From Pavona decussata (lineage: Eukaryota), in assembly GCA_977016875.1 (NCBI GenBank), contig CDRNST010000214.1, forward strand, positions 3,844,001 to 3,908,000: a stretch of DNA of 64,000 nt. The letters are read 5' to 3'. The notes beneath the pieces were generated by a model, which worked only from the letters and a program-made list of their open reading frames with translations, was not told the origin of the DNA and did not search any database. Numbering within the stretch: the stretch's first letter is position 1; each line of letters starts with the position of its first letter. The translations under genes and the position numbers were made by a program. Positions 1 through 64,000 of this stretch are shown one piece after another.

Positions 1-3000
1 CCCGGGGTCAATTATAACTGGTTTGTCAAAACTGACCCGTGTTAAAACTTATTTTGTCCAAAGTATTTCAACTTAAAGTCCAAAACTATTCACTTAATTT
101 CTATGCCGAAATTCAACAAAATAGAGCCAATTCAACATTCTTTTAATGCGTTGTTGATCTCATACAAAATTTGCATAAGAACGTGAACATGCTAATTTCG
201 TTTTGCGGCTCCATTTCGTCTGCGGTTTCAAGTTACGATCTGAAAGCTCTATTTGTCTCCCTGCCCTGCTAATGCTTATTTTGTCCATGCTATTCGATTC
301 AATAGGAAAACTATTGACTAAAATATTTAGACTGAATGATTACCAGGAGAAAAATCATCAACTGAGTAGAACTAAAGCGATAATCTTTTTGATCTCCAAA
401 AATTTGCATAGGAACGTAAACATGACATATGCAAATTAAATGAAAACGCATTTTTGCATTGCCGGACTTATTCCAACAATTTAGATTTAAAATCTTCAGC
501 GAAGCTAATGGTAAAGTTTGATGTCAATGACCACAGGTAAATATAAAACACAACAATTATTTCAGTATCAAAAGCTTTTTGGCAAACTCTACCGTTGAAA
601 TTGAACGGCGCGCGCGCTCTTCGATAACGTATATTTTCTCCTCGTGTAGGCAGTTCTTGATATTTCTGAAATGTTCACATCAAACTGATTTTTGAGGCAT
701 TCTTTTGAAATAAAACTTTTCCAGAGGGGGGTGGGGGTGTATTCTGTATTTAAGGAATTTCCGAAGGGGTGGAGGGGTTAAAAAAATACCTCGAAAATGG
801 AAAATCCTGGGGGGTGGGGGGTCCTATGTGAAATTCCCTCCGTGGTGGGGGTATGGATATTTTCTGGAACCACACATTCAAGTTTTATCTGGTAACCGCT
901 CTATTGAGTGAACGTTTCCTGTACTCAATTACTGTGGTTTCCTTTTCTTTTGTAATAAATTTCTGTTCATAGTTATTGTTACCTTGATTATTCTTAACTT
1001 TTGCAAGCCAAAACTTCAATAAATGCCATTAAGTATTTAGAATGCCAAAATAAAAAATAAAAATAACAAGACAACCAAAGTAAAAGTTGGTCTTTTGTCT
1101 GATAATTGGACGCAGACATGGGACAGCAGAACTTTACTTGAAGATGCAGCAAGTACAAAGAAAGTGTTTGATTACAAATTCTCATTCTCAAATTAGCACA
1201 AATTAACCATGAAATATCATGAAACAAAAGCAATTTCAAGTTTTCCTTGTGCCCCTTACAAACTTGCATTCAAGTTGAATGGTCAGTGGACATTATAACA
1301 GTCTCTAGTAAAAACGTTCAGACTATTGTGTTCACATAGCTGCAAGGGGAATTACATGTAATCATGCACTTTCTTTGTCAATATAGCTGCATGCCTAAAT
1401 CAAAAGGGGAAGTGTTGTAAGTTTCAAATCCAAAAACCACAATTTGAGATTTTGTTGTTTGTCCATTATACAACCGTTCAAGCTCAATTCCGATTGTTCA
1501 AACAAAAGTCTTCCAACCCATAATACATGTAAATGCAATTTAAGTTGTTGAGATAGCAGTACAAAATATGTACTGCTAATATCTCCTGTACATTTGACAA
1601 CACTTCTCCTTTAATGCTTGGTTCACTATTGACAGCAGAACAAAACAAAAGATTATCTACACTGTCCAGCTGGTCACCACTTGAGCAATGCACATCTTCC
1701 ATCATCTCATCAGGCCTCTGATCCTGTTAATACAAATATGCAGATGTTAAAAAATCAGGCCCAGTAACTCAAATTTTGCATGATTGTTGTTTTAAAGATA
1801 GCTAGATGATTTTTTTTAGAAAATACCCAAACAAACAAACAAAAAGAAACACGAAAAATCAAGCCAGATAAATCACAGGGTTATGTTCCAAATGCCAATA
1901 ATTATTGTATTGTACTGTTCTATAACAGATAAACAAAACTTGCACAATTTTAAATTCTGTACACAAACTCCTTCTCCCTCAAATGTAACAATCCACAAAA
2001 AATCTAACACAGCTTTACCACATGGACAGGTTACAACAGCATTATTTTTCACACGTTCTGTTGCAAAAACATTACAAATTAATGCCAACTCTAATGCAAT
2101 GGTTGTTCTATGCCATGCTCATATTGTCATTCTATCATGCTCTTTGTTACATTACTAGGGAAGGGAGGTTACTCAGTGATTTTTTTACCCTACACCAACA
2201 CCATGTTAAGCTGCATTTTGCAACATAGCTCTAGATTACATGACAAAAATCTCTCCCCTATCTCAGACTTGTTGACTAAATTCTTCATACCACTGATAAT
2301 TTTAACTGTAAATAATACACTATTTTAGACCAAAATTTGCCAATTATTTGCATTTTCCTATTATTAAAAAAGAAGTACCGTCTCCTCTTTTTTGACAACA
2401 AATCACCGGCAGCTGTCCAGTTTCCAAAGCACATCTTTGTTCTAACTTTTCAGTACAATTAAAAAAAAATGGCTTCTTGCTTAACCATATTTAAATATAG
2501 ACATATTTTTTAATTTTAATGGTGCACCTAATAATTGCTTTTGAGTCATTTTGGTCAAAAAATGTTAAAAAACTAATGGGCAATTGCATTTTAAGAGACT
2601 AATGTCTGAAAATGGTGTTAAAAAATTATTCACACTTTGGTCTGAAATTGGGTCAGGATTTGGGAAACAGGTGGAACCTCCCCTCCCCGTCACCAAAAAA
2701 TTGCGGACAGAACGCCCCCCTTCAAACCCCCTACCCCGGATGTATCTTCGCCGCGTAACCCCGCGAAATTCAAACTTGGCGTAAACAGTGCAGTGAGACT
2801 TAATTACAACAATTTTAAATAATTCTATAGCTTAATCCAGGAGTTAATTAATCAAAACTCTGTCATTACGTATAGCTTTAAATTCGTAAACAACTAAAAT
2901 ACGTTATTTGATATTTCATGTTTTAAGAAGACCTACCTTCGCGATGTTTTCCTGGGCATGGTATAAATGCTGAGTCAGGTCGCATTCAAACAGAAACTTA

Positions 3001-3520
3001 GAACCTTGCAAACACCTGAAAAACGGCAAAGATGGTTTGTTCATCACATTTTAAATGCGCTTGAAACTTGAACCACAATTATAACAACGTAAAAACGCAA
3101 AATTTTTCAAATAAAATACCTTGACATTCAGAGATGAAGAAAGCTTGCGGCCACGTTTGGTTATGGGGTTGCAAAGCCTTTTGGGTCAACAAAACACGTG
3201 ATGAACCACGTGGCAAACTCGTGCCAAAACTCATTCCCAGGCCAAGAGAGTGGGCTCTTGGCATGGTCAGGATTGGTCAGGATTACTTCGGCTGGAAAAG
3301 AATGACAACAATTCTAGAATACAGCTGTAATGTTTTAATATGAGAAAAAAAAAAAAAAAAAAAATAATAATAATAATAATAATAAATAAAACGGGGGTGA
3401 TGAAAAGAAGAATGATGACTGCAGATAACTTTCTTTGTCCTCGCAATAGCAGAATGTGTTTAATCTTGAACAAAATTTCTTTCTGCCTTTTCGTGAAACA
3501 AGGTCACGGCTCTTAAAGTA

Positions 3521-3707
3521 CAGTCGGACCTCTATTAAGCGGCCACCTGGGGACTTTGAAAACTGGCCGCTTAATAGAGGTTGGCCGTTGAATAGAGATA
3601 TCGAATACAGCACTTTACTGACAAAAAAATAATTCGGGACTTATGAAAGTGGCCGCTTAATGGAGGGTGGCCGCTTAATAGGTGGCCGCTTAATAGAGGT
3701 CCGACTG
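3521..3707. mobile_element. Tc1/mariner/pogo-type MITE
   Basis: Perfect 28-bp TIR (CAGTCGGACCTCTATTAAGCGGCCACCT and its reverse complement), flanked by TA on both sides (3519-20, 3708-09). Internal repeats of GGTGGCCGCTTAATAG. Confidence 0.85.
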
Positions 3708-4159
3708 TATACATAATACTCGTCTGGGGGGGGGGGGGGGTGGGGTGGTAATGGGCTTCTGTTTAACTGTCGACCACCAAGTTCTTATACCTGATAAAAC
3801 GCCCATTAAAAGATGTATTGCAGTACGCGCGTTAGGGAAAGTAGTAAGATTTCGAGTTTAGGAGCGTCACCTTTGATCATAATCTCCTTGCTGTATTGTT
3901 AAAAGCTTTTCTCTAAAGACTTTGCTTTTCCAGTATTTCCTCCAGCCTGAGAGAAAAAAAAAAAGCCACAAAAGCCACAATTAAAAGTTGGCATAAACAT
4001 GTACAGACGAAAGCCTGCCAGTTTTGCAAGTTGACCGCAAGAAAGAAGCATCGCACAGAAACTGGCGACGGGTCAACGTTTAAATTAGCGCCAGGCCCTC
4101 CAAAAGGTCCCATTTAATCACGGTCATGACTTTTCGAAGGAAAATTTAAAAGCACAACC

Positions 4160-4378
4160 CAATCTCGTACCCAGAGTCTTCAGGCTTTTTGGTCAGCGGG
4201 GCAACGCCGGGAAGACTCTGGGGACATCGAATTTTATTACCGCAGGATTTCTGCGGTAAAACAATGGAAACCGTTACGGAACAGCCAATCAAAAAAATTG
4301 AATTTTTTCGATGTCCCCAGAGTCTTCCCGGCGTTGCCCCGCTGACCAAAAAGCCTGAAGACTCTGGGTACGAGATTG
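4160..4378. mobile_element. Mutator-like (MULE) MITE
   Basis: 72-bp perfect TIRs (4160-4231 / 4307-4378) and a 9-bp TSD AGCACAACC (4151-4159, 4379-4387). A 9-bp TSD with long TIRs is characteristic of MULEs. Confidence 0.85.
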
Positions 4379-5259
4379 AGCACAACCGAAAAACGACAAT
4401 TTATCTCAATCTTTTCTCGTGATCGGGGCATCTGATCAAAAAGTGCGGAAGCTTAAATTAAATCGATCACGGTATACAACTTGGTAAGGATAAAAGCTCC
4501 GATATACTAACAGCGGATCAAATATCTTTTCGAGGGTAAAAACTACGCCGTGCGGAGCTAAAAATGTATGGCATATAGCAGTACACGAACTCCTCGATCA
4601 CCTAAATACAAATCAAAGGCACAGAACAAAAAGTGCGGAAGGTCAAAATGAAGATCCACCTGTGTGTTTAATATAAACACTAAAAGACTAAAATATCCCT
4701 ACTTCTAACAGCTATCTTTTCTGTCTTGAAATTTCCCTGTTTCCACCATTCGGCATGCGATAAATACTGTGAAACGCCTTCCTCAACAACCGCAGCTTTT
4801 CCCTTCGATCGATTGCATCTTGTCCGCCATTTTTTAAATCCAAGGTAAGTTACCATAGTAACACTATGTTTAGTTACCAGTTTCCCCTCTTTTATGCTAT
4901 ATAAACAGGCTTGGTTTCTTAGTCGTTTTCCCGCGAAAGTCAAAGGTTTTAGAGAAACAGTGACACTGTTTTTTGCAAAAAATCCGCGATCTAACGCCCA
5001 AACATTGCCAAAACTATTTATTTCTTAAAATTCGTTGAGACAAGATTGTCTTTTTAAAATTATCTTTGGCAAATATAGTGATTTTTTTATTTGACTTTGG
5101 TGATTGTAAATCCACTATTGGTAAATGTAATTCCACCATCAGTGGCATCTATAGAAGGGATGTACACAATTTAAATTGCTGGAGAAGCATCCTGGGTTTG
5201 GAAGGATCTAAAAGCAGATCCATTATGTTATTTAGAAGCATTAAATTCATCTTTAAAGC

Positions 5260-7915
5260 CCATTGGCTATAAGATCAGCAAAAATGAAGAAATAGAATAG
5301 GCACAAGGCTTGGAGTGGAGACAAGGCATCTTCATTCAAAGGTTGCAAAAAAGCAAAAGCAAAAAGGACAAAATCGATATGCACTTCATTTGTAAGAAGA
5401 ATCACCGTTGATGAGTCTGAAGTTACTGAACTTTCACAGCAGTATTTTCAGGAAACAGAGATGCTTATAAACAGCAAATTTTGGAACTGAAAAAAAGCTT
5501 GATGAAAAAGCTGCAGAAGTTTTCAATCTTTTAAATGAAGCAATGAAGCAAAAACACAAGATATGCAAATTATAAGAGGCCACAGATGGACTCAGAAACA
5601 GAGGGAAATTAATTTGCATATTGGAGTCCACTAAAAATATTGTCAATTGAACAACTTCAGGTAACATTGCATGTTCAGTCAATGGAAGGAGGTGAGTGTC
5701 GCACATATAGCACAGCTAAGGGTGCAATCTATAAAAAGAGGACCAATGATTGAGAAGCATGTAACTGCATTTACTACTGATGGCCAGAAAGGAGGAGGAA
5801 TCTAGTAGTTTTACTGGGCACAGACATGCCCAATGGGGTTAGGCTGGGTCCCAGACGAGATACCCTCTCTACCCATCCCCACAACCCAAGACAGATAGCT
5901 CTGGGGATGGTCACTGCAAGGGACTGTTAAGATAGATGTACATGGTTCTTTTACAACCCACAAGGGTTAGATAAGGGAAGTGCTGTAAGACAGGCATAAT
6001 TTTTTATCCCTATAGGTGCAGGGGGGCTTATCTGGAAAGACAGAAATAATGGTATCACATTCCGGAACTCAGGAATCAATCCCCAGCCCCACTGCACCGT
6101 AGTCTGTTACCCACCCTGGAAGTCTGGGAGGTAGAGTATTCTTGGCCTCCCCCCCCTCCTCTCCCCACCCCCTTCCACTGACCATTCAAGTAGTTGGAGT
6201 AGCTTTGACTCCAGAGAAAAAAACTGCTGCAGTCCTATAGTATGCAGAGACATATGGTCTTGAACCCGTCTCTTTGCAAATACAGGAAAGAGAGACCAAG
6301 AAGGTTCATGAACTTCAGTTGTGTCCAGGTAAACCACAATTTGAAATCTTGTTCACCACTTCAGGCAAATGCATATAATTAAATTAGTAAATTCTCAAGC
6401 TCCTGTTAACAGTATATATTGCATGATAAAAGAAAGCATGTTATGGTATATTTTTTCTCAAACAATAGACTTTATTACAGTCAAAAGAATTAAAACACTT
6501 AAGAATGCCTCAAAACTCTTACTGAGCTTGCAATTCCTGTCACAATACAAAATTGACTATAATTGCAGCTTCACTTGTGTTTTTCAGGACAAAAAGGTGC
6601 TGTAAACCAAAGATCCACCAGAACCTACCCTTACAACAACAAATGCTGCCCAATGTGTAGACAACCATGGATCTAAATACAGTAAACTAAAGCATGAAGA
6701 GCAAGAAAAAGTGAAAAAAAAGTTTACATTTTGAACAGATTTGTTGTATCAAATGAAGCTTATCATGAATTCACTCAGCTTCAGGGTAATGAAGCCATGA
6801 TAAGGTCATACATAGTTGAAGAGTGCCAGGCTGACCTAAACAAAGGAATACAAGGCAAAATCAGCAAACCTTCAGAAGCAGAAATGTCCTTTACAATTGC
6901 TGATAAAAGATATCTGAGGCAGTAAGTAAAAATGTCTATGAAATTTCTATAAAATAACTTAAAAATAAGAAATGCTTTTTTTGCATTTTCTCACATGCCT
7001 TGTTGATAGATGAAATTAATAATAATTATTATAGATTATTTGTTTTCATTAATCTATGTTACCCTTTTCAAACTATCTAGGCATCATTAACATCTGCAAA
7101 AAAAATGCACAGTCATTTTTGTGAGCATATTGGGATGTACATGTATTTGTAACAGGTTTATACTGCACTTAAGGATGCCAGGATTTGCAATATATCACAT
7201 TGAAAAGGAAATAATTATGAACATTTTTGAGAATGAAAAAATAGTACACATTATAAACGATATCATTGAACAACTATGCATAATGCAATGATGATTAAGG
7301 TTATGACTGTCAAGTGCATGATTTTATTGCCAAGTACCAAATGACATGTAAAGCACATAATCAAAGTAATTGCTTTAAATTTAAGTAATACTCCATTTCT
7401 TTGATTAAGTACCAATAATTATTCTTGAAAAAAATAAATAAATTAGCTCCAAAGGCACTTGGTCAAGAAGAAAAGAACATTCCAACCCAAATTGTCCCCC
7501 TTCTTTATTCCTACATGCAGGTATTGAAAAGAAGAATGACAATGTGAGAAGAAATTTTTCATCGCAAGATCAATAGGTGGGTCCTTATGGATCCCTTCTG
7601 ACTGTGGAAAAATGACAAGAGGATTTGCTACAAAGCCAAAGGGAGACGTGCTGCTATGCAAAAGCAAATATTCAGCATTGGGAAGAAGGGGGAAAGAGCA
7701 ATGCTGCAAAAAAAAAATACCCCAGAATTTTCACTAATTACTCAGTGTTAGCTTCCCATAAGATAGCGAAAAGATTCTACAGAATAGGAGAAACAAATGC
7801 AGACAAGCAAGCAAGCAGTAGTCACAAAGTTCCATGCACTTCCATGGACCCCACTTCAGGACCTGATGCCAACAACAGTGTCAGAGTACTTCAACTGGAT
7901 AAATTGCTGTTATAA
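5260..7915 (+). pseudogene. Decayed RAG1-core/Transib-like DDE transposase fragments
   Basis: Frameshifted fragments: coiled-coil-like region ~5430-5660; ...ILNRFVVSNEAYHEFTQLQGNEAMIRSYIVEECQADLNK (~6690-6925); and, after an AG acceptor at 7520, GIEKKNDNVRRNFHRKINRW...EK*QE...YAKANIQHWEEGGK, which resembles the catalytic-Glu helix of RAG1/Transib (RAG1 EGNESGNKLFRRFR). Family assignment is from recall, not a search. Confidence 0.45.
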
Positions 7916-8094
7916 AGCAACTCTATAAACTCTAGCTAAACCTATCTACTTTATTGTTGTGTACAACTCTTGATATTTATTCTATAAAATAAAACTTTCT
8001 AGGCTCTCCTCTAACACATTTTAGCAAATCAATAACACCCATCGAAATAAAAACACCACACCAGTAAAATTCTCAACAGACTAACACAAATCAT

Positions 8095-8950
8095 GGTCTC
8101 CTACATAGCCATATTTCTGGGTCTTGTCACACAACGCACCTCCCCACAAATGGCTGCTCACATTCGAACCACATTCCTTTCCCATTGTGTTTTGTGGTCT
8201 ATTGAAGGGGCCAATCATGTATCAGCACAGCAAGAATGACGTAAGTTTTCGCATGAAAAAATGACAACAGAACAAAAATGACAAGCGAGAGACAACAATG
8301 AACCGTGATAAACAAACATCCTGCAATCTTCCTGCAGTGAGATACGAGAGCACAAGTGAAATCACCAGTATAGAAATACACGGATCCTGTGTCTTCACAG
8401 ATAACATTTATTTAGCGCTACCTCAAATCTTGCAGCTTTTCCGAGCCGATAAACCTAATCAAATGTCCCAGCTAGCATACATATATCAAAAACTAATCCT
8501 AATGGCTAGGAGTGATCAATAAAAAAACCTTCATTTATTATATTTAAGAATTCCCCCTCACATACAAGACAAACACCATTAAGTAGACCAGTCACATCAC
8601 ATTTTGACCAAAAGGGAAGAATCTCTTATAAAAAAGGAAAATCCCTTTAAGACATGCTTGTAAAAGCAAAACTGAAAAGGCTTTTATCAACACAACAGAC
8701 GCACAGTGGGAGTCACACAGGTATGCCAACCCCATTTTAATGTGATTCTTATCAAATTATCTGACGATTAAATGTGGGCTATGATTGGGCGAGTCGTCAA
8801 GAGATAATTTGATGCAAGGATGTTCCAGAAAATGGAACTGTAGCTGTGATTGGTTAAATTCGGGAAAGGAATGTGGTTCAAATGCGAGCAACAGTTTGTG
8901 GGGAGGAGCATTGCAGGACGAGACACAGAATGGTTACGAGGGAAACTACA
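8095..8950. mobile_element. Degenerate non-autonomous TIR element
   Basis: Imperfect inverted ends: TGGTCTCCTACATAGCC...CACACAACGCACCTCCCCACAAA (~8095-8150) vs TTTGTGGGGAGGAGCATTGCAGGACGAGAC...GAGGGAAACTA (~8895-8950). Confidence 0.5.
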
Positions 8951-8978
8951 CAAATCATAGTGTTTAGACCACCTGCGG

Positions 8979-9912
8979 CTAAACTATATGTTTCCAGATG
9001 GATACGGAAAGCCTTTGTGTCCACCTTCTCCTCTGCCTCCTTGATCTATCAGTACAATAAATCTGAGTAGAGCTGGAAAGAAAGGGACAGAGAAGGATTG
9101 GAGAAAAAAGCTCCCTCTCTGTTCCATAAGCATTTACCCATGCTCTTTCCCACCCAGGAGGAAATCTACAAAGGGAAAACCCCTCTTTCACAGTGCCCAT
9201 GTGCCCTGTGAACGCTGCTCCCCCTTGTCCCCGAAAAAAAATAAATACATAAATGCCCTAATTGGAAAATCAATAGTAAACTTGGAGGACAGATTCTGGC
9301 AGAGCTCAGCTAAACCGATGTTAAGAAGCATCTCGGAAAACCTCTCCACTTCCTCTTCTGACAAGGTGGGACACTCAAAATTTCTGAAACCAAAAAGAAT
9401 TAAAAATTTAAAAACAAAAAAACGATTTCTCGGAAGATTTTTTAAGGCTTTTAAAGTGATATTCTTTTCTTTACATAAATTATTACTCGTTCAGCTTAAG
9501 AAGTAAGCTTGGTATTAAATTCTGTAACGCAAAGCCATAACCTGATATTAATTTTTTTTAGCCGGATTCAAAAATTAACTTTCCCAGCCGCGCCACTTGA
9601 CAAAAAACCCCTAATTCTCCCTAAAACAAAAAACGAATAACAATTGCTGAAGAATACCAAGCTCAGTGTTCAAAAAAAAATTAGCGTGCGGTGCGTATTA
9701 CCAGCTCAATTGAAGCACTCGAATTAAAGATAAACGAAAACATAAAATGGAAATTGACGAACCTTTCGCTTCCTCTTGCCCAAGATATACTCTGCTTCAT
9801 AAACATCTGTTCTTGCTGATGTTCTTTTCACGGGCGATTGCAAAAGTTTCCACTCTGTAGTGCAAAAGCTTTGCAATCGTTTGCAGATCCGCTCCTCGTG
9901 GAGGGACGCCAT
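8979..9912 (-). pseudogene. Chromodomain-containing gene relic
   Basis: ATG in CAACATGGCG context; exon 1 ends ...DVYEAEYILGKRKRK|gt. The next exon (~9583-9620) reads GEL-(frameshift)-FFVKWRGWE, the chromodomain core. A later exon from ~9382 reads NFECPTLSEEEVERF... with frameshifts. Confidence 0.55.
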
Positions 9913-11055
9913 GTTGAAAAACTCGGGGTCGACCGCGTTTATTTTGTGAGGAGACTAGTACCGAAAGTATGAAATAAGCCAATCACGATTTTGCTAGAAC
10001 AATGGCATTGTTTATACGTCTGTTTAGACTAGAACCCAGACTCCTTGTTGTGGATATCACAAACGAATGGAATATTCTGTGCGATGGCTTCGCTTAACGT
10101 CTTTTACGAGCAAAAGGGAGCAAAAAACATAGAAATGAATTTCTCTCAAAATTTCTTAATGCAGTGCTGATGCCCCAAATCTTTTCTTTCTGACACACAA
10201 AAGTTTACAAATAATGTTTTTGGCAAAGAGTTGCGATCATTCGTAACTTCTTGGACTTCACAAAAAGTGACCAGCTCAACTCCAACCTCGCAAGCTGCTA
10301 AAATTAAACAACGAAAGGCCTGGGAATAAGATACATGTACCTCCAAACTGTACTGTACTGACATTATCGAACTTTCAATTATTTTTAATTTTTTTTTTTT
10401 ATTTAACTATATTTTATCACATAAGCTACAAAAAAATATGAGCGGAAGAAAAAATATTACAGAGAAAGTGGTGAGCAAGCCTTAGGAGAAACCATAGGGC
10501 TTATCTAACATGGAAAGATCTATGTGAAATATTTTGCCTGTGTGTATGGACATTAGGAAAACGGATCGATAACAAATTCAACATATCCTCAATCTTGGCG
10601 ACATTAAAGTGTTCCGCTTGAAAGGCAATCAAAAGCAAAGACATGAGGCATTGTAGTTTTCTTACTTTTCTTTCTAAAATTTTCTTACTTTTCGTTCTTC
10701 TTACTAACAAAATAGTATATAGTGACTGGAAGAATCTAGTGGTATTGCCTAATGTGTATTGCAGTGGCATAATGTGTGCACTGTAAATATGTCTTCTTCA
10801 TTCCCATCAAAACAAAGAGATGTTTTATGAAATGTTGGCCTTTTCCTATGCCTGAGAGCTTATTTTAGTCTTAAAAATGTATTTGATTTTATAGAATAAG
10901 AACCTTATTTAGAATTAAGGCTTATCAGGTTCTTATTTAAAGGGTGTCTAAATTAGTAAAAACCAGTGATAAACTGTGTTTGCAAGGACCACCGTGACAA
11001 AATAAAAGTACCGGATCCTGTAGTGAAGGATCTAATCAGCAAAAAAATTGTAAAG

Positions 11056-11552
11056 CATATAATCTAAAAAAAGAGCAAGGCTGATTTCACGGTCAGGGAA
11101 GTATATTTTCCAATATTTCGAAAGGCACGGCCTTTCTTCTTCAGGGTATGTTTGAGACTGACCCTGTGGCAAGATACGTTACAATTTAAACAGTTACAAT
11201 AGATACCTGAAAAAAGGCTAAAGTTACATAAACAAAAACGTTACAATTTGAAATTTGAAAATACAACTGGTAAATAGGTATAAGCTAACGTTACAACGTG
11301 GTAGACAAAACAAAATACGTAACAATGAGTTAATTACATAACTTAGGAAGATGAAAGACGGGAAAAATGTTCATGTCTCATCTCTCCTATTAAGACCTAA
11401 GGGTTCAATAGTTTGACCTCTGTCGATGAGGTATGCCTCTCTAGCTTTGCGTACACTGTCACGATTAGATTTGATGAATTCGAGGGGAATTAGTAGCATG
11501 TCAGAAGCGTTATGGTCGTTAGAAAGAAAATGTTCTGAAACTGTGGTGGGTT
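11056..11552 (-). repeat. Inverted pLTR copy of 14132-14628
   Basis: 497-bp near-perfect inverted repeat; I saw two mismatches by eye. Confidence 0.95.
11110..11146 (-). ncRNA. Minimal type I hammerhead ribozyme (inverted pLTR copy)
   Basis: Exact reverse complement of 14538-14574. Confidence 0.75.
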
Positions 11553-11567
11553 CCCAAAGGCCTAATC

Positions 11568-14313
11568 ATGAAATGTCGACCAACGTTTGAATCATCATCC
11601 TGTGAACAGTTACAGCGTCGATGGACAAAATTACTGACAAGAACATCTCGCGAAATGATTAAACTCCTTCAAATACAATGCAAGAAACACTTGACACTGC
11701 TAACTTCAGAATTTAATTCTATCCTACATCAACTCAAATCTACGTGCTCTGATTCTACATTTGTTCACATTAAACACTTTCTTCAGACTTCGGCAGCCGA
11801 ACTATCTCATGTACTCTTATCTAGAAAACGCAAGAAACAGTCCTCAACCGGTGAGTATGCCGCTCGCGCTTTTGCTCGTACACGCCAAAATAACCGTCCT
11901 AACCGACCCGATAACCAAAATAACCGTCCTAACCGACCACAACCTACTGTCACCCATTCGCAGTCACCTACTGACGCATCCACTAATCACATTCAACCCA
12001 TTAACACCACTGCTAATAGTTCCACACCCATACGCAATCATAGACGTCGACGCAAACGGAAAACGACAACTAACAGATACTGGAGACGCGACAATCATAA
12101 CATTCAACTAGACAGTAACGCAGTTATTAACTTAAGCAATGTCACGACTCTAACTCAAGACGAGACTCAACTGCTTGCTAGGGGCCTTTCTTTTTGCCCT
12201 ACGCCACGCCAAATTGACTGGACTGAAATCAGAGCTGATTTTTTTGAGTTCAGCCGACGTATGCGACTCCTTGAGTTTTTTCATGACTACCCTCCCCAGA
12301 CCAATCTTAACCCATTTCGTCCCAAAGGTACATGGACCCCTCCCCCCCACAGGGACCCAGCACTCGACACTTTTTTAGACGCCGTGGAACATGACCTTTT
12401 CAATGTCACACCAGCCCCTGTACGTGACAATTTGACAACACGCGAACGCGATGCTCTCAAACGTCTCCGCAGACGCACTGACATTGTCATCAAGTCAGCA
12501 GACAAGGGCTCGGGTGTAGTTGTTATGGACCGTAACTGGTACATTGACGACGAATGTTCACGACAATTAAACGACCCTAAATTCTACAAAACCTTAGACA
12601 AAGACATCACCACTGACATTCAAAAACGCATACGAATTTACGTAGAACGCATGCACCGTGACAAGATTATTGACGATCACAGGTAAACGTTTTTTAATAC
12701 TGACTGATCCCAAACCCGGACGATTTTACATACTACCCAAAATACACAAATAAGGTAACCCCGGACGTCCCATTGTTTCCAGTAACTCTCACCCTACAGA
12801 ACGCATCTCTCAGTTTGTAGACTATCACCTCAAACCTCTGGTACAGACTACACAATCCTTCATAAAAGACACTACACACTTCCTTAACAAACTCCAACAA
12901 CTCGGACAATTACCCAATAACGCCATTCTTGTCTCTCTGGACGTTTCTTCTCTCTACACCAACATACCTCATAACGAAGGCATCAACGCGTGTCGACACT
13001 TCCTCGAAACACGTAACCGCACCCCTTCTACCATAAGTTCCGAAACTTTATGTGACCTCATACGCATGATCCTTACCATGAACAATTTTACGTTCAACGA
13101 CAAACACTATCTACAGACTCACGGAACTGCTATGGGAACCAGAATGGCTCCTTCTTACGCCAATTTGTTTCTCGCCAAATTTGAGACGGACGCATTACTA
13201 CGTGCTCCATTTCAACCATACATATGGTGGCGCTTCTTCATGATATGGACACACTCTCTCGACGACCTCCAAACCTTCACTACTTATCTCAATAACATTC
13301 ACCCCACTATTAAATTCACATCCAATTATTCTCTCACATCTATACCCTTTCTGGACGTCAGTGTGTCTCTCTATAACGGCACTATCACTACCGACCTTTA
13401 CACTAAGCCTACTGACAAACATCAATACTTGTTACAATCTTCATGTCATCCTAGACACACTAAGAGAGCCATTCCATTCAGCTTAGCTCTCAGACTTCGA
13501 CGTATTTGTTCTTCTGACGAAACTTTTAAACTCCGAACAAACGAACTCAGAACCTATCTCAACAAACGGGGATACAATCTTTCATTCCTCAACCAAGAAA
13601 TAGGACGTGTTAACGGCATCCCACGTTCCGACGCTATAGCTACGAAAGACACCTCCGACACCAACCAACCTATAAGAGTACCCCTTGTCGTCACATACAA
13701 TCCAGCCCTTCGTTCTGTATCATCCATTATTCACAAACACTTCAACATCCTATCTTCATCTCCCCGCTGCGCAAACGTTTTCAAAGCCACACCTCTTGTT
13801 GCCTTCCGACGGACCAACAACCTGAGTGATTTACTTGTTAGCGCCAAACTACCTAATCCCACACAAAACAACCTACCCCATGGATCTTTTCGATGTGGGG
13901 ACAACTGTTTAACTCGCAACTACATAACAGACGGACGTACCAGCTACACATTTCATTCTACCGGCGAAACTAGACATATTACTCATCATATAGACTGTAA
14001 CTCTAAAAACGTTATTTACATGGTACACTGCAACCGCTGCCACAAACAATACATAGGAGAAACAAAACGACGACTTAAAGACCGTTTTAACGAACACCGT
14101 AGACCAGTCGACAAACAAACAAACAGTTCCAAACCCACCACAGTTTCAGAACATTTTCTTTCTAACGACCATAACGCTTCTGACATGCTACTAATTCCCC
14201 TCGAACTCATCAAATCTAATCGTGACAGTGTACGCAAAGCTAGAGAGGCATACCTCATCGACAGAGGTCAAACTATTGAACCCTTAGGTCTTAATAGGAG
14301 AGATGAGACATGA
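11568..14313 (+). pseudogene. Disrupted PLE ORF (RT-GIY-YIG)
   Basis: Frameshift near 12686, in-frame TAA at 12751 (KIHK*GNPGRP), and the catalytic motif reads WWRFFMIW, lacking the expected (Y/F)IDDI residues. Confidence 0.9.
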
Positions 14314-14537
14314 ACATTTTTCCCGTCTTTCATCTTCCTAAGTTATGTAATTAACTCATTGTTACGTATTTTGTTTTGTCTACCACGTTGTAACGTTAGC
14401 TTATACCTATTTACCAGTTGTATTTTCAAATTTCAAATTGTAACGTTTTTGTTTATGTAACTTTAGCCTTTTTTCAGGTATCTATTGTAACTGTTTAAAT
14501 TGTAACGTATCTTGCCACAGGGTCAGTCTCAAACATA

Positions 14538-14574
14538 CCCTGAAGAAGAAAGGCCGTGCCTTTCGAAATATTGG
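14538..14574 (+). ncRNA. Minimal type I hammerhead ribozyme in PLE pLTR
   Basis: CC-CTGAAGA-A-GAAAGGC-CGT-GCCTTTC-GAAA-TA-TT-GG: CUGANGA core, perfect 7-bp stem II, GAAA, palindromic loopless stem III (AUAU), short CC/GG stem I. This is the known PLE-associated hammerhead layout. Confidence 0.75.
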
Positions 14575-14918
14575 AAAATATACTTCCCTGACTGTGAAAT
14601 CAGCCTTGCTCTTTTTTTAGATTATATGTCTAAATTAGAAATTTTAGCCTAACAGGTTCTTAAAATTCAGGTTCTTACTCGCGGGCTTTTGCTGTAATTA
14701 TAACAATTGTTGTGGTATAAAGAAAAAAATTATGACGTGTATAATGTTTAAATCCACTGTCCAAATTTGAGTCCATTCCATTCTACGTTTATGGTGAGGC
14801 GATCGGGGGATTTTCGGTCCGGAGATCAAACTCTTCGCTCTGGCGGGAAAATAATGACGAATCAGTGTGGAGCCTGGGTACGAAAAGGGAAGGAACGCCT
14901 GACATTTTTAGCAGCATC

Positions 14919-17900
14919 ATGGCGCAGAAGTCGCTGAAGACTGTCACCGTGTTCTGTGGTTCGACATTAGGCAATGATCCGAGTTTCAAGGAATGTGCTA
15001 AAGGTACGGTCCTTTAGAAAATATCACATTTTGAAATGTGGTTAAACTACGCGTTACAGTCAATCGAATGATCCATTTTGGGTTTTACGCAATCAAGATT
15101 ACATGTAAAAGTTTATAAACTTTATAAATTAAAGTACATTATGAATATTTCCAAGAAAATTTAATAGCGTTATATATACAATGTTGTATCGTTTATTGCA
15201 AAAAAATTTCTTGCCTTGTCATTGAATGACCTGAGAAGTTTTGAGGCAAAGAGTTGGTGATGGCTGCAATATATCTAATCCATTACGCTTTTCACTGCTG
15301 TCAATCACTGCAGCGGGCCTCTGAGAGAACAAAAAACATTTCTCTCAACAGGGTCAAAAGGTCACGTCTGTGTGCTGTGATTGGTGGATTTTGATTTACT
15401 TTGTCTGTTTCTGTATTTTTGTGGTCAACTGGTTGTCGCCATAATTATGATTGACAGCAGTAAAACACACAAATCATTAGTTAGGGTTGAAATTCAAAGT
15501 CTGCTTGTTATTGGAAGGTGCAGTAAAGCTAGCATCCCTTGACAACTCAAAAAATTTGAACACTTTGTAAAATTTGGCTAATGCTGAGGGGGCAAAGCAA
15601 AATTACTGGGATCCTAGTGATATGTTCAGCAAAATTATTTAGAAAACAAACATAAAATCCCAACTATGAGGTCAGCTTTTCTTCATAATTTATTTAATAG
15701 TTACCTCATCTACCATGAGTGAAGGTCAGTAAACCTTCTGGAAATGTGGTCCTTGGAAGGTCAAATACAGAACTTCAAGTTGGATGGTAGGTCAAACCTA
15801 ACCCTGTGATTTGTTCCAATTTTCTTTATTTTGTCTTGTAGCCCTTGGTCAGTGCCTGGCAAAAAATAAGATTAATCTCATATATGGTGGTGGAACAGTG
15901 GGACTTATGGGAACTATAGCCAAGACTATGTCTGATGAAGGGTGTGAGGTCACTGGATTTCTTCCTGAATTCTTCCTTAAGAAAAGTAAGCACAACAAAC
16001 TTTTAATCTTCATATTTAACGATGTGGAACACAGAATGGTCAGGTTCTTTAGGGAAAAGGATGTATGATCTAGAATGTTATGTTATGTATACATCGATAT
16101 GAAGTGTAACATCTTCTAAGTTATCACCTGATCTTGCCCCTCCCCCCTCCCCTCTTCCCCCAGGAGGGCCCTTTCCTGCATCACCAGAGTACTGACACCT
16201 TCCTGTCACTCAAATGTTGCCCTTTACTTGTTTGTTGTCTGGTGATGTCGCAGTGTAGCAATATTGTTTCCAAGTGCAGACAATCTGCTCTTGAAAGACT
16301 TCATTGATCAAACATTTGTTTTCATGGGGAAATTTCCAGGAACTGTCAAGGTTGATTTCGTATTAAATTTTGTAATAATTTATGATCTTTGTTACAATTA
16401 AATTGGCTTCTAAACAGTAATACTGTGAGTAAGTAATGTATATTGATGTTTTATTTCAGCTGGGGGAGAGTTAGATAGTGTTGGCAAGACAGTAGTGGTT
16501 GAGGATATGCACACTCGGAAGAGAAACATGCTAGAACAGGTGAGCCCTGGTAGACTAATGGGTGGTGCATGATCCGATGCAGGTATGGATCTAGACCAAT
16601 TTACACCATTTTATTGAAAACAGTCAGAGTTCTTATAACAAATGGACATTTTAAGAATAAAAGAAAATTTCCAGGTTTAAGTAAGGAAAATGCCTGCCAT
16701 AGTGACTAGAAAACCCATTGCAAGTAAAAGCACTTTTCAGGCACTAAAACTTTAAAATTTCCTGGGGTAGCATGCCTCTGGATCCCCCTAGAACCTGATG
16801 CTTTTATAGCATTGGTACGCACATCATAAGAAAATGGTCACATTTTTTCCTGGATCCGCACCTGCAATGGAGCTTTGGCCGTATGGGCCAGCTGGGCCTG
16901 AAGCGTGATGCCACCTCATAGAGGTTGGTTGGATTTGCAGCATCAATGGGTTAAGGCTTTAAGTCAGCTGGGTCTGAAAAAGAATACAGATTTTAGTAGT
17001 TTTCATTTGTCTAAACTAATTGTATCATTAATTTTAATTTTAGGCAGATGCTCTGATAGCTTTACCAGGAGGATATGGCACCATTGAAGAGCTACTGGAA
17101 ATGATCACATGGTTAGAATGATCGTTCTAATTTCATTAAGTTTGATTGAAAAAGTCTGTAAAGTTTATCCACAAGTTATATACGTGTACAGACTGCGATC
17201 ATAGGTCCAGAATCTGAAACACCTGTTATGCCTTGATGAGAACCTGGTATAACTGGTGTTATTCACAATTTCTTAAGATATAAGGGTTGGTTCAATAAAC
17301 GCTGTATTAGTTAGTGTAAAGAATCATCTATGGTGGTGGAGTAAATTCTGTTCAAAAGAAAACTTGAAGTTCTGCAATTAAATCTGGAAACGTGAAAGCT
17401 GTGACAGTGTGGGATTACTATGTGCTGTTCCCCACATTAGATGCACAGCTAATTACAGCTGTTATATGTAAGTTACACACATATCTTGAAAGTCTACCCA
17501 AACTCATTTTCAGTATGGCTTGTTAATCAAACAGTAGCCGGCCAGCCAGTCATCAGCATTTCAGTCAGTCAGTCAGTCAGTCAGTCAGTCAGTCAGTCAG
17601 TCAGTCAGTCAGTCAGTCAGTCACCCAGTCAATCAACCAAGCAGTCAGTCAGAAGGCCAGCCAGCTAGTCAGTCAGTAAATCAGTCAGCAAGTAATGACT
17701 TAATTCAGTGAGAAGTTAATAAATTTAGCACATGACAGTAATTTAGGGTTACTATTGGACTGGTGGCCCTGTCTTAAAAATAAACTTCATATATTAATAT
17801 TTACAATATTCAAACATGCAACATCCCTCCTTTGTTTTACAGGTACCAGCTGGGACTCCATGATAAACCAGTAGGACTGTTAAATGTCGCCAATTACTGG

Positions 17901-19070
17901 GGAGGCTTGATAGATTGGGTTTGTGCAAAGATTTTTATTTTAAGGTTGTGTGTTAGTTCTGCAATAAAATAAAGGGTGTGGTGAAACTAATAACCTAAAT
18001 TCCAGGTTGGTCCACCCACGCATTTTTATATATACCCTCTTATTTTTCAAAGTGCCATTCATTTTCCTGAGTTCCCTTGTGCCTCAATATGAAAATTTTT
18101 GATAGAAGTTGCTGAATTATGCAAAGTATGCCAATTTATTCAAATTTATGTATTTTTGGGAATGCTAATGCCTGAACTGTTTTCTCTTCANNNNNNNNNN
18201 NNNNNNNNNNNNNNNNNNNNNNNNNNNNNNNNNNNNNNNNNNNNNNNNNNNNNNNNNNNNNNNNNNNNNNNNNNNNNNNNNNNNNNNNNNNNNNNNNNNN
18301 NNNNNNNNNNNNNNNNNNNNNNNNNNNNNNNNNNNNNNNNNNCAACCTCAGCCTCAGGTGGTTTTCAGGTTGGTCCTGAGTAAAAATTATGAATTAACAG
18401 TGGGTAAAAAATTATTAAATATAAAAAAAGTTAAAAAGAGACTCACAGTAAAATCCTAAGATAGAGTTAACGATGTAACAAAATTAGATAAAATAGTTGA
18501 CAAAAGCTATGCAATTTGAACTGCTTTTTTGCTGGTAACCTGTTATGAACAAATGCCACCAGTTAAATTTTTATTGACAATGTGTAAGACATGAGATGTA
18601 TAGAGTGTTTTTCTGCACGGTGGTCATATCTTTCGGTGGAGCAAATCAATATAATGATTTTCCTGTGAGAAATGAATCTTATTTTTATATATGCAAGTAT
18701 CTTTTATTGTTAAGCTCCTCTAATGTGGCCACCATGAACATGCACACTCAAAACAGTAGTAATGACATGACATAATCATGATAGGCATAATACTTGAAAA
18801 AGTTACTGAGAGAGTGCCAAAACAAAGTATTGCAGTTTGCTAATAATATGGCAAATCTCTCTTTCATTTGAAAATGAAAATCTCACTTGGTAATAAAACT
18901 CTAATTCTTTTCAAAATTTTCAGATTCAGAATGCTGTTAAAGAAGGATTTGTGTACGGCGAAAACAAAGACATTGTCATAGTTGCTGATGACTGCGAAAC
19001 TTTATTAAACAAGCTGCAAGAACGTGCCTCTTCCAAAGAACGAACTCACAGACTTCTACCGAATTTGTAG
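14919..19070 (+). CDS. LOG: LONELY GUY (LOG) family nucleoside-5'-monophosphate phosphoribohydrolase, type I-like, 199 aa, 6 exons
   Basis: Exons 14919-15003, 15842-15985, 16460-16539, 17044-17111, 17843-17918, 18924-19070; all GT-AG, phases consistent, 600 nt total. Protein: MAQKSLKTVTVFCGS...LIYGGGTVGLMG...EDMHTRKRNM...[42 protein letters not shown]..., with the PGGxGTxxE signature. Confidence 0.95.
17560..17690. repeat. (AGTC)n microsatellite in LOG intron 4
   Basis: Direct reading. Confidence 0.95.
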
Positions 19071-19745
19071 TATACTGTTCTGTCTTTTTGTATCTGTACA
19101 CAATAACTTTTTCATGTTCCACTGCAGATTAATATGTATGTCAACTTTTATATTACAAAATTGTAAGTGACAACATAATATCCTTTTCAGGAAAATATTG
19201 TCAATTCTCACTTTTGTAAAACCCCCCTCTCAAAAATTATTTAAGTTTGTCACATAACAAGTATTATCCAGTATGCTTTACCTCTGATCATCCATAGATC
19301 AAATGTCTGAGCTTCAGGCTTCAAGTATCGACATTTCTATAGTAGCGCACAACTGTTTCGACCAGTTGACTGTCCAATTTAGCTATTTTCATACATCCAT
19401 TTTAAAATTTCTGTCAAACACACAAGATAAAAATTGTATCAGAGGAAGAAAATGTACTCAAAGTGGCTTTTCAAACAATATAATGTCTTTTTGTTTTACT
19501 TTGTTTGTTGTCGTTGTTGTTTGTTTGTTTGTTTTGATGGACGGGACAGGATCTCTGGGACTACCCAGTAACATTTTCAATCTCTTCACCCCACCCCAGC
19601 TAAGTACATTTTTCTTGTTGAAGTTGTAGATTTCAAGAAGGGTTGACGCTCTAATGGTACCTCACTCCCCTCCCCCCAGCTGCCTGTTGTTCGTTTCAGC
19701 TAGGGACATTTGGTTTGGAATTACATGAGTCTCACAAAAACCAAC

Positions 19746-22181
19746 ATGGCGGCTCCTAAGGCAAAAAGGAAAAAGGACGATAAAACAGAATTGTACGATT
19801 CAGATGAAATCAAGGAAGAAAAAGAAGAAAGTATTTACTTCAAGGACTGCAACAATAGTTTAAAAGCCCAACCGCGCAAAAAATCAAAACTAAAACTGGA
19901 AGAAAAAGATGAAAGCGTTTCTCTAAACAAACTGGGGCGGTCGTTTTATGATCAACCTACCGTAAATTTGGCGAAAAAACTCTTGGGGAAGCTGTTGTAT
20001 CGTATTCTTGACGATGGAGAAGTGCTGTGTGGACGGATAGTTGAGACTGAAGGTTATCTGGGCGAAGTTGACAAAGCGTGTCATGCTTTTGGAGGCAAAA
20101 GAACAGCTCGCAGTGAACCAATGTATATGGCGCCCGGCACAGCTTACGTGTATATAATATACGGCATGTATCACTGCCTCAACATCTCCAGTCAGGAACC
20201 TGGTGCCTGTGTATTGATCAGAGCTTTAGAGCCTCTTCAGGGTGGGTTCAGTGGCTGTTAATCCCATTAGGGGTGGAGGGTGGGGGATTGGACAGAGCTT
20301 ACCACAGTAAAATCCAACAAGGGGTACGTCTTTGACAGCAAATTAAAATCAGTGAAGCACTAGCAATATCTGATGCCTAACCACTTACCTCATAGTTCAA
20401 ATAGAAGAGAGATCCTCGCCGTTAGTATGCAACTTAAGCAGTTGCAAAAAGAAAGCCTGAAAAAAATCCAGGCTTGAATGGGATTCATTCATTTACCTCA
20501 TAGTGTTAAGCATGGCTTTTGAAAATTTCTATCTCTCAAATGAACTGTTTTTGTTGTATTAAAATATCCAGGATTTTGCTCCTGGTGTAGGAATCAGATT
20601 CCAGAGGTGGTCAACAAAATATTTTCCAGGTACAAGTGCTTTGGCGGCTGCTTGGCATGGAACTTCAAAACTCTTAGCGTATCTTCGGCATAACCAACCA
20701 TACAGAATGCACCCCAACCACCCTCTCCCCTCCAATTCTCCTGTCAGTAATGGACTCTAGTAGGGAGATGTATTTCAAGTTATATCCTGTGTAACAGGTG
20801 ATTGATTAATTGTAATCAATCACTTCCAATCAATCTATCAATCAATCAGTCCCTTCTTTGGGGGTGACGTCCCGGGAAGGGGGGGGGGGGGGCACGTCCC
20901 CGTATAGCCCATATAGGGAAGTCCCCCCCCCCCCCCTGGGGGTGACGTGGCCTAGTGGCTAGGGCATTGGACTTGTAATGCTCAGGTCCCAGGTTCAAGT
21001 CTCCCTCTGACCACTAGGATTTGCTTCATGGTAGCCCCCATTTTAAATCCAAGGCTGTCAGTTATTATCACTGACAGGGAAGATATAGTTTCGGTTAGTC
21101 TGAGAATTTTGTAGATGTTTGCATGGGAACGGGCAAGTTTTGTCTTTCTTCATACAAATGTCTGCAAAAATTGCTGCAATTTCAGAACTACATCTTTGCT
21201 ATTTTAAAGATAAAACTCTCGCACAAATTTTAAGCTGCTCTTTCCAGAAGTCTCAATAGTTTTTCATTACCTGTCCAACGTCAACATTCTAAGTTACTGT
21301 GATAAAGGTCTATGCTAGTAGTTCAGCAAATGATAATTTTCCTATACATGCATGGATCCTTCACTTTTACTTCTCGATGTTGCAGGTTAGTTTGGCTGAA
21401 TTAAGTTTGATCTTTGGCTCATCCAGGCAAACTGATTAGTCTGGGTTGACCTCTACTGTTATTCCACGAGTGCGCGTTGGATATGAGATGAAAGATAGCC
21501 AACGAGGTGCACAGCACTGAGTTTGCTATAACCAACTCATTTCCAACAAACGCGAGTGGAATAATATTGTTTTCTTAAAAACAATCAGAAATATTGCTAG
21601 ATCTTGTTGAATTTGCTTTGTAAGAACAAGCAGATGACAATTTATTTCTCGGGCATGGTATAATGGCCAATATACCATGGCCGCTAAGCCAATCAAATGC
21701 CTGGAATTGCATTATACAATGATCCAGTTGTTAATAAAATAGGTTAGCTCATTAATTACAGCATTAATGGTTTTGACCTGGGCCTTATTTTCTCAGGTCA
21801 GCTGTGGTCTTATAAGAAGTCTTATGTTTGTATTTTGCAGGCTTAAACTCTATGAAATCATTCAGAGGAGTACGAAGAAAAGATAGTGGCAGCAAGTTAA
21901 AAGACTCTGAGTTGTGTAATGGGCCTTCCAAACTTTGCCAGGCCCTCTGTATTGAAAAAGCCAACCTCAACAAAGAAGACATGGCTAGCTCAAGTAGATT
22001 CTGGCTTGAAGATGACAAGGATTATCATGAGGAAGACATTACTATTGTAACTTCCACAAGAATAGGCATAGCTTCTTATGGATCTGAGTGGGCGCTCAAG
22101 CCCTTGAGGTTTTACATTTTGGGGAACAAGTGTGTGAGTGTGAAGGACAAGAAAGTGGAGGTTGAATTGGTGTCAATGTAG
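19746..22181 (+). CDS. MPG: N-methylpurine DNA glycosylase (AAG/3-methyladenine DNA glycosylase), ~278 aa, 2 exons
   Basis: Exons 19746-20241 and 21841-22181 (phase-1 intron). Motifs [64 protein letters not shown]. An upstream in-frame ATG at 19725 is an alternative start. Confidence 0.95.
20871..20940. mobile_element. Tiny hAT-type MITE inserted into the head of a tRNA-derived SINE
   Basis: CCCGGG...CCTGGG ends with G/C tracts and an 8-bp TSD GGTGACGT (20863-70, 20941-48). Confidence 0.7.
20941..21060 (+). mobile_element. tRNA-derived SINE head
   Basis: Pol III A-box-like TGGCCTAGTGG and B-box-like GGTTCAAGTC; does not close into a complete tRNA. Confidence 0.6.
21458..21740. mobile_element. 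Hairpin-headed non-autonomous element (possibly Crypton-associated)
   Basis: ~110-bp imperfect palindrome TTATTCCACGAGTGCGCGTTGGATATGAG...CTCATTTCCAACAAACGCGAGTGGAATAA. Family assignment is tentative. Confidence 0.4.
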
Positions 22182-22349
22182 TTTCCATTTGTCCAAGAGA
22201 CTATATCAAGGTGAAGTTACATCACTTCACATTCTCCCAGTTCCAAGCTGCACAAGGGATCTGTCCTCTTCAAAGGGAGGGTCCTTCATAAAAAAGGAGC
22301 AAAAAGTTGAAAATGGGAAGAAAAACAGAAATGGAGAAAACATGGCACT

Positions 22350-22500
22350 ACCACCTACCGGTAAAGTCAGTTGGAAGAGCAACAGACTACAATGTGGGAG
22401 GTCACGGGTTCAAACCCTGACCGGACCAACACTCAGGGTCTTAAAGCAACTGAAGAGGAAGTGCTGCTTTTGTAATGACATCTGCAAACAGTGGCACATT
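22350..22500 (+). mobile_element. tRNA-derived SINE fragment downstream of the MPG stop
   Basis: A-box-like GTCAGTTGGAAGAGC and B-box-like GGTTCAAACCC, followed by GGACCAACACTCAGGGTCTTAA. Confidence 0.55.
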
Positions 22501-23268
22501 ACATGCTGATGTCCGATCTCACCTCACAGGAGAATTGTAAACTGCCATGAGACTATGTGATTTGTGTGGTATATATTACATACATTACCATAACTCTTTA
22601 TTTCACTCTCTGCATTTGGCCTCTAGAGAGGAGAGAGACAAGCGATGTTTTACTTTGCCCAAAAATGCTTAAGTTGGCCTGAGACTGACTATAAGAAGTA
22701 ACAAGAACATTATATGACTCAGTTTGTCTGACTTAATAACATAAAGTTATCTGAGACCATATTTTATGTAAAACATGTAACAAAATGCCAGACAAACCAA
22801 AACAAATAGGAACAGAAGGCAGAAAGGAATTTCACTATCTTTGAGACTCCAATAGAAAGAGTACTGCATAAACTGCTTGTCCACTTGAGCATCGTCACCT
22901 CATACTATAGCCTGCATCACAGATGGAATTAACTACCAGTATTACCAGCGAGAAATTCCATTGCTAGTGCAGGCTATTCATAGTACTGGTGGGAAAATTT
23001 GTGAAATGTGGAAAACTCGTATCATTTTCAGGGGTAAATTTATCAAAAAATTTTTCTGGCCTTAAGGCATTAGCTCATTGCCAAATGGATAACTTCGCCA
23101 GGTCAAAAAATAAAATACAAAATTTCATTTTATACATAATATCTACGCTCTACACCAAACAAGAGCTGATTTGAAGCAGTGTTGTTTTTCGAAGCCAAAC
23201 CAACACCTAATTTCTCATTTTGTTTACAAAAGTGAAAACATCTAATCTACCCTTAAAGCAGATTCATA

Positions 23269-23400
23269 CCCAGTCGCGATTTAGTAATACGTGTTTTGTG
23301 GCGCGAGAAGATTGGATACGAGGATGGATTGAGACACCCGGGGAATCCACCCTCGTATCCAATCTTCTCGCTCCACAAAACACATAAATAGCGACTGGGT
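23269..23400. mobile_element. Palindromic MITE
   Basis: ACCCAGTCGC...GAGAAGATTGGATACGAGGATGGATT / AATCCACCCTCGTATCCAATCTTCTC...GCGACTGGGT fold-back. Confidence 0.65.
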
Positions 23401-24826
23401 ACAAGCCTGCCCTTAAAGTGCAGTCTGTGATGGTAAGATTTTATGGTTATGAAATGAAGACCATGTACACAGTGCTTAATTTCTCTTGTAATCACAAGAC
23501 TACTACAGATTATACAAAACAAACACTACAACTAAAAAATGTTATTGCTTTTCCATTTTGTTACAAAAAATGGATAATATTATTGTAATATCAGGACTGA
23601 ACTGAACGTTTTATAGACATGGAGTCTCGCATTTCTTTTGAAAAATATTTCAGTTTCTTCCTAACAAATTGAGCTAAATTTATTTTTCTGAAGAAAAAAT
23701 GATTATGTAATAATATTGTTATTCTACAAATGAATGTAAGAAGTAAGAAGTTTTAACTATTAAGAAAATATAGTAAATATTATGTTTGTAATAATACTTT
23801 GGGAGGTAAATTATTCGACCTCAAATTTTACCCATTACATATCATCTGTCATTTCTGTTTTAACTTATCTTCAAAAATAAACACAGATCATTATATTTCA
23901 AAAATTGTGTCTTGGATATTTTTCCAAAATAATTTGTTTGTCTGTTATGGTACACAGATTGGTTCTTTAGCTTTGCATAGTTATTATTAATTAAAATACT
24001 TTAATTATTCAATTATCAAGAACACTGCAACTAAAAACCATAAGCTCAAATTATAACATTTGGCTTATGACTCCTACCAATAGAACTATTAATTAAATAC
24101 TTGGGGATAATTATTTAAACATTAGGGACTTTAAGCAAGGAAGACATCATTTGAAAATACAAATTCATGTTGTTCTAACTACTTGGCAATTTCTCCAATA
24201 CATTCAACTTGTACATTGGTGCTAAAGTATCCAGGAACAGAATTGAAAGGAAAGACATTCAAGTTTAGAAAAGGAATAAAAATTGGTTATCTGAGTATGG
24301 ATCTATAGCAACCCTACTTGTGACTAAACCACTGTACATAGCTATTTGTTTTGTTTATGTTCTAGTCTGTGTCACTTAACTGCCAAACAACTTATAAATA
24401 GGTAAAATTTTCTGGTTGACAAGTTTGAACTTGGTTTGGGAATTTTTGTCTTTTCAATACGGATTTTAAATTAAAATAAGCACCATTGAATGCCATGTAA
24501 AACTGTTATTTTCATGTAAAAAAGATGTGACTGCACTGAGGAAGAACTAGCAATCAACTGACAAATGGAAAAGGGTGGAGTAATACATCTTGTTTTACTG
24601 AATTTTAGTGAAAAGCATTCATTGGACCAATAGTACTGGGTTAAAATGAGCACAGCTTCAAATTAAAATAATTCTCAGCCAAACCACCAAAAATCAAGAC
24701 AAGGGGTTGCGCCTCGCATGGGTCTTATTGTCCCATTTTGTGCAATACCCTTTGGACCACTCATTTTGTTTCTTGTATTTCTGTTTTGTTCTTTGTATTT
24801 ATTTTGATGCATCCAATAAAGCCGAT

Positions 24827-25020
24827 AAACTGAAGCCAGAACTGAACGTGCAAACTGATTCAATTCGCGCTAAAGTATTTGTTTGACCATCTATTAATAT
24901 GTTAATTTTCAGCTCTAGCCTATTTAAATATCCGCGTTCACAAACTGATTTTTTCTCTTGATAATGGAGTCAAGATGACTCCGAAACGTCGAACCTTAAA
25001 TCTCTCTGTAATTTTTGAAA
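24827..25020 (+). mobile_element. Penelope-like element 3' remnant (GIY-YIG C-terminus + pLTR)
   Basis: 24827-24886 encodes KLKPELNVQTDSIRAKVFV*, a typical PLE endonuclease tail, followed by a hammerhead-like motif. Confidence 0.75.
24956..24992 (+). ncRNA. Minimal hammerhead ribozyme, C3U/G8A variant
   Basis: TC-TTGATAA-T-GGAGTC-AAGAT-GACTCC-GAAA-CG-TC-GA: compensatory U3-A8 core, 6-bp stem II, palindromic stem III ACGU, GUC cleavage triplet, TC/GA stem I. Confidence 0.7.
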
Positions 25021-25369
25021 AAATATAATATATAGACTACTCCAGAACCACTTAGTGATGACTCAAATGACCAGAATGATGAATGCATTGGAGACTAAGG
25101 AGTATCACGTAAGGAGGAGAATGGCGGGGTGCACAAGTGAGAGGGTGGGGTAGGGTTGTGATGTGCCTACTCAGAAGCTTCTTCATATTGTAGACTGCAA
25201 GCAGCTGTCATACTTTTTTCCTCAGATCACGCACACAAATGCAAATAAGAACAATGAATGAGGAGGGGTAGATCCAGTGCACGCTAAAGAACTTAGGAGA
25301 AGCCCTTGTGATAGTACAGCAAATTGTGTTTCAGTGTAAATGGAAAAACGAGCATGCATAAACATGGCA

Positions 25370-28300
25370 TTAATCAAAGGAGACGAGCACTCCAGTAGGA
25401 GGGTCTTGTCTTTCCTCCTTCCTTTCTCTTGATGGTTTTCTCTGCTTTTCATTGATGTTATGAATGACAAGCTTCATCTTTTTCTAAAGAGAAAATTGAA
25501 ATTGCTTACATTTATTTAATATTATTGGTTTCATTCATTCATTTAAAGATTCATCCAACACTTGGGCAGGTCTTATTTTTGAGATGTTGTTCATTAAGGA
25601 ATTGAACCCTGAGTTAAATACTCAGAAAGACTATTCATGCCAAACTCTTTACGTGACTGTGTCTGCGAATACCTCATTGCATTATCATAACATAATTATT
25701 TTTTCTTTTTATTTGTGTCTCTTAGGAATTCTTCCTACATTTTATAGTCGTTCCTATTTCTTTCATTCTTGACTTCATAATGATGTAAAGCAAAAGTCGG
25801 AACATCGTCACATTTGAAACTTTTAACCAAGATGGTTTTAAACTTTTATCACAATGTTTTATAGTTTAAGAACTTTCTTCTGCACCTCATCATCAATGCA
25901 CTTGGTCACTTCCCTTTCCCTTTGTAGACTACAACACTACAAATATTGTGTCTGAGCAACTGAAAGTGTCATGTAAATACAGGGAATTAATCCCTGCATC
26001 CACAACATTAGGTGTATATAGCAGGTGACTGGCTGATCACCTCCATATCAAGAGAGTTTTGTGCCCTTTACATCCACAAAAACAACATCACAAAGCAACA
26101 AATTACCTGGTACTTCCCCCACATTGCAAATATATCCACTAACTTCTCTTCTGGATCCAGACACCTGTGAACTGGTTGCAATAACCAAGAGAAAGTTAAT
26201 AGAATCACAACAAAACGTATAGTTGTTACAAAGTCTGTAGACACATAAGCATATCTGCAGATGATCTCCATCATTAATTTTTTAGCATTTACATACCAAA
26301 GTAAAGGGAGATAGGTATACCAGGCACCTGAAGGTAAGTAAGTACTGGTTAATTCTGTACAGGTCTCAGCTAGAAGTTTACTCCCCCTAAAAGGATGCTA
26401 ATCTAGCACAGGTTACCCAGCAGGGAGTGACTGAGAAAATTACTAACCCCAACCCCAACCCCCCCCCCCCCTCCACCCCACCTATCTGGATGGTATGCTT
26501 GTCCATCACAGGATACACACATGAAGTGACTTGGAGTATTACTACTCCCCCCACCCCCTGGATAAGATCCTAGTCTTATATTTACAGGATATGCACCATG
26601 AAGTGACTAAGAGTATTACTTCTCCCCCCCACCACCCCCTCGATGCAATGCTAGTCCAACACATGAGTTACCCCTCCCAATTGGGTGTTGTGCATTGTGA
26701 GAAAAGTAAACTTACCAGAACCATCTACTGATTCTTCCCACATTTCCAGAGCTGCTGCATCAATCTGTCCACCTAAAAAACTCTTGTGACTTGTATACTG
26801 GCTGCATGTCACATGAAACAGAATGGCAGCATGTAAGACAAATTGCACTAAGACCATTTATATTGTGTAAGACCATTGGCACTAATGAAACCACAGATCC
26901 AAAAAGAACTCATCAATAATTACAGTCAACTCTCTCATAGCGACCACTTCTCGGAAGGGACTACCTCCCGTAAGCAACCACTTCGTAAACAACTGTTTTG
27001 TTTCTCAGTTAAATACTGTTTCAAGAGCTCTCTCGTAAGCGACCACCACTCAAATTTCTCAAGGGACCGCGACCACTTTTTAGGCTAGAAATTACACATA
27101 TTCTTTTGTTCTCTGTTTCTGGTAAGCGACCTCATGTATGATCATTAGTAAATCATTATTCATCATTAGTAAACCATTATTCAGAAGTGACAAAGTTCAA
27201 TTTTTTAATGACGCTACCCAGGACTGCTGACAGATAATAACAGTTTACAAACAGAGAAGATGGCTATAATTAGATCTGAAGGTAAACGGGAATTGTTACA
27301 GTGATCTGTTCCAAAATGTTATACAAAGTTTCATCATAAGAATGAATAGATGTGAAAAAATCAAATAAATTAGTTTCTATTTGCCTATTATTTTAGCTGC
27401 TAAGGTTAATATTTTTATCTAATTAATTAATCAATCCAGTATTAGGCTTATTTTCCTTTTTCCTGTAAATGACCACCTGCCGTAAGCCACCACTTTGTTG
27501 TGCTCCAAGGGTGGTCGCTCACAGAACAGAGTTCACTGTATCAATGGAACAAAAAGGGATTTTTTAAGTTTACAAATGTCAAAGACAATATAATACTAGA
27601 ACAAAGTTTCTGCATTCAAGATCTTTTTTGGCTTCTGCACAAGTTAGATTTAATAACATTCTTTAGTTTTGTTTTAACTGTGGCACAACCATTGTCAAGA
27701 ACTGGTATTTCTTCCTTGTTTGACCGTATTGCAATATACAAATGAGAAACATGTGAACCAGACCTGCAACATTGATTAACAAACTGCATTTAGAAAGCAA
27801 CCATTGTCAATAAAAAACTTACACCAACCATTGTAAGGTTTGTGTTTCTAGTTTTATCAGCTTGGCAAAAATAGCAAACCAGTAACTCACCGCATGACAT
27901 CTGACACCAAATAAAAGGATTCTACTTTGCAAGTCTGCAAATAAAATAACAAAAATTATGAATTTTAAACCTTATTTTCAAACATTCCAGGCTAGTGGAG
28001 CCATGTAATTCTGTCTTACCTTAAATGTTTTGTCTGGTTTGAAAACTTTTAATGTGCTCATATCCTCAATGATAGGAACTGGTAGACTGCTGCCAGTCTG
28101 TTAAACAAAAATAACTAGAGGTGAGTTGAAAGAGACCCTTCTCCAAAATGGTGGCCAAAAATTCAAATAAGTTAAAAATAAAAATGTATACCAGCACTAC
28201 AAAGAGCCCTTTTACTTTAGTAACCCTGCAAAGTTTCAGCATATCAGGTGTAATGTCAGCTGAGAAAAATAATGTAAGTTGAAAAATGAAAAATTTACAG

Positions 28301-31300
28301 ACATTTGTATGACTGGAGGTATGATGTATACCCCCAGTCATACAAACGTCTGTAAATTTGTCAAATTTCATCATTCTTACATTTCCTTAGCTGATATAAC
28401 ACCTAATATGCTGAAACTTTGCAAAGTTACTAAAATAAAGGTGCTCTTTCTGGTACTGCTATCAGTTTTTCATTCAGTTCAATTTTAATTCATTCAAATT
28501 TGCTGCTGCCATTTTGGAGAAAAGTCTATTGAATTTAAAAATGACACTCTACAGCTCACCCCAGCTTTTACTGTGCTCATGATACTATGGGCCATGAACA
28601 GTATGGATGACTTCCCTTCTAATAACAAGCCATGGTGGTCTTTTACAGTTAACATGTTTGATGGATTCCAGATATAGTAGTCAGTGTCTCTATACTGAGT
28701 TGCTCAACAAAATCAACATGTTGCACAAGTTTGCCATTGTTGCAAAATTTGATTTTGAAGAAGTTGACATTAATGATAATTGAATGCATCCAAATTGTGT
28801 ACTGGTTTGCAATGTGCAAAAAATACAAGGGCAATGTTCTTTAGGTGAATTGAATTGAAAGCCATATGCAGAAATGTAGGTACTTTTGCACCCCTAAAAT
28901 TTGACCCAAAAACATCCCTTCAGAGACTTTTCTACTTGTCTCTTCTATTTCTCTTGTGTACATTATTTAACACTGACTCTATTTCAGTAACATTATTAAT
29001 AGTTACTTCACTCACCCATTTCATCATTGTTCTTTTTATGCCATTTAATGCCACTGCCACAGGAATGGGATGAAACTAAATCAAACATGAAAAAACTAGA
29101 AGTTAAATATTTAAAGGCCCACATTCACCCAAAATGTATTGCGCGCCGAGGAACAGTTTTCATATATGAAAACCCCCCATTTTATTTGAGCGGGAGTCGA
29201 GTGAGAAAGCAATAAGCAATCACGAATATTCTTTCCCTCCAGCACGAGTCGTAGAGGAAACCCGCATGAACCGCTTGAGTTCGTACAGCCAATAAGATAA
29301 CGCGTTTGGACAATACAGCATTTCAAAACAAAAACAAACGACGGCAATGACTCTTGGGTGAAGGTGGGCCTTTAAACTTATTAAACTAAAAAAATGGAAT
29401 GACAGGGGGCAGGGACAAAGAGTGAAAGGGGTGGGGACTGGGAAAGAAAGGGGTGGGAACTGGGAGAAAAGGGGGTGGGATCTGGGAGAGAAGTGGTGGG
29501 AACTGGGAGAGAAGGGGGTGGGAACTGGGAGAGACGGGGTGGGAACTGGGAGAGAAGTGGTGGGAACTGGGAGAGAAGGGGGTGGGAACTGGGAGAGACG
29601 GGGTGGGAACTGGGAGAGAAGGGGTGGGAACTGGGAGAGACGGGGTGGGAACTGGGAGAGAAGTGGTGGGAACTAGGAGAAAAGTGGTGGGAACTGGGAG
29701 AGAAGGGGGTGGAAACTGGGAGAGAAGTGGTGGGAACTGGGAGAGAAGGGGGTGGGAACTGGGAGAGACGGGGTGGGAACTGGGAGAGAAGGGGTGGGAA
29801 CTGGGAGAGAAGTGGTGGGAACTGGGAGAGAAGGGGGTGGGAACTGGGAGAGAAGTAGTGGGAACTGGGGGAGAAGGGGGTAAGAGGTGAGAACTGAAAA
29901 AGAATGAGTGTAAACTAAGCAAGAAGTGTTGAGGCTGGGAGGGAAGAAAATGGGAACAGGTAGAGATTGAATGCAAACAGGGGGAAAAGAGGGTGGGGCC
30001 TGGGAGAGAAGGGAGAGGAAACAACAATCATGGAAGAGAAGGGGTGGGACCTAAGAGAGCAAGAGGGGGAAGGGGGTTACCTGGTTGATAAGGGAATGGC
30101 AACTAGGAGAGAACAGAGTTGAAAGGGAGAGAGGGGTGTGAGTTAAGAGAGAAGGGGTGTGAAATGGGAAAAAGAAAGTGAGACAACTACAAAGGGGTGG
30201 AAAAAAGGAGTGCAAAATATGTGCCCACAAAACATGCCACACATCACCTCTTTCTTTTCCTTACCCACCTACTTTCTTGTTCAGGATGATTGATTCAACT
30301 TCCAGTCAGAATACTTGTAATTATAAATTTTCTCACCTCATTTGTGGCAGTAAGGCTTGTTACATCAGGCCCTGTGACACACTGAGCTGAAAACAGGAAG
30401 CAATACATGAGTCATGATATTTATTTTTTAAGACAACATCAAATTAATCTATTCCAGAAAAAACAGAAGTAATCACAACAGAAATACTGGAAATAACATT
30501 TCCAAGCCTATTGGTTGATTTATAGGGTGGGGGGAGGGGGGAGAGAGAAGGGCAGAGGACATGCATCCAGAAGCCCCTTGAAGGTTGAGTCCCAGGGCAA
30601 ACTGTCAGGGAAACGCATATTTGCAGTACATTAAAAAATGTACTTAAGCTTTTAAGGTGGTGGCAAGAAGTCAGGATTTTACTAAGTGAATAGCACTAAC
30701 TATCAGTGCTGTTTAAAAGATAGATTAAGAGATAACCAAGAAAGTAACTCGTAGCTTAACCCTTTTATTTCTAAAATCAACATGTATATTTTCCCAACTA
30801 TTCTCTACATATTTATTATGGGACTAGTTGAGAGAATTTGTTTATCAATCAATGGATGTTACCTTTGCTGATTATTTCCTTTATTCTCATGATCTGAATG
30901 TTTAATCAAGTAGTGATATTGTAAGGAAAAATTATATGTTGGTCACCATTGGGGCTTAAAGGGTTAAGTCTTATTACCCACCTGGAAACCAACCAAATCT
31001 GCCTTTGTAAAGTCCAGGCCACCTGAAGAGAAATAGATGAGGTACCATGACATCAATCTTGCTTCACAGGACTTCATACAATTTTTTTGTATCTAACACC
31101 CACAATTTTAAACAATCAAGGGAAAAGAGCAATGTATTGAGAGAGTGGAAGCTCAAAAATAAATAAGCAATAATTTGTTAAATTACTTTTCTCAATAGTA
31201 CCCAGAGGAAGCAGATTTTTGTGTTAGCTTCGAGCTAACACTGAAATCAACTAGGAGTGATTTGTAGTTGCAAAGACCAACAACATTGAAATTGATGGTT

Positions 31301-32277
31301 TACATAATAATTAATACAGTGGAATCTCAAACCCTCCATTTTTTGAAACTCTCAATCTACCGAACCAAAATTGTTTCTCTTGGATTGGCTTTGGTCAGGT
31401 TTTTACCTCTGAGTTTCGGAACTTCAGATTTTTCAAACCAAATTCAGTTTCCCTAGGTGGTGCGAGAAATCGGTAAATTCTACTGTATGTAAAATCACAT
31501 AGATATCAGCAACCTACCAAGCTAACTCAAGTTCACACAGTTCCACAGGATACAGTCCCTACAAAAGAACAAAAATTGGATCGAAAAAAAAAATCAAGGT
31601 TTACTGAAGAGTACTTGAAAAATAAAAATAAAATAGAAATAATCAAAGATTAGGGAGTGCATTCAGTGTTCTCAATCCCAGGCTCTCTCTCCTTTGCCAA
31701 ATTGGTGATGATGTCATCTGCCCCTGCAAAAATCTGTGGGGGATGCCAGATACGCATCCTGAGATCCATTCATTCAATCAATGTTGTTCCATACAACCTC
31801 GACTTCAATCTTTAGTACATTCTTTTTACATCAAACATAATAATTGCATAACTGCATGAAACTTAAGTTGCTGATATCTTTAGGCAAGGTGCACTACATT
31901 GCTTTCTTACCTTTAAGACTATAACAATACAAGGGGTTTCATTAGGATTTGAACAGGTGGGCAAATGTGTAGTACACCCGGGCATTTATATGAACTAAGT
32001 AAACACTTTATTTGCTGATTTGGGGTCTGGCAACTTTACATGTATCTTTTTAATTTGTTGAAATTGAACAACTTTGATTTGACTTACTGGAAGCCAGAGA
32101 TCTCTGGATTTGATTCCAATTATCAGGACCTCTTCACCTTGCCTCAGATTTAACTCTACATTCAAAGATGATAAGTTCATTAAAACACATCAATACGTCA
32201 CAGAGTCTGAAGTTAAATTTTATAGTAAGTAATAATAATAATATTTAATATTTATAATAATAATAATAATAATAATA

Positions 32278-32321
<44 letters not shown>

Positions 32322-35300
32322 ATAGTAAATAAATAAAGTTTTACATAGTACCTATCCATTTCTTTACTAAATGCTTTACAATACTTTTGAAGCAACTGCC
32401 AATAATTATGAAAACTACTTATAAAGTTATTATACAAAACATAACACATATATTAAGTAAAGCTCTGAAATTAAATTACAAGCAGTAAGCTGCCTATCGA
32501 AGATACGTTTCAGCCTGCATTTAACATTAAAAATTATGTTCATTTTATGTTACAACTCAATTGATCTGTCTATTGAAAGTTTGTTCCACAATCTAGGAGC
32601 AGTTGTAGAGAAAGCTCTGTAACCATACCTCTTAAGATCGAATACAGGTATGTATGTATGTTGAAGCAAGGAACAGAATGACCAGTAGATGAGTACAGAG
32701 GTCTTTGTGAATTTAGTAAGTTAATTAATTACTTCAGTAAACAGAATGTGCACACCTTACACAGATTGAATAAACAGAAATCTATGCTCAGAAAGGTGCA
32801 GAACAGGTTTTTTTCAGTGTTCATTATAATATTAATAATACTGCTGTACCTAAGTCAACTGTCTTGTGAAAGTCAATTTTGGCTTCTATCGAAACTGCTA
32901 AGAATTCCTCATCAGGCACGGGTAATCCTTTGAAAGACTAGGAGTAATAGGAAGAAGGATGAAATAAAACAAAATGAATGAAATGATCTCAAAATATAAT
33001 AACAAATGTAAGGGTCAATATACAAGCCTACGGAAATGATTCTCCAACCCCTTGAAAACATTTAACATACATTCATGTATACAGTCACATATTAATTTTG
33101 ACTGAAATTATTTAGTATGCCAAACAATGTGTTTGTACCTCAACAAATGCTTCTTTCTCTTTCTCAATACAACTTTTGAGTTTTTTAACCCAAGCTTCTT
33201 TATCTGACTCTGAAGATGCTAGAAATTTGTAGACTTGTGTGGGTGTTCCAAGAATAAACACTGCAATAGGAAGAACACTTATCAATACCATAACAACATC
33301 ACACTTCTGTATAAAAGTATTACAGGATGGCAATGGCCAAAAGGCATATCTTTCTTTTGGTAACAATGAATTTTAAGATAGATGCATTTTCTCAGTCAGT
33401 GTAACAGGTATACTCAGAAAAAGAAAATCTGAGTTATAGATCTCTTAACAGGAGTCGATTGCTCTACCACTGAGCTGCAGGAGACTTCTGGAGTTTATAG
33501 GCGATTAAACTAAGTTCATGAAAATTATGACAAACATCCTGCACACTGCGAAAGAAATGTGAAGTTATATTTCAAGCCTGGTGAATAAATAATAGATGTA
33601 TTTTTTCAGTCAGTGACACAAGCATACATAGATAAAGAAAAACTGAGTTCTCCCAACAGGAGTTGAACCTATCACCTTCCAATATTATTATTACTAGTTG
33701 AGATGCTCTACCACTGGCCTTATCCACCAAGACTCCTGCACTGCTCACAACATTATGCGTTAGTACAGCACTTAAATAACTGTAAGTTGTTAGTAACACC
33801 CTTTTCAAGGTTTAACAGGTTACGGAATATTATCTTATATAGTGGAACCCTGCCTTACAACCACCTTGTTGTATGACCACTTTTATGTTCCCTGAATAAA
33901 TTGATAGTCCAGGCATCTACTTAGTTTTACAACCCCATTAATCCGACCACTCCGTTATTACAACCACATTTTCACAGCCTGGAGGAAGTTGTATTAATGT
34001 AGCCCGAAGGTAGTTGTATTATCAATGTACCATGTGTAAATCAAAGAATAAAGTTGTAAAGTTGTAAGGTTCTGTTGTAACACTGAAAACAAAATAATAT
34101 GCCTTGCATTTCCAGAGCACCATAGCAACAGACACTACACTGATAAGTTCACCAAAAAACTTGAATACTGTAACAGGACTTACTAGTATCTGGTGGATTG
34201 TTGTAGTATGCACTTGGTGATGCAATCCAAGCTTGAGAAAGAGGAATGTTGTCTTTTAATTTATAGGTTTTCTTTCCTGTTATGAGATTTTCTGATGCCT
34301 GAAAAAGGAAAATGCAAACAAAATCATCTTCAGCTGGAGGTGTTTCTCACAATATTCAAAGTCTACTGCCAGCACATAAAGGAAAAAAAATTACTGATAA
34401 CTTGTACAGGGTGTTTGACCTTACCAAGCCAATTAACAAGATGTTATTAAATAGGAAGAGATATCTGAAAAGAAAGAAAAAGAACAATACAGGATGAAGT
34501 AATTTTTTAAGTAGATCATTAAAACCTTCAGCTTACAACATAATAATAATAATAATAATCAATTTATATAGCGCTTTTTATATAACATTCAAAAGCGCTT
34601 ACAATATAAAAACGAAAAATTTAGTCAAAATCAATAAAATATAACATTTAAGAATAATCAATCAAACAAAAAGTAAGAAATAAAATAAAAAAAGTAAAGA
34701 ATAATCAGATGTCATATGCTTTTTTAAACAAAAATGTCTTCAAGTGTTTCTTGAAAGTGTTTAAGTTCTTGGCAGTCCTAATTGCCAGAGGAAGCTTATT
34801 CCACTTGGATGGACCAGCAAAAGCGAATGCTCGATCACCAAAAGTCTTACATTTGGTTCGAGGCACCTCTAATAAAGTGAGGTCATTAGATCTCAAAGAG
34901 CTTCTGATTGATGCCTTTTCCCTGATGAGATCACAGATATAATGTGGAGCGATACCATTAAACGCTTTGAAAACAAGTAGTAATATTTTGAATTCGATCC
35001 GAAACTCTACGGGTAACCAGTGAAGATCTTTTAGATAAGGTGAAATGTGACTAAATTTGGGTACTAGACAGACGACTCTAGCTGCAGCATTGAGGACTTT
35101 TTGGAGCCGATCCAGTTGATATTTTGGAAGTCCAGAAAGGAGAGAGTTGCAATAATCCAAGTGAGATGTCACAAAAGCATGAATTAATATTTTGGTGGCC
35201 TCAGTGGAAAGAAATTTTCTTATTTGTCTAATGTTGTAAAGACCCTTAAAGGCTTTGTTACAAATGTGTCCAATGTGAATGTCCATCGCCATGTGCTCAT

Positions 35301-38300
35301 CAAACCAAGATCCCAGATTTCTAGTACTCTTTACAGGTTCAATGATGGAGTCCCCAACCATTATAGAATTGATGTTTATTTTGGACAGCTGACCACGAGA
35401 GCCGATAATCAGAAATTCAGTTTTAGAGTCATTTATCATAAGACGATAAGAGACCATCCAGGCACGAATATCAGCGACACACTTTTCAATCGTACTAACT
35501 GCATTATCCTGAGCCAGCTGTGATTCCGGTTTAAAAGAAAAATAAATCTGGGTATCGTCTGCAAAGGCATGTGCAGATGGAAAGTCTTTTCTTATGACTT
35601 CAAACAATTTAGATTACATATCAAATTTTGATATGTTGTAAGCTGAAGGTTTTATTTTATTCACCCTACATGCAGTGATTCTACGTATTCCATGTAAAAA
35701 TCGATAAAAAATCACTTTATTTAAGTGCCAATGTATTTAGGGCGGAGCACTAATTGGGGACACTTTCCAGATCAAATTGGAATTTAGACCTGTTGGATTT
35801 TGAGAAGAGGGGAAAACCGGAGTACCTGGAGAAAAACCTCTTGGAGCAAAGACGAAAACCAACAACAAACTCAACCTACATATGATGCCAAGTCCAGGAA
35901 TTGAACCCAGGCCACATTGGTGGGAGGCGAGTACTCTCACCACTGCGCAATCCCGCTCCCCCATTCCCCTGCTCTTAATTACTGGGTATTTACCATTTTT
36001 TATGGATCATTATTCACTTGATTAAACTAACCCCAACAAAGTAAGTTAGATCATCCTATAATGACTCAAAGTATCTCATTATTATCCACCTAGTCAGTTT
36101 GGTATTAAATTTCCATAATAATCACTGTTATAATCACACCTTCTTCTCTTACTTGATTAACACTGGTCTAACCCCTTCTCCTACCAAACAACTTGACAAA
36201 GTTCCCAGTTTTAGATTTCAGACAAACTTTGGTTTGCTACCCAAACGAAAATCAAGAGTCCCTCTCTGTGCCTGAAAATAAATTTCAACTGACCTTTCAA
36301 CTGTTTCATGTACCATCCCACCCTCACTTGATCCTGTGAATTTCTTGGTCACTCGCTCAACTTCACCCTCATAAACGTATGTGCTGTAACGCAAATAGAG
36401 TTTACTTATTTATTTATTTTACAACAGTAACCAGTTGCAATCCCCCTTTAAACAAATATGTGTAATAAATTATTGAAAATCAGTACAAGATGTTAAAAAG
36501 TATAAAAAGTATAAGAGTTCAGAATCTTCTTTTTGTCCAGTTTCTATATCATGCACTTAACCATACAGAGCACGTTTTGAACATGAACAGGATTTGGATG
36601 GGAAAGAGGGAACTGACCCTTCAAAGAAACCATAAAAAGTCGTTATCACAGGGAGATTTTTAAAAGTTCTCTTAGATAAGCTGCAGCCCAAATTTGGAAT
36701 CAAACTTTGGGTTAAAAGGAATGGCTTGTCCGCTAGTTTGCAACCCACTCAAAATGTTTTGTAGTAGAAGGTAGCTGGAGTAGAAGACAGCAATAGGTCA
36801 TTTCCGAGTTGCTTTGAACTTCGTTATGAAAGTGAGGCTTTGTGTATAATTTTTGTTCATTGAAAATTAGTTTTCATTGATATGCAAACAAAACTAATTT
36901 TTACATGAAAAGCTTTGCACTTCGCCTACTTTCATAAGGAGGTTTAAAGCAGCTCAGAAATGGCCCATTGCCTGGTAGCTGGGGAATTTGATGAAAGGTC
37001 AGTGTGAAGTACACTGTAGATAGCACATGGTAAACAAGCAACTGAAAATAAATATAAATTAATATCTTTTCTGCGGTCTGAGCTTGAGGATGTCTTACTC
37101 CAATCCCTTAACAACAACTCTTAAGCCCTTTACCTTGTTATAAATGTATCTCCCAATTGTGAAAGCTCTGTGTCGCTGTCGCTATCACTGTTATCTGCAC
37201 TCTGAGGCTGAGTACCACGTGGGGTAGTCGAGGAGCGGCGAGGAAGATTAGGAGACGTGTCAATAGTGTCCATCAAAGGAAGGGATATCCTATTCACAAC
37301 ACAAATATATATCAATATCATTAGTTAATTAATATTAATATCAATTAATCATTAATTATTTATCAATCAATAATCTTGCACCGGTATTAGTAGGTTTCTT
37401 TTACAGTTCACAGGTCACTGTGATAACTGTATATAAACAAGTTAACCAGGATCCTAGCCCTTAACTCCACACTAAAAGCTAATTCAGGCCTACAGCATAC
37501 TAACCCTCTTGGTTATATACCAGGGCTCAGTTGTTCGAAAGCTGAATAGCACTGATCTCTGATTAAAAGTTTACCAAGGTTTTTATAAGAATGTTTTTAT
37601 AAGTTAATTTAAAGCTAATGGTAAAGAGAAGTCTAAGTTTAAACTGAGGAACAAAAATATTTTTTAAAGAATCTTTATTGATTAACAATTAAACTCAAAT
37701 CAAAGTTCACGTTAACCAAGGACTAGCTTAATCGGGCTTTGACCAACTGGGCCAAATACAGTTACAGTGACCTTTACTTGGGAACTGTAGAATGTGACCG
37801 GTAAAAAAGACCCGTCCCACACAAGCTGCGAACAAAATCTGGAAAGGGTACCCAAAACTCTGACTGTATTAAATCTAATTTTTTTATGTATAGTACATCC
37901 ATGTATGTTTCCTTTGAGGTCCACAAATAGAAGTGATGATGTCATATCACATGGGAATTAATACATCATGATTCCCAAGTGACAGCCATCTTGAATTCAC
38001 CACCTTCAATTTCATGGTGTCCCCAAAACTTCAGAAAACACCAAAATTGACCAATGACGAGAAGAACACAAAAATGCTCTAACAACATGAAGATTACTGT
38101 AAGAAAGTTAATTTTCATTTCTTTTTATTTCTATTTCTAAAAAGCCTGACTGTCAAAATTTGGTTGCCATGGTAGCATCAAATATAGTGAACACTGACAT
38201 ACCAAACCAAATTGTTTTCAGGTAACTTTTGAAAAAGTCACAAAGTTTGATGGTATTTGCTTAAACGTTGAAAAAGTTATCAAAGTTCAAAGTCGGTGCT

Positions 38301-41300
38301 ATCAGATCCCCCTCCCCTCAGGTGTAAATAAGGTTGATAAAATTACCATTCACAGTCATCAGCTGCCTGTTTCTCACCTTTTGAGGCTTTTCGATAAAGT
38401 TGCCATGTGGTCTTTATCATGTTTCCTGTTACAAAATGAAACGACTTATTGTGTCAAATCAGCAGACACAACAACATTTATTTAATACATGTAAGTAAAG
38501 TGGAATCTTGTTACTGACATCAACCTAGATCAGCACTGTCTCAAACTTAACATTATTAAGTTCCAAACATGCATTAGGTCGACGTCTCAATTAGTAACTA
38601 AAAAAGGTAAAATTAGTCAGTATGGATTGTGGTACCACATTAATGAAATTTTCATGGGATTTAACTTTGCAAATTAATGAAATCCATGCTGTTTTTATTT
38701 TTCAAAAACTAATTAAAAAGAGTTGCTTGAATTTCAATTAAAAAAAATTGATTCTGCAAACCCCCAAAAATCACCAATGTAGTCATTTGCAAAATAAAAG
38801 TCACAACGATTTCACATCATTTTCCGGTGATTAACAGACTATATTTGTGGATTGATTTGTCATTTTTAAGTGAGTGAAAACAAGCAACTGGTTGTTCAAC
38901 GATTACCTGAGACGAACAGATCCAACTAATAACTGTTTTCCTGAAAATAAACAACAACATTTATACACAAATACACTCACTCACCGAAAGAGAGGAAAAA
39001 AGCAACTTGTGGAACCTGTGAATTCTGGAACAAAATGTTGTTGTCGATGGGTTGCAAAGTTAGATTTAAGCATTATTAGTTAATTAGTGCTACATTAGGC
39101 CTGTTAGTGGAGGGTAATAATAATTAAGTTGCAATGAGCCTGTCATTAAGAGCTGTAACATTACAGTAGAGTACTCTCAAGCCACATCATTAATATGCTA
39201 ATCTTGTCTGATCTGCTGCTGTTTCAAGTTGCACATTCAATCAACAATGCAACAATAATATTTATTGTTGCATTGTTGGTCAACACAATAATTTATTGTA
39301 TTGATACTGATCAATGTGAATCACAACAAAACAACAAGTGACTCAAACTTTTACAAGCTGTAGACCTTTTATATCCTTCTTAACTATATGAATTAGTTAA
39401 GCTCATTTAAGGTTCAGTTCATGCATAAGTTTAATGATCCTTATCTATTGTGTTAGCTTAGGTGTCCAGTTTTTACTGATTATTAGGAAACAGAGCTTTC
39501 AACAGCAATTTGTTAAAGGTAAAACAGCAAACTGCTCCAGTATTCACAAAACACACATCAATCAATACTACCCTTGCAGGGAGTAAATATCTTGAGTACT
39601 GAATTCTGTTGGCCTTTAGATCTCCCTGGCAAGGGACTGGCATATTCCTTGGGAAATGTAACAATGACTATAGCCAAGAGCTCTTTACAATTTAAGACTG
39701 TAACATCTCATCAGAAGACTTGGATTGACAAATAATGAGAATACTTCACAACAAGTTTCTGAAACCTCAAAGTCTAGTCTTTTCTTAATTATTATGGAAA
39801 TTATATAAGGGCTGATAGAATAACTACAAAAATTGAATATAAAAATGAAAATAAGAACCTTAATTAAACATTACTTCTGCCTCACTGTGACTTTGAAAAC
39901 TAGATATCAAATGGTATATTAACATGAAAATTAATATTATTAGTACATAAACATCACAAAATTGTTATTCATCTGTCATTGATAAAGAAAAATCTGAACA
40001 ACATCTTACCTGGACTGTTCAACACTGCAGGTCGAATGAGATTCTGTCAATAACAAAACAAGGTTTGTTATGTTATGTCCCAAATGGCCAGCTGAGTGCA
40101 TGCTTTCCTTACAAAATTCTTTAATCTTTTCCTAAATAATGGCCAAGTGTACTGGTGCTATTTACTGTGACTGAATAATAAATACCAAAAACAGCCAGAT
40201 TTTATCTTGGAAGCCAGAGTTGACAATGTGAGATATAAAAAAAAATTTACAAAACTTACCAATTCATCATTTGGAAAACTCTTTATAACTTCAACAACTT
40301 TAGTCTCATTCTCTATTTGCCGAATGTGTTCATTCAAAGCTTCAGCAGTCTGTTGAAATAAATTTAATTATCCTTATTTTCTCAGTGTTGAAGTAGCTTC
40401 CATAGCATGCTCCACTTCATTTATAAATATTTTAGCACAAATATGGTTTCAGATGAAAGGAGTTTCATGATGTATAAATGGCCAGTGACAAAATTCTGCA
40501 GGGAAGGTCCCTGCAAAGGAATAGTAGGGAGTTTTAGCAACGACGACATCAATGGCAACAAGAATGTAAAAAAAAAAACAATAGGCTTAATAACCAAAAC
40601 AACAATTCTGCATGTACATTGCGCTTTTTGGTACATTTCTATGCCGTCTCTGCTTGACTAGGACGTGAAATTTCCCGATGGGACCTTTTAGGGAGGACAT
40701 AAACACGCAATGACAAATTTTTCTTACTCTTTCTAAACTTGGGTGAGGTCTCCAAGAATTCAACTCCAGGAATTGGAATAATCGTGAGGATGTTTCAAAA
40801 AAGGCAAATTCTTTTAATAAAGACGTTTTCGCTGCCACCACCATCATCATTGTTAAAACTCCCTAGTATCCAGTAGAAGGGGAAGAAGTAATACTCCAAG
40901 TCACTTCATTCTGGAATCCTTTGATGTACTAGCATCTCAGCAAGGAGGTGAGGGGGGAGGGGAGAGGGTTAACAACACTCCTAGTTGTTTTATGCTATGG
41001 AAACAGGGTTAAACTCTGGCAGAATTGGGCCATCTTGGCCTAAAGTGTGACTTTACCTAACTTACATGAAGAAATTCTTCATCATGATCCAGCCCTTACC
41101 TTTTGTGCTTTGCTTAGTGCTTCCTTCAAGTTGTCATAGTCAGGATGGTCCTGAAAATGTTTGGAGAAAAAAAGATAAAATAATAGAAATTATAGCAGAA
41201 AATCTACCTGCAAATAACAAGTAGATAATTTATTGTCACGGTGCTCATGCCGCCGGCCAATCAAACACAAAGAAGCATTCCCTTTGGAGTTCTATTACAA

Positions 41301-44300
41301 AACAATAATTTAAATTTGCGCAAAAGCATTCAGCGTTACTGCAATTGTAAAGTGACATTGTAACGGGAAAAGTTAAGTCTGGTGCGAGGATGCCACCGGC
41401 TAAATCAATACATCCATCAGTTTTGTGAGCTGTCAGTTCGCTGCTAATTACTGAGCCAGTCAACAACAGCGAAAGTGGATGGATCGTCGCTGGAATCTTT
41501 GAATTCGGACTCCGAAGGAGAAGCGCTGGTGTTGGAATCTCCACTATCTGGTAGTTCATCAATGAATTCCTCAGCTGGCGAGGCAGTTATTTTCATTCCA
41601 TTCGCCCCAATATCTTTCGACAAGGGTGGTTTTGAAACAACATCTACTCACCTCACTTGTTCGTTTGACTAATTCCTTCAACATGAGTTCATATCTGGGA
41701 ACCCTCTGTCAAAAGCAATTCAAAAACTCAGCCAAATAAAACAAATTAAATTAAGATTTACTTGATGTATATCATGTGTTGTTTATATATCTGCATAGAT
41801 TTAATTAAGACAATTAAATATAAAATACAAAGATCACTGACAGCACACAAAATATATTCATAATTTTGACAACTAAATTTGTAAATAAATATTTAATAAA
41901 TAAACTACAGTTTGGAATAACTAACTAGTGATTAATCCCAGGTTTACCTGTATTGGCATAAGTACCAATGAGTCCAGAGTATGGATGCAATTGACCTAAA
42001 TTGAAAAATTGAAAGATAGACTTCAATATATTTAAATTAAATCATCATCATCACTCATGGTAGCACAACTGTATTTTTGACAAGTACTCTTCTAAAATTA
42101 TTATTAGACAAGTATGAGGAAAGAATATGAGCCCAAATATGATTTGGCTTATTTGACAATGATGATGATGGCGACAAGGGTGATAATGGTGCAAGGAGCA
42201 AGTTCAAATATTAGTCACTAATTTCTCAAAATACTTTTGCAAAGGGTATTCTTCAATGCATTTCTTCAAGAGAAAACCAAACGTTTTATCATGAGAGACA
42301 CCTTAAAACAACTATACCGTCCAGCAAACCCACCTTGGCTAAAAAATTTTTGAACTTCTCATTGGTCCTCTCCAATTTGGCTCTCATCTATTAGATAATA
42401 CTCCTTTCATTAACAAGTTATTACACACTTTAAACCAGTATAACCAAAACAACTGAAAGTTATCTTCAAAAGCGGTTGTGAAGTGACAGAAACAAAAAGA
42501 GTGTAAGGTAGGTGGGTAGGTAGGTCGGTAGGTAAGCAGGTAGGCAGGCAGGGTAGGTAGGTAGGTAGGTAGGTGGGTGGGTGGGTAGGTAGGTCGGTAG
42601 GTAGGTACGTAGGTAGGTCGGTAGGTAAGCAGGTAAGCAGGTAGGCAGGCAGGAAAGGTAGGTAGGTAGGTAGGTAGGCAGGCAGGGTAGGTGGGTAGGT
42701 AGCTAGGTGGGTAGGCAGGCAGGCAGGGTAGGTGGGTAGGTAGGCAGGATAGGTAGGCAGGTAGGTAGGTAGGCAGGCAGGGTAGGTGGATAGGTAGGTA
42801 GGTTACTAGGTATGTAGGTAGCTAAGTAGATAGGTAGGTTGCTAGGTATGTAGGTACCTCGGTAGGTACATAGGTAGGAGGTAGCTATAGGTCGGTAGGT
42901 GGGTAGGTAGGAAGGAGGTACAGTAGCTATAGGTAGGTAGGTAGGTAGGTAGGTAGGAGGTAGCTATAGGTAGGTAGGTGGGTAGGTAGGAGGTAGCTAT
43001 AGGTAGGTAGGTGGGTAGGTAGGAGGTACAGTAGCTATAGGTAGGTAGGTGGGTAGGTAGGTTGGTAGGTAGGAGGTAGCTATAGGTAGGTAGGTGGGTA
43101 GGTAGGAGGTACAGTAGCTATAGGTAGGTAGGTGGGTAGGTAGGTTGGTAGGTAGGAGGTAGCTATAGGTAGGTAGGTGGGTAGGTAGTGGGTAGGTAGG
43201 TGGGTAGGTAGGTGAAGGTAGGTAGGAGGTAGGTAGATAACATAAATAAATTATACATGTGAGCACATGTTCAGGCTTTTTTGGTTATTCATGATTACAC
43301 AACATCTTTGTAAATAATACCAGGCAGTGCCGGTCCACTTTTGGTACAAACGACTCTTCAATGGCTGCATATATAAAGCCTTTTGTTAAGTAAGGTAAAA
43401 GTAAGGTAAAATCTTATTTAGACACGGTGTCTCCTTCAGGACTATACAATATTTAATTTATAAATAAATCTAACTACCTAACTAAATTAATGTTGTAAAT
43501 AACTACTACGATAGGAGAAATGATAAAAACCTGCTTTTTTTTCTCCAGATAACAGATTTTAGAGTGCTTTCTGTGTTTTGTTGGCAGTTAAGTTTCATTT
43601 CTCAAAACAAAATATTATACACATTATTTTGGCCTCTAGACTACTTATTAAGTGATCTGACCCAGTCATACCTCATTGCCTCTCTTTCTTCCTTTAAAGT
43701 ATGGTTCAAACATCATCAGATAAGAAAACTGCAAAAAAAAAAAAAAAAAAAGAAAAAAAGAAAAGATCACTTTTAGTTATTCATAAACTTCACAAATGTA
43801 TATCCGGGAAATCATTCTTCAACCTTCAACACAAAACTCACAAAATTGTGAGCAGAATGAATTCAGAAATACATGTACTAACGTGCGTCAGGTTACCTAC
43901 CATTTCTACAAGAACATCCCCAATCAACGTAGTGTTCACATCCCAGTGAGCTAAGCGTGTTTGAAGTTTAGCTACCAGCTCTTTACTTATAGATTCTAAA
44001 GACTGAGAAAAAATTGCTACTTTCATTAAACATGGCACCAAAGGATGCATCACTGTTGAGGTAATTCAATGACAGTTAAGAAATCCGTTCATCCTGTACT
44101 GCAAACAGTTGGATTTGGAAACAATGGTGAAAAACTGCAACAAATTAGGCTTCCCAATTTTTGCCATGAAAGACACTGCTTAGAGATTTTTAGCAATGTA
44201 TAATTAAGAATTTCTCCACCTTTTTGTAGCGCAGAGTCCAGACTTTCTCCATCATTTTGTAGTGTAGCATGGTGAAACCATTGCTCACAGGGTACAAAAA

Positions 44301-47300
44301 AATTAATGTTTTATGCACAGTAGTAGGCAGAAAAGGCTAAATTCAAATGTGGTCCTGGGGAAAGTTACCATGAACTTAGCTGCAAATATTTGTCTGTAAG
44401 AAACAAAATCATCAGCTGTTGGTACATTATGAGGCACCTAAACTCACCTCTACATTTGCAAACAATTTTTTCAGATCTTCATTGGATATGATACGAAGCT
44501 TCCTGAGTGGTCTTATGTAATGCTAAAGAAAAATAGAGACAGTTATGTGGGCAATGGTGGCTGTTTCAATTTGTAGGAAATTACTAATTATATACAGGAG
44601 TATATCATCCTATAAACCTCATTTTGAAGCAATGGGGAGTGGTGTTCAGCATGTTGCCAGCTATTGACTAGATGAAGGCAGTCTGAGACAGGGTAAAGAG
44701 GACTTCCCACTTAAGCATACTACAAATTGCATAATTTTATATGTTGAATGTGGTTCAAAATACTTTTGGTTTAAAAATTTTCAAACCAGCTTCAATTGAT
44801 TTTTATTTGTCTTTGTCTTGGAGTATGGTAATGATTGAATACTGCACAAAGGAAAATAAAAATTTAATTGGTTTGAAAAGTTTTAAACCACAATTTATAA
44901 ACAAGTCATACGTAACTACGTATACTAGAAATACGTGACTCCCAAAACCTCGCGAAGCTGGGGCTGGGTGGAAAGCCCTCTTTACTCGTATTGTAGCATC
45001 AAACTAGGAGATTAAAAGGCGCATAAGATTTTTTTTTGATGAGCATGGTGTTTTCGTAGTTCCACGGGCTAGTTTGCGGTTGAAAATCTATTTCTGACGC
45101 GACGTAATGTACAGCGGGCGTGCAGCGCTGTCGTGTTCGACGAATTTATTTCCCACGGAAAATTATTTACCGCGGCCACAAAACGTGTAATTTCTTTAAT
45201 GCAATCTTTCACAAAAAAGATTTCTAAAAGAAAGGGAAAAGATTCTGGAGAGATAGTTCTGTATCCAGTGAATATTGATGAACATTGCAGTTGAAATTTG
45301 ATCATGCATGCATATTTTTTTCGATGTATGCAAATTTTGCTCCAGACGACGCCAGACAGTCTGATGTCATTGTGCAGACACCTTCAAAGATATAAACATA
45401 TATATATATAAATGTATTTTTTGCTTGAATTCACGCGGCTTAGCTCCGCTCGGGCCGGCTCGGCCCGACAAATTTATTAACCTCGCTACGCTCGGGCCTT
45501 CGCGAGGAAATCAGTCTAATATTATATGACTGTATTGTTTACTTGATCGCCAAAAACCCTTATGGAAGGATGGGTCAGTAAAATGTGTACATGTGTATAT
45601 ACTTTAGGTCTATAAGATTGTCACAGTACATGTATCTTCTGTCTTAATCAATCATCCAGGGCAGAGTGTGGTCCTAAGAAGACTGCACTGCTCTGGGTGA
45701 CATTTCTGCTGGGGTTGTCGAAACATCAGTCTGAAATGTCACCTCAAACAGTCCTTCTCAGAACTACTCACCTGGATGAGACTATGATATTGTTTTCCAT
45801 TTGGGTTCATTTTTTGTTTTGTTTTGCTTTCATCTTCTTGTGAGTTGTTTTCTTTTTTTTTCTTTCTTTCTTTTTTTCACAATAATAAAATTTATTTTCA
45901 TGATTGTCATTCTGATAACTAAGTGGAGTAGTGGAAGGAGAATGTGTGGGGTGTAGTTATCTGAAATTTGCTCCCTTAAAGGATTGTCAGGTAGATTCTA
46001 CTAGTCTGCTGATCTTGATGGGGTTAAAAAATATTATTAGCACGCTAGGTGCTAGAATACTAACCCCAGACAAGAGATTCAATCCATTGAAATATGAAAC
46101 CTCTGATGTTAGAAGTTCCTGCAGAGAGAAACAATATTATTACACAATGTTTACTATAAGAAAAACATTATAATGTAATGAAAGTTTTCTCTGAACAACG
46201 TGAGATGTACAAGAAATAGAAAACTGTTGGTTGGCCTAGTCTGGCAAGAACACCAACATACCATTGCAGCTCTCGTTCTTTTACGTTCTTCAGATTCTAC
46301 AACGGAACAAACAAATACGAGAAGAAATCTTAATTAAACTGATCATCCTCAAAGGGACAAGTCCATCACAGCAGATAAAACCAAAGGTCAACAGATTAAA
46401 TTGCTGTAATAAGAACTGATGATAAAATGGTGTCCACGAAAATTGCATTTCACTACGTAAATTTCCATAAGGATCTAATTTAAAATCATAAATCATAGCA
46501 CCAGAGGAAATCTAAGGAACAAGAATTTCAAATTACTTGACGTGTTTCCCTACCCCACCCCATGTCTAAAACCAAAAAGCAGCTATTAAATAAATGGTCT
46601 GCAGGATGTAAAGTTTGAAATTCAACCTTATCATGGCCTAAGAGGACACATACAAAACAAAATGAAACAGTTACAACCAGTTGATCCTAATATACAAAAT
46701 AACAAAACAACTACCTTTTGGAAACCTAAAAGAACTCTCAGTAGCAAATTGAGCTAATTAATTTTCCCTACCTTCCCCGTCCTGTCCCATTTTGTCGGCA
46801 ATTATACTCAGCCCATGAAATGAAGTGAACGGCCCTGGACTGAGGCTACCACTGCTACCACTACTCAGAGAATCGTATCTGTCGACGCCATTTTGATTGA
46901 CATCTGGTTGCCGATTTCCCATATCATTGTACTGGTCATCTGTCTGACTTCCTTCAGAGGTCAGATTTGCTCGATCGTTTTCTAAATCAGCTAAGATTTT
47001 TGTGTTAACCTCTTGAACAGGAGAAGATGAAATGAGGTCTTGTGGCACTCCTTGCCTAAAACAATACGTAAATAGGTCAATTACAATCAGTACTTTTTCA
47101 TGAAACTCTTTTAAGGTAAGGTAAAGCCTCACAAGCCTGGTTGACCCCTCTTGTCAAAGTTTCTGTAGCATAAAGTGGCTAGGAGTATTGTTACTGAGCT
47201 CCCCCTGGTTGGGATGCCAGTCCATCACAGCATCCCCAGCAAGAAGCAGCTAGAACTATTGCTATCCCCCCTGGATGGGATGCGAGTCCATCGCAGGTTA

Positions 47301-48042
47301 CGTCCTTAGCACTTAGCCAAGTTTCCCTGACAGCTTGCTGCTACCTATGTCAAATACTCCTGTGTGAAGAGAGGCAACGTAAGAGTCAAGTGTATTGCAG
47401 AAGAACACAATACAATTACCCCAACCTATACTCAAACCTGGACTGCTTGGTCCAGACTCCAAAGCACTTGTAAATTAGTCTTCTCACTACTCACCTAGAT
47501 TAGCTCTAGCTACTTGCGCCCGGGTAGTGTTGTCTTTGAATTTTATGTTAACATTTTTGAATAAACTTGAACTTGAACTTGATCTAAACATTAGGCTACC
47601 ATGCCATCCATAGAAGATCTTTCTGGCCTCCTTTACCTCAGGTGTGATATAACAGTAAATGTAATCTACCTTGCAGGAACTATTTTTGGCAAGGCAAATC
47701 TTATGCAACTTTGCCTATACTGTCACAAATTTCACTTACCATTCAATGTTTTCAGTTTCATCTGAATCTTTCACTACAAAGTTTCCGGGAAAGCAGCCAG
47801 CCTAATGATTATTAAAAAACATTAATAAGCGTAAAATTCAATTTCAGAACATTTCAGGTAGAAAACACGTTTTTAAACTGGCAAAAGTGGCCCGGATGAG
47901 TTGAAGTTAGCTGGTTTGAAAATGCTGTCAGACTCACAGCTCAAGATAAAAAAGTTGGATATTGAGTATCTGGCTACTAAGGGATTACCAACTAAAGTAT
48001 TTGTCTCTGTTTTGTCTCTGTATTTAGTTTATCCTCTCATTA

Positions 48043-48102
<60 letters not shown>

Positions 48103-48137
48103 AATAAATGTGAATTAGGGAGAAATGAAGACTCGGA

Positions 48138-48179
<42 letters not shown>

Positions 48180-51100
48180 GTTATTGTTATTGTTATTGTT
48201 ATTGTTATTGTTATTGTTATTTTATAATTTATCTGAGTTTTTTCCCCTGGAAATGTTTATTGCAATAAAAGAACATTTAAAATGATGCTGATTGCACTAC
48301 ACAGAAAAACCACTGGATTCCCATTTATATGTGTTGTGACTTTGTACCTTAGAATTTCCAATAAAGATATAACAAAAATTGGTTCATAAAGCCTTAGGAT
48401 AGGACAGGATAGGATAACATGCACAGTACCTGATACCCTCTGTATCGTATTCCTCGATACCATCCATCTTGGTACTTCTTTACAACAAACACAACATCTC
48501 CCTAGTACAAAACAAATCATGAGTTATTCATCAGTATTTATAATAACCTCTAAATAAAATAATAAATAAAATAAATCCACTTTGTTTAACAAGGGTGGCA
48601 CTTAACTGAACAGTCTGTTATGATTGACAAACCTCAGTGCAGCCCTCAGATAATTTCTAGATCAAATTGGAATTTGGAAATGTTGGTTTTTAAGAAGAGG
48701 GGAAAACCAGAGTACCAGGAGAAAAACCTCTCGGAGCAGGGACACCAACAACAAACTCAACCCACATAATTATGATGGCATGTCCAGGAATCAAACTCAA
48801 GCCACATTGGTGGGAGGTGAGTGCTCTCACCACTGCGCTATCCCTCCTCTATCATTTTGGGTAATAACAAATTGAAAGAAACCAAATAGCCATGGCCATT
48901 TTTTGCATTCACTCATCCAAATTTCTATCAATAGTGGCATTTGCTACACACTGGAAATGAAAATGTAGCATAAAATCAAGTGAAGCAGAAACAAAACCAG
49001 CAGGAAACATTATTTTAGAAATTCCTGTTGTGGATCTGGGTGTTGCCATGGTAACTGCTATGGAGTGGTTCAACAGGGAACATGCCACCTCCTATTCACC
49101 CTCCACCAAAGAGTTTTTATTTGGTAAATTTGGCATTGATCAGTTATCGCTCTCTGATGTGTCGTTTAAAAAGTTATATTATTGTTTGTTATTTGCAAAA
49201 TATTATCTAACTGTCAAAAACCGAACAAAAAACAAATCAACTTTGGTGAATTTAAGCAACAAATTGCCTTCAAACTTCGCATTGAAGACCTTTCATAGTT
49301 CAATCTCTTTAATTTTCATTATTCACTTAGTCCATATTCAACTTGCCTGTTTACAACTTGTGTTTGTATGTGCATTTTGTGCATGTGTCCCATGTTGTAT
49401 AACACTAAATTATTGCTCAACAATAGAATTGTAAAGTTATATATAGTTTGCCACATCATCAGAAATATGTTTTTGTAACCTTTCATAATTTCACAAACAC
49501 TAAAATAATGCAAGATCCATCCAAGCCTCCTCAATACATTAGTATCCATAGTGTATTTATAAAATCCTGTAAGAATCCTGTATTCTACCTTGGAAAATAG
49601 TTACAGAGTGAGAGAGATTTGTGATGGTTGCTCAAAACCTGTCAAAACCCCTTTCCCCTTATCACCAACTCACAGTGAATCTTGTGCTCTGCACATGTTT
49701 GTCATCTAAGAGGTGATAATTATCTCAAAGTTAACAAGTCCTTGCTTGTCAAGACTTTACAAGGTCAATATCATTTTAAATACATTCATGCTATTAGAGG
49801 ACTCTTCTGATGCTATTAATACAAATAGCCTAATAATTAGGCTATTTATTTCTACATTAATGGCCAGCTTCACAGAAGTCCATTGTACTTGAAATAAACC
49901 AACTGCTGGCCTATTTTAGAGTCTACACACCACATGAAAGTACTGCAAAACAAGCCCAGGGCTTAAATCTTTGTTCAAATCACTATTCTTAACCTGAGCT
50001 TATTTTCGGGAAGGGCTTGCATTCGGTAGTCATGAGTAATATTGGTGGGAATTTGCGTGTCAAAACTTGGTTGTGTTCAACAAGGGCTCATGATCAGTGC
50101 ATAACCATCTTATGTCAAATTTTATGCTACTTTTTTGTTTTGCTCAAAAGTACTTTTTCGTGTGACCTTCAATTAAGTCTGAGAACACTGCTGCTTTTTT
50201 TCTGCGTGTTTCCGCATGCTTGAAAAGCTGACAAACAGATGCTTTGGAGTGAAAAAGAAAACACAGAGTGGTGTACTTTGATTAAATTGAAGGCCACAAG
50301 CAAATTTGAGCAAAATGAAAAATTGGCCCGAAACTAGACAAAAGATGTTTAAACTCTCAGCACTTCAATTCAGACATCTTAAAACACTAACTACAGCTTA
50401 CAGCTTAAAACAGTTAACCGTAACAACTTACGGCTTATAGTGGGAAGGGATTATAATGATTATCAGAACCTGGATGTGGGTTTAATTTGAGAGTGTCGCG
50501 GAATCTTTCATGAACTCCGCACTTGCCGGTTCACAAACTGAAGAGGACTGTAATTCTTTCCTTTTCTGAAGATTTATTTAACATTCACAATCTGACAATC
50601 TCTGATCTCTGATCTAATATACAATATTCGCGATGCACAGTTCTGTTCACAATTCGTTCTTAATCGTTCTGATCTTACGTTACAATTGTACCAAGATTTA
50701 CTAGGTTCCATTTGCGCAACAAGTATTTTTGCTACAATCACGAGCACAGTATAATCCCAAGCCTACACTATTGTAATGCTACTAAATTTAATTTCAATTA
50801 CACAATTACACGCGTTTCTCTTCCTTATTTAGCTTAATACTATGTGTGCAGTTACATCATTGTCGTGCAGTGTATAAACTTTGGACTTTGCCGGAGGACA
50901 ATTGTGCAATCTGCTTTGCTCACTAATTTTTAAAGTATTGCTCGCGTTACTATTTCGTGACATTGTTCATCAAATTTCCAAGTTAATATTCTACGTCACG
51001 CACATCAGTGCTTCTTTCCCGAAAGGGAGGCAATATTGAGTGGGGTCTATATTTGGAATTTTACGGTAGTTTAAAATAAGTTACTTAAGATTGATAACTT

Positions 51101-51939
51101 GTATCACGAGAAGCAAAATACTGCTCAATTCATTGTTTGATGCCACAGATCAAGTATTGGAACTAAATTAGTTCTGCGGTTAAGCAAACAACAGATTGAC
51201 AAATATTTTGCTTATCGTTCAGGAATATGGCAATTCAACTTTACCTTCGACAGTGCCAGTTCATCTTTTTTTGATGGCTCAAAATCCCACACAGCAACAA
51301 ACTTTTCAAGATTCCTGACAAATTGAAGGGTTCACCAGATTACTAGAAAATATAAACTATTAAAGCTACACAAGTCAACATAAATATTGTAGTGAATTTT
51401 ATAGCTGTACAGTCATTTTCTGCGAACTTGTGTTTTCATTAATCGTCAAATGGTTTGCCTCGGACAGTAGTGTCAATAATAATCTAAAATTAATGGTATA
51501 TGCTGCTTTATTATTGTAAGTTTATAATTACAATATAAACGGTGTGAACCCCTGCGCGATATCTCGAACCATAATTTTTTGTTTAATAAGTTATTCGCAT
51601 ACCAGTATATTAAGCAGGGCATTCACAGTCAAAACAGAACTCTTTATTGAGCATTTTGAAAAAAGCACAATTGAATAAACAATGTTAATTAATACAGTTA
51701 AGCTGTGGTAGTATTTGCAATACACTCACTTTCGAATTAAAGCTTTTAATTATGACCTCTAGTTTAAAAACTACAGGCCATTCTCTTTGTCATTCAGTTC
51801 GCAATCCTTTTAAACGTTCTCAATTATTCAATTGTTCTTAATATAGAGATAACGTTAGTCAATACAACAACTGATAAAGAACTAACCTTGGTTCAATACA
51901 CTCCATATCAGCTGAGTCTTCGGCCACTTCTTGCTGCAT
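25370..51939 (-). CDS. Rho guanine nucleotide exchange factor, SH3-DH-PH-SH3-RA architecture, ~870 aa, ~34 exons
   Basis: Phase-consistent GT-AG chain from ATG 51939 (MQQEVAEDSADMECIEPR). SH3: FVAVWDFEPSKKDELALSK|GDVVFVVKKYQDGWYRG|..GCFPGNFV (47740-51314). DH: ELLTSEVSYFNGLNLL...LFANVE...LVLMPIQ|RVPRYELMLKELVKRT|DHPDYDNLKEAL...LNEHIR (~40260-46118). PH: YVYEGEV...ERYLFLFNNILLIG...YKFLASSESDKEAWVKKL (~33139-36384). Second SH3: ELNLRQGEEVLII...WWPGLYKGRFGWFP (~30980-32940). RA-like: LKVFKPDKTFK...HRCLDPEEKLVDIFAMW...KLVI. Stop at 25370 after GVLVSFD. Confidence 0.88.
25584..25860 (+). mobile_element. Second degenerate PLE 3' remnant (intronic)
   Basis: EMLFIKELNPELNTQKD-(frameshift)-IHAKLFT*, then a decayed hammerhead-like CTTCATAATGATG...GTCGGAACATCGTC at ~25773-25809. 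Confidence 0.6.
26340..26700. repeat. Tandemly amplified SINE-derived ~60-bp units
   Basis: Repeated GAAGTGACT-GAGTATTACTACTCCCCC...CTGGATGG-ATGCTAGTCCA units; the same motif occurs at ~47170-47300 and ~57660-57715. Confidence 0.55.
26923..27538. mobile_element. Tc1/mariner-type MITE
   Basis: TA|CAGTCAACTCT...AGAGTTCACTG|TA ends, with internal GTAAGCGACCAC repeats. Confidence 0.7.
28130..28530. mobile_element. Long fold-back MITE
   Basis: The whole ~400 bp is an imperfect palindrome (TTCTCCAAAATGG...CCATTTTGGAGAA) centred on TTTGTATGACTGG...CCAGTCATACAAA. Confidence 0.75.
29115..29371. mobile_element. TTAA-target MITE (Kolobok/piggyBac type)
   Basis: TTAA|AGGCCCACATTCACCCAA...TTGGGTGAAGGTGGGCCT|TTAA. 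Confidence 0.75.
29430..29880. repeat. G-rich ~20-22-bp minisatellite (GGGAACTGGGAGAGAAGGGGGT)
   Basis: About 20 tandem variant units; this explains the low-complexity ORFs here. Confidence 0.95.
31317..31485. mobile_element. Tc1/mariner-type MITE
   Basis: TA|CAGTGGAAT...ATTCTACTG|TA. Confidence 0.55.
32230..32650 (-). mobile_element. Old L2-type LINE 3' remnant with (TAA/TTA)n tail
   Basis: Minus strand encodes DLKRYGYRAFSTTAPRLWNKL, homologous to the C-terminus of the 34705-35607 ORF. Confidence 0.6.
34543..35615 (-). mobile_element. 5'-truncated L2/CR1-group LINE (RT C-terminal half, 3' UTR, (TTA)n tail)
   Basis: ORF 34705-35607 with FADDTQIY, LMINDSKTEFLIIG, RNLGSWFD, HAFVTSHLDYCNSLL, LHWLPV, FGDRAF. 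3' stem-loop GCGCTTTT...AAAAGCGC before the tail. Candidate TSD ACATA. Confidence 0.9.
35710..35955 (-). mobile_element. tRNA-derived SINE with conserved central domain
   Basis: Minus-strand A/B boxes (GCGCAGTGGTGAGAG; GGTTCAATTCC) and GGTTTTTCTCCAGGTACTCCGGTTTTCCCC core; a second copy lies at ~48575-48845. Confidence 0.8.
42507..43238. repeat. (GGTA)n/(GGCA)n compound satellite with higher-order units
   Basis: Direct reading; later part has repeating AGGAGGTA(CAGTA)GCTATAGGTAGGT units. Confidence 0.95.
44922..45520. mobile_element. Non-autonomous element with asymmetric subterminal inverted repeats (HINE/Helentron-like, tentative)
   Basis: CCTCGCGAAG at 44948 and CTTCGCGAGG at 45498 at unequal distances from the ends; GC-rich hairpins near the right end; CpG-rich relative to the surrounding intron. 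Confidence 0.4.
45650..45780. mobile_element. PLE pLTR-derived inverted relic
   Basis: TCATCCAGG...GTCCTAAGAAGACTG vs CAGTCCTTCTCAGAACTACTCACCTGGATGA inverted arms enclosing GGTTGTCGAAACATCAGTC, a decayed hammerhead 3' half. Confidence 0.45.
47115..47470 (-). mobile_element. CORE-like SINE
   Basis: GAGAGGCAACGTAAGAGTCAAGTGTATTGCAGAAGAACACAA resembles the CORE-SINE domain, followed by a reverse B-box-like CTCAAACC. Confidence 0.5.
48045..48225. repeat. (TTA)n and (TTATTG)n microsatellites
   Basis: Direct reading. Confidence 0.95.
48575..48845 (-). mobile_element. tRNA-derived SINE, same family as 35710-35955
   Basis: Shared AGATCAAATTGGAATTT...GGAAAACC-GAGTACC-GGAGAAAAACCTCT...GCCACATTGGTGGGAGG-GAGT-CTCTCACCACTGCGC. 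Confidence 0.8.
49060..49440 (+). mobile_element. Degenerate non-LTR retrotransposon ORF2 C-terminus (Tx1/L1-like)
   Basis: WFNREHATSYSPSTKEFLFG...KKLYYCLLFAKYYL, followed by a T-rich 3' UTR-like stretch. Confidence 0.45.
50494..50962 (-). mobile_element. Possible solo LTR
   Basis: TG...CA ends with a short inverted repeat (TGTCGCGGA / TTCGTGACA) and a minus-strand AATAAA near 50573. No TSD recognised. Confidence 0.4.
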
Positions 51940-53127
51940 TGCTCTTTGTTGCGTTTAGTATTACAAGATTTCGTGACAAAAATCACTGCTCAATGGCCCG
52001 TTCTCGAATGATCTCTCACGAACTGTTAATTCAGAGGTATTTCTGGAGAAAACTGTTCTCAGTTGTTCAAATTTAGGAAGAAATCATGACCCAACAGACT
52101 CAAGACGCCGTGACGGATCCATTCCGTATCAAATGTCACCAGTCAAACACGGGCCTCCTTCTATAAAATTCAAAACATCACACAAGTACAAGTGCTGCCA
52201 CAATACCCTGTGAGTGTCCCAATGTTATCTACCAAATTGTTTCTTTTCTGTAAACAATCCTTTGAAGGATTGGCTCGCCTGTATTTTGAGGTACGGAAAC
52301 ACAAAACTGTGGTTTCTTTGAAATTTTCGCGACAACGGGAATTTCGATTTAGGACACTTTCGGAAACTGAGGAACGAGCTAAAACGAAGTGGAAATCGTT
52401 TATTCGTCGTGACGTCATGAGCTACCGAACATCCGCCGATTGTTTCTTACCCAAATTCTTGCCGTACCGAATTCCGGGTGTAAACACGTTTCAACCAATC
52501 GGTGCTCTATATTGATGTATTAAAAACAAACATATTCCGACACTTCCGCTGGAAACCGAAACACTTACAAATCTTAAACTCCTTTTTTATATTTATATTA
52601 CATTAATTATGGAACGCGCCAGACCGCCTGTTTTCTTTGCCATAGATGGCAAACAGGAAGTAATTGAAATGTAAATTCGGTCACCAAGTATGCGCCCTCA
52701 TTTTAAGTTGTTATCGGGCCTATATCTATTTTTATAGCTTCCCGTGCTCAACTCTAATAGGAAAATGGTTGAATGAAGCTCAGTCAAGCTCAGCAGAATG
52801 AAGGACTCGTCCCAGAATTTTATAAACGTCACATTTCTGTCTTGTCTAATTTAGAATTAAAAATGGGTAACTTTCCGNNNNNNNNNNNNNNNNNNNNNNN
52901 NNNNNNNNNNNNNNNNNNNNNNNNNNNNNNNNNNNNNNNNNNNNNNNNNNNNNNNNNNNNNNNNNNNNNNNNNNNNNNNNNNNNNNNNNNNNNNNNNNNN
53001 NNNNNNNNNNNNNNNNNNNNNNNNNNNNNNNNNNNNNNNNNNNNNNNNNNNNNNTCCTCCTCATCTTTGTCCTTCAGTTCTTCTTCTTCTTCTTGAACTG
53101 ACAAAATTCTCAGAGTCCTTCAGAAAC

Positions 53128-53560
53128 GTGAGTCTTCGGCAAATGTACTTCAAAAATTGCCAGACACATGCAGTTCCTCTATTTATAGTTTCTTATTTAC
53201 TGCCCATAAATATGTTATACTTTGAAGAAACTACTAAACTGATGCATGTCATATCGTGTGGCATTTTAACCCCCAGAACAGACAGCCTCAGTTTTCACAC
53301 CCCACTAGTAATGTGTATAATTTACAATACAAGATCAACAAGCCATGACGATTTTTATAAGCTAACAATTTTCAAGGCTATAAGTTCAAAGGCGTTCTTT
53401 CTCAAGAACTGGGGCACCTATACGGAAACTGTATTTCAACTTATTCATGTGAGCAGAGTAAGGAAAAATTCACTTCAAAATTAAAATTCGTGAATTCCTT
53501 ATGAATATGTGGTTGAAAATGATTGATTGTACCACGATAATCGACAAAATAGCCCAGTAC
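53128..53560 (+). mobile_element. Degenerate CR1/L2-group LINE 3' fragment
   Basis: LRQMYFKNCQTHAVPLFIVSYLLPINMLYFEETTKLMH...YNTRS, with frameshifts. Confidence 0.55.
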
Positions 53561-53780
53561 TAAAACCTCTTACTAAGTAATTTTTTTTACCTCTCTTTCG
53601 TTTAATTTTTAACTTTTGACCCTCTTTTTCTCGAACATAGGCGTAAGGCTATAAAATGATGCGCAAATGCTGGAAACATGTTAATTATTTCGCTTGAATG
53701 TTCTCCTTGAGTGCAACCCCGTACCCCCCCCCCCCCCCTTTTAGCTTCCATCACACGGGCTACTCAATAACAATTTCTGT

Positions 53781-56700
53781 TTACAGCTCATCGTAGACTA
53801 CCATATTATCTACAGCATCACAGTCCTCTTCAGTTGACATGCGCAGTAACTCATCAGCAATCGCCTGGCCTTGGTTTTTCCCAGTCAGGTACGCCCCTTG
53901 CATATACCCGTACCAGTCCTCGCTCGTTGCCTCTCCCGCGAAATAAAGCCGACCCAGTCTCTCTCCAAGGTTTTTGAAATCTTGCGAAGTTGTACCCACA
54001 ACTGGCTCACTGTATGCACCACGTGTGAAGGAATCTTTAGACCATCGATGATAAGATATTGCTATAATGGATAAATAAACAAATCAATCAATTAATAGAA
54101 CGATTGGCATGATTTGCACGGCTGGCGTCGGCAAATCATGTAATGTAAAGAAAGGCCGAAACGGAAATGTTAGGTGTTTGTATTTTCTCTTGCTTAAAAA
54201 AGCAATGACAAGCTGAATCCATTTCTATTACAGGCCACGGGCAAATCAAATGTGTATGCATGCTTTACGGCGCAATTTCCATATCAAGCTCAAGAGAAGA
54301 ACAAAAGACCTCATAAGAGCAGGGAGGTGCCATTTCAGTTCCTGCTCTTGTTTTGGGCACCCATCTTACAAACTTATCCAGAATATCAGGGATAGCGTCG
54401 CTCATGTGCTTTCATACGTTGGTGTAGCAGGGACTTTTGGGGCTATTTAGCTCTGTGGCTAAGCGAGAGGTGCCCTGCTACCTACCGGGATCTTTTACAT
54501 CAAGTGGACCAGATCTTCTTCACAGGAAGTGAACATAGCGTTTATTGTAGATCTTGACTCATTCTCAGTGAAATCCATTTTACTGAAAAATGTCCCGTAA
54601 CATTGGGAAAAAGGTTGAAAAACAAGGAAATTCTAGTTTGCGTGGGATGGGGTATTACCGACATATGAAAACTAAAGAGTCGCTCGATTGACCGTATTCC
54701 GGAATAAGAATAAGTGGAACAGCTCGGTTAGATTTCCCTTTTAAGTAAATTTGGGAAGACATTCCTGCAAACTTTCGCTGACACATGATAATTTAATAGC
54801 GATTTTGTACTCCAATAACTACAAAAACCTCTTATGAGGGATTTCTTGTCATCATTGTGTGTACTCCTATTCCGGAATAGGGTCAATAGAACGCACCCTA
54901 AGCTTTAAGCCTTGGCCAAACGGTGCATGATTGTCGATGGTAGTTAATGATATGCAAAACTCGTTCATTCTTTTGACCACCAAGTTTCATGCACTATTAG
55001 CAACTATCATTCCCTTTGAGCGCGTTCAAATTCTTCGTGATAGTTGATTATAGTTTTCCCGTTTGACCACGCTGCATGATAGCTGATAATAGTGGATGAT
55101 AATGAAATCTGTAAATGGTTAGACTTTCTAGTCTTCTCGGATAAGGACGATAAACCGAAGACCCCGTCTCACAACACTTCAATGTTCATAACCCTGTGGG
55201 ACGTTAAACAACCCAGACACTAATCGCAAAGAGTAGGGCATGGAGTTCCCGGTGTGCTGGTCTGGTCTTTGTGCTGTTTCATGATTTCATGGGTTGGGTG
55301 GGTAGGATGAGGTCGCTAATGGACTTTTGTAAACCGCATTTGAATATATATGAATAGAAAATGCGGTATATAAATGCATTACCATGATAGTTTTGAGTAT
55401 CATCAACTATCGTCGAGTATCATGCGCCGTTTGACCAGGGCTCTACTCTAAGGTTTACTCCTATACAAGTTTTCATTGCGATCGTACCTATCGGGTCAGG
55501 AATGCTTTCTCCGTAAAGTCTCCTCAAAGGTGTCATAATCTCAGCCTTTGTTTCGCTGTCTGTTTGTTCTTCAATCCGTCTCCCTTCATCCCCAGTCACA
55601 GTAACAAGTAAAATGTTACTGCCATTTGGCAAAATGCCCGGTCGGTCCAAGTTTTGGAACACTGGAAAGTAACCGCGCTGCCTTGAAGCGTACAAAATGT
55701 ATTCGTGATCATCCCAGAACTTTACTGGAAACTTGAGGAAAATCTTCGTATACACCGACATTGGATTCTTATAAATAGCTTCTTTTTTCCACTCCGGAAG
55801 GGGAGGGTTGAAGGCTACCATGTCACTCGCTAACACCCCGGTACTGAAGGTACATAGAGCATAACTCGATACAAAAGCTTCGTTATTTTCCGTGTGAACT
55901 TCCACTGAATTGGCAGAGTATGTTATATTGTGAACAGTTCTCTGCATTAGAATATGACGCATCAAAGGCTGGTAAAGATCCTCGAACAAAGACCATACAC
56001 CTCGTGTATCTGAAACAAAAAAGTCTTTTCCTCGATTGAACAGCTGATAAAGAGAAACCAATTCAGGTTGCTTTGCGTGTTCAAAATCCAGTTTGAAATA
56101 CTCGAACACTTTTTCAATCGGTTGTCTACTTTCCCATCCCATAAGTTGCAAGCCAACCCGAGCTGGGATGTCTGGCATGTTTCTTCTCTTCCTGGCAGAC
56201 TGGAAGTCTTCAACCCTTTCTTCAACTTCTTCTCTAAATTTATGAACGACTTCCCAATCTGTAACGTCTTGGCCGTTCTCGTCTCTGTGAGATAACAAAG
56301 GAAATTTCAGCAAAGACAAATTGCACTTGTTGCAGAGCTCTGTGGTTAGTTGAAAAAAAAACTTGTGCAACAACAAACGGGTTGCCGCACAACCCACCGT
56401 CGAATTCTAATTGGTTCGTCATACGCTTTATTCATTAAGACTGATGAGTGGATTCATTTGCCGCATACGTGTCTTTTTACTCGTACAGTTATTGCAATTT
56501 CCATGCGACTCATCTTTTGTTTTAAACAGTTACATTCGGTTATGTTAAAATTACTATTCTATAATGGTTTCATCATTCGCAAAATGTAAGATGCCGAGTA
56601 CTGAGCGGATCCTGTAAGATGGATTATATTGATCTAATTATAAGTGTTTGTTTGTTTGTTTGCGTTTTACTGTTGTTTAATGAAGTTGAAGGCTAGCTCA

Positions 56701-58242
56701 AGCTAGGCTTTAACTCAAAACAAATCAAGCAGTAAACAACAAATTGTACCGGCATTGCATTTAAAGGTGTCGTTACAAGGGACAAATTTAACGGAACATA
56801 ACACCCGAACAACTTTTAACGAAACATTTTTTGCCGCCGGTAACATATTGCAGATTTTGAGTCCCATGTCACTTTACGATAAGTCAATCGCGTGGAAAAC
56901 AAGTTAAGTGTGAGATGAGAATGGAATGAATCTGTACTTCTTATATTCAGTTTATTTTTTGCCATTCACCCCTCGATGTTGGCTAATTTACTGAGATTTT
57001 CGGCCAGTTTTTCTGGAGCTTGGATTAGATTCCACGCTAATAAAATGAACTTTACCACATGAAGTGTTAAATCAAGCCCTTTTTTCTGAATGAAAAATGT
57101 TTCAGGGGCACAAACGTGACTGAACTCGAACTTAAAATTCTACAACCAACCTGATTATAAGATCAGAGTAATTACACCAAATCCCGCCCATCCTTGTATC
57201 GTCCATCCGTTTTGCAAGAGCAGCTGAATCATCATCATCCAATAAGTGCAGCCAGTTTGCTCCTGTCTCAATGGTAACTCCTTCAAACTGTACTGCGTGA
57301 ATTCTACCACCAATGTGATTTTTAGCCTCAAGGACATAGAAATCCGTAATGTTGTTATCTAGAAGGGTCTTAGCAGCTGTTATTCCAGATAGGCCTGCAC
57401 CAAGAATGAGGACTTTGGTTTGGATCCTTCTTTCCTCTAGTGCTGATGATGATAGTGATGACGATGACCAGAGGGTGGCAGTCAAGAATAAAAGGTACTT
57501 TGCAAAGAAGCTCAAGTTCACCTGAAACATGATCTGCTGATGCTCTGGAAACAAGACGGCAGTGTTAGTGATCGAAAAAAAATTTATGGATATAGGTGAA
57601 GTCGTGCATGAACCTCTGGCGGCCGAAAATTAAGCTCGATTTCTGTACCATGAGACAATTAGCAATATATTGCTACAACCCCAGGGGATGGGATGCTAGT
57701 CCACCACAGGGTTCCCTGAAGAGAGACAACGGACGTGAAGTTGTTGGAATTCCGCTACTCACGACGTATGAGATTACTTTTTGTTCCAGAGATAAGTTCC
57801 TAGATGTCCTTCAAAAGTCCCTTTCAAACCGAAAACAAATACAGTCAACTCCCTTTATTGCGGACACCCTCGGGACCGCGTGTTAGTGTCCTAGCGAGAG
57901 TCCGTAATACAGTCAAACGTCTGTAATTTATTTTTGTGGGGGATTTAGCTGCTGTCCGTATTATCGGGGCGTCCGTAATAGCGAGGTGTTCGCAAGGCGA
58001 GAGTTGACTGAAAATCATGTGAAATTGTGACTAGTTCCAGTTCCTACTCGTTTACAACAATCTGTCCAATCAGACCAAAGGACAGGCAGGCCTTACGAAG
58101 TCTATAAATGCATTGATTAGCAGTACATGAATAAGTAATTTATAGTCTTCGCATTCATATTTTTATCCTTAGCACTTTCAGGGTCTTTCAGTAATGAAAG
58201 AGATTTCCGTGTCCAAATGAATGAATAAAGATGATGATGATA

Positions 58243-58283
<41 letters not shown>

Positions 58284-59498
58284 AAATACTTCTAAAGTCC
58301 CGTATAATCGGTTTCAACATTTGACCAACATTCGTTCAACAAAGTTGAAGGGATGTTGGGCAAATGAACGGAGTGTGTTCAAACGGTTTCAACACTATTC
58401 AACATTTTCGAGAACAAAGGAAATGTTGTATTGATGTTGAATGAAAGTTTAAACCAATTTAAATTTGATTCAACACGCTTTCCGCGAACAAACTTTTAAC
58501 ATTTTTATACTTTCAACAATGTTGAACGACCTTTTCAAACGCCCCCAACATTTGGTTCAAACAAAGTGTTGAACGCATGTTGAAGCAAATGTTGAAGCCG
58601 TTTAAAGAGGTTTTAAAAGCAAAAATGCACGGTGGCCTCTCAATCTACACACCCTTCACAAGGCAGGCACTCTGAAACTGCGCCTGGTCATAAATAAAAC
58701 ATTTTCTTGACAAAGACTGTAGGTATAGTTAGTTAACGAGGATACAAATACGTTAATATATTCTTTTCCTAATTAATACATGACGTACAAGTATTATAAA
58801 ATTACCTGCTAAATGAATGAATAAATTAAATTAATTAATTGTTAAAATACGCATCTTGTAGTAACTGTACAGAAATTTTCTTTCGGTAAGAAATTTTTGC
58901 AAAAAGTTGGTACCCCCTTCTAATTTAGGCCCGGTTCAGACGCCGAACTTTTCATGAGCCGAACCTAATACCTCGAATTAAAGTTCGGCGTCTGAATTAG
59001 CTGAGAACGGCTGTTTGAATTTGGAACGGCTCAGCCGTTCTTCCCGCCTGACTCAGCCGGGAATTACGGCTTTGGAACGACTTTGATTAAGACGCCGAAC
59101 CTAATGCATAAATAATTATAACGTATTTCAGATGCTGCCTCTCGTAAAGTAAATTAAGTTCGGCTAATTAAATTCGGCGTCTGAATCAAAAGGCGGGAGT
59201 TTCGCGATTTGGGCCGACCTTAATTTGAGTTGAGTTCAGCAAATAAAAAGTTCGGCGTCTGAACTGGACCTAACTAACCCCCATGCCCGAAAGTCGTTTG
59301 TGATGTAAGAGGACTCAGTGCTACTTTACGTCGAGCCGGAATACTAATTTTCTCACAAGAAGCATAACAGAAATACCACCCAGAGAGCCAAGATGAAGGA
59401 CCTGTAGCTATCACGTACTAATTTACAGCTCTAAGTCGTTCTGTCTGGAGACAGCATATAAAATTCTGATAACATAATGAAGATAAAAGACTCACCAT
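53781..59498 (-). CDS. FAD-dependent polyamine oxidase, maize PAO1-like, 483 aa, 4 exons, signal peptide + C-terminal YDEL
   Basis: Exons 59496-59498 (ATG only), 57151-57521, 55488-56284, 53781-54061; 1452 nt, phase-consistent. Motifs KVLILGAGLSGITAA, LEAKNHIGGRI, ETGANW, VYTKIFLKFPVKFW, LLVTVTGDEGRRIE, RLYFAGEATS...GYMQGAYLTG. Alternative in-frame ATG at 57530. Confidence 0.93.
54908..55442. mobile_element. TIR element in PAO intron 3 with nested SINE fragment (~55105-55380)
   Basis: GCCTTGGCCAAACGGTGCATGAT...ATCATGCGCCGTTTGACCAGGGC inverted ends. The nested GGTTAGACTTTCTAGTCTTCTCGGATAAGGAC...GAGTAGGGCATGGAGTTCCCGG looks like a SINE body. Confidence 0.6.
57842..58010. mobile_element. Tc1/mariner-type MITE
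   Basis: TA|CAGTCAACTC...GAGTTGACTG inverted ends. Confidence 0.6.
58230..58283. repeat. (GAT)n microsatellite
   Basis: Direct reading; source of the poly-H and poly-M ORFs. Confidence 0.95.
58928..59270. mobile_element. PIF/Harbinger-type MITE
   Basis: GGCCCGGTTCAGACGCCGAACTTTT...AAAAGTTCGGCGTCTGAACTGGACC, flanked by TTA/TAA. Confidence 0.7.
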
Positions 59499-59568
59499 TT
59501 GTTGTATCGATTCCCTCACAGTCAGAAGGCTCTCCACGACTCAGAAAGCGCCTGCTTTATCATGAAGC

Positions 59569-59577
59569 TTTTATATA
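59569..59577 (-). promoter_or_regulatory. TATA box of the PAO gene
   Basis: Minus-strand TATATAAAA about 70 bp upstream of the ATG|GTGAGT exon. Confidence 0.6.
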
Positions 59578-61253
59578 CGGATGGCTGCGTAACAAAAAAC
59601 TTATCAGTTTGTGAGCGAGGACAATTACCACATAAGTCAACTTGCATAAAATTCAGAAAGTTGTTTTACTTCGCTTAGCAATTTGCTTAGCTCGATAAAC
59701 GATATAGAGATTTGTCTGACAGACGTTGATCGTCTAAGGTTGATTGAGTGGGTTGAACTGGGGGCGCTATTGTTTGGATATTGCTTTCGCGCTGGTATCT
59801 CTTTGAAAGGTGTTAAATACGAATTAGTTTGACACCAAAGGAGCCTTAACCTGCTCAGTTTGCGCCTTTATCAGCCAATATTTGTGAGTAAAACTGAAGG
59901 TCCACCTACACGGGTTGTCACTGCGTAAAGAAAGAGCAGAACCCCTCTTTTCTCTCAAAGATCCACCGGCCAAGATTTAGAAGAGTGAAAGAAGAAATTC
60001 AAACGTCCTGCTCAACCCCTCCTTTAAGACTTGCTCCAGTCGGCCGTTACGTTCGCGAATGGGGCATGGTTCTGCAGAACACTATAAGCTTGTTTCGCAG
60101 GATATTACAATTCGTTTGCGCAACACACACGCACGTATTCCGCGAGTTGAACATCTTTTTGTCTTTGCATCGCGTACTACTCATGTACTTACATATACAG
60201 TGTGCGTTTAGCATTTCATTAGCTTGCGTGGCAAGCGCGCTAAAGAGGAAGTTTAAGGGAGCGCTCGTATCTCGCTTTCGCGCTCCAGAATCCTGCAACC
60301 CTCATACCCCTCCCTGTCACCGAGCCTAGGCATGCAACTACAACATCCCCTTTGCCCCCGGGGGTACTCGCTTATTTGATTAGACTAGACGGGCGCGTGC
60401 CACTAGACAGGTTGTATGTTTTTAGTACCCTCCGTCTTTGTCCTAAACAGGGTCTGATCGAGTCTGATCCTGTCCTAAACAGGCTCTGGTTGCATGATTG
60501 TCAACAAAAAATATTGTTTTTTAGTATTTAGCTATCCAAGTTGTCCTACACAGAGGAAGTATTTTGGACCTTTTTTGTCCTAACTCAGGGTCAGGGTATT
60601 AAACCTCCAGCGGCACCCCATACTCAAACACGAGTCAAGTACCCTGCCCTTTTGCTCCGAAGAAAAAAAAATCCTCTTTTCCCAAGAAAAACCGATTGAC
60701 TTTGGCCAAGTCTACCTTTTTCCCTTCTTAGAGAGAACAGTGTTGCATAGACTGCTCTTATTATTATTTAGCTGACGTACTCAAGAGCAAAATAAAAAGG
60801 GCTGAAAATTTCTATGCCTCATGAATAAGTGACGTCAATACATACACATGTACATATGACGAAAGTATGACTGACATTGGCGTAAACTTTGGAGGGATGA
60901 AAACAGTCTGAACAGTGCGCGCGGAGAGAATAAGGCAAGAGATAGGGCTTTATGGCAGAATAAACAAATGACATATGTATTTTAGTTAGGTCAAGCACAT
61001 TTTTATAAGCTTTTGGTAAGAAAAAAAAAAGTTGAAGTTTTGAAGATTCAGAAGCCACCTGTTCGGGAACTGGCCAGCGGAAGCTCCCTTGAGTAGCTAT
61101 TTTTGGATACATCGGTTGGAGTTTCTTGCGGAAGAATCACTTGACAACTAACCAGCGCCTTCAGATCAGTTTTCTCTGATTCTACCCACGAAGTGTAGAA
61201 AAAAGACTTGATTAACACCTTCGGTTTGGATAGTTTGGAGATCTCCTGTTTCC

Positions 61254-61430
61254 ATGTTAGCCAATTCTTCTTCGTTGCCAAGTTTGCCAAATACTACGAC
61301 TTTGCCAACAACAGCAACCGAAACAACACCAGGAATTTTGGAAGATGAACGGATATTCTTCCAAACGGCCGCTGCTCGTGGTATTTCTGGGATATTTGTG
61401 TGGTTATCGTTGATCATAACATGTCACCAG
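61254..61430 (+). CDS. TMEM184B: TMEM184-family (OSTalpha-like) membrane protein, first coding exon; gene continues beyond the window
   Basis: IFFQTAAARGISGIFVWLSLIITCHQ|gtaag matches the N-terminal TM segment of TMEM184A/B (recalled as [20 protein letters not shown]). Paralog assignment is tentative. Confidence 0.8.
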
Positions 61431-64000
61431 GTAAGAAATCTAACGTGTCTGCGTTTCGCCACGACGGTAAGCTTATATTTATTTACCAACTGAAATAAAC
61501 ATGTGTGATCTATATTTTAAGCTTAAGCTTCATTTTTTAGGGGTTTTGGGCGTTACTTGTTGGTATACTTGGTTGTGTTATTATCTCTACTTTGTCAAAT
61601 ATTTAATTTTTAACATTTATTCTGTATTTTCTTCGGCGATAATATATAATACATGGTGCTGTACAATCTTTATGTCGTACGTTGCTTATTGGTTTGAGTT
61701 CTAGTCAATACATGCACATGACGTCACTTTAACAAAAGTTTTCAATAAGTGAGCGTTGAAACAGAGATCCTTCTTTAGCTACTTTAGGGTTATAATAAAA
61801 CTTGAATGAGGTAAATAACAGGTAGAGTATAAAAAAGAGGTAGATTTTTAATCTTGAATTATTCTTCATTTTATAAAATCTGCTTTCATTCTGTTATGAT
61901 ATTATGTAGAAGGTGATTAAGGAGCAGATTTGTCATATTAATTTAAGTAGAAATGTTGTGACTTTATGATGACTTTAGAGAAAACTTCGTAAAACTTGGT
62001 ATTGAATTTGTGCTTTTCAGAGCGCGCACTGGCAGTTAAGTTTGATTGATAGGTTTTTTGCTTCTTATTGCCTTGTTTAAGAGCACGTGCGCACATTGGC
62101 TAATTTGTAACTTTTGGTGTATCTATCGCGCGAGCAAAATTAACAGAGTTGGATTTTGGAGTGAGGCTCGGTGGTTGCGTGGATTTATGGAGGGTTTTAT
62201 TTGTAATTTCGGAAAATTTTAGGGCTGGGACTTTCAGAACTCTACGTTTAGGGAATCGCCTGAACAAGAACAGGATGAAATTTGTCATTTTTTTCAGTAT
62301 AAAACAGTGTGAGAAACTGTAAGTTACTTCTCTGGAAAAGTAACTGAAGCAAAACCAGAGTGAAAACATAAATTATGTGTTTTGAAGGTGTGACCTGTAT
62401 CAAAAGCTCCAAAGGAAAGAAAGCTGTCAGTTTGTCAAAGCCCTACGTTAATAAAAATATAAGGGAACTTAAGATTTGACTACGAGTATGAGATTGAGTA
62501 TGAGTACGGCCTTTCAAATCCAGTTCACCCAGGTTAGATAATCACTTGTCACACCAATCTTGTTTCCAGGGTCTCGAGCCTTACCTGCTAGCCATTAATG
62601 GGAATTAGGAGCGAGAGTTCTGGGGTTGTGATATAAAGGTTTAACATTTGAAAATTGTACTCATACTCAAATCTAAGGGTTCCTAATCTTGTGGAAACCT
62701 TGTTTTTAAAACCTTTCGCCATTTGCAAATGTATGGATCTAACTTTTGCTGTCTACAAAAAAAATGTTTCTGATAAAATGTTTGCTGCTAGGTGGCATTT
62801 CTGTGGCACTAACTGATAAACATTTTGCTAATGAGTGTTTTCTTCTCTGCATGAGTTCTAATTCAGTTAGTTTACTTTTAATTATTAATTTAAACTAGAC
62901 AAAAGTTTAACTGTCCTTTTCAGGAACTAAATGTTTACAAAATTTACCATATATAATATATTTACTTTTTACTATATAATATTTACTATATTAATATATA
63001 ACAGTATTTTATACTGGCATGTCTATCCTCAGGCTGTTAAAATGATGGTGTCTTTCTAGTTGAAAACATTGAAAATCATTTTAATGTTTTTGAAACAGAG
63101 TTTCATCATTCACTGGGTCCTAAGGCCTTATTCTCTTTGAGGAGAGAAAGAATGGATGATGTTGATGAATACTGTCTTTAATATTCGAAGGAGTCAATAA
63201 TTATGCCAAATGTCTCACAAACATTTGGATTTCCCACTGTTGTTTCTCCTTTAATTTTAATTCATTTTTTTTTGTATCTAACGTAACATGTGTTTCCCTC
63301 CCTCCTCCCCCCACCCACCAAAAAAGAAAGAAAAAAATGATCTGAAACATCTTCATCATTGTGATAGTATTATTGTCAAGTAAACTTTCAATCATTTTGA
63401 AAGTTGTACCCAAGAGAAAGCATTTTATTTTACCCTTATTTGTTGAAAGACAAAATGATGTTTACTTTTGTCTTTTGATAATCCTCTGACAATCGTAATA
63501 ATTTAAATATTTCTAATCAAAGAAAGTTTTTACCCGTCAAAGTTTTTAACTATTCAAACTGTAGCAGTTTCACTGAAGTAGTGTTAATATTATTCTAAAA
63601 TAACTGAATGTGTTAATTTGTTGTGACAGTTGCCATGGGAACTGAGAGCTTTTTAATTATAAATATTGGTGTATTGCAGACAAATGATATACTTATTCAA
63701 ATTTAAGTAATATCGTTCAATATTGTTTAATAATATAATGTCAATGAAGTAAATAGTTTTCTTTTGAATTGAAAAGGATAGATTGAGGGTATCTCTGGAA
63801 ATAAAAAATATTATTATTGATAGAGGACACCAACCATATTTGTAAATTAATAATTGACAATAACATTGTTGTTGTCCTCTTTATTTAGAAAGCAATTTTG
63901 TCAAGAATAGTGTTTTTAAAGGATCATAAACAGTGTCCTCATATGAGATGCTGCACATCTTTTTTTAAAATTACATAATAATAATAATAATATTAATAAT

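What the first reader, a model, noticed from the sequence alone, without database searches (positions are those of the whole stretch)
14919..19070. Intact, intron-containing LONELY GUY (cytokinin-activating type) enzyme in an animal genome
Seen in sequence: a 6-exon, 199-aa ORF that the ORF track misses, with GGGxxGLMG, MHxRK and PGGxGTxEE all intact. Established: these motifs carry the catalytic Arg/Glu and substrate-pocket residues of type I LOGs, which release free bases, including cytokinins, from nucleoside monophosphates. LOGs are known from plants, bacteria and fungi and are not part of the standard vertebrate or insect repertoire. Five spliceosomal introns and metazoan neighbours (RhoGEF, TMEM184) argue against contamination. 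Inference: a probable cnidarian host could convert N6-isopentenyl-AMP from tRNA turnover into free cytokinin, a possible signal to algal symbionts, or it may simply salvage damaged or modified nucleotides.
Basis: partly seen in the sequence, partly recalled or inferred. Interest (0 to 1): 0.8.

Follow-up and report, generated by a model that had tools for sequence, protein, structure and literature searches.

The report
Coral LONELY GUY nucleotide-cleaving enzyme gene
This is a real, intact, six-exon coral gene for a LONELY GUY (LOG) enzyme that splits modified AMP into free base and ribose phosphate; sea anemones, soft corals and jellyfish carry it too, it is already named in coral genome annotations, and nothing ties it to algal symbiosis.

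Summary
Window 14919-19070 (+) carries six exons (600 nt, 199 codons plus stop) with five GT-AG introns. GGGTVGLMG, MHTRK and PGGYGTIEE are intact. So are the other residues that the CgLOG structure paper assigns to AMP binding and the putative prenyl pocket.

The N gap (18191-18342) lies inside intron 5. Exons 5 and 6 abut without loss on Arabidopsis LOG3 and on coral orthologues.

The gene belongs to the coral host:
- It was found once in the 602-Mb genome.
- dN/dS against two other corals is about 0.1.
- All five intron positions and phases match both Nematostella paralogues.
- A spliced Acropora-type RNA contig matches all five junctions.

Orthologues are already named in databases, for example [quoted passage not shown] in Orbicella and Acropora. 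Others occur in Nematostella, Actinia, Paramuricea and the jellyfish Rhopilema. One coral paper lists the gene as raised in oral tissue.

So it is an old cnidarian type-I LOG, not a new kind. Species I know to lack algal symbionts keep it, which argues against the symbiosis idea. Vertical descent versus ancient transfer is unresolved. Substrate and role are untested.

The scan noted only this same stretch before, not other DNA. I never joined the exons; all searches went exon by exon or through natural orthologues.

The parts
14919..15003 (+). Exon 1 (ATG; 28 codons plus 1 nt). Holds VFCGS; the Ser at 14961-14963 corresponds to CgLOG Ser19, a phosphate contact.
   Evidence: residue role from PMC4979012
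15842..15985 (+). Exon 2. Holds the glycine-rich loop GGGTVGLMG (15886-15912).
16460..16539 (+). Exon 3. Holds MHTRK (16507-16521): the catalytic Arg (CgLOG Arg99) plus the Met, His and Lys of the adenine and prenyl pocket.
17044..17111 (+). Exon 4. Holds PGGYGTIEE (17065-17091) with the catalytic Glu (CgLOG Glu122), then the equivalent of Glu125. Its last 2 nt begin the Trp codon (CgLOG Trp129), which exon 5 completes.
17843..17918 (+). Exon 5 (W)[25 protein letters not shown].
18924..19070 (+). Exon 6, the C-terminal helix region, ending in the TAG stop.
18191..18342 (.). Assembly gap (N run) inside intron 5. It touches no coding sequence. I neither filled it nor looked it up.
19710..22181 (+). 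Downstream neighbour, a two-exon methylpurine DNA glycosylase (MPG, PF02245). The same adjacency occurs in the orthologous loci L002/L003. It was not found in the 5.7 kb (L005/L006) or 3.7 kb (Nematostella L007) of DNA held downstream of LOG.

Best explanation
The locus is the coral host's LOG gene, found once in the genome scan. It encodes a 199-aa type-I LOG-family (TIGR00730 / PF03641) nucleoside 5'-monophosphate phosphoribohydrolase.

By homology it works as a Rossmann-fold homodimer. The GGGxxGLMG and PGGxGT loops hold the phosphate. The Arg of MHTRK and the last Glu of PGGYGTIEE cleave the N-glycosidic bond, releasing free base and ribose 5-phosphate. Met, His and Lys of one subunit, together with Glu and Trp of the other, line the pocket proposed to take an N6-prenyl group. 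All five are identical to those of the plant, Claviceps and Corynebacterium enzymes.

The likely substrates are N6-modified AMPs, such as isopentenyl-AMP from tRNA turnover, and possibly AMP itself. The genome has a tRNA-type isopentenyltransferase to supply the former.

Shown here: the gene model, its conservation, the intact active-site residues, host origin, and presence in the sea anemone, soft coral and jellyfish sequences sampled.

Inferred only: the activity, the dimer, the substrate range, and a housekeeping or salvage role in clearing modified purine nucleotides. The gene most likely descends from the LOG of early eukaryotes and was kept in Cnidaria.
For: - Six in-frame exons with GT-AG introns.
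- Collinear family hits exon by exon.
- Found once in G000 by an exon-level scan.
- The best solved matches are type-I LOGs: AtLOG3 E 3.6e-50 for the 86%-identical orthologue P0172, against 5.6e-14 for 5wq3, the weakest listed LOG chain, which I take from my own knowledge to be a type-II LOG. Single exons match at up to 7e-8.
- P0172 scores 176.9 bits on TIGR00730, against a cut-off of 96.35.
- The residue roles come from mutagenesis and structure work in PMC4979012. Every residue named there is present in the window.
- Orthologous six-exon loci exist in other corals. dN/dS is 0.10 and 0.08.
- Exon lengths 144/80/68/76 and all five intron phases are identical in both Nematostella paralogues.
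- A contiguous 198-aa ORF on a 1.7-kb contig assembled from a public sequencing run, too short to be genomic and so read as RNA, matches the window exons junction by junction.
- The cnidarian gene tree follows the species tree as I know it. One cnidarian clade is not rejected (p-AU 0.40).
- A tRNA-type IPT is present in G000.
Against: - No enzyme assay exists for any animal LOG.
- No RNA data from this species were available.
- Prenyl-pocket identity does not prove cytokinin specificity. Non-plant LOGs also cleave AMP (the Dictyostelium, Claviceps and M. tuberculosis values quoted in PMC11228631).
- The bacterial equivalog model NF058542 is not reached (116.6 of 300 bits).
- No AATAAA or ATTAAA lies in the 690 bp after the stop.
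- Deep placement is unresolved: the backbone of both trees is a polytomy. None of the coral intron positions is shared with plants or a chytrid. Vertical descent is therefore favoured only by parsimony.
Confidence: 0.85

Rival explanations
1. Ancient horizontal transfer. A bacterial or algal/protist LOG entered the cnidarian stem lineage, gained five introns and was then inherited vertically. The enzyme would be the same; only its origin differs.
For: - Among the best 120 hits of each of three searches, the only animals are cnidarians. The next hits are plants, a chytrid, Bacteroidota and Methylobacterium at about 50% identity.
- No coral intron position or phase is shared with Beta, Riccia or a chytrid.
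- A low-support branch (56/58) puts cnidarians next to the bacterial clade.
Against: - The most similar bacteria form their own starred clade (95/96), which excludes all cnidarians.
- The papers read here treat Claviceps, yeast and Dictyostelium LOGs as orthologues, and a chytrid and Basidiobolus LOG turned up in my searches. Inheritance with later loss therefore needs no transfer.
- The hit lists are cut at 120, so absence from other animals is not shown.
Confidence: 0.3
2. Symbiosis signal. The coral uses LOG to make free isopentenyladenine or another cytokinin base as a signal to its algal symbionts or surface microbes.
For: - The prenyl-pocket residues are identical to those of cytokinin-activating LOGs.
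- A tRNA-IPT is present.
- No CKX or CHASE-domain match was found in the host, so any free base would not be sensed or degraded in the plant way.
- In Pocillopora a LOG-named gene is raised in oral tissue facing the seawater (PMC13581030).
Against: - LOG proteins are kept in Nematostella, Actinia, Desmophyllum, Paramuricea and Rhopilema. I know these to lack algal symbionts. The shared gene structure was checked only in Nematostella.
- The oral-tissue signal is not specific to symbiont-bearing cells.
- No metabolite data exist.
Confidence: 0.08
3. Contaminant or dead gene. The reading frame belongs to a microbe or alga in the assembly, or it is an unexpressed relic.
For: The genome-scale searches first returned only exon-sized fragments. 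There is no RNA from this species.
Against: - Five spliceosomal introns sit at positions shared with Nematostella.
- The gene lies at least 3.9 Mb into a contig (C214), next to an intron-bearing MPG gene, as in another coral.
- dN/dS is about 0.1 with dS above 1.
- Spliced transcripts exist in related corals.
Confidence: 0.02

Closest known systems
Arabidopsis LOG3 / LOG8 (PDB 2a33, 1ydh), the classical plant cytokinin-activating LOGs
   Same: These are the best solved matches (E 3.6e-50 and 4.6e-46 for the coral orthologue P0172). They share the size, the GGGxxGLMG, MHxRK and PGGYGTxEEL motifs, and the same five pocket residues.
   Different: Identity is about 45-50%. The gene structure is unrelated: six plant introns against five coral introns, with none at a shared position. 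Plant enzymes reject AMP (quoted in PMC11228631). The coral enzyme is untested, and no match to the plant cytokinin-degrading (CKX) or CHASE receptor domains was found in the host.
Named cnidarian orthologues: Orbicella faveolata and Acropora millepora 'LOG4', Nematostella vectensis predicted proteins, Oculina, Desmophyllum, Actinia, Paramuricea
   Same: Coral proteins are 76-86% identical to the window exons, with junctions at the same residues. Nematostella has identical internal exon lengths and intron phases. They fall in one gene-tree clade.
   Different: The names are automatic best-hit labels, not orthology to plant LOG3 or LOG4. Nematostella has two tandem copies, whereas only one match was found in this genome. 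The window protein has three extra N-terminal residues.
Non-plant LOGs with wider specificity: Dictyostelium DdLog, Claviceps CpLOG (5ajt), Corynebacterium CgLOG (5its), yeast YJL055W
   Same: They share the type-I fold and the catalytic pair. CpLOG is the best single-exon PDB match (E 7.3e-8). This group shows that a LOG can act on AMP as well as on cytokinin nucleotides and can serve in base-analogue detoxification. It is the most likely functional model for the coral enzyme.
   Different: CpLOG is longer, with extra loops. Their host organisms either make cytokinins de novo or were assayed directly; the coral has neither kind of evidence.
Type-II LOGs (PDB 5wq3, assigned to type II from my own knowledge) and PpnN-type nucleosidases
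   Same: They belong to the same superfamily and carry the same PGGxGTxxE motif.
   Different: The match is much weaker (E 5.6e-14; PpnN E 0.045 on exon 4 alone). Type-II proteins are hexameric and, from my own knowledge, longer, with added regions that this gene lacks.

Membership tests
LOG family, type I (TIGR00730 / PF03641) | PGGxGTxxE nucleotide-binding motif with the catalytic Glu | tested here: met
   PGGYGTIEE at 17065-17091. Exon 4 alone scores 34 bits on PF03641, above the 27-bit cut-off.
LOG family, type I (TIGR00730 / PF03641) | Catalytic Arg in MHxRK | tested here: met
   MHTRK at 16507-16521. Its role is set out in PMC4979012.
LOG family, type I (TIGR00730 / PF03641) | Glycine-rich loop GGGxxGxMG and the N-terminal VFCGS strand | tested here: met
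   profile positions 24-65 of TIGR00730
LOG family, type I (TIGR00730 / PF03641) | Whole-protein score above the curated cut-off | tested here: inconclusive
   I never joined the window protein. The exon scores on TIGR00730 add up to about 93 bits with e1 and e6 unscored, against a cut-off of 96.35. The 86%-identical natural orthologue P0172 scores 176.9.
LOG family, type I (TIGR00730 / PF03641) | Type-I size and architecture (about 180-220 aa, no added N-terminal region, nearest to the dimeric structures) | tested here: met
   199 aa. The exons tile the whole fold. Type-I structures match at E 1e-35 to 1e-50; 5wq3, which I take to be type II, matches at 5.6e-14.
Classical cytokinin-activating LOG | Putative prenyl-pocket residues Met, His, Lys, Glu, Trp (CgLOG 96, 97, 100, 125, 129) | tested here: met
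   M, H and K lie in MHTRK. The E is in ..EELLEMIT. The W is the codon split between exons 4 and 5, TG|G (residue list).
Classical cytokinin-activating LOG | Phosphoribohydrolase activity on iPRMP or tZRMP, with preference over AMP | not testable with these tools
   This needs a recombinant enzyme assay.
NCBIfam NF058542 (bacterial cytokinin riboside 5'-monophosphate phosphoribohydrolase equivalog) | Score of at least 300 bits | tested here: not met
   108-117 bits for the cnidarian orthologues. This is a narrow bacterial model, and I do not file the gene there.
Plant-type cytokinin system | Cytokinin oxidase (PF09265) and CHASE-domain receptor (PF03924) in the same genome | tested here: not met
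   No match in G000. The search goes exon by exon, so weak or fragmented genes could be missed. A tRNA-type IPT (PF01715) is present.

The most novel reading that the evidence does not exclude
Cnidarians as a group use a classical LOG, with an intact prenyl pocket, to turn tRNA-derived isopentenyl-AMP into free cytokinin bases that act as real signals. The signal would work within the animal or go to its microbial and algal partners. LOG would then be the missing enzyme step that reviews of cytokinins in animals leave unnamed.
Probability: 0.12. Interest if true: 0.75.

Novelty: new member of a known kind. Interest (0 to 1): 0.35.

Why it matters
Reviews of cytokinins in animals credit production to tRNA isopentenylation and unspecified interconversion, and they name no animal LOG (PMC12298617, PMC9003334). 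Yet the anthozoans and the jellyfish sampled here carry a well-conserved classical LOG.

That gives cytokinin and coral biologists a concrete, cheap experiment: express the protein, assay iPRMP against AMP, and knock the gene out in Nematostella.

For genome annotation, the finding confirms a clean gene model across an assembly gap. It also shows that the plant-style labels (LOG3, LOG4, LOGL1) given to cnidarian genes are best-hit names and not orthology.

In itself the gene is an ordinary member of a well-known family.

Tried and rejected
**Shared introns as a test of common descent.** I mapped exact exon structures for Nematostella (two genes), Beta vulgaris, the liverwort Riccia and a chytrid. 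Plants share six positions among themselves and hexacorals share five. None is shared between groups, so the test is uninformative on origin.

**Trees.**
- Two careful trees leave the backbone a polytomy.
- An AU test does not reject one cnidarian clade (p 0.40).
- The grouping 'cnidaria plus bacteria against other eukaryotes' is already a 56/58 branch, so it is neither shown nor rejected.

It is confirmed in the window and in L002/L003. MPG was not found in the 5.7 kb downstream in L005/L006 or the 3.7 kb downstream in Nematostella. I read it as local synteny, not a unit.

**HMG-box ORF 24 nt upstream of LOG on contig L011.** It is absent near LOG in the window and in L002/L003, so the contig is probably chimeric.

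**Searches that led nowhere.**
- The representative search with exon 2 returned mostly exon-sized fragments. These were useful only as handles to orthologous loci.
- Look-ups of the Paramuricea and Rhopilema genes found nothing, so octocoral and jellyfish intron positions are unknown.
- Literature searches for animal LOG found only one passing mention.

**Not done.**
- Structure or dimer prediction. I judged it unnecessary at 45-50% identity to solved LOGs.
- Checking the RhoGEF and TMEM184 neighbours.
- Filling or looking up the gap.
Full report
**1. What is there**

Reading window 14700-19300 and translating each proposed exon by reference gives six in-frame pieces:
- e1 14919-15003
- e2 15842-15985
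- e3 16460-16539
- e4 17044-17111
- e5 17843-17918
- e6 18924-19070

The lengths are 85+144+80+68+76+147 = 600 nt, which is 199 codons plus TAG. All five introns begin GT and end AG after a pyrimidine-rich tract. The three split codons read GCC, ACT and TGG. The start context is AGCATCATGG. The exons run at 39-48% G+C against 32-40% in the introns.

Every search went exon by exon by reference, or used natural full-length orthologues as stand-ins.

**2. The gap**

The N run 18191-18342 lies wholly inside intron 5 (17919-18923). Three independent comparisons show that no coding sequence is hidden there.
- On Arabidopsis LOG3 (2a33), e5 residues 2-24 align to 134-156 and e6 residue 2 to 159, which places the junction at 157|158 with nothing missing, although the e6 match on its own is weak (E 0.12).
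- On spliced coral proteins e5 ends at residue 148 and e6 begins at 149.
- In an orthologous coral locus the same intron is only 188 nt long and has no further exon.

The gene order across the gap (LOG, then MPG) is the same as in that other coral. Only the true length of intron 5 remains unknown.

**3. Family**

Exon by exon, the pieces hit TIGR00730 at profile positions 24-65, 77-95, 97-118 and 121-144, and PF03641/PF18306 in the matching order. An alignment of the six exon peptides with full-length LOGs shows that they tile the whole fold without overlap or hole.

The best solved relatives of exon 2 alone are Claviceps LOG (5ajt) and Arabidopsis LOG8 (1ydh), at E about 7e-8. P0172 is the closest natural spliced orthologue, at 86% identity to the window exons. 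It matches AtLOG3 at E 3.6e-50 and 5wq3, which I take from my own knowledge to be a type-II LOG, only at 5.6e-14. It passes the TIGR00730 cut-off at 176.9 bits against 96.35. It does not reach the narrow bacterial equivalog NF058542, at 116.6 of 300 bits.

The CgLOG structure and mutagenesis paper (PMC4979012) assigns these residues:
- Catalysis: Arg99 and Glu122.
- AMP binding: Ser19, the PGGxGT backbone, Thr119, Met96, Lys100 and Glu121.
- Putative prenyl pocket: Met96, His97 and Lys100, plus Glu125 and Trp129 from the partner subunit.

Every one of these is present in the window. The Trp is the codon split between exons 4 and 5, so it exists only in the spliced product.

**4. Host gene, expressed in relatives, under selection**

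A whole-genome scan with PF03641 finds only this locus in the 602-Mb assembly. The window starts 3.84 Mb into contig C214.

The representative search with exon 2 returned exon-sized fragments from long eukaryotic contigs. Fetching them gave orthologous loci L002/L003 and L005/L006. In these, all six exons recur in the same order with full-length exon matches and different intron sizes. Nei-Gojobori counts over those exon blocks give dN/dS of 0.10 and 0.08, with dS above 1.

Full 196-199-aa ORFs sit on contigs of only 0.9-1.1 kb (P0172, P0176, P0177, P0289). The Acropora millepora protein P0288 is encoded without interruption on a 1.7-kb contig assembled from a public sequencing run. These contigs are too short to be genomic, so I read them as spliced transcripts. 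At the DNA level that contig matches the window in six blocks whose ends fall on my five junctions. No RNA from this species itself was available.

**5. Who has it**

Named relatives are:
- Oculina patagonica, Orbicella faveolata ('probable cytokinin riboside 5'-monophosphate phosphoribohydrolase LOG4'), Desmophyllum pertusum and Acropora millepora ('LOG4').
- Two tandem Nematostella genes.
- Actinia tenebrosa ('LOGL1').
- The octocoral Paramuricea clavata.
- Through the metatranscriptome sequence P0093, the jellyfish Rhopilema esculentum.

Coral proteins are 76-86% identical to the window exons, so the host is a stony coral.

Exact splice mapping shows exon lengths of 76/144/80/68/76/141 or 153 in the two Nematostella genes, against 85/144/80/68/76/147 here. 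The intron positions and phases are identical.

In both trees the anthozoan sequences form one clade whose internal order follows the species tree as I know it: octocoral, then anemones, then stony corals. Holding all cnidarians together costs 0.15 log-likelihood units (p-AU 0.40). The gene was therefore present at least in the anthozoan ancestor and probably in the cnidarian ancestor.

**6. Where it came from**

This stays open. After the cnidarians, the best hits are plants, a chytrid, Basidiobolus, marine protists, Bacteroidota and Methylobacterium, all near 50% identity. No other animal appears in the best 120 hits of any search. Those lists are truncated, so absence from other animals is not shown.

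The most similar bacteria form a supported clade (95/96) that excludes every cnidarian sequence. The rest of the backbone is unresolved. None of the coral intron positions coincides with the six plant positions (which Beta and Riccia share) or with the two chytrid positions.

Fungal and Dictyostelium LOGs are treated as orthologues in the papers read here, and a chytrid and Basidiobolus LOG appeared in my searches. I therefore favour descent from an early eukaryotic LOG with loss in other animals (about 0.6) over ancient transfer (about 0.3).

**7. What it does**

By homology the protein cleaves the N-glycosidic bond of a purine nucleoside 5'-monophosphate. The genome encodes a tRNA-type isopentenyltransferase as a 564-aa single ORF, so isopentenyl-AMP from tRNA turnover is available. 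No cytokinin oxidase and no CHASE-domain receptor was found.

Non-plant LOGs that have been assayed on both substrates prefer cytokinin nucleotides but also cleave AMP. The yeast homologue was found in screens for resistance to base analogues (PMC11228631). I therefore rate a housekeeping role in clearing or salvaging modified purine nucleotides as most likely, with free isopentenyladenine as a by-product.

The symbiosis idea is weakened by the gene's retention in cnidarians that I know to lack algal symbionts: Nematostella, Actinia, Desmophyllum, Paramuricea and Rhopilema. In Pocillopora acuta a gene annotated as LOG3 is among the top genes raised in oral tissue facing seawater (PMC13581030). 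That shows expression but says nothing specific about symbiont-bearing cells.

**8. Novelty**

The gene is an orthologue of genes already named in public annotation. It belongs to a thoroughly studied enzyme family. No animal LOG has been assayed, and reviews of cytokinins in animals do not mention one. That is a gap worth a simple experiment, not a new kind of system.

The scan's other notes on this genome cover only this same stretch.

Noticed in passing
window 11568-14313 (+), with an inverted fragment near 11371-11552: Two long intronless ORFs end about 600 bp upstream of the LOG start codon. One is 372 aa with no Pfam hit; the other is 415 aa with a C-terminal GIY-YIG nuclease domain. The 2.7-kb stretch is a young, high-copy repeat in this genome: at least 50 places at 95-99% identity, many cut short at the 5' end, plus a tandem array on contig C36 with a period of about 3.8 kb. 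This fits a Penelope-like retroelement.
   Followed up: partly
window 19710-22181 (+): A two-exon methylpurine DNA glycosylase gene (PF02245) begins about 640-675 bp after the LOG stop (the ORF opens at 19710). The pairing recurs in the orthologous coral loci L002/L003. MPG was not found in the 5.7 kb downstream in L005/L006 or the 3.7 kb downstream in Nematostella L007.
   Followed up: yes
L011:380-997 and 1022-1618: A short contig assembled from a public sequencing run (probably RNA) carries an HMG-box ORF only 24 nt upstream of the complete Acropora-type LOG ORF. The HMG gene is not near LOG in the window or in L002/L003, so the contig is probably a chimera.
   Followed up: partly
L007 (Nematostella) 8001-32863: Two tandem LOG paralogues. 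The first has a 14-kb first intron and an extra partial copy of the last exon at 26191-26280.
   Followed up: no
G000 contig C68, locus L012:691-2385: The coral's tRNA-type isopentenyltransferase (PF01715) is a single uninterrupted 564-aa ORF. That is unusual in a gene-dense, intron-rich region, so it may be a retrogene or simply intronless.
   Followed up: no
window 55420-57554 (-): Exons of a flavin amine oxidase (PF01593 / PF13450). There is also a reverse-transcriptase fragment at 34705-35607 (-) and a second N gap at 52878-53054.
   Followed up: no
window 17570-17640: A (CAGT)n microsatellite inside LOG intron 4.
   Followed up: no
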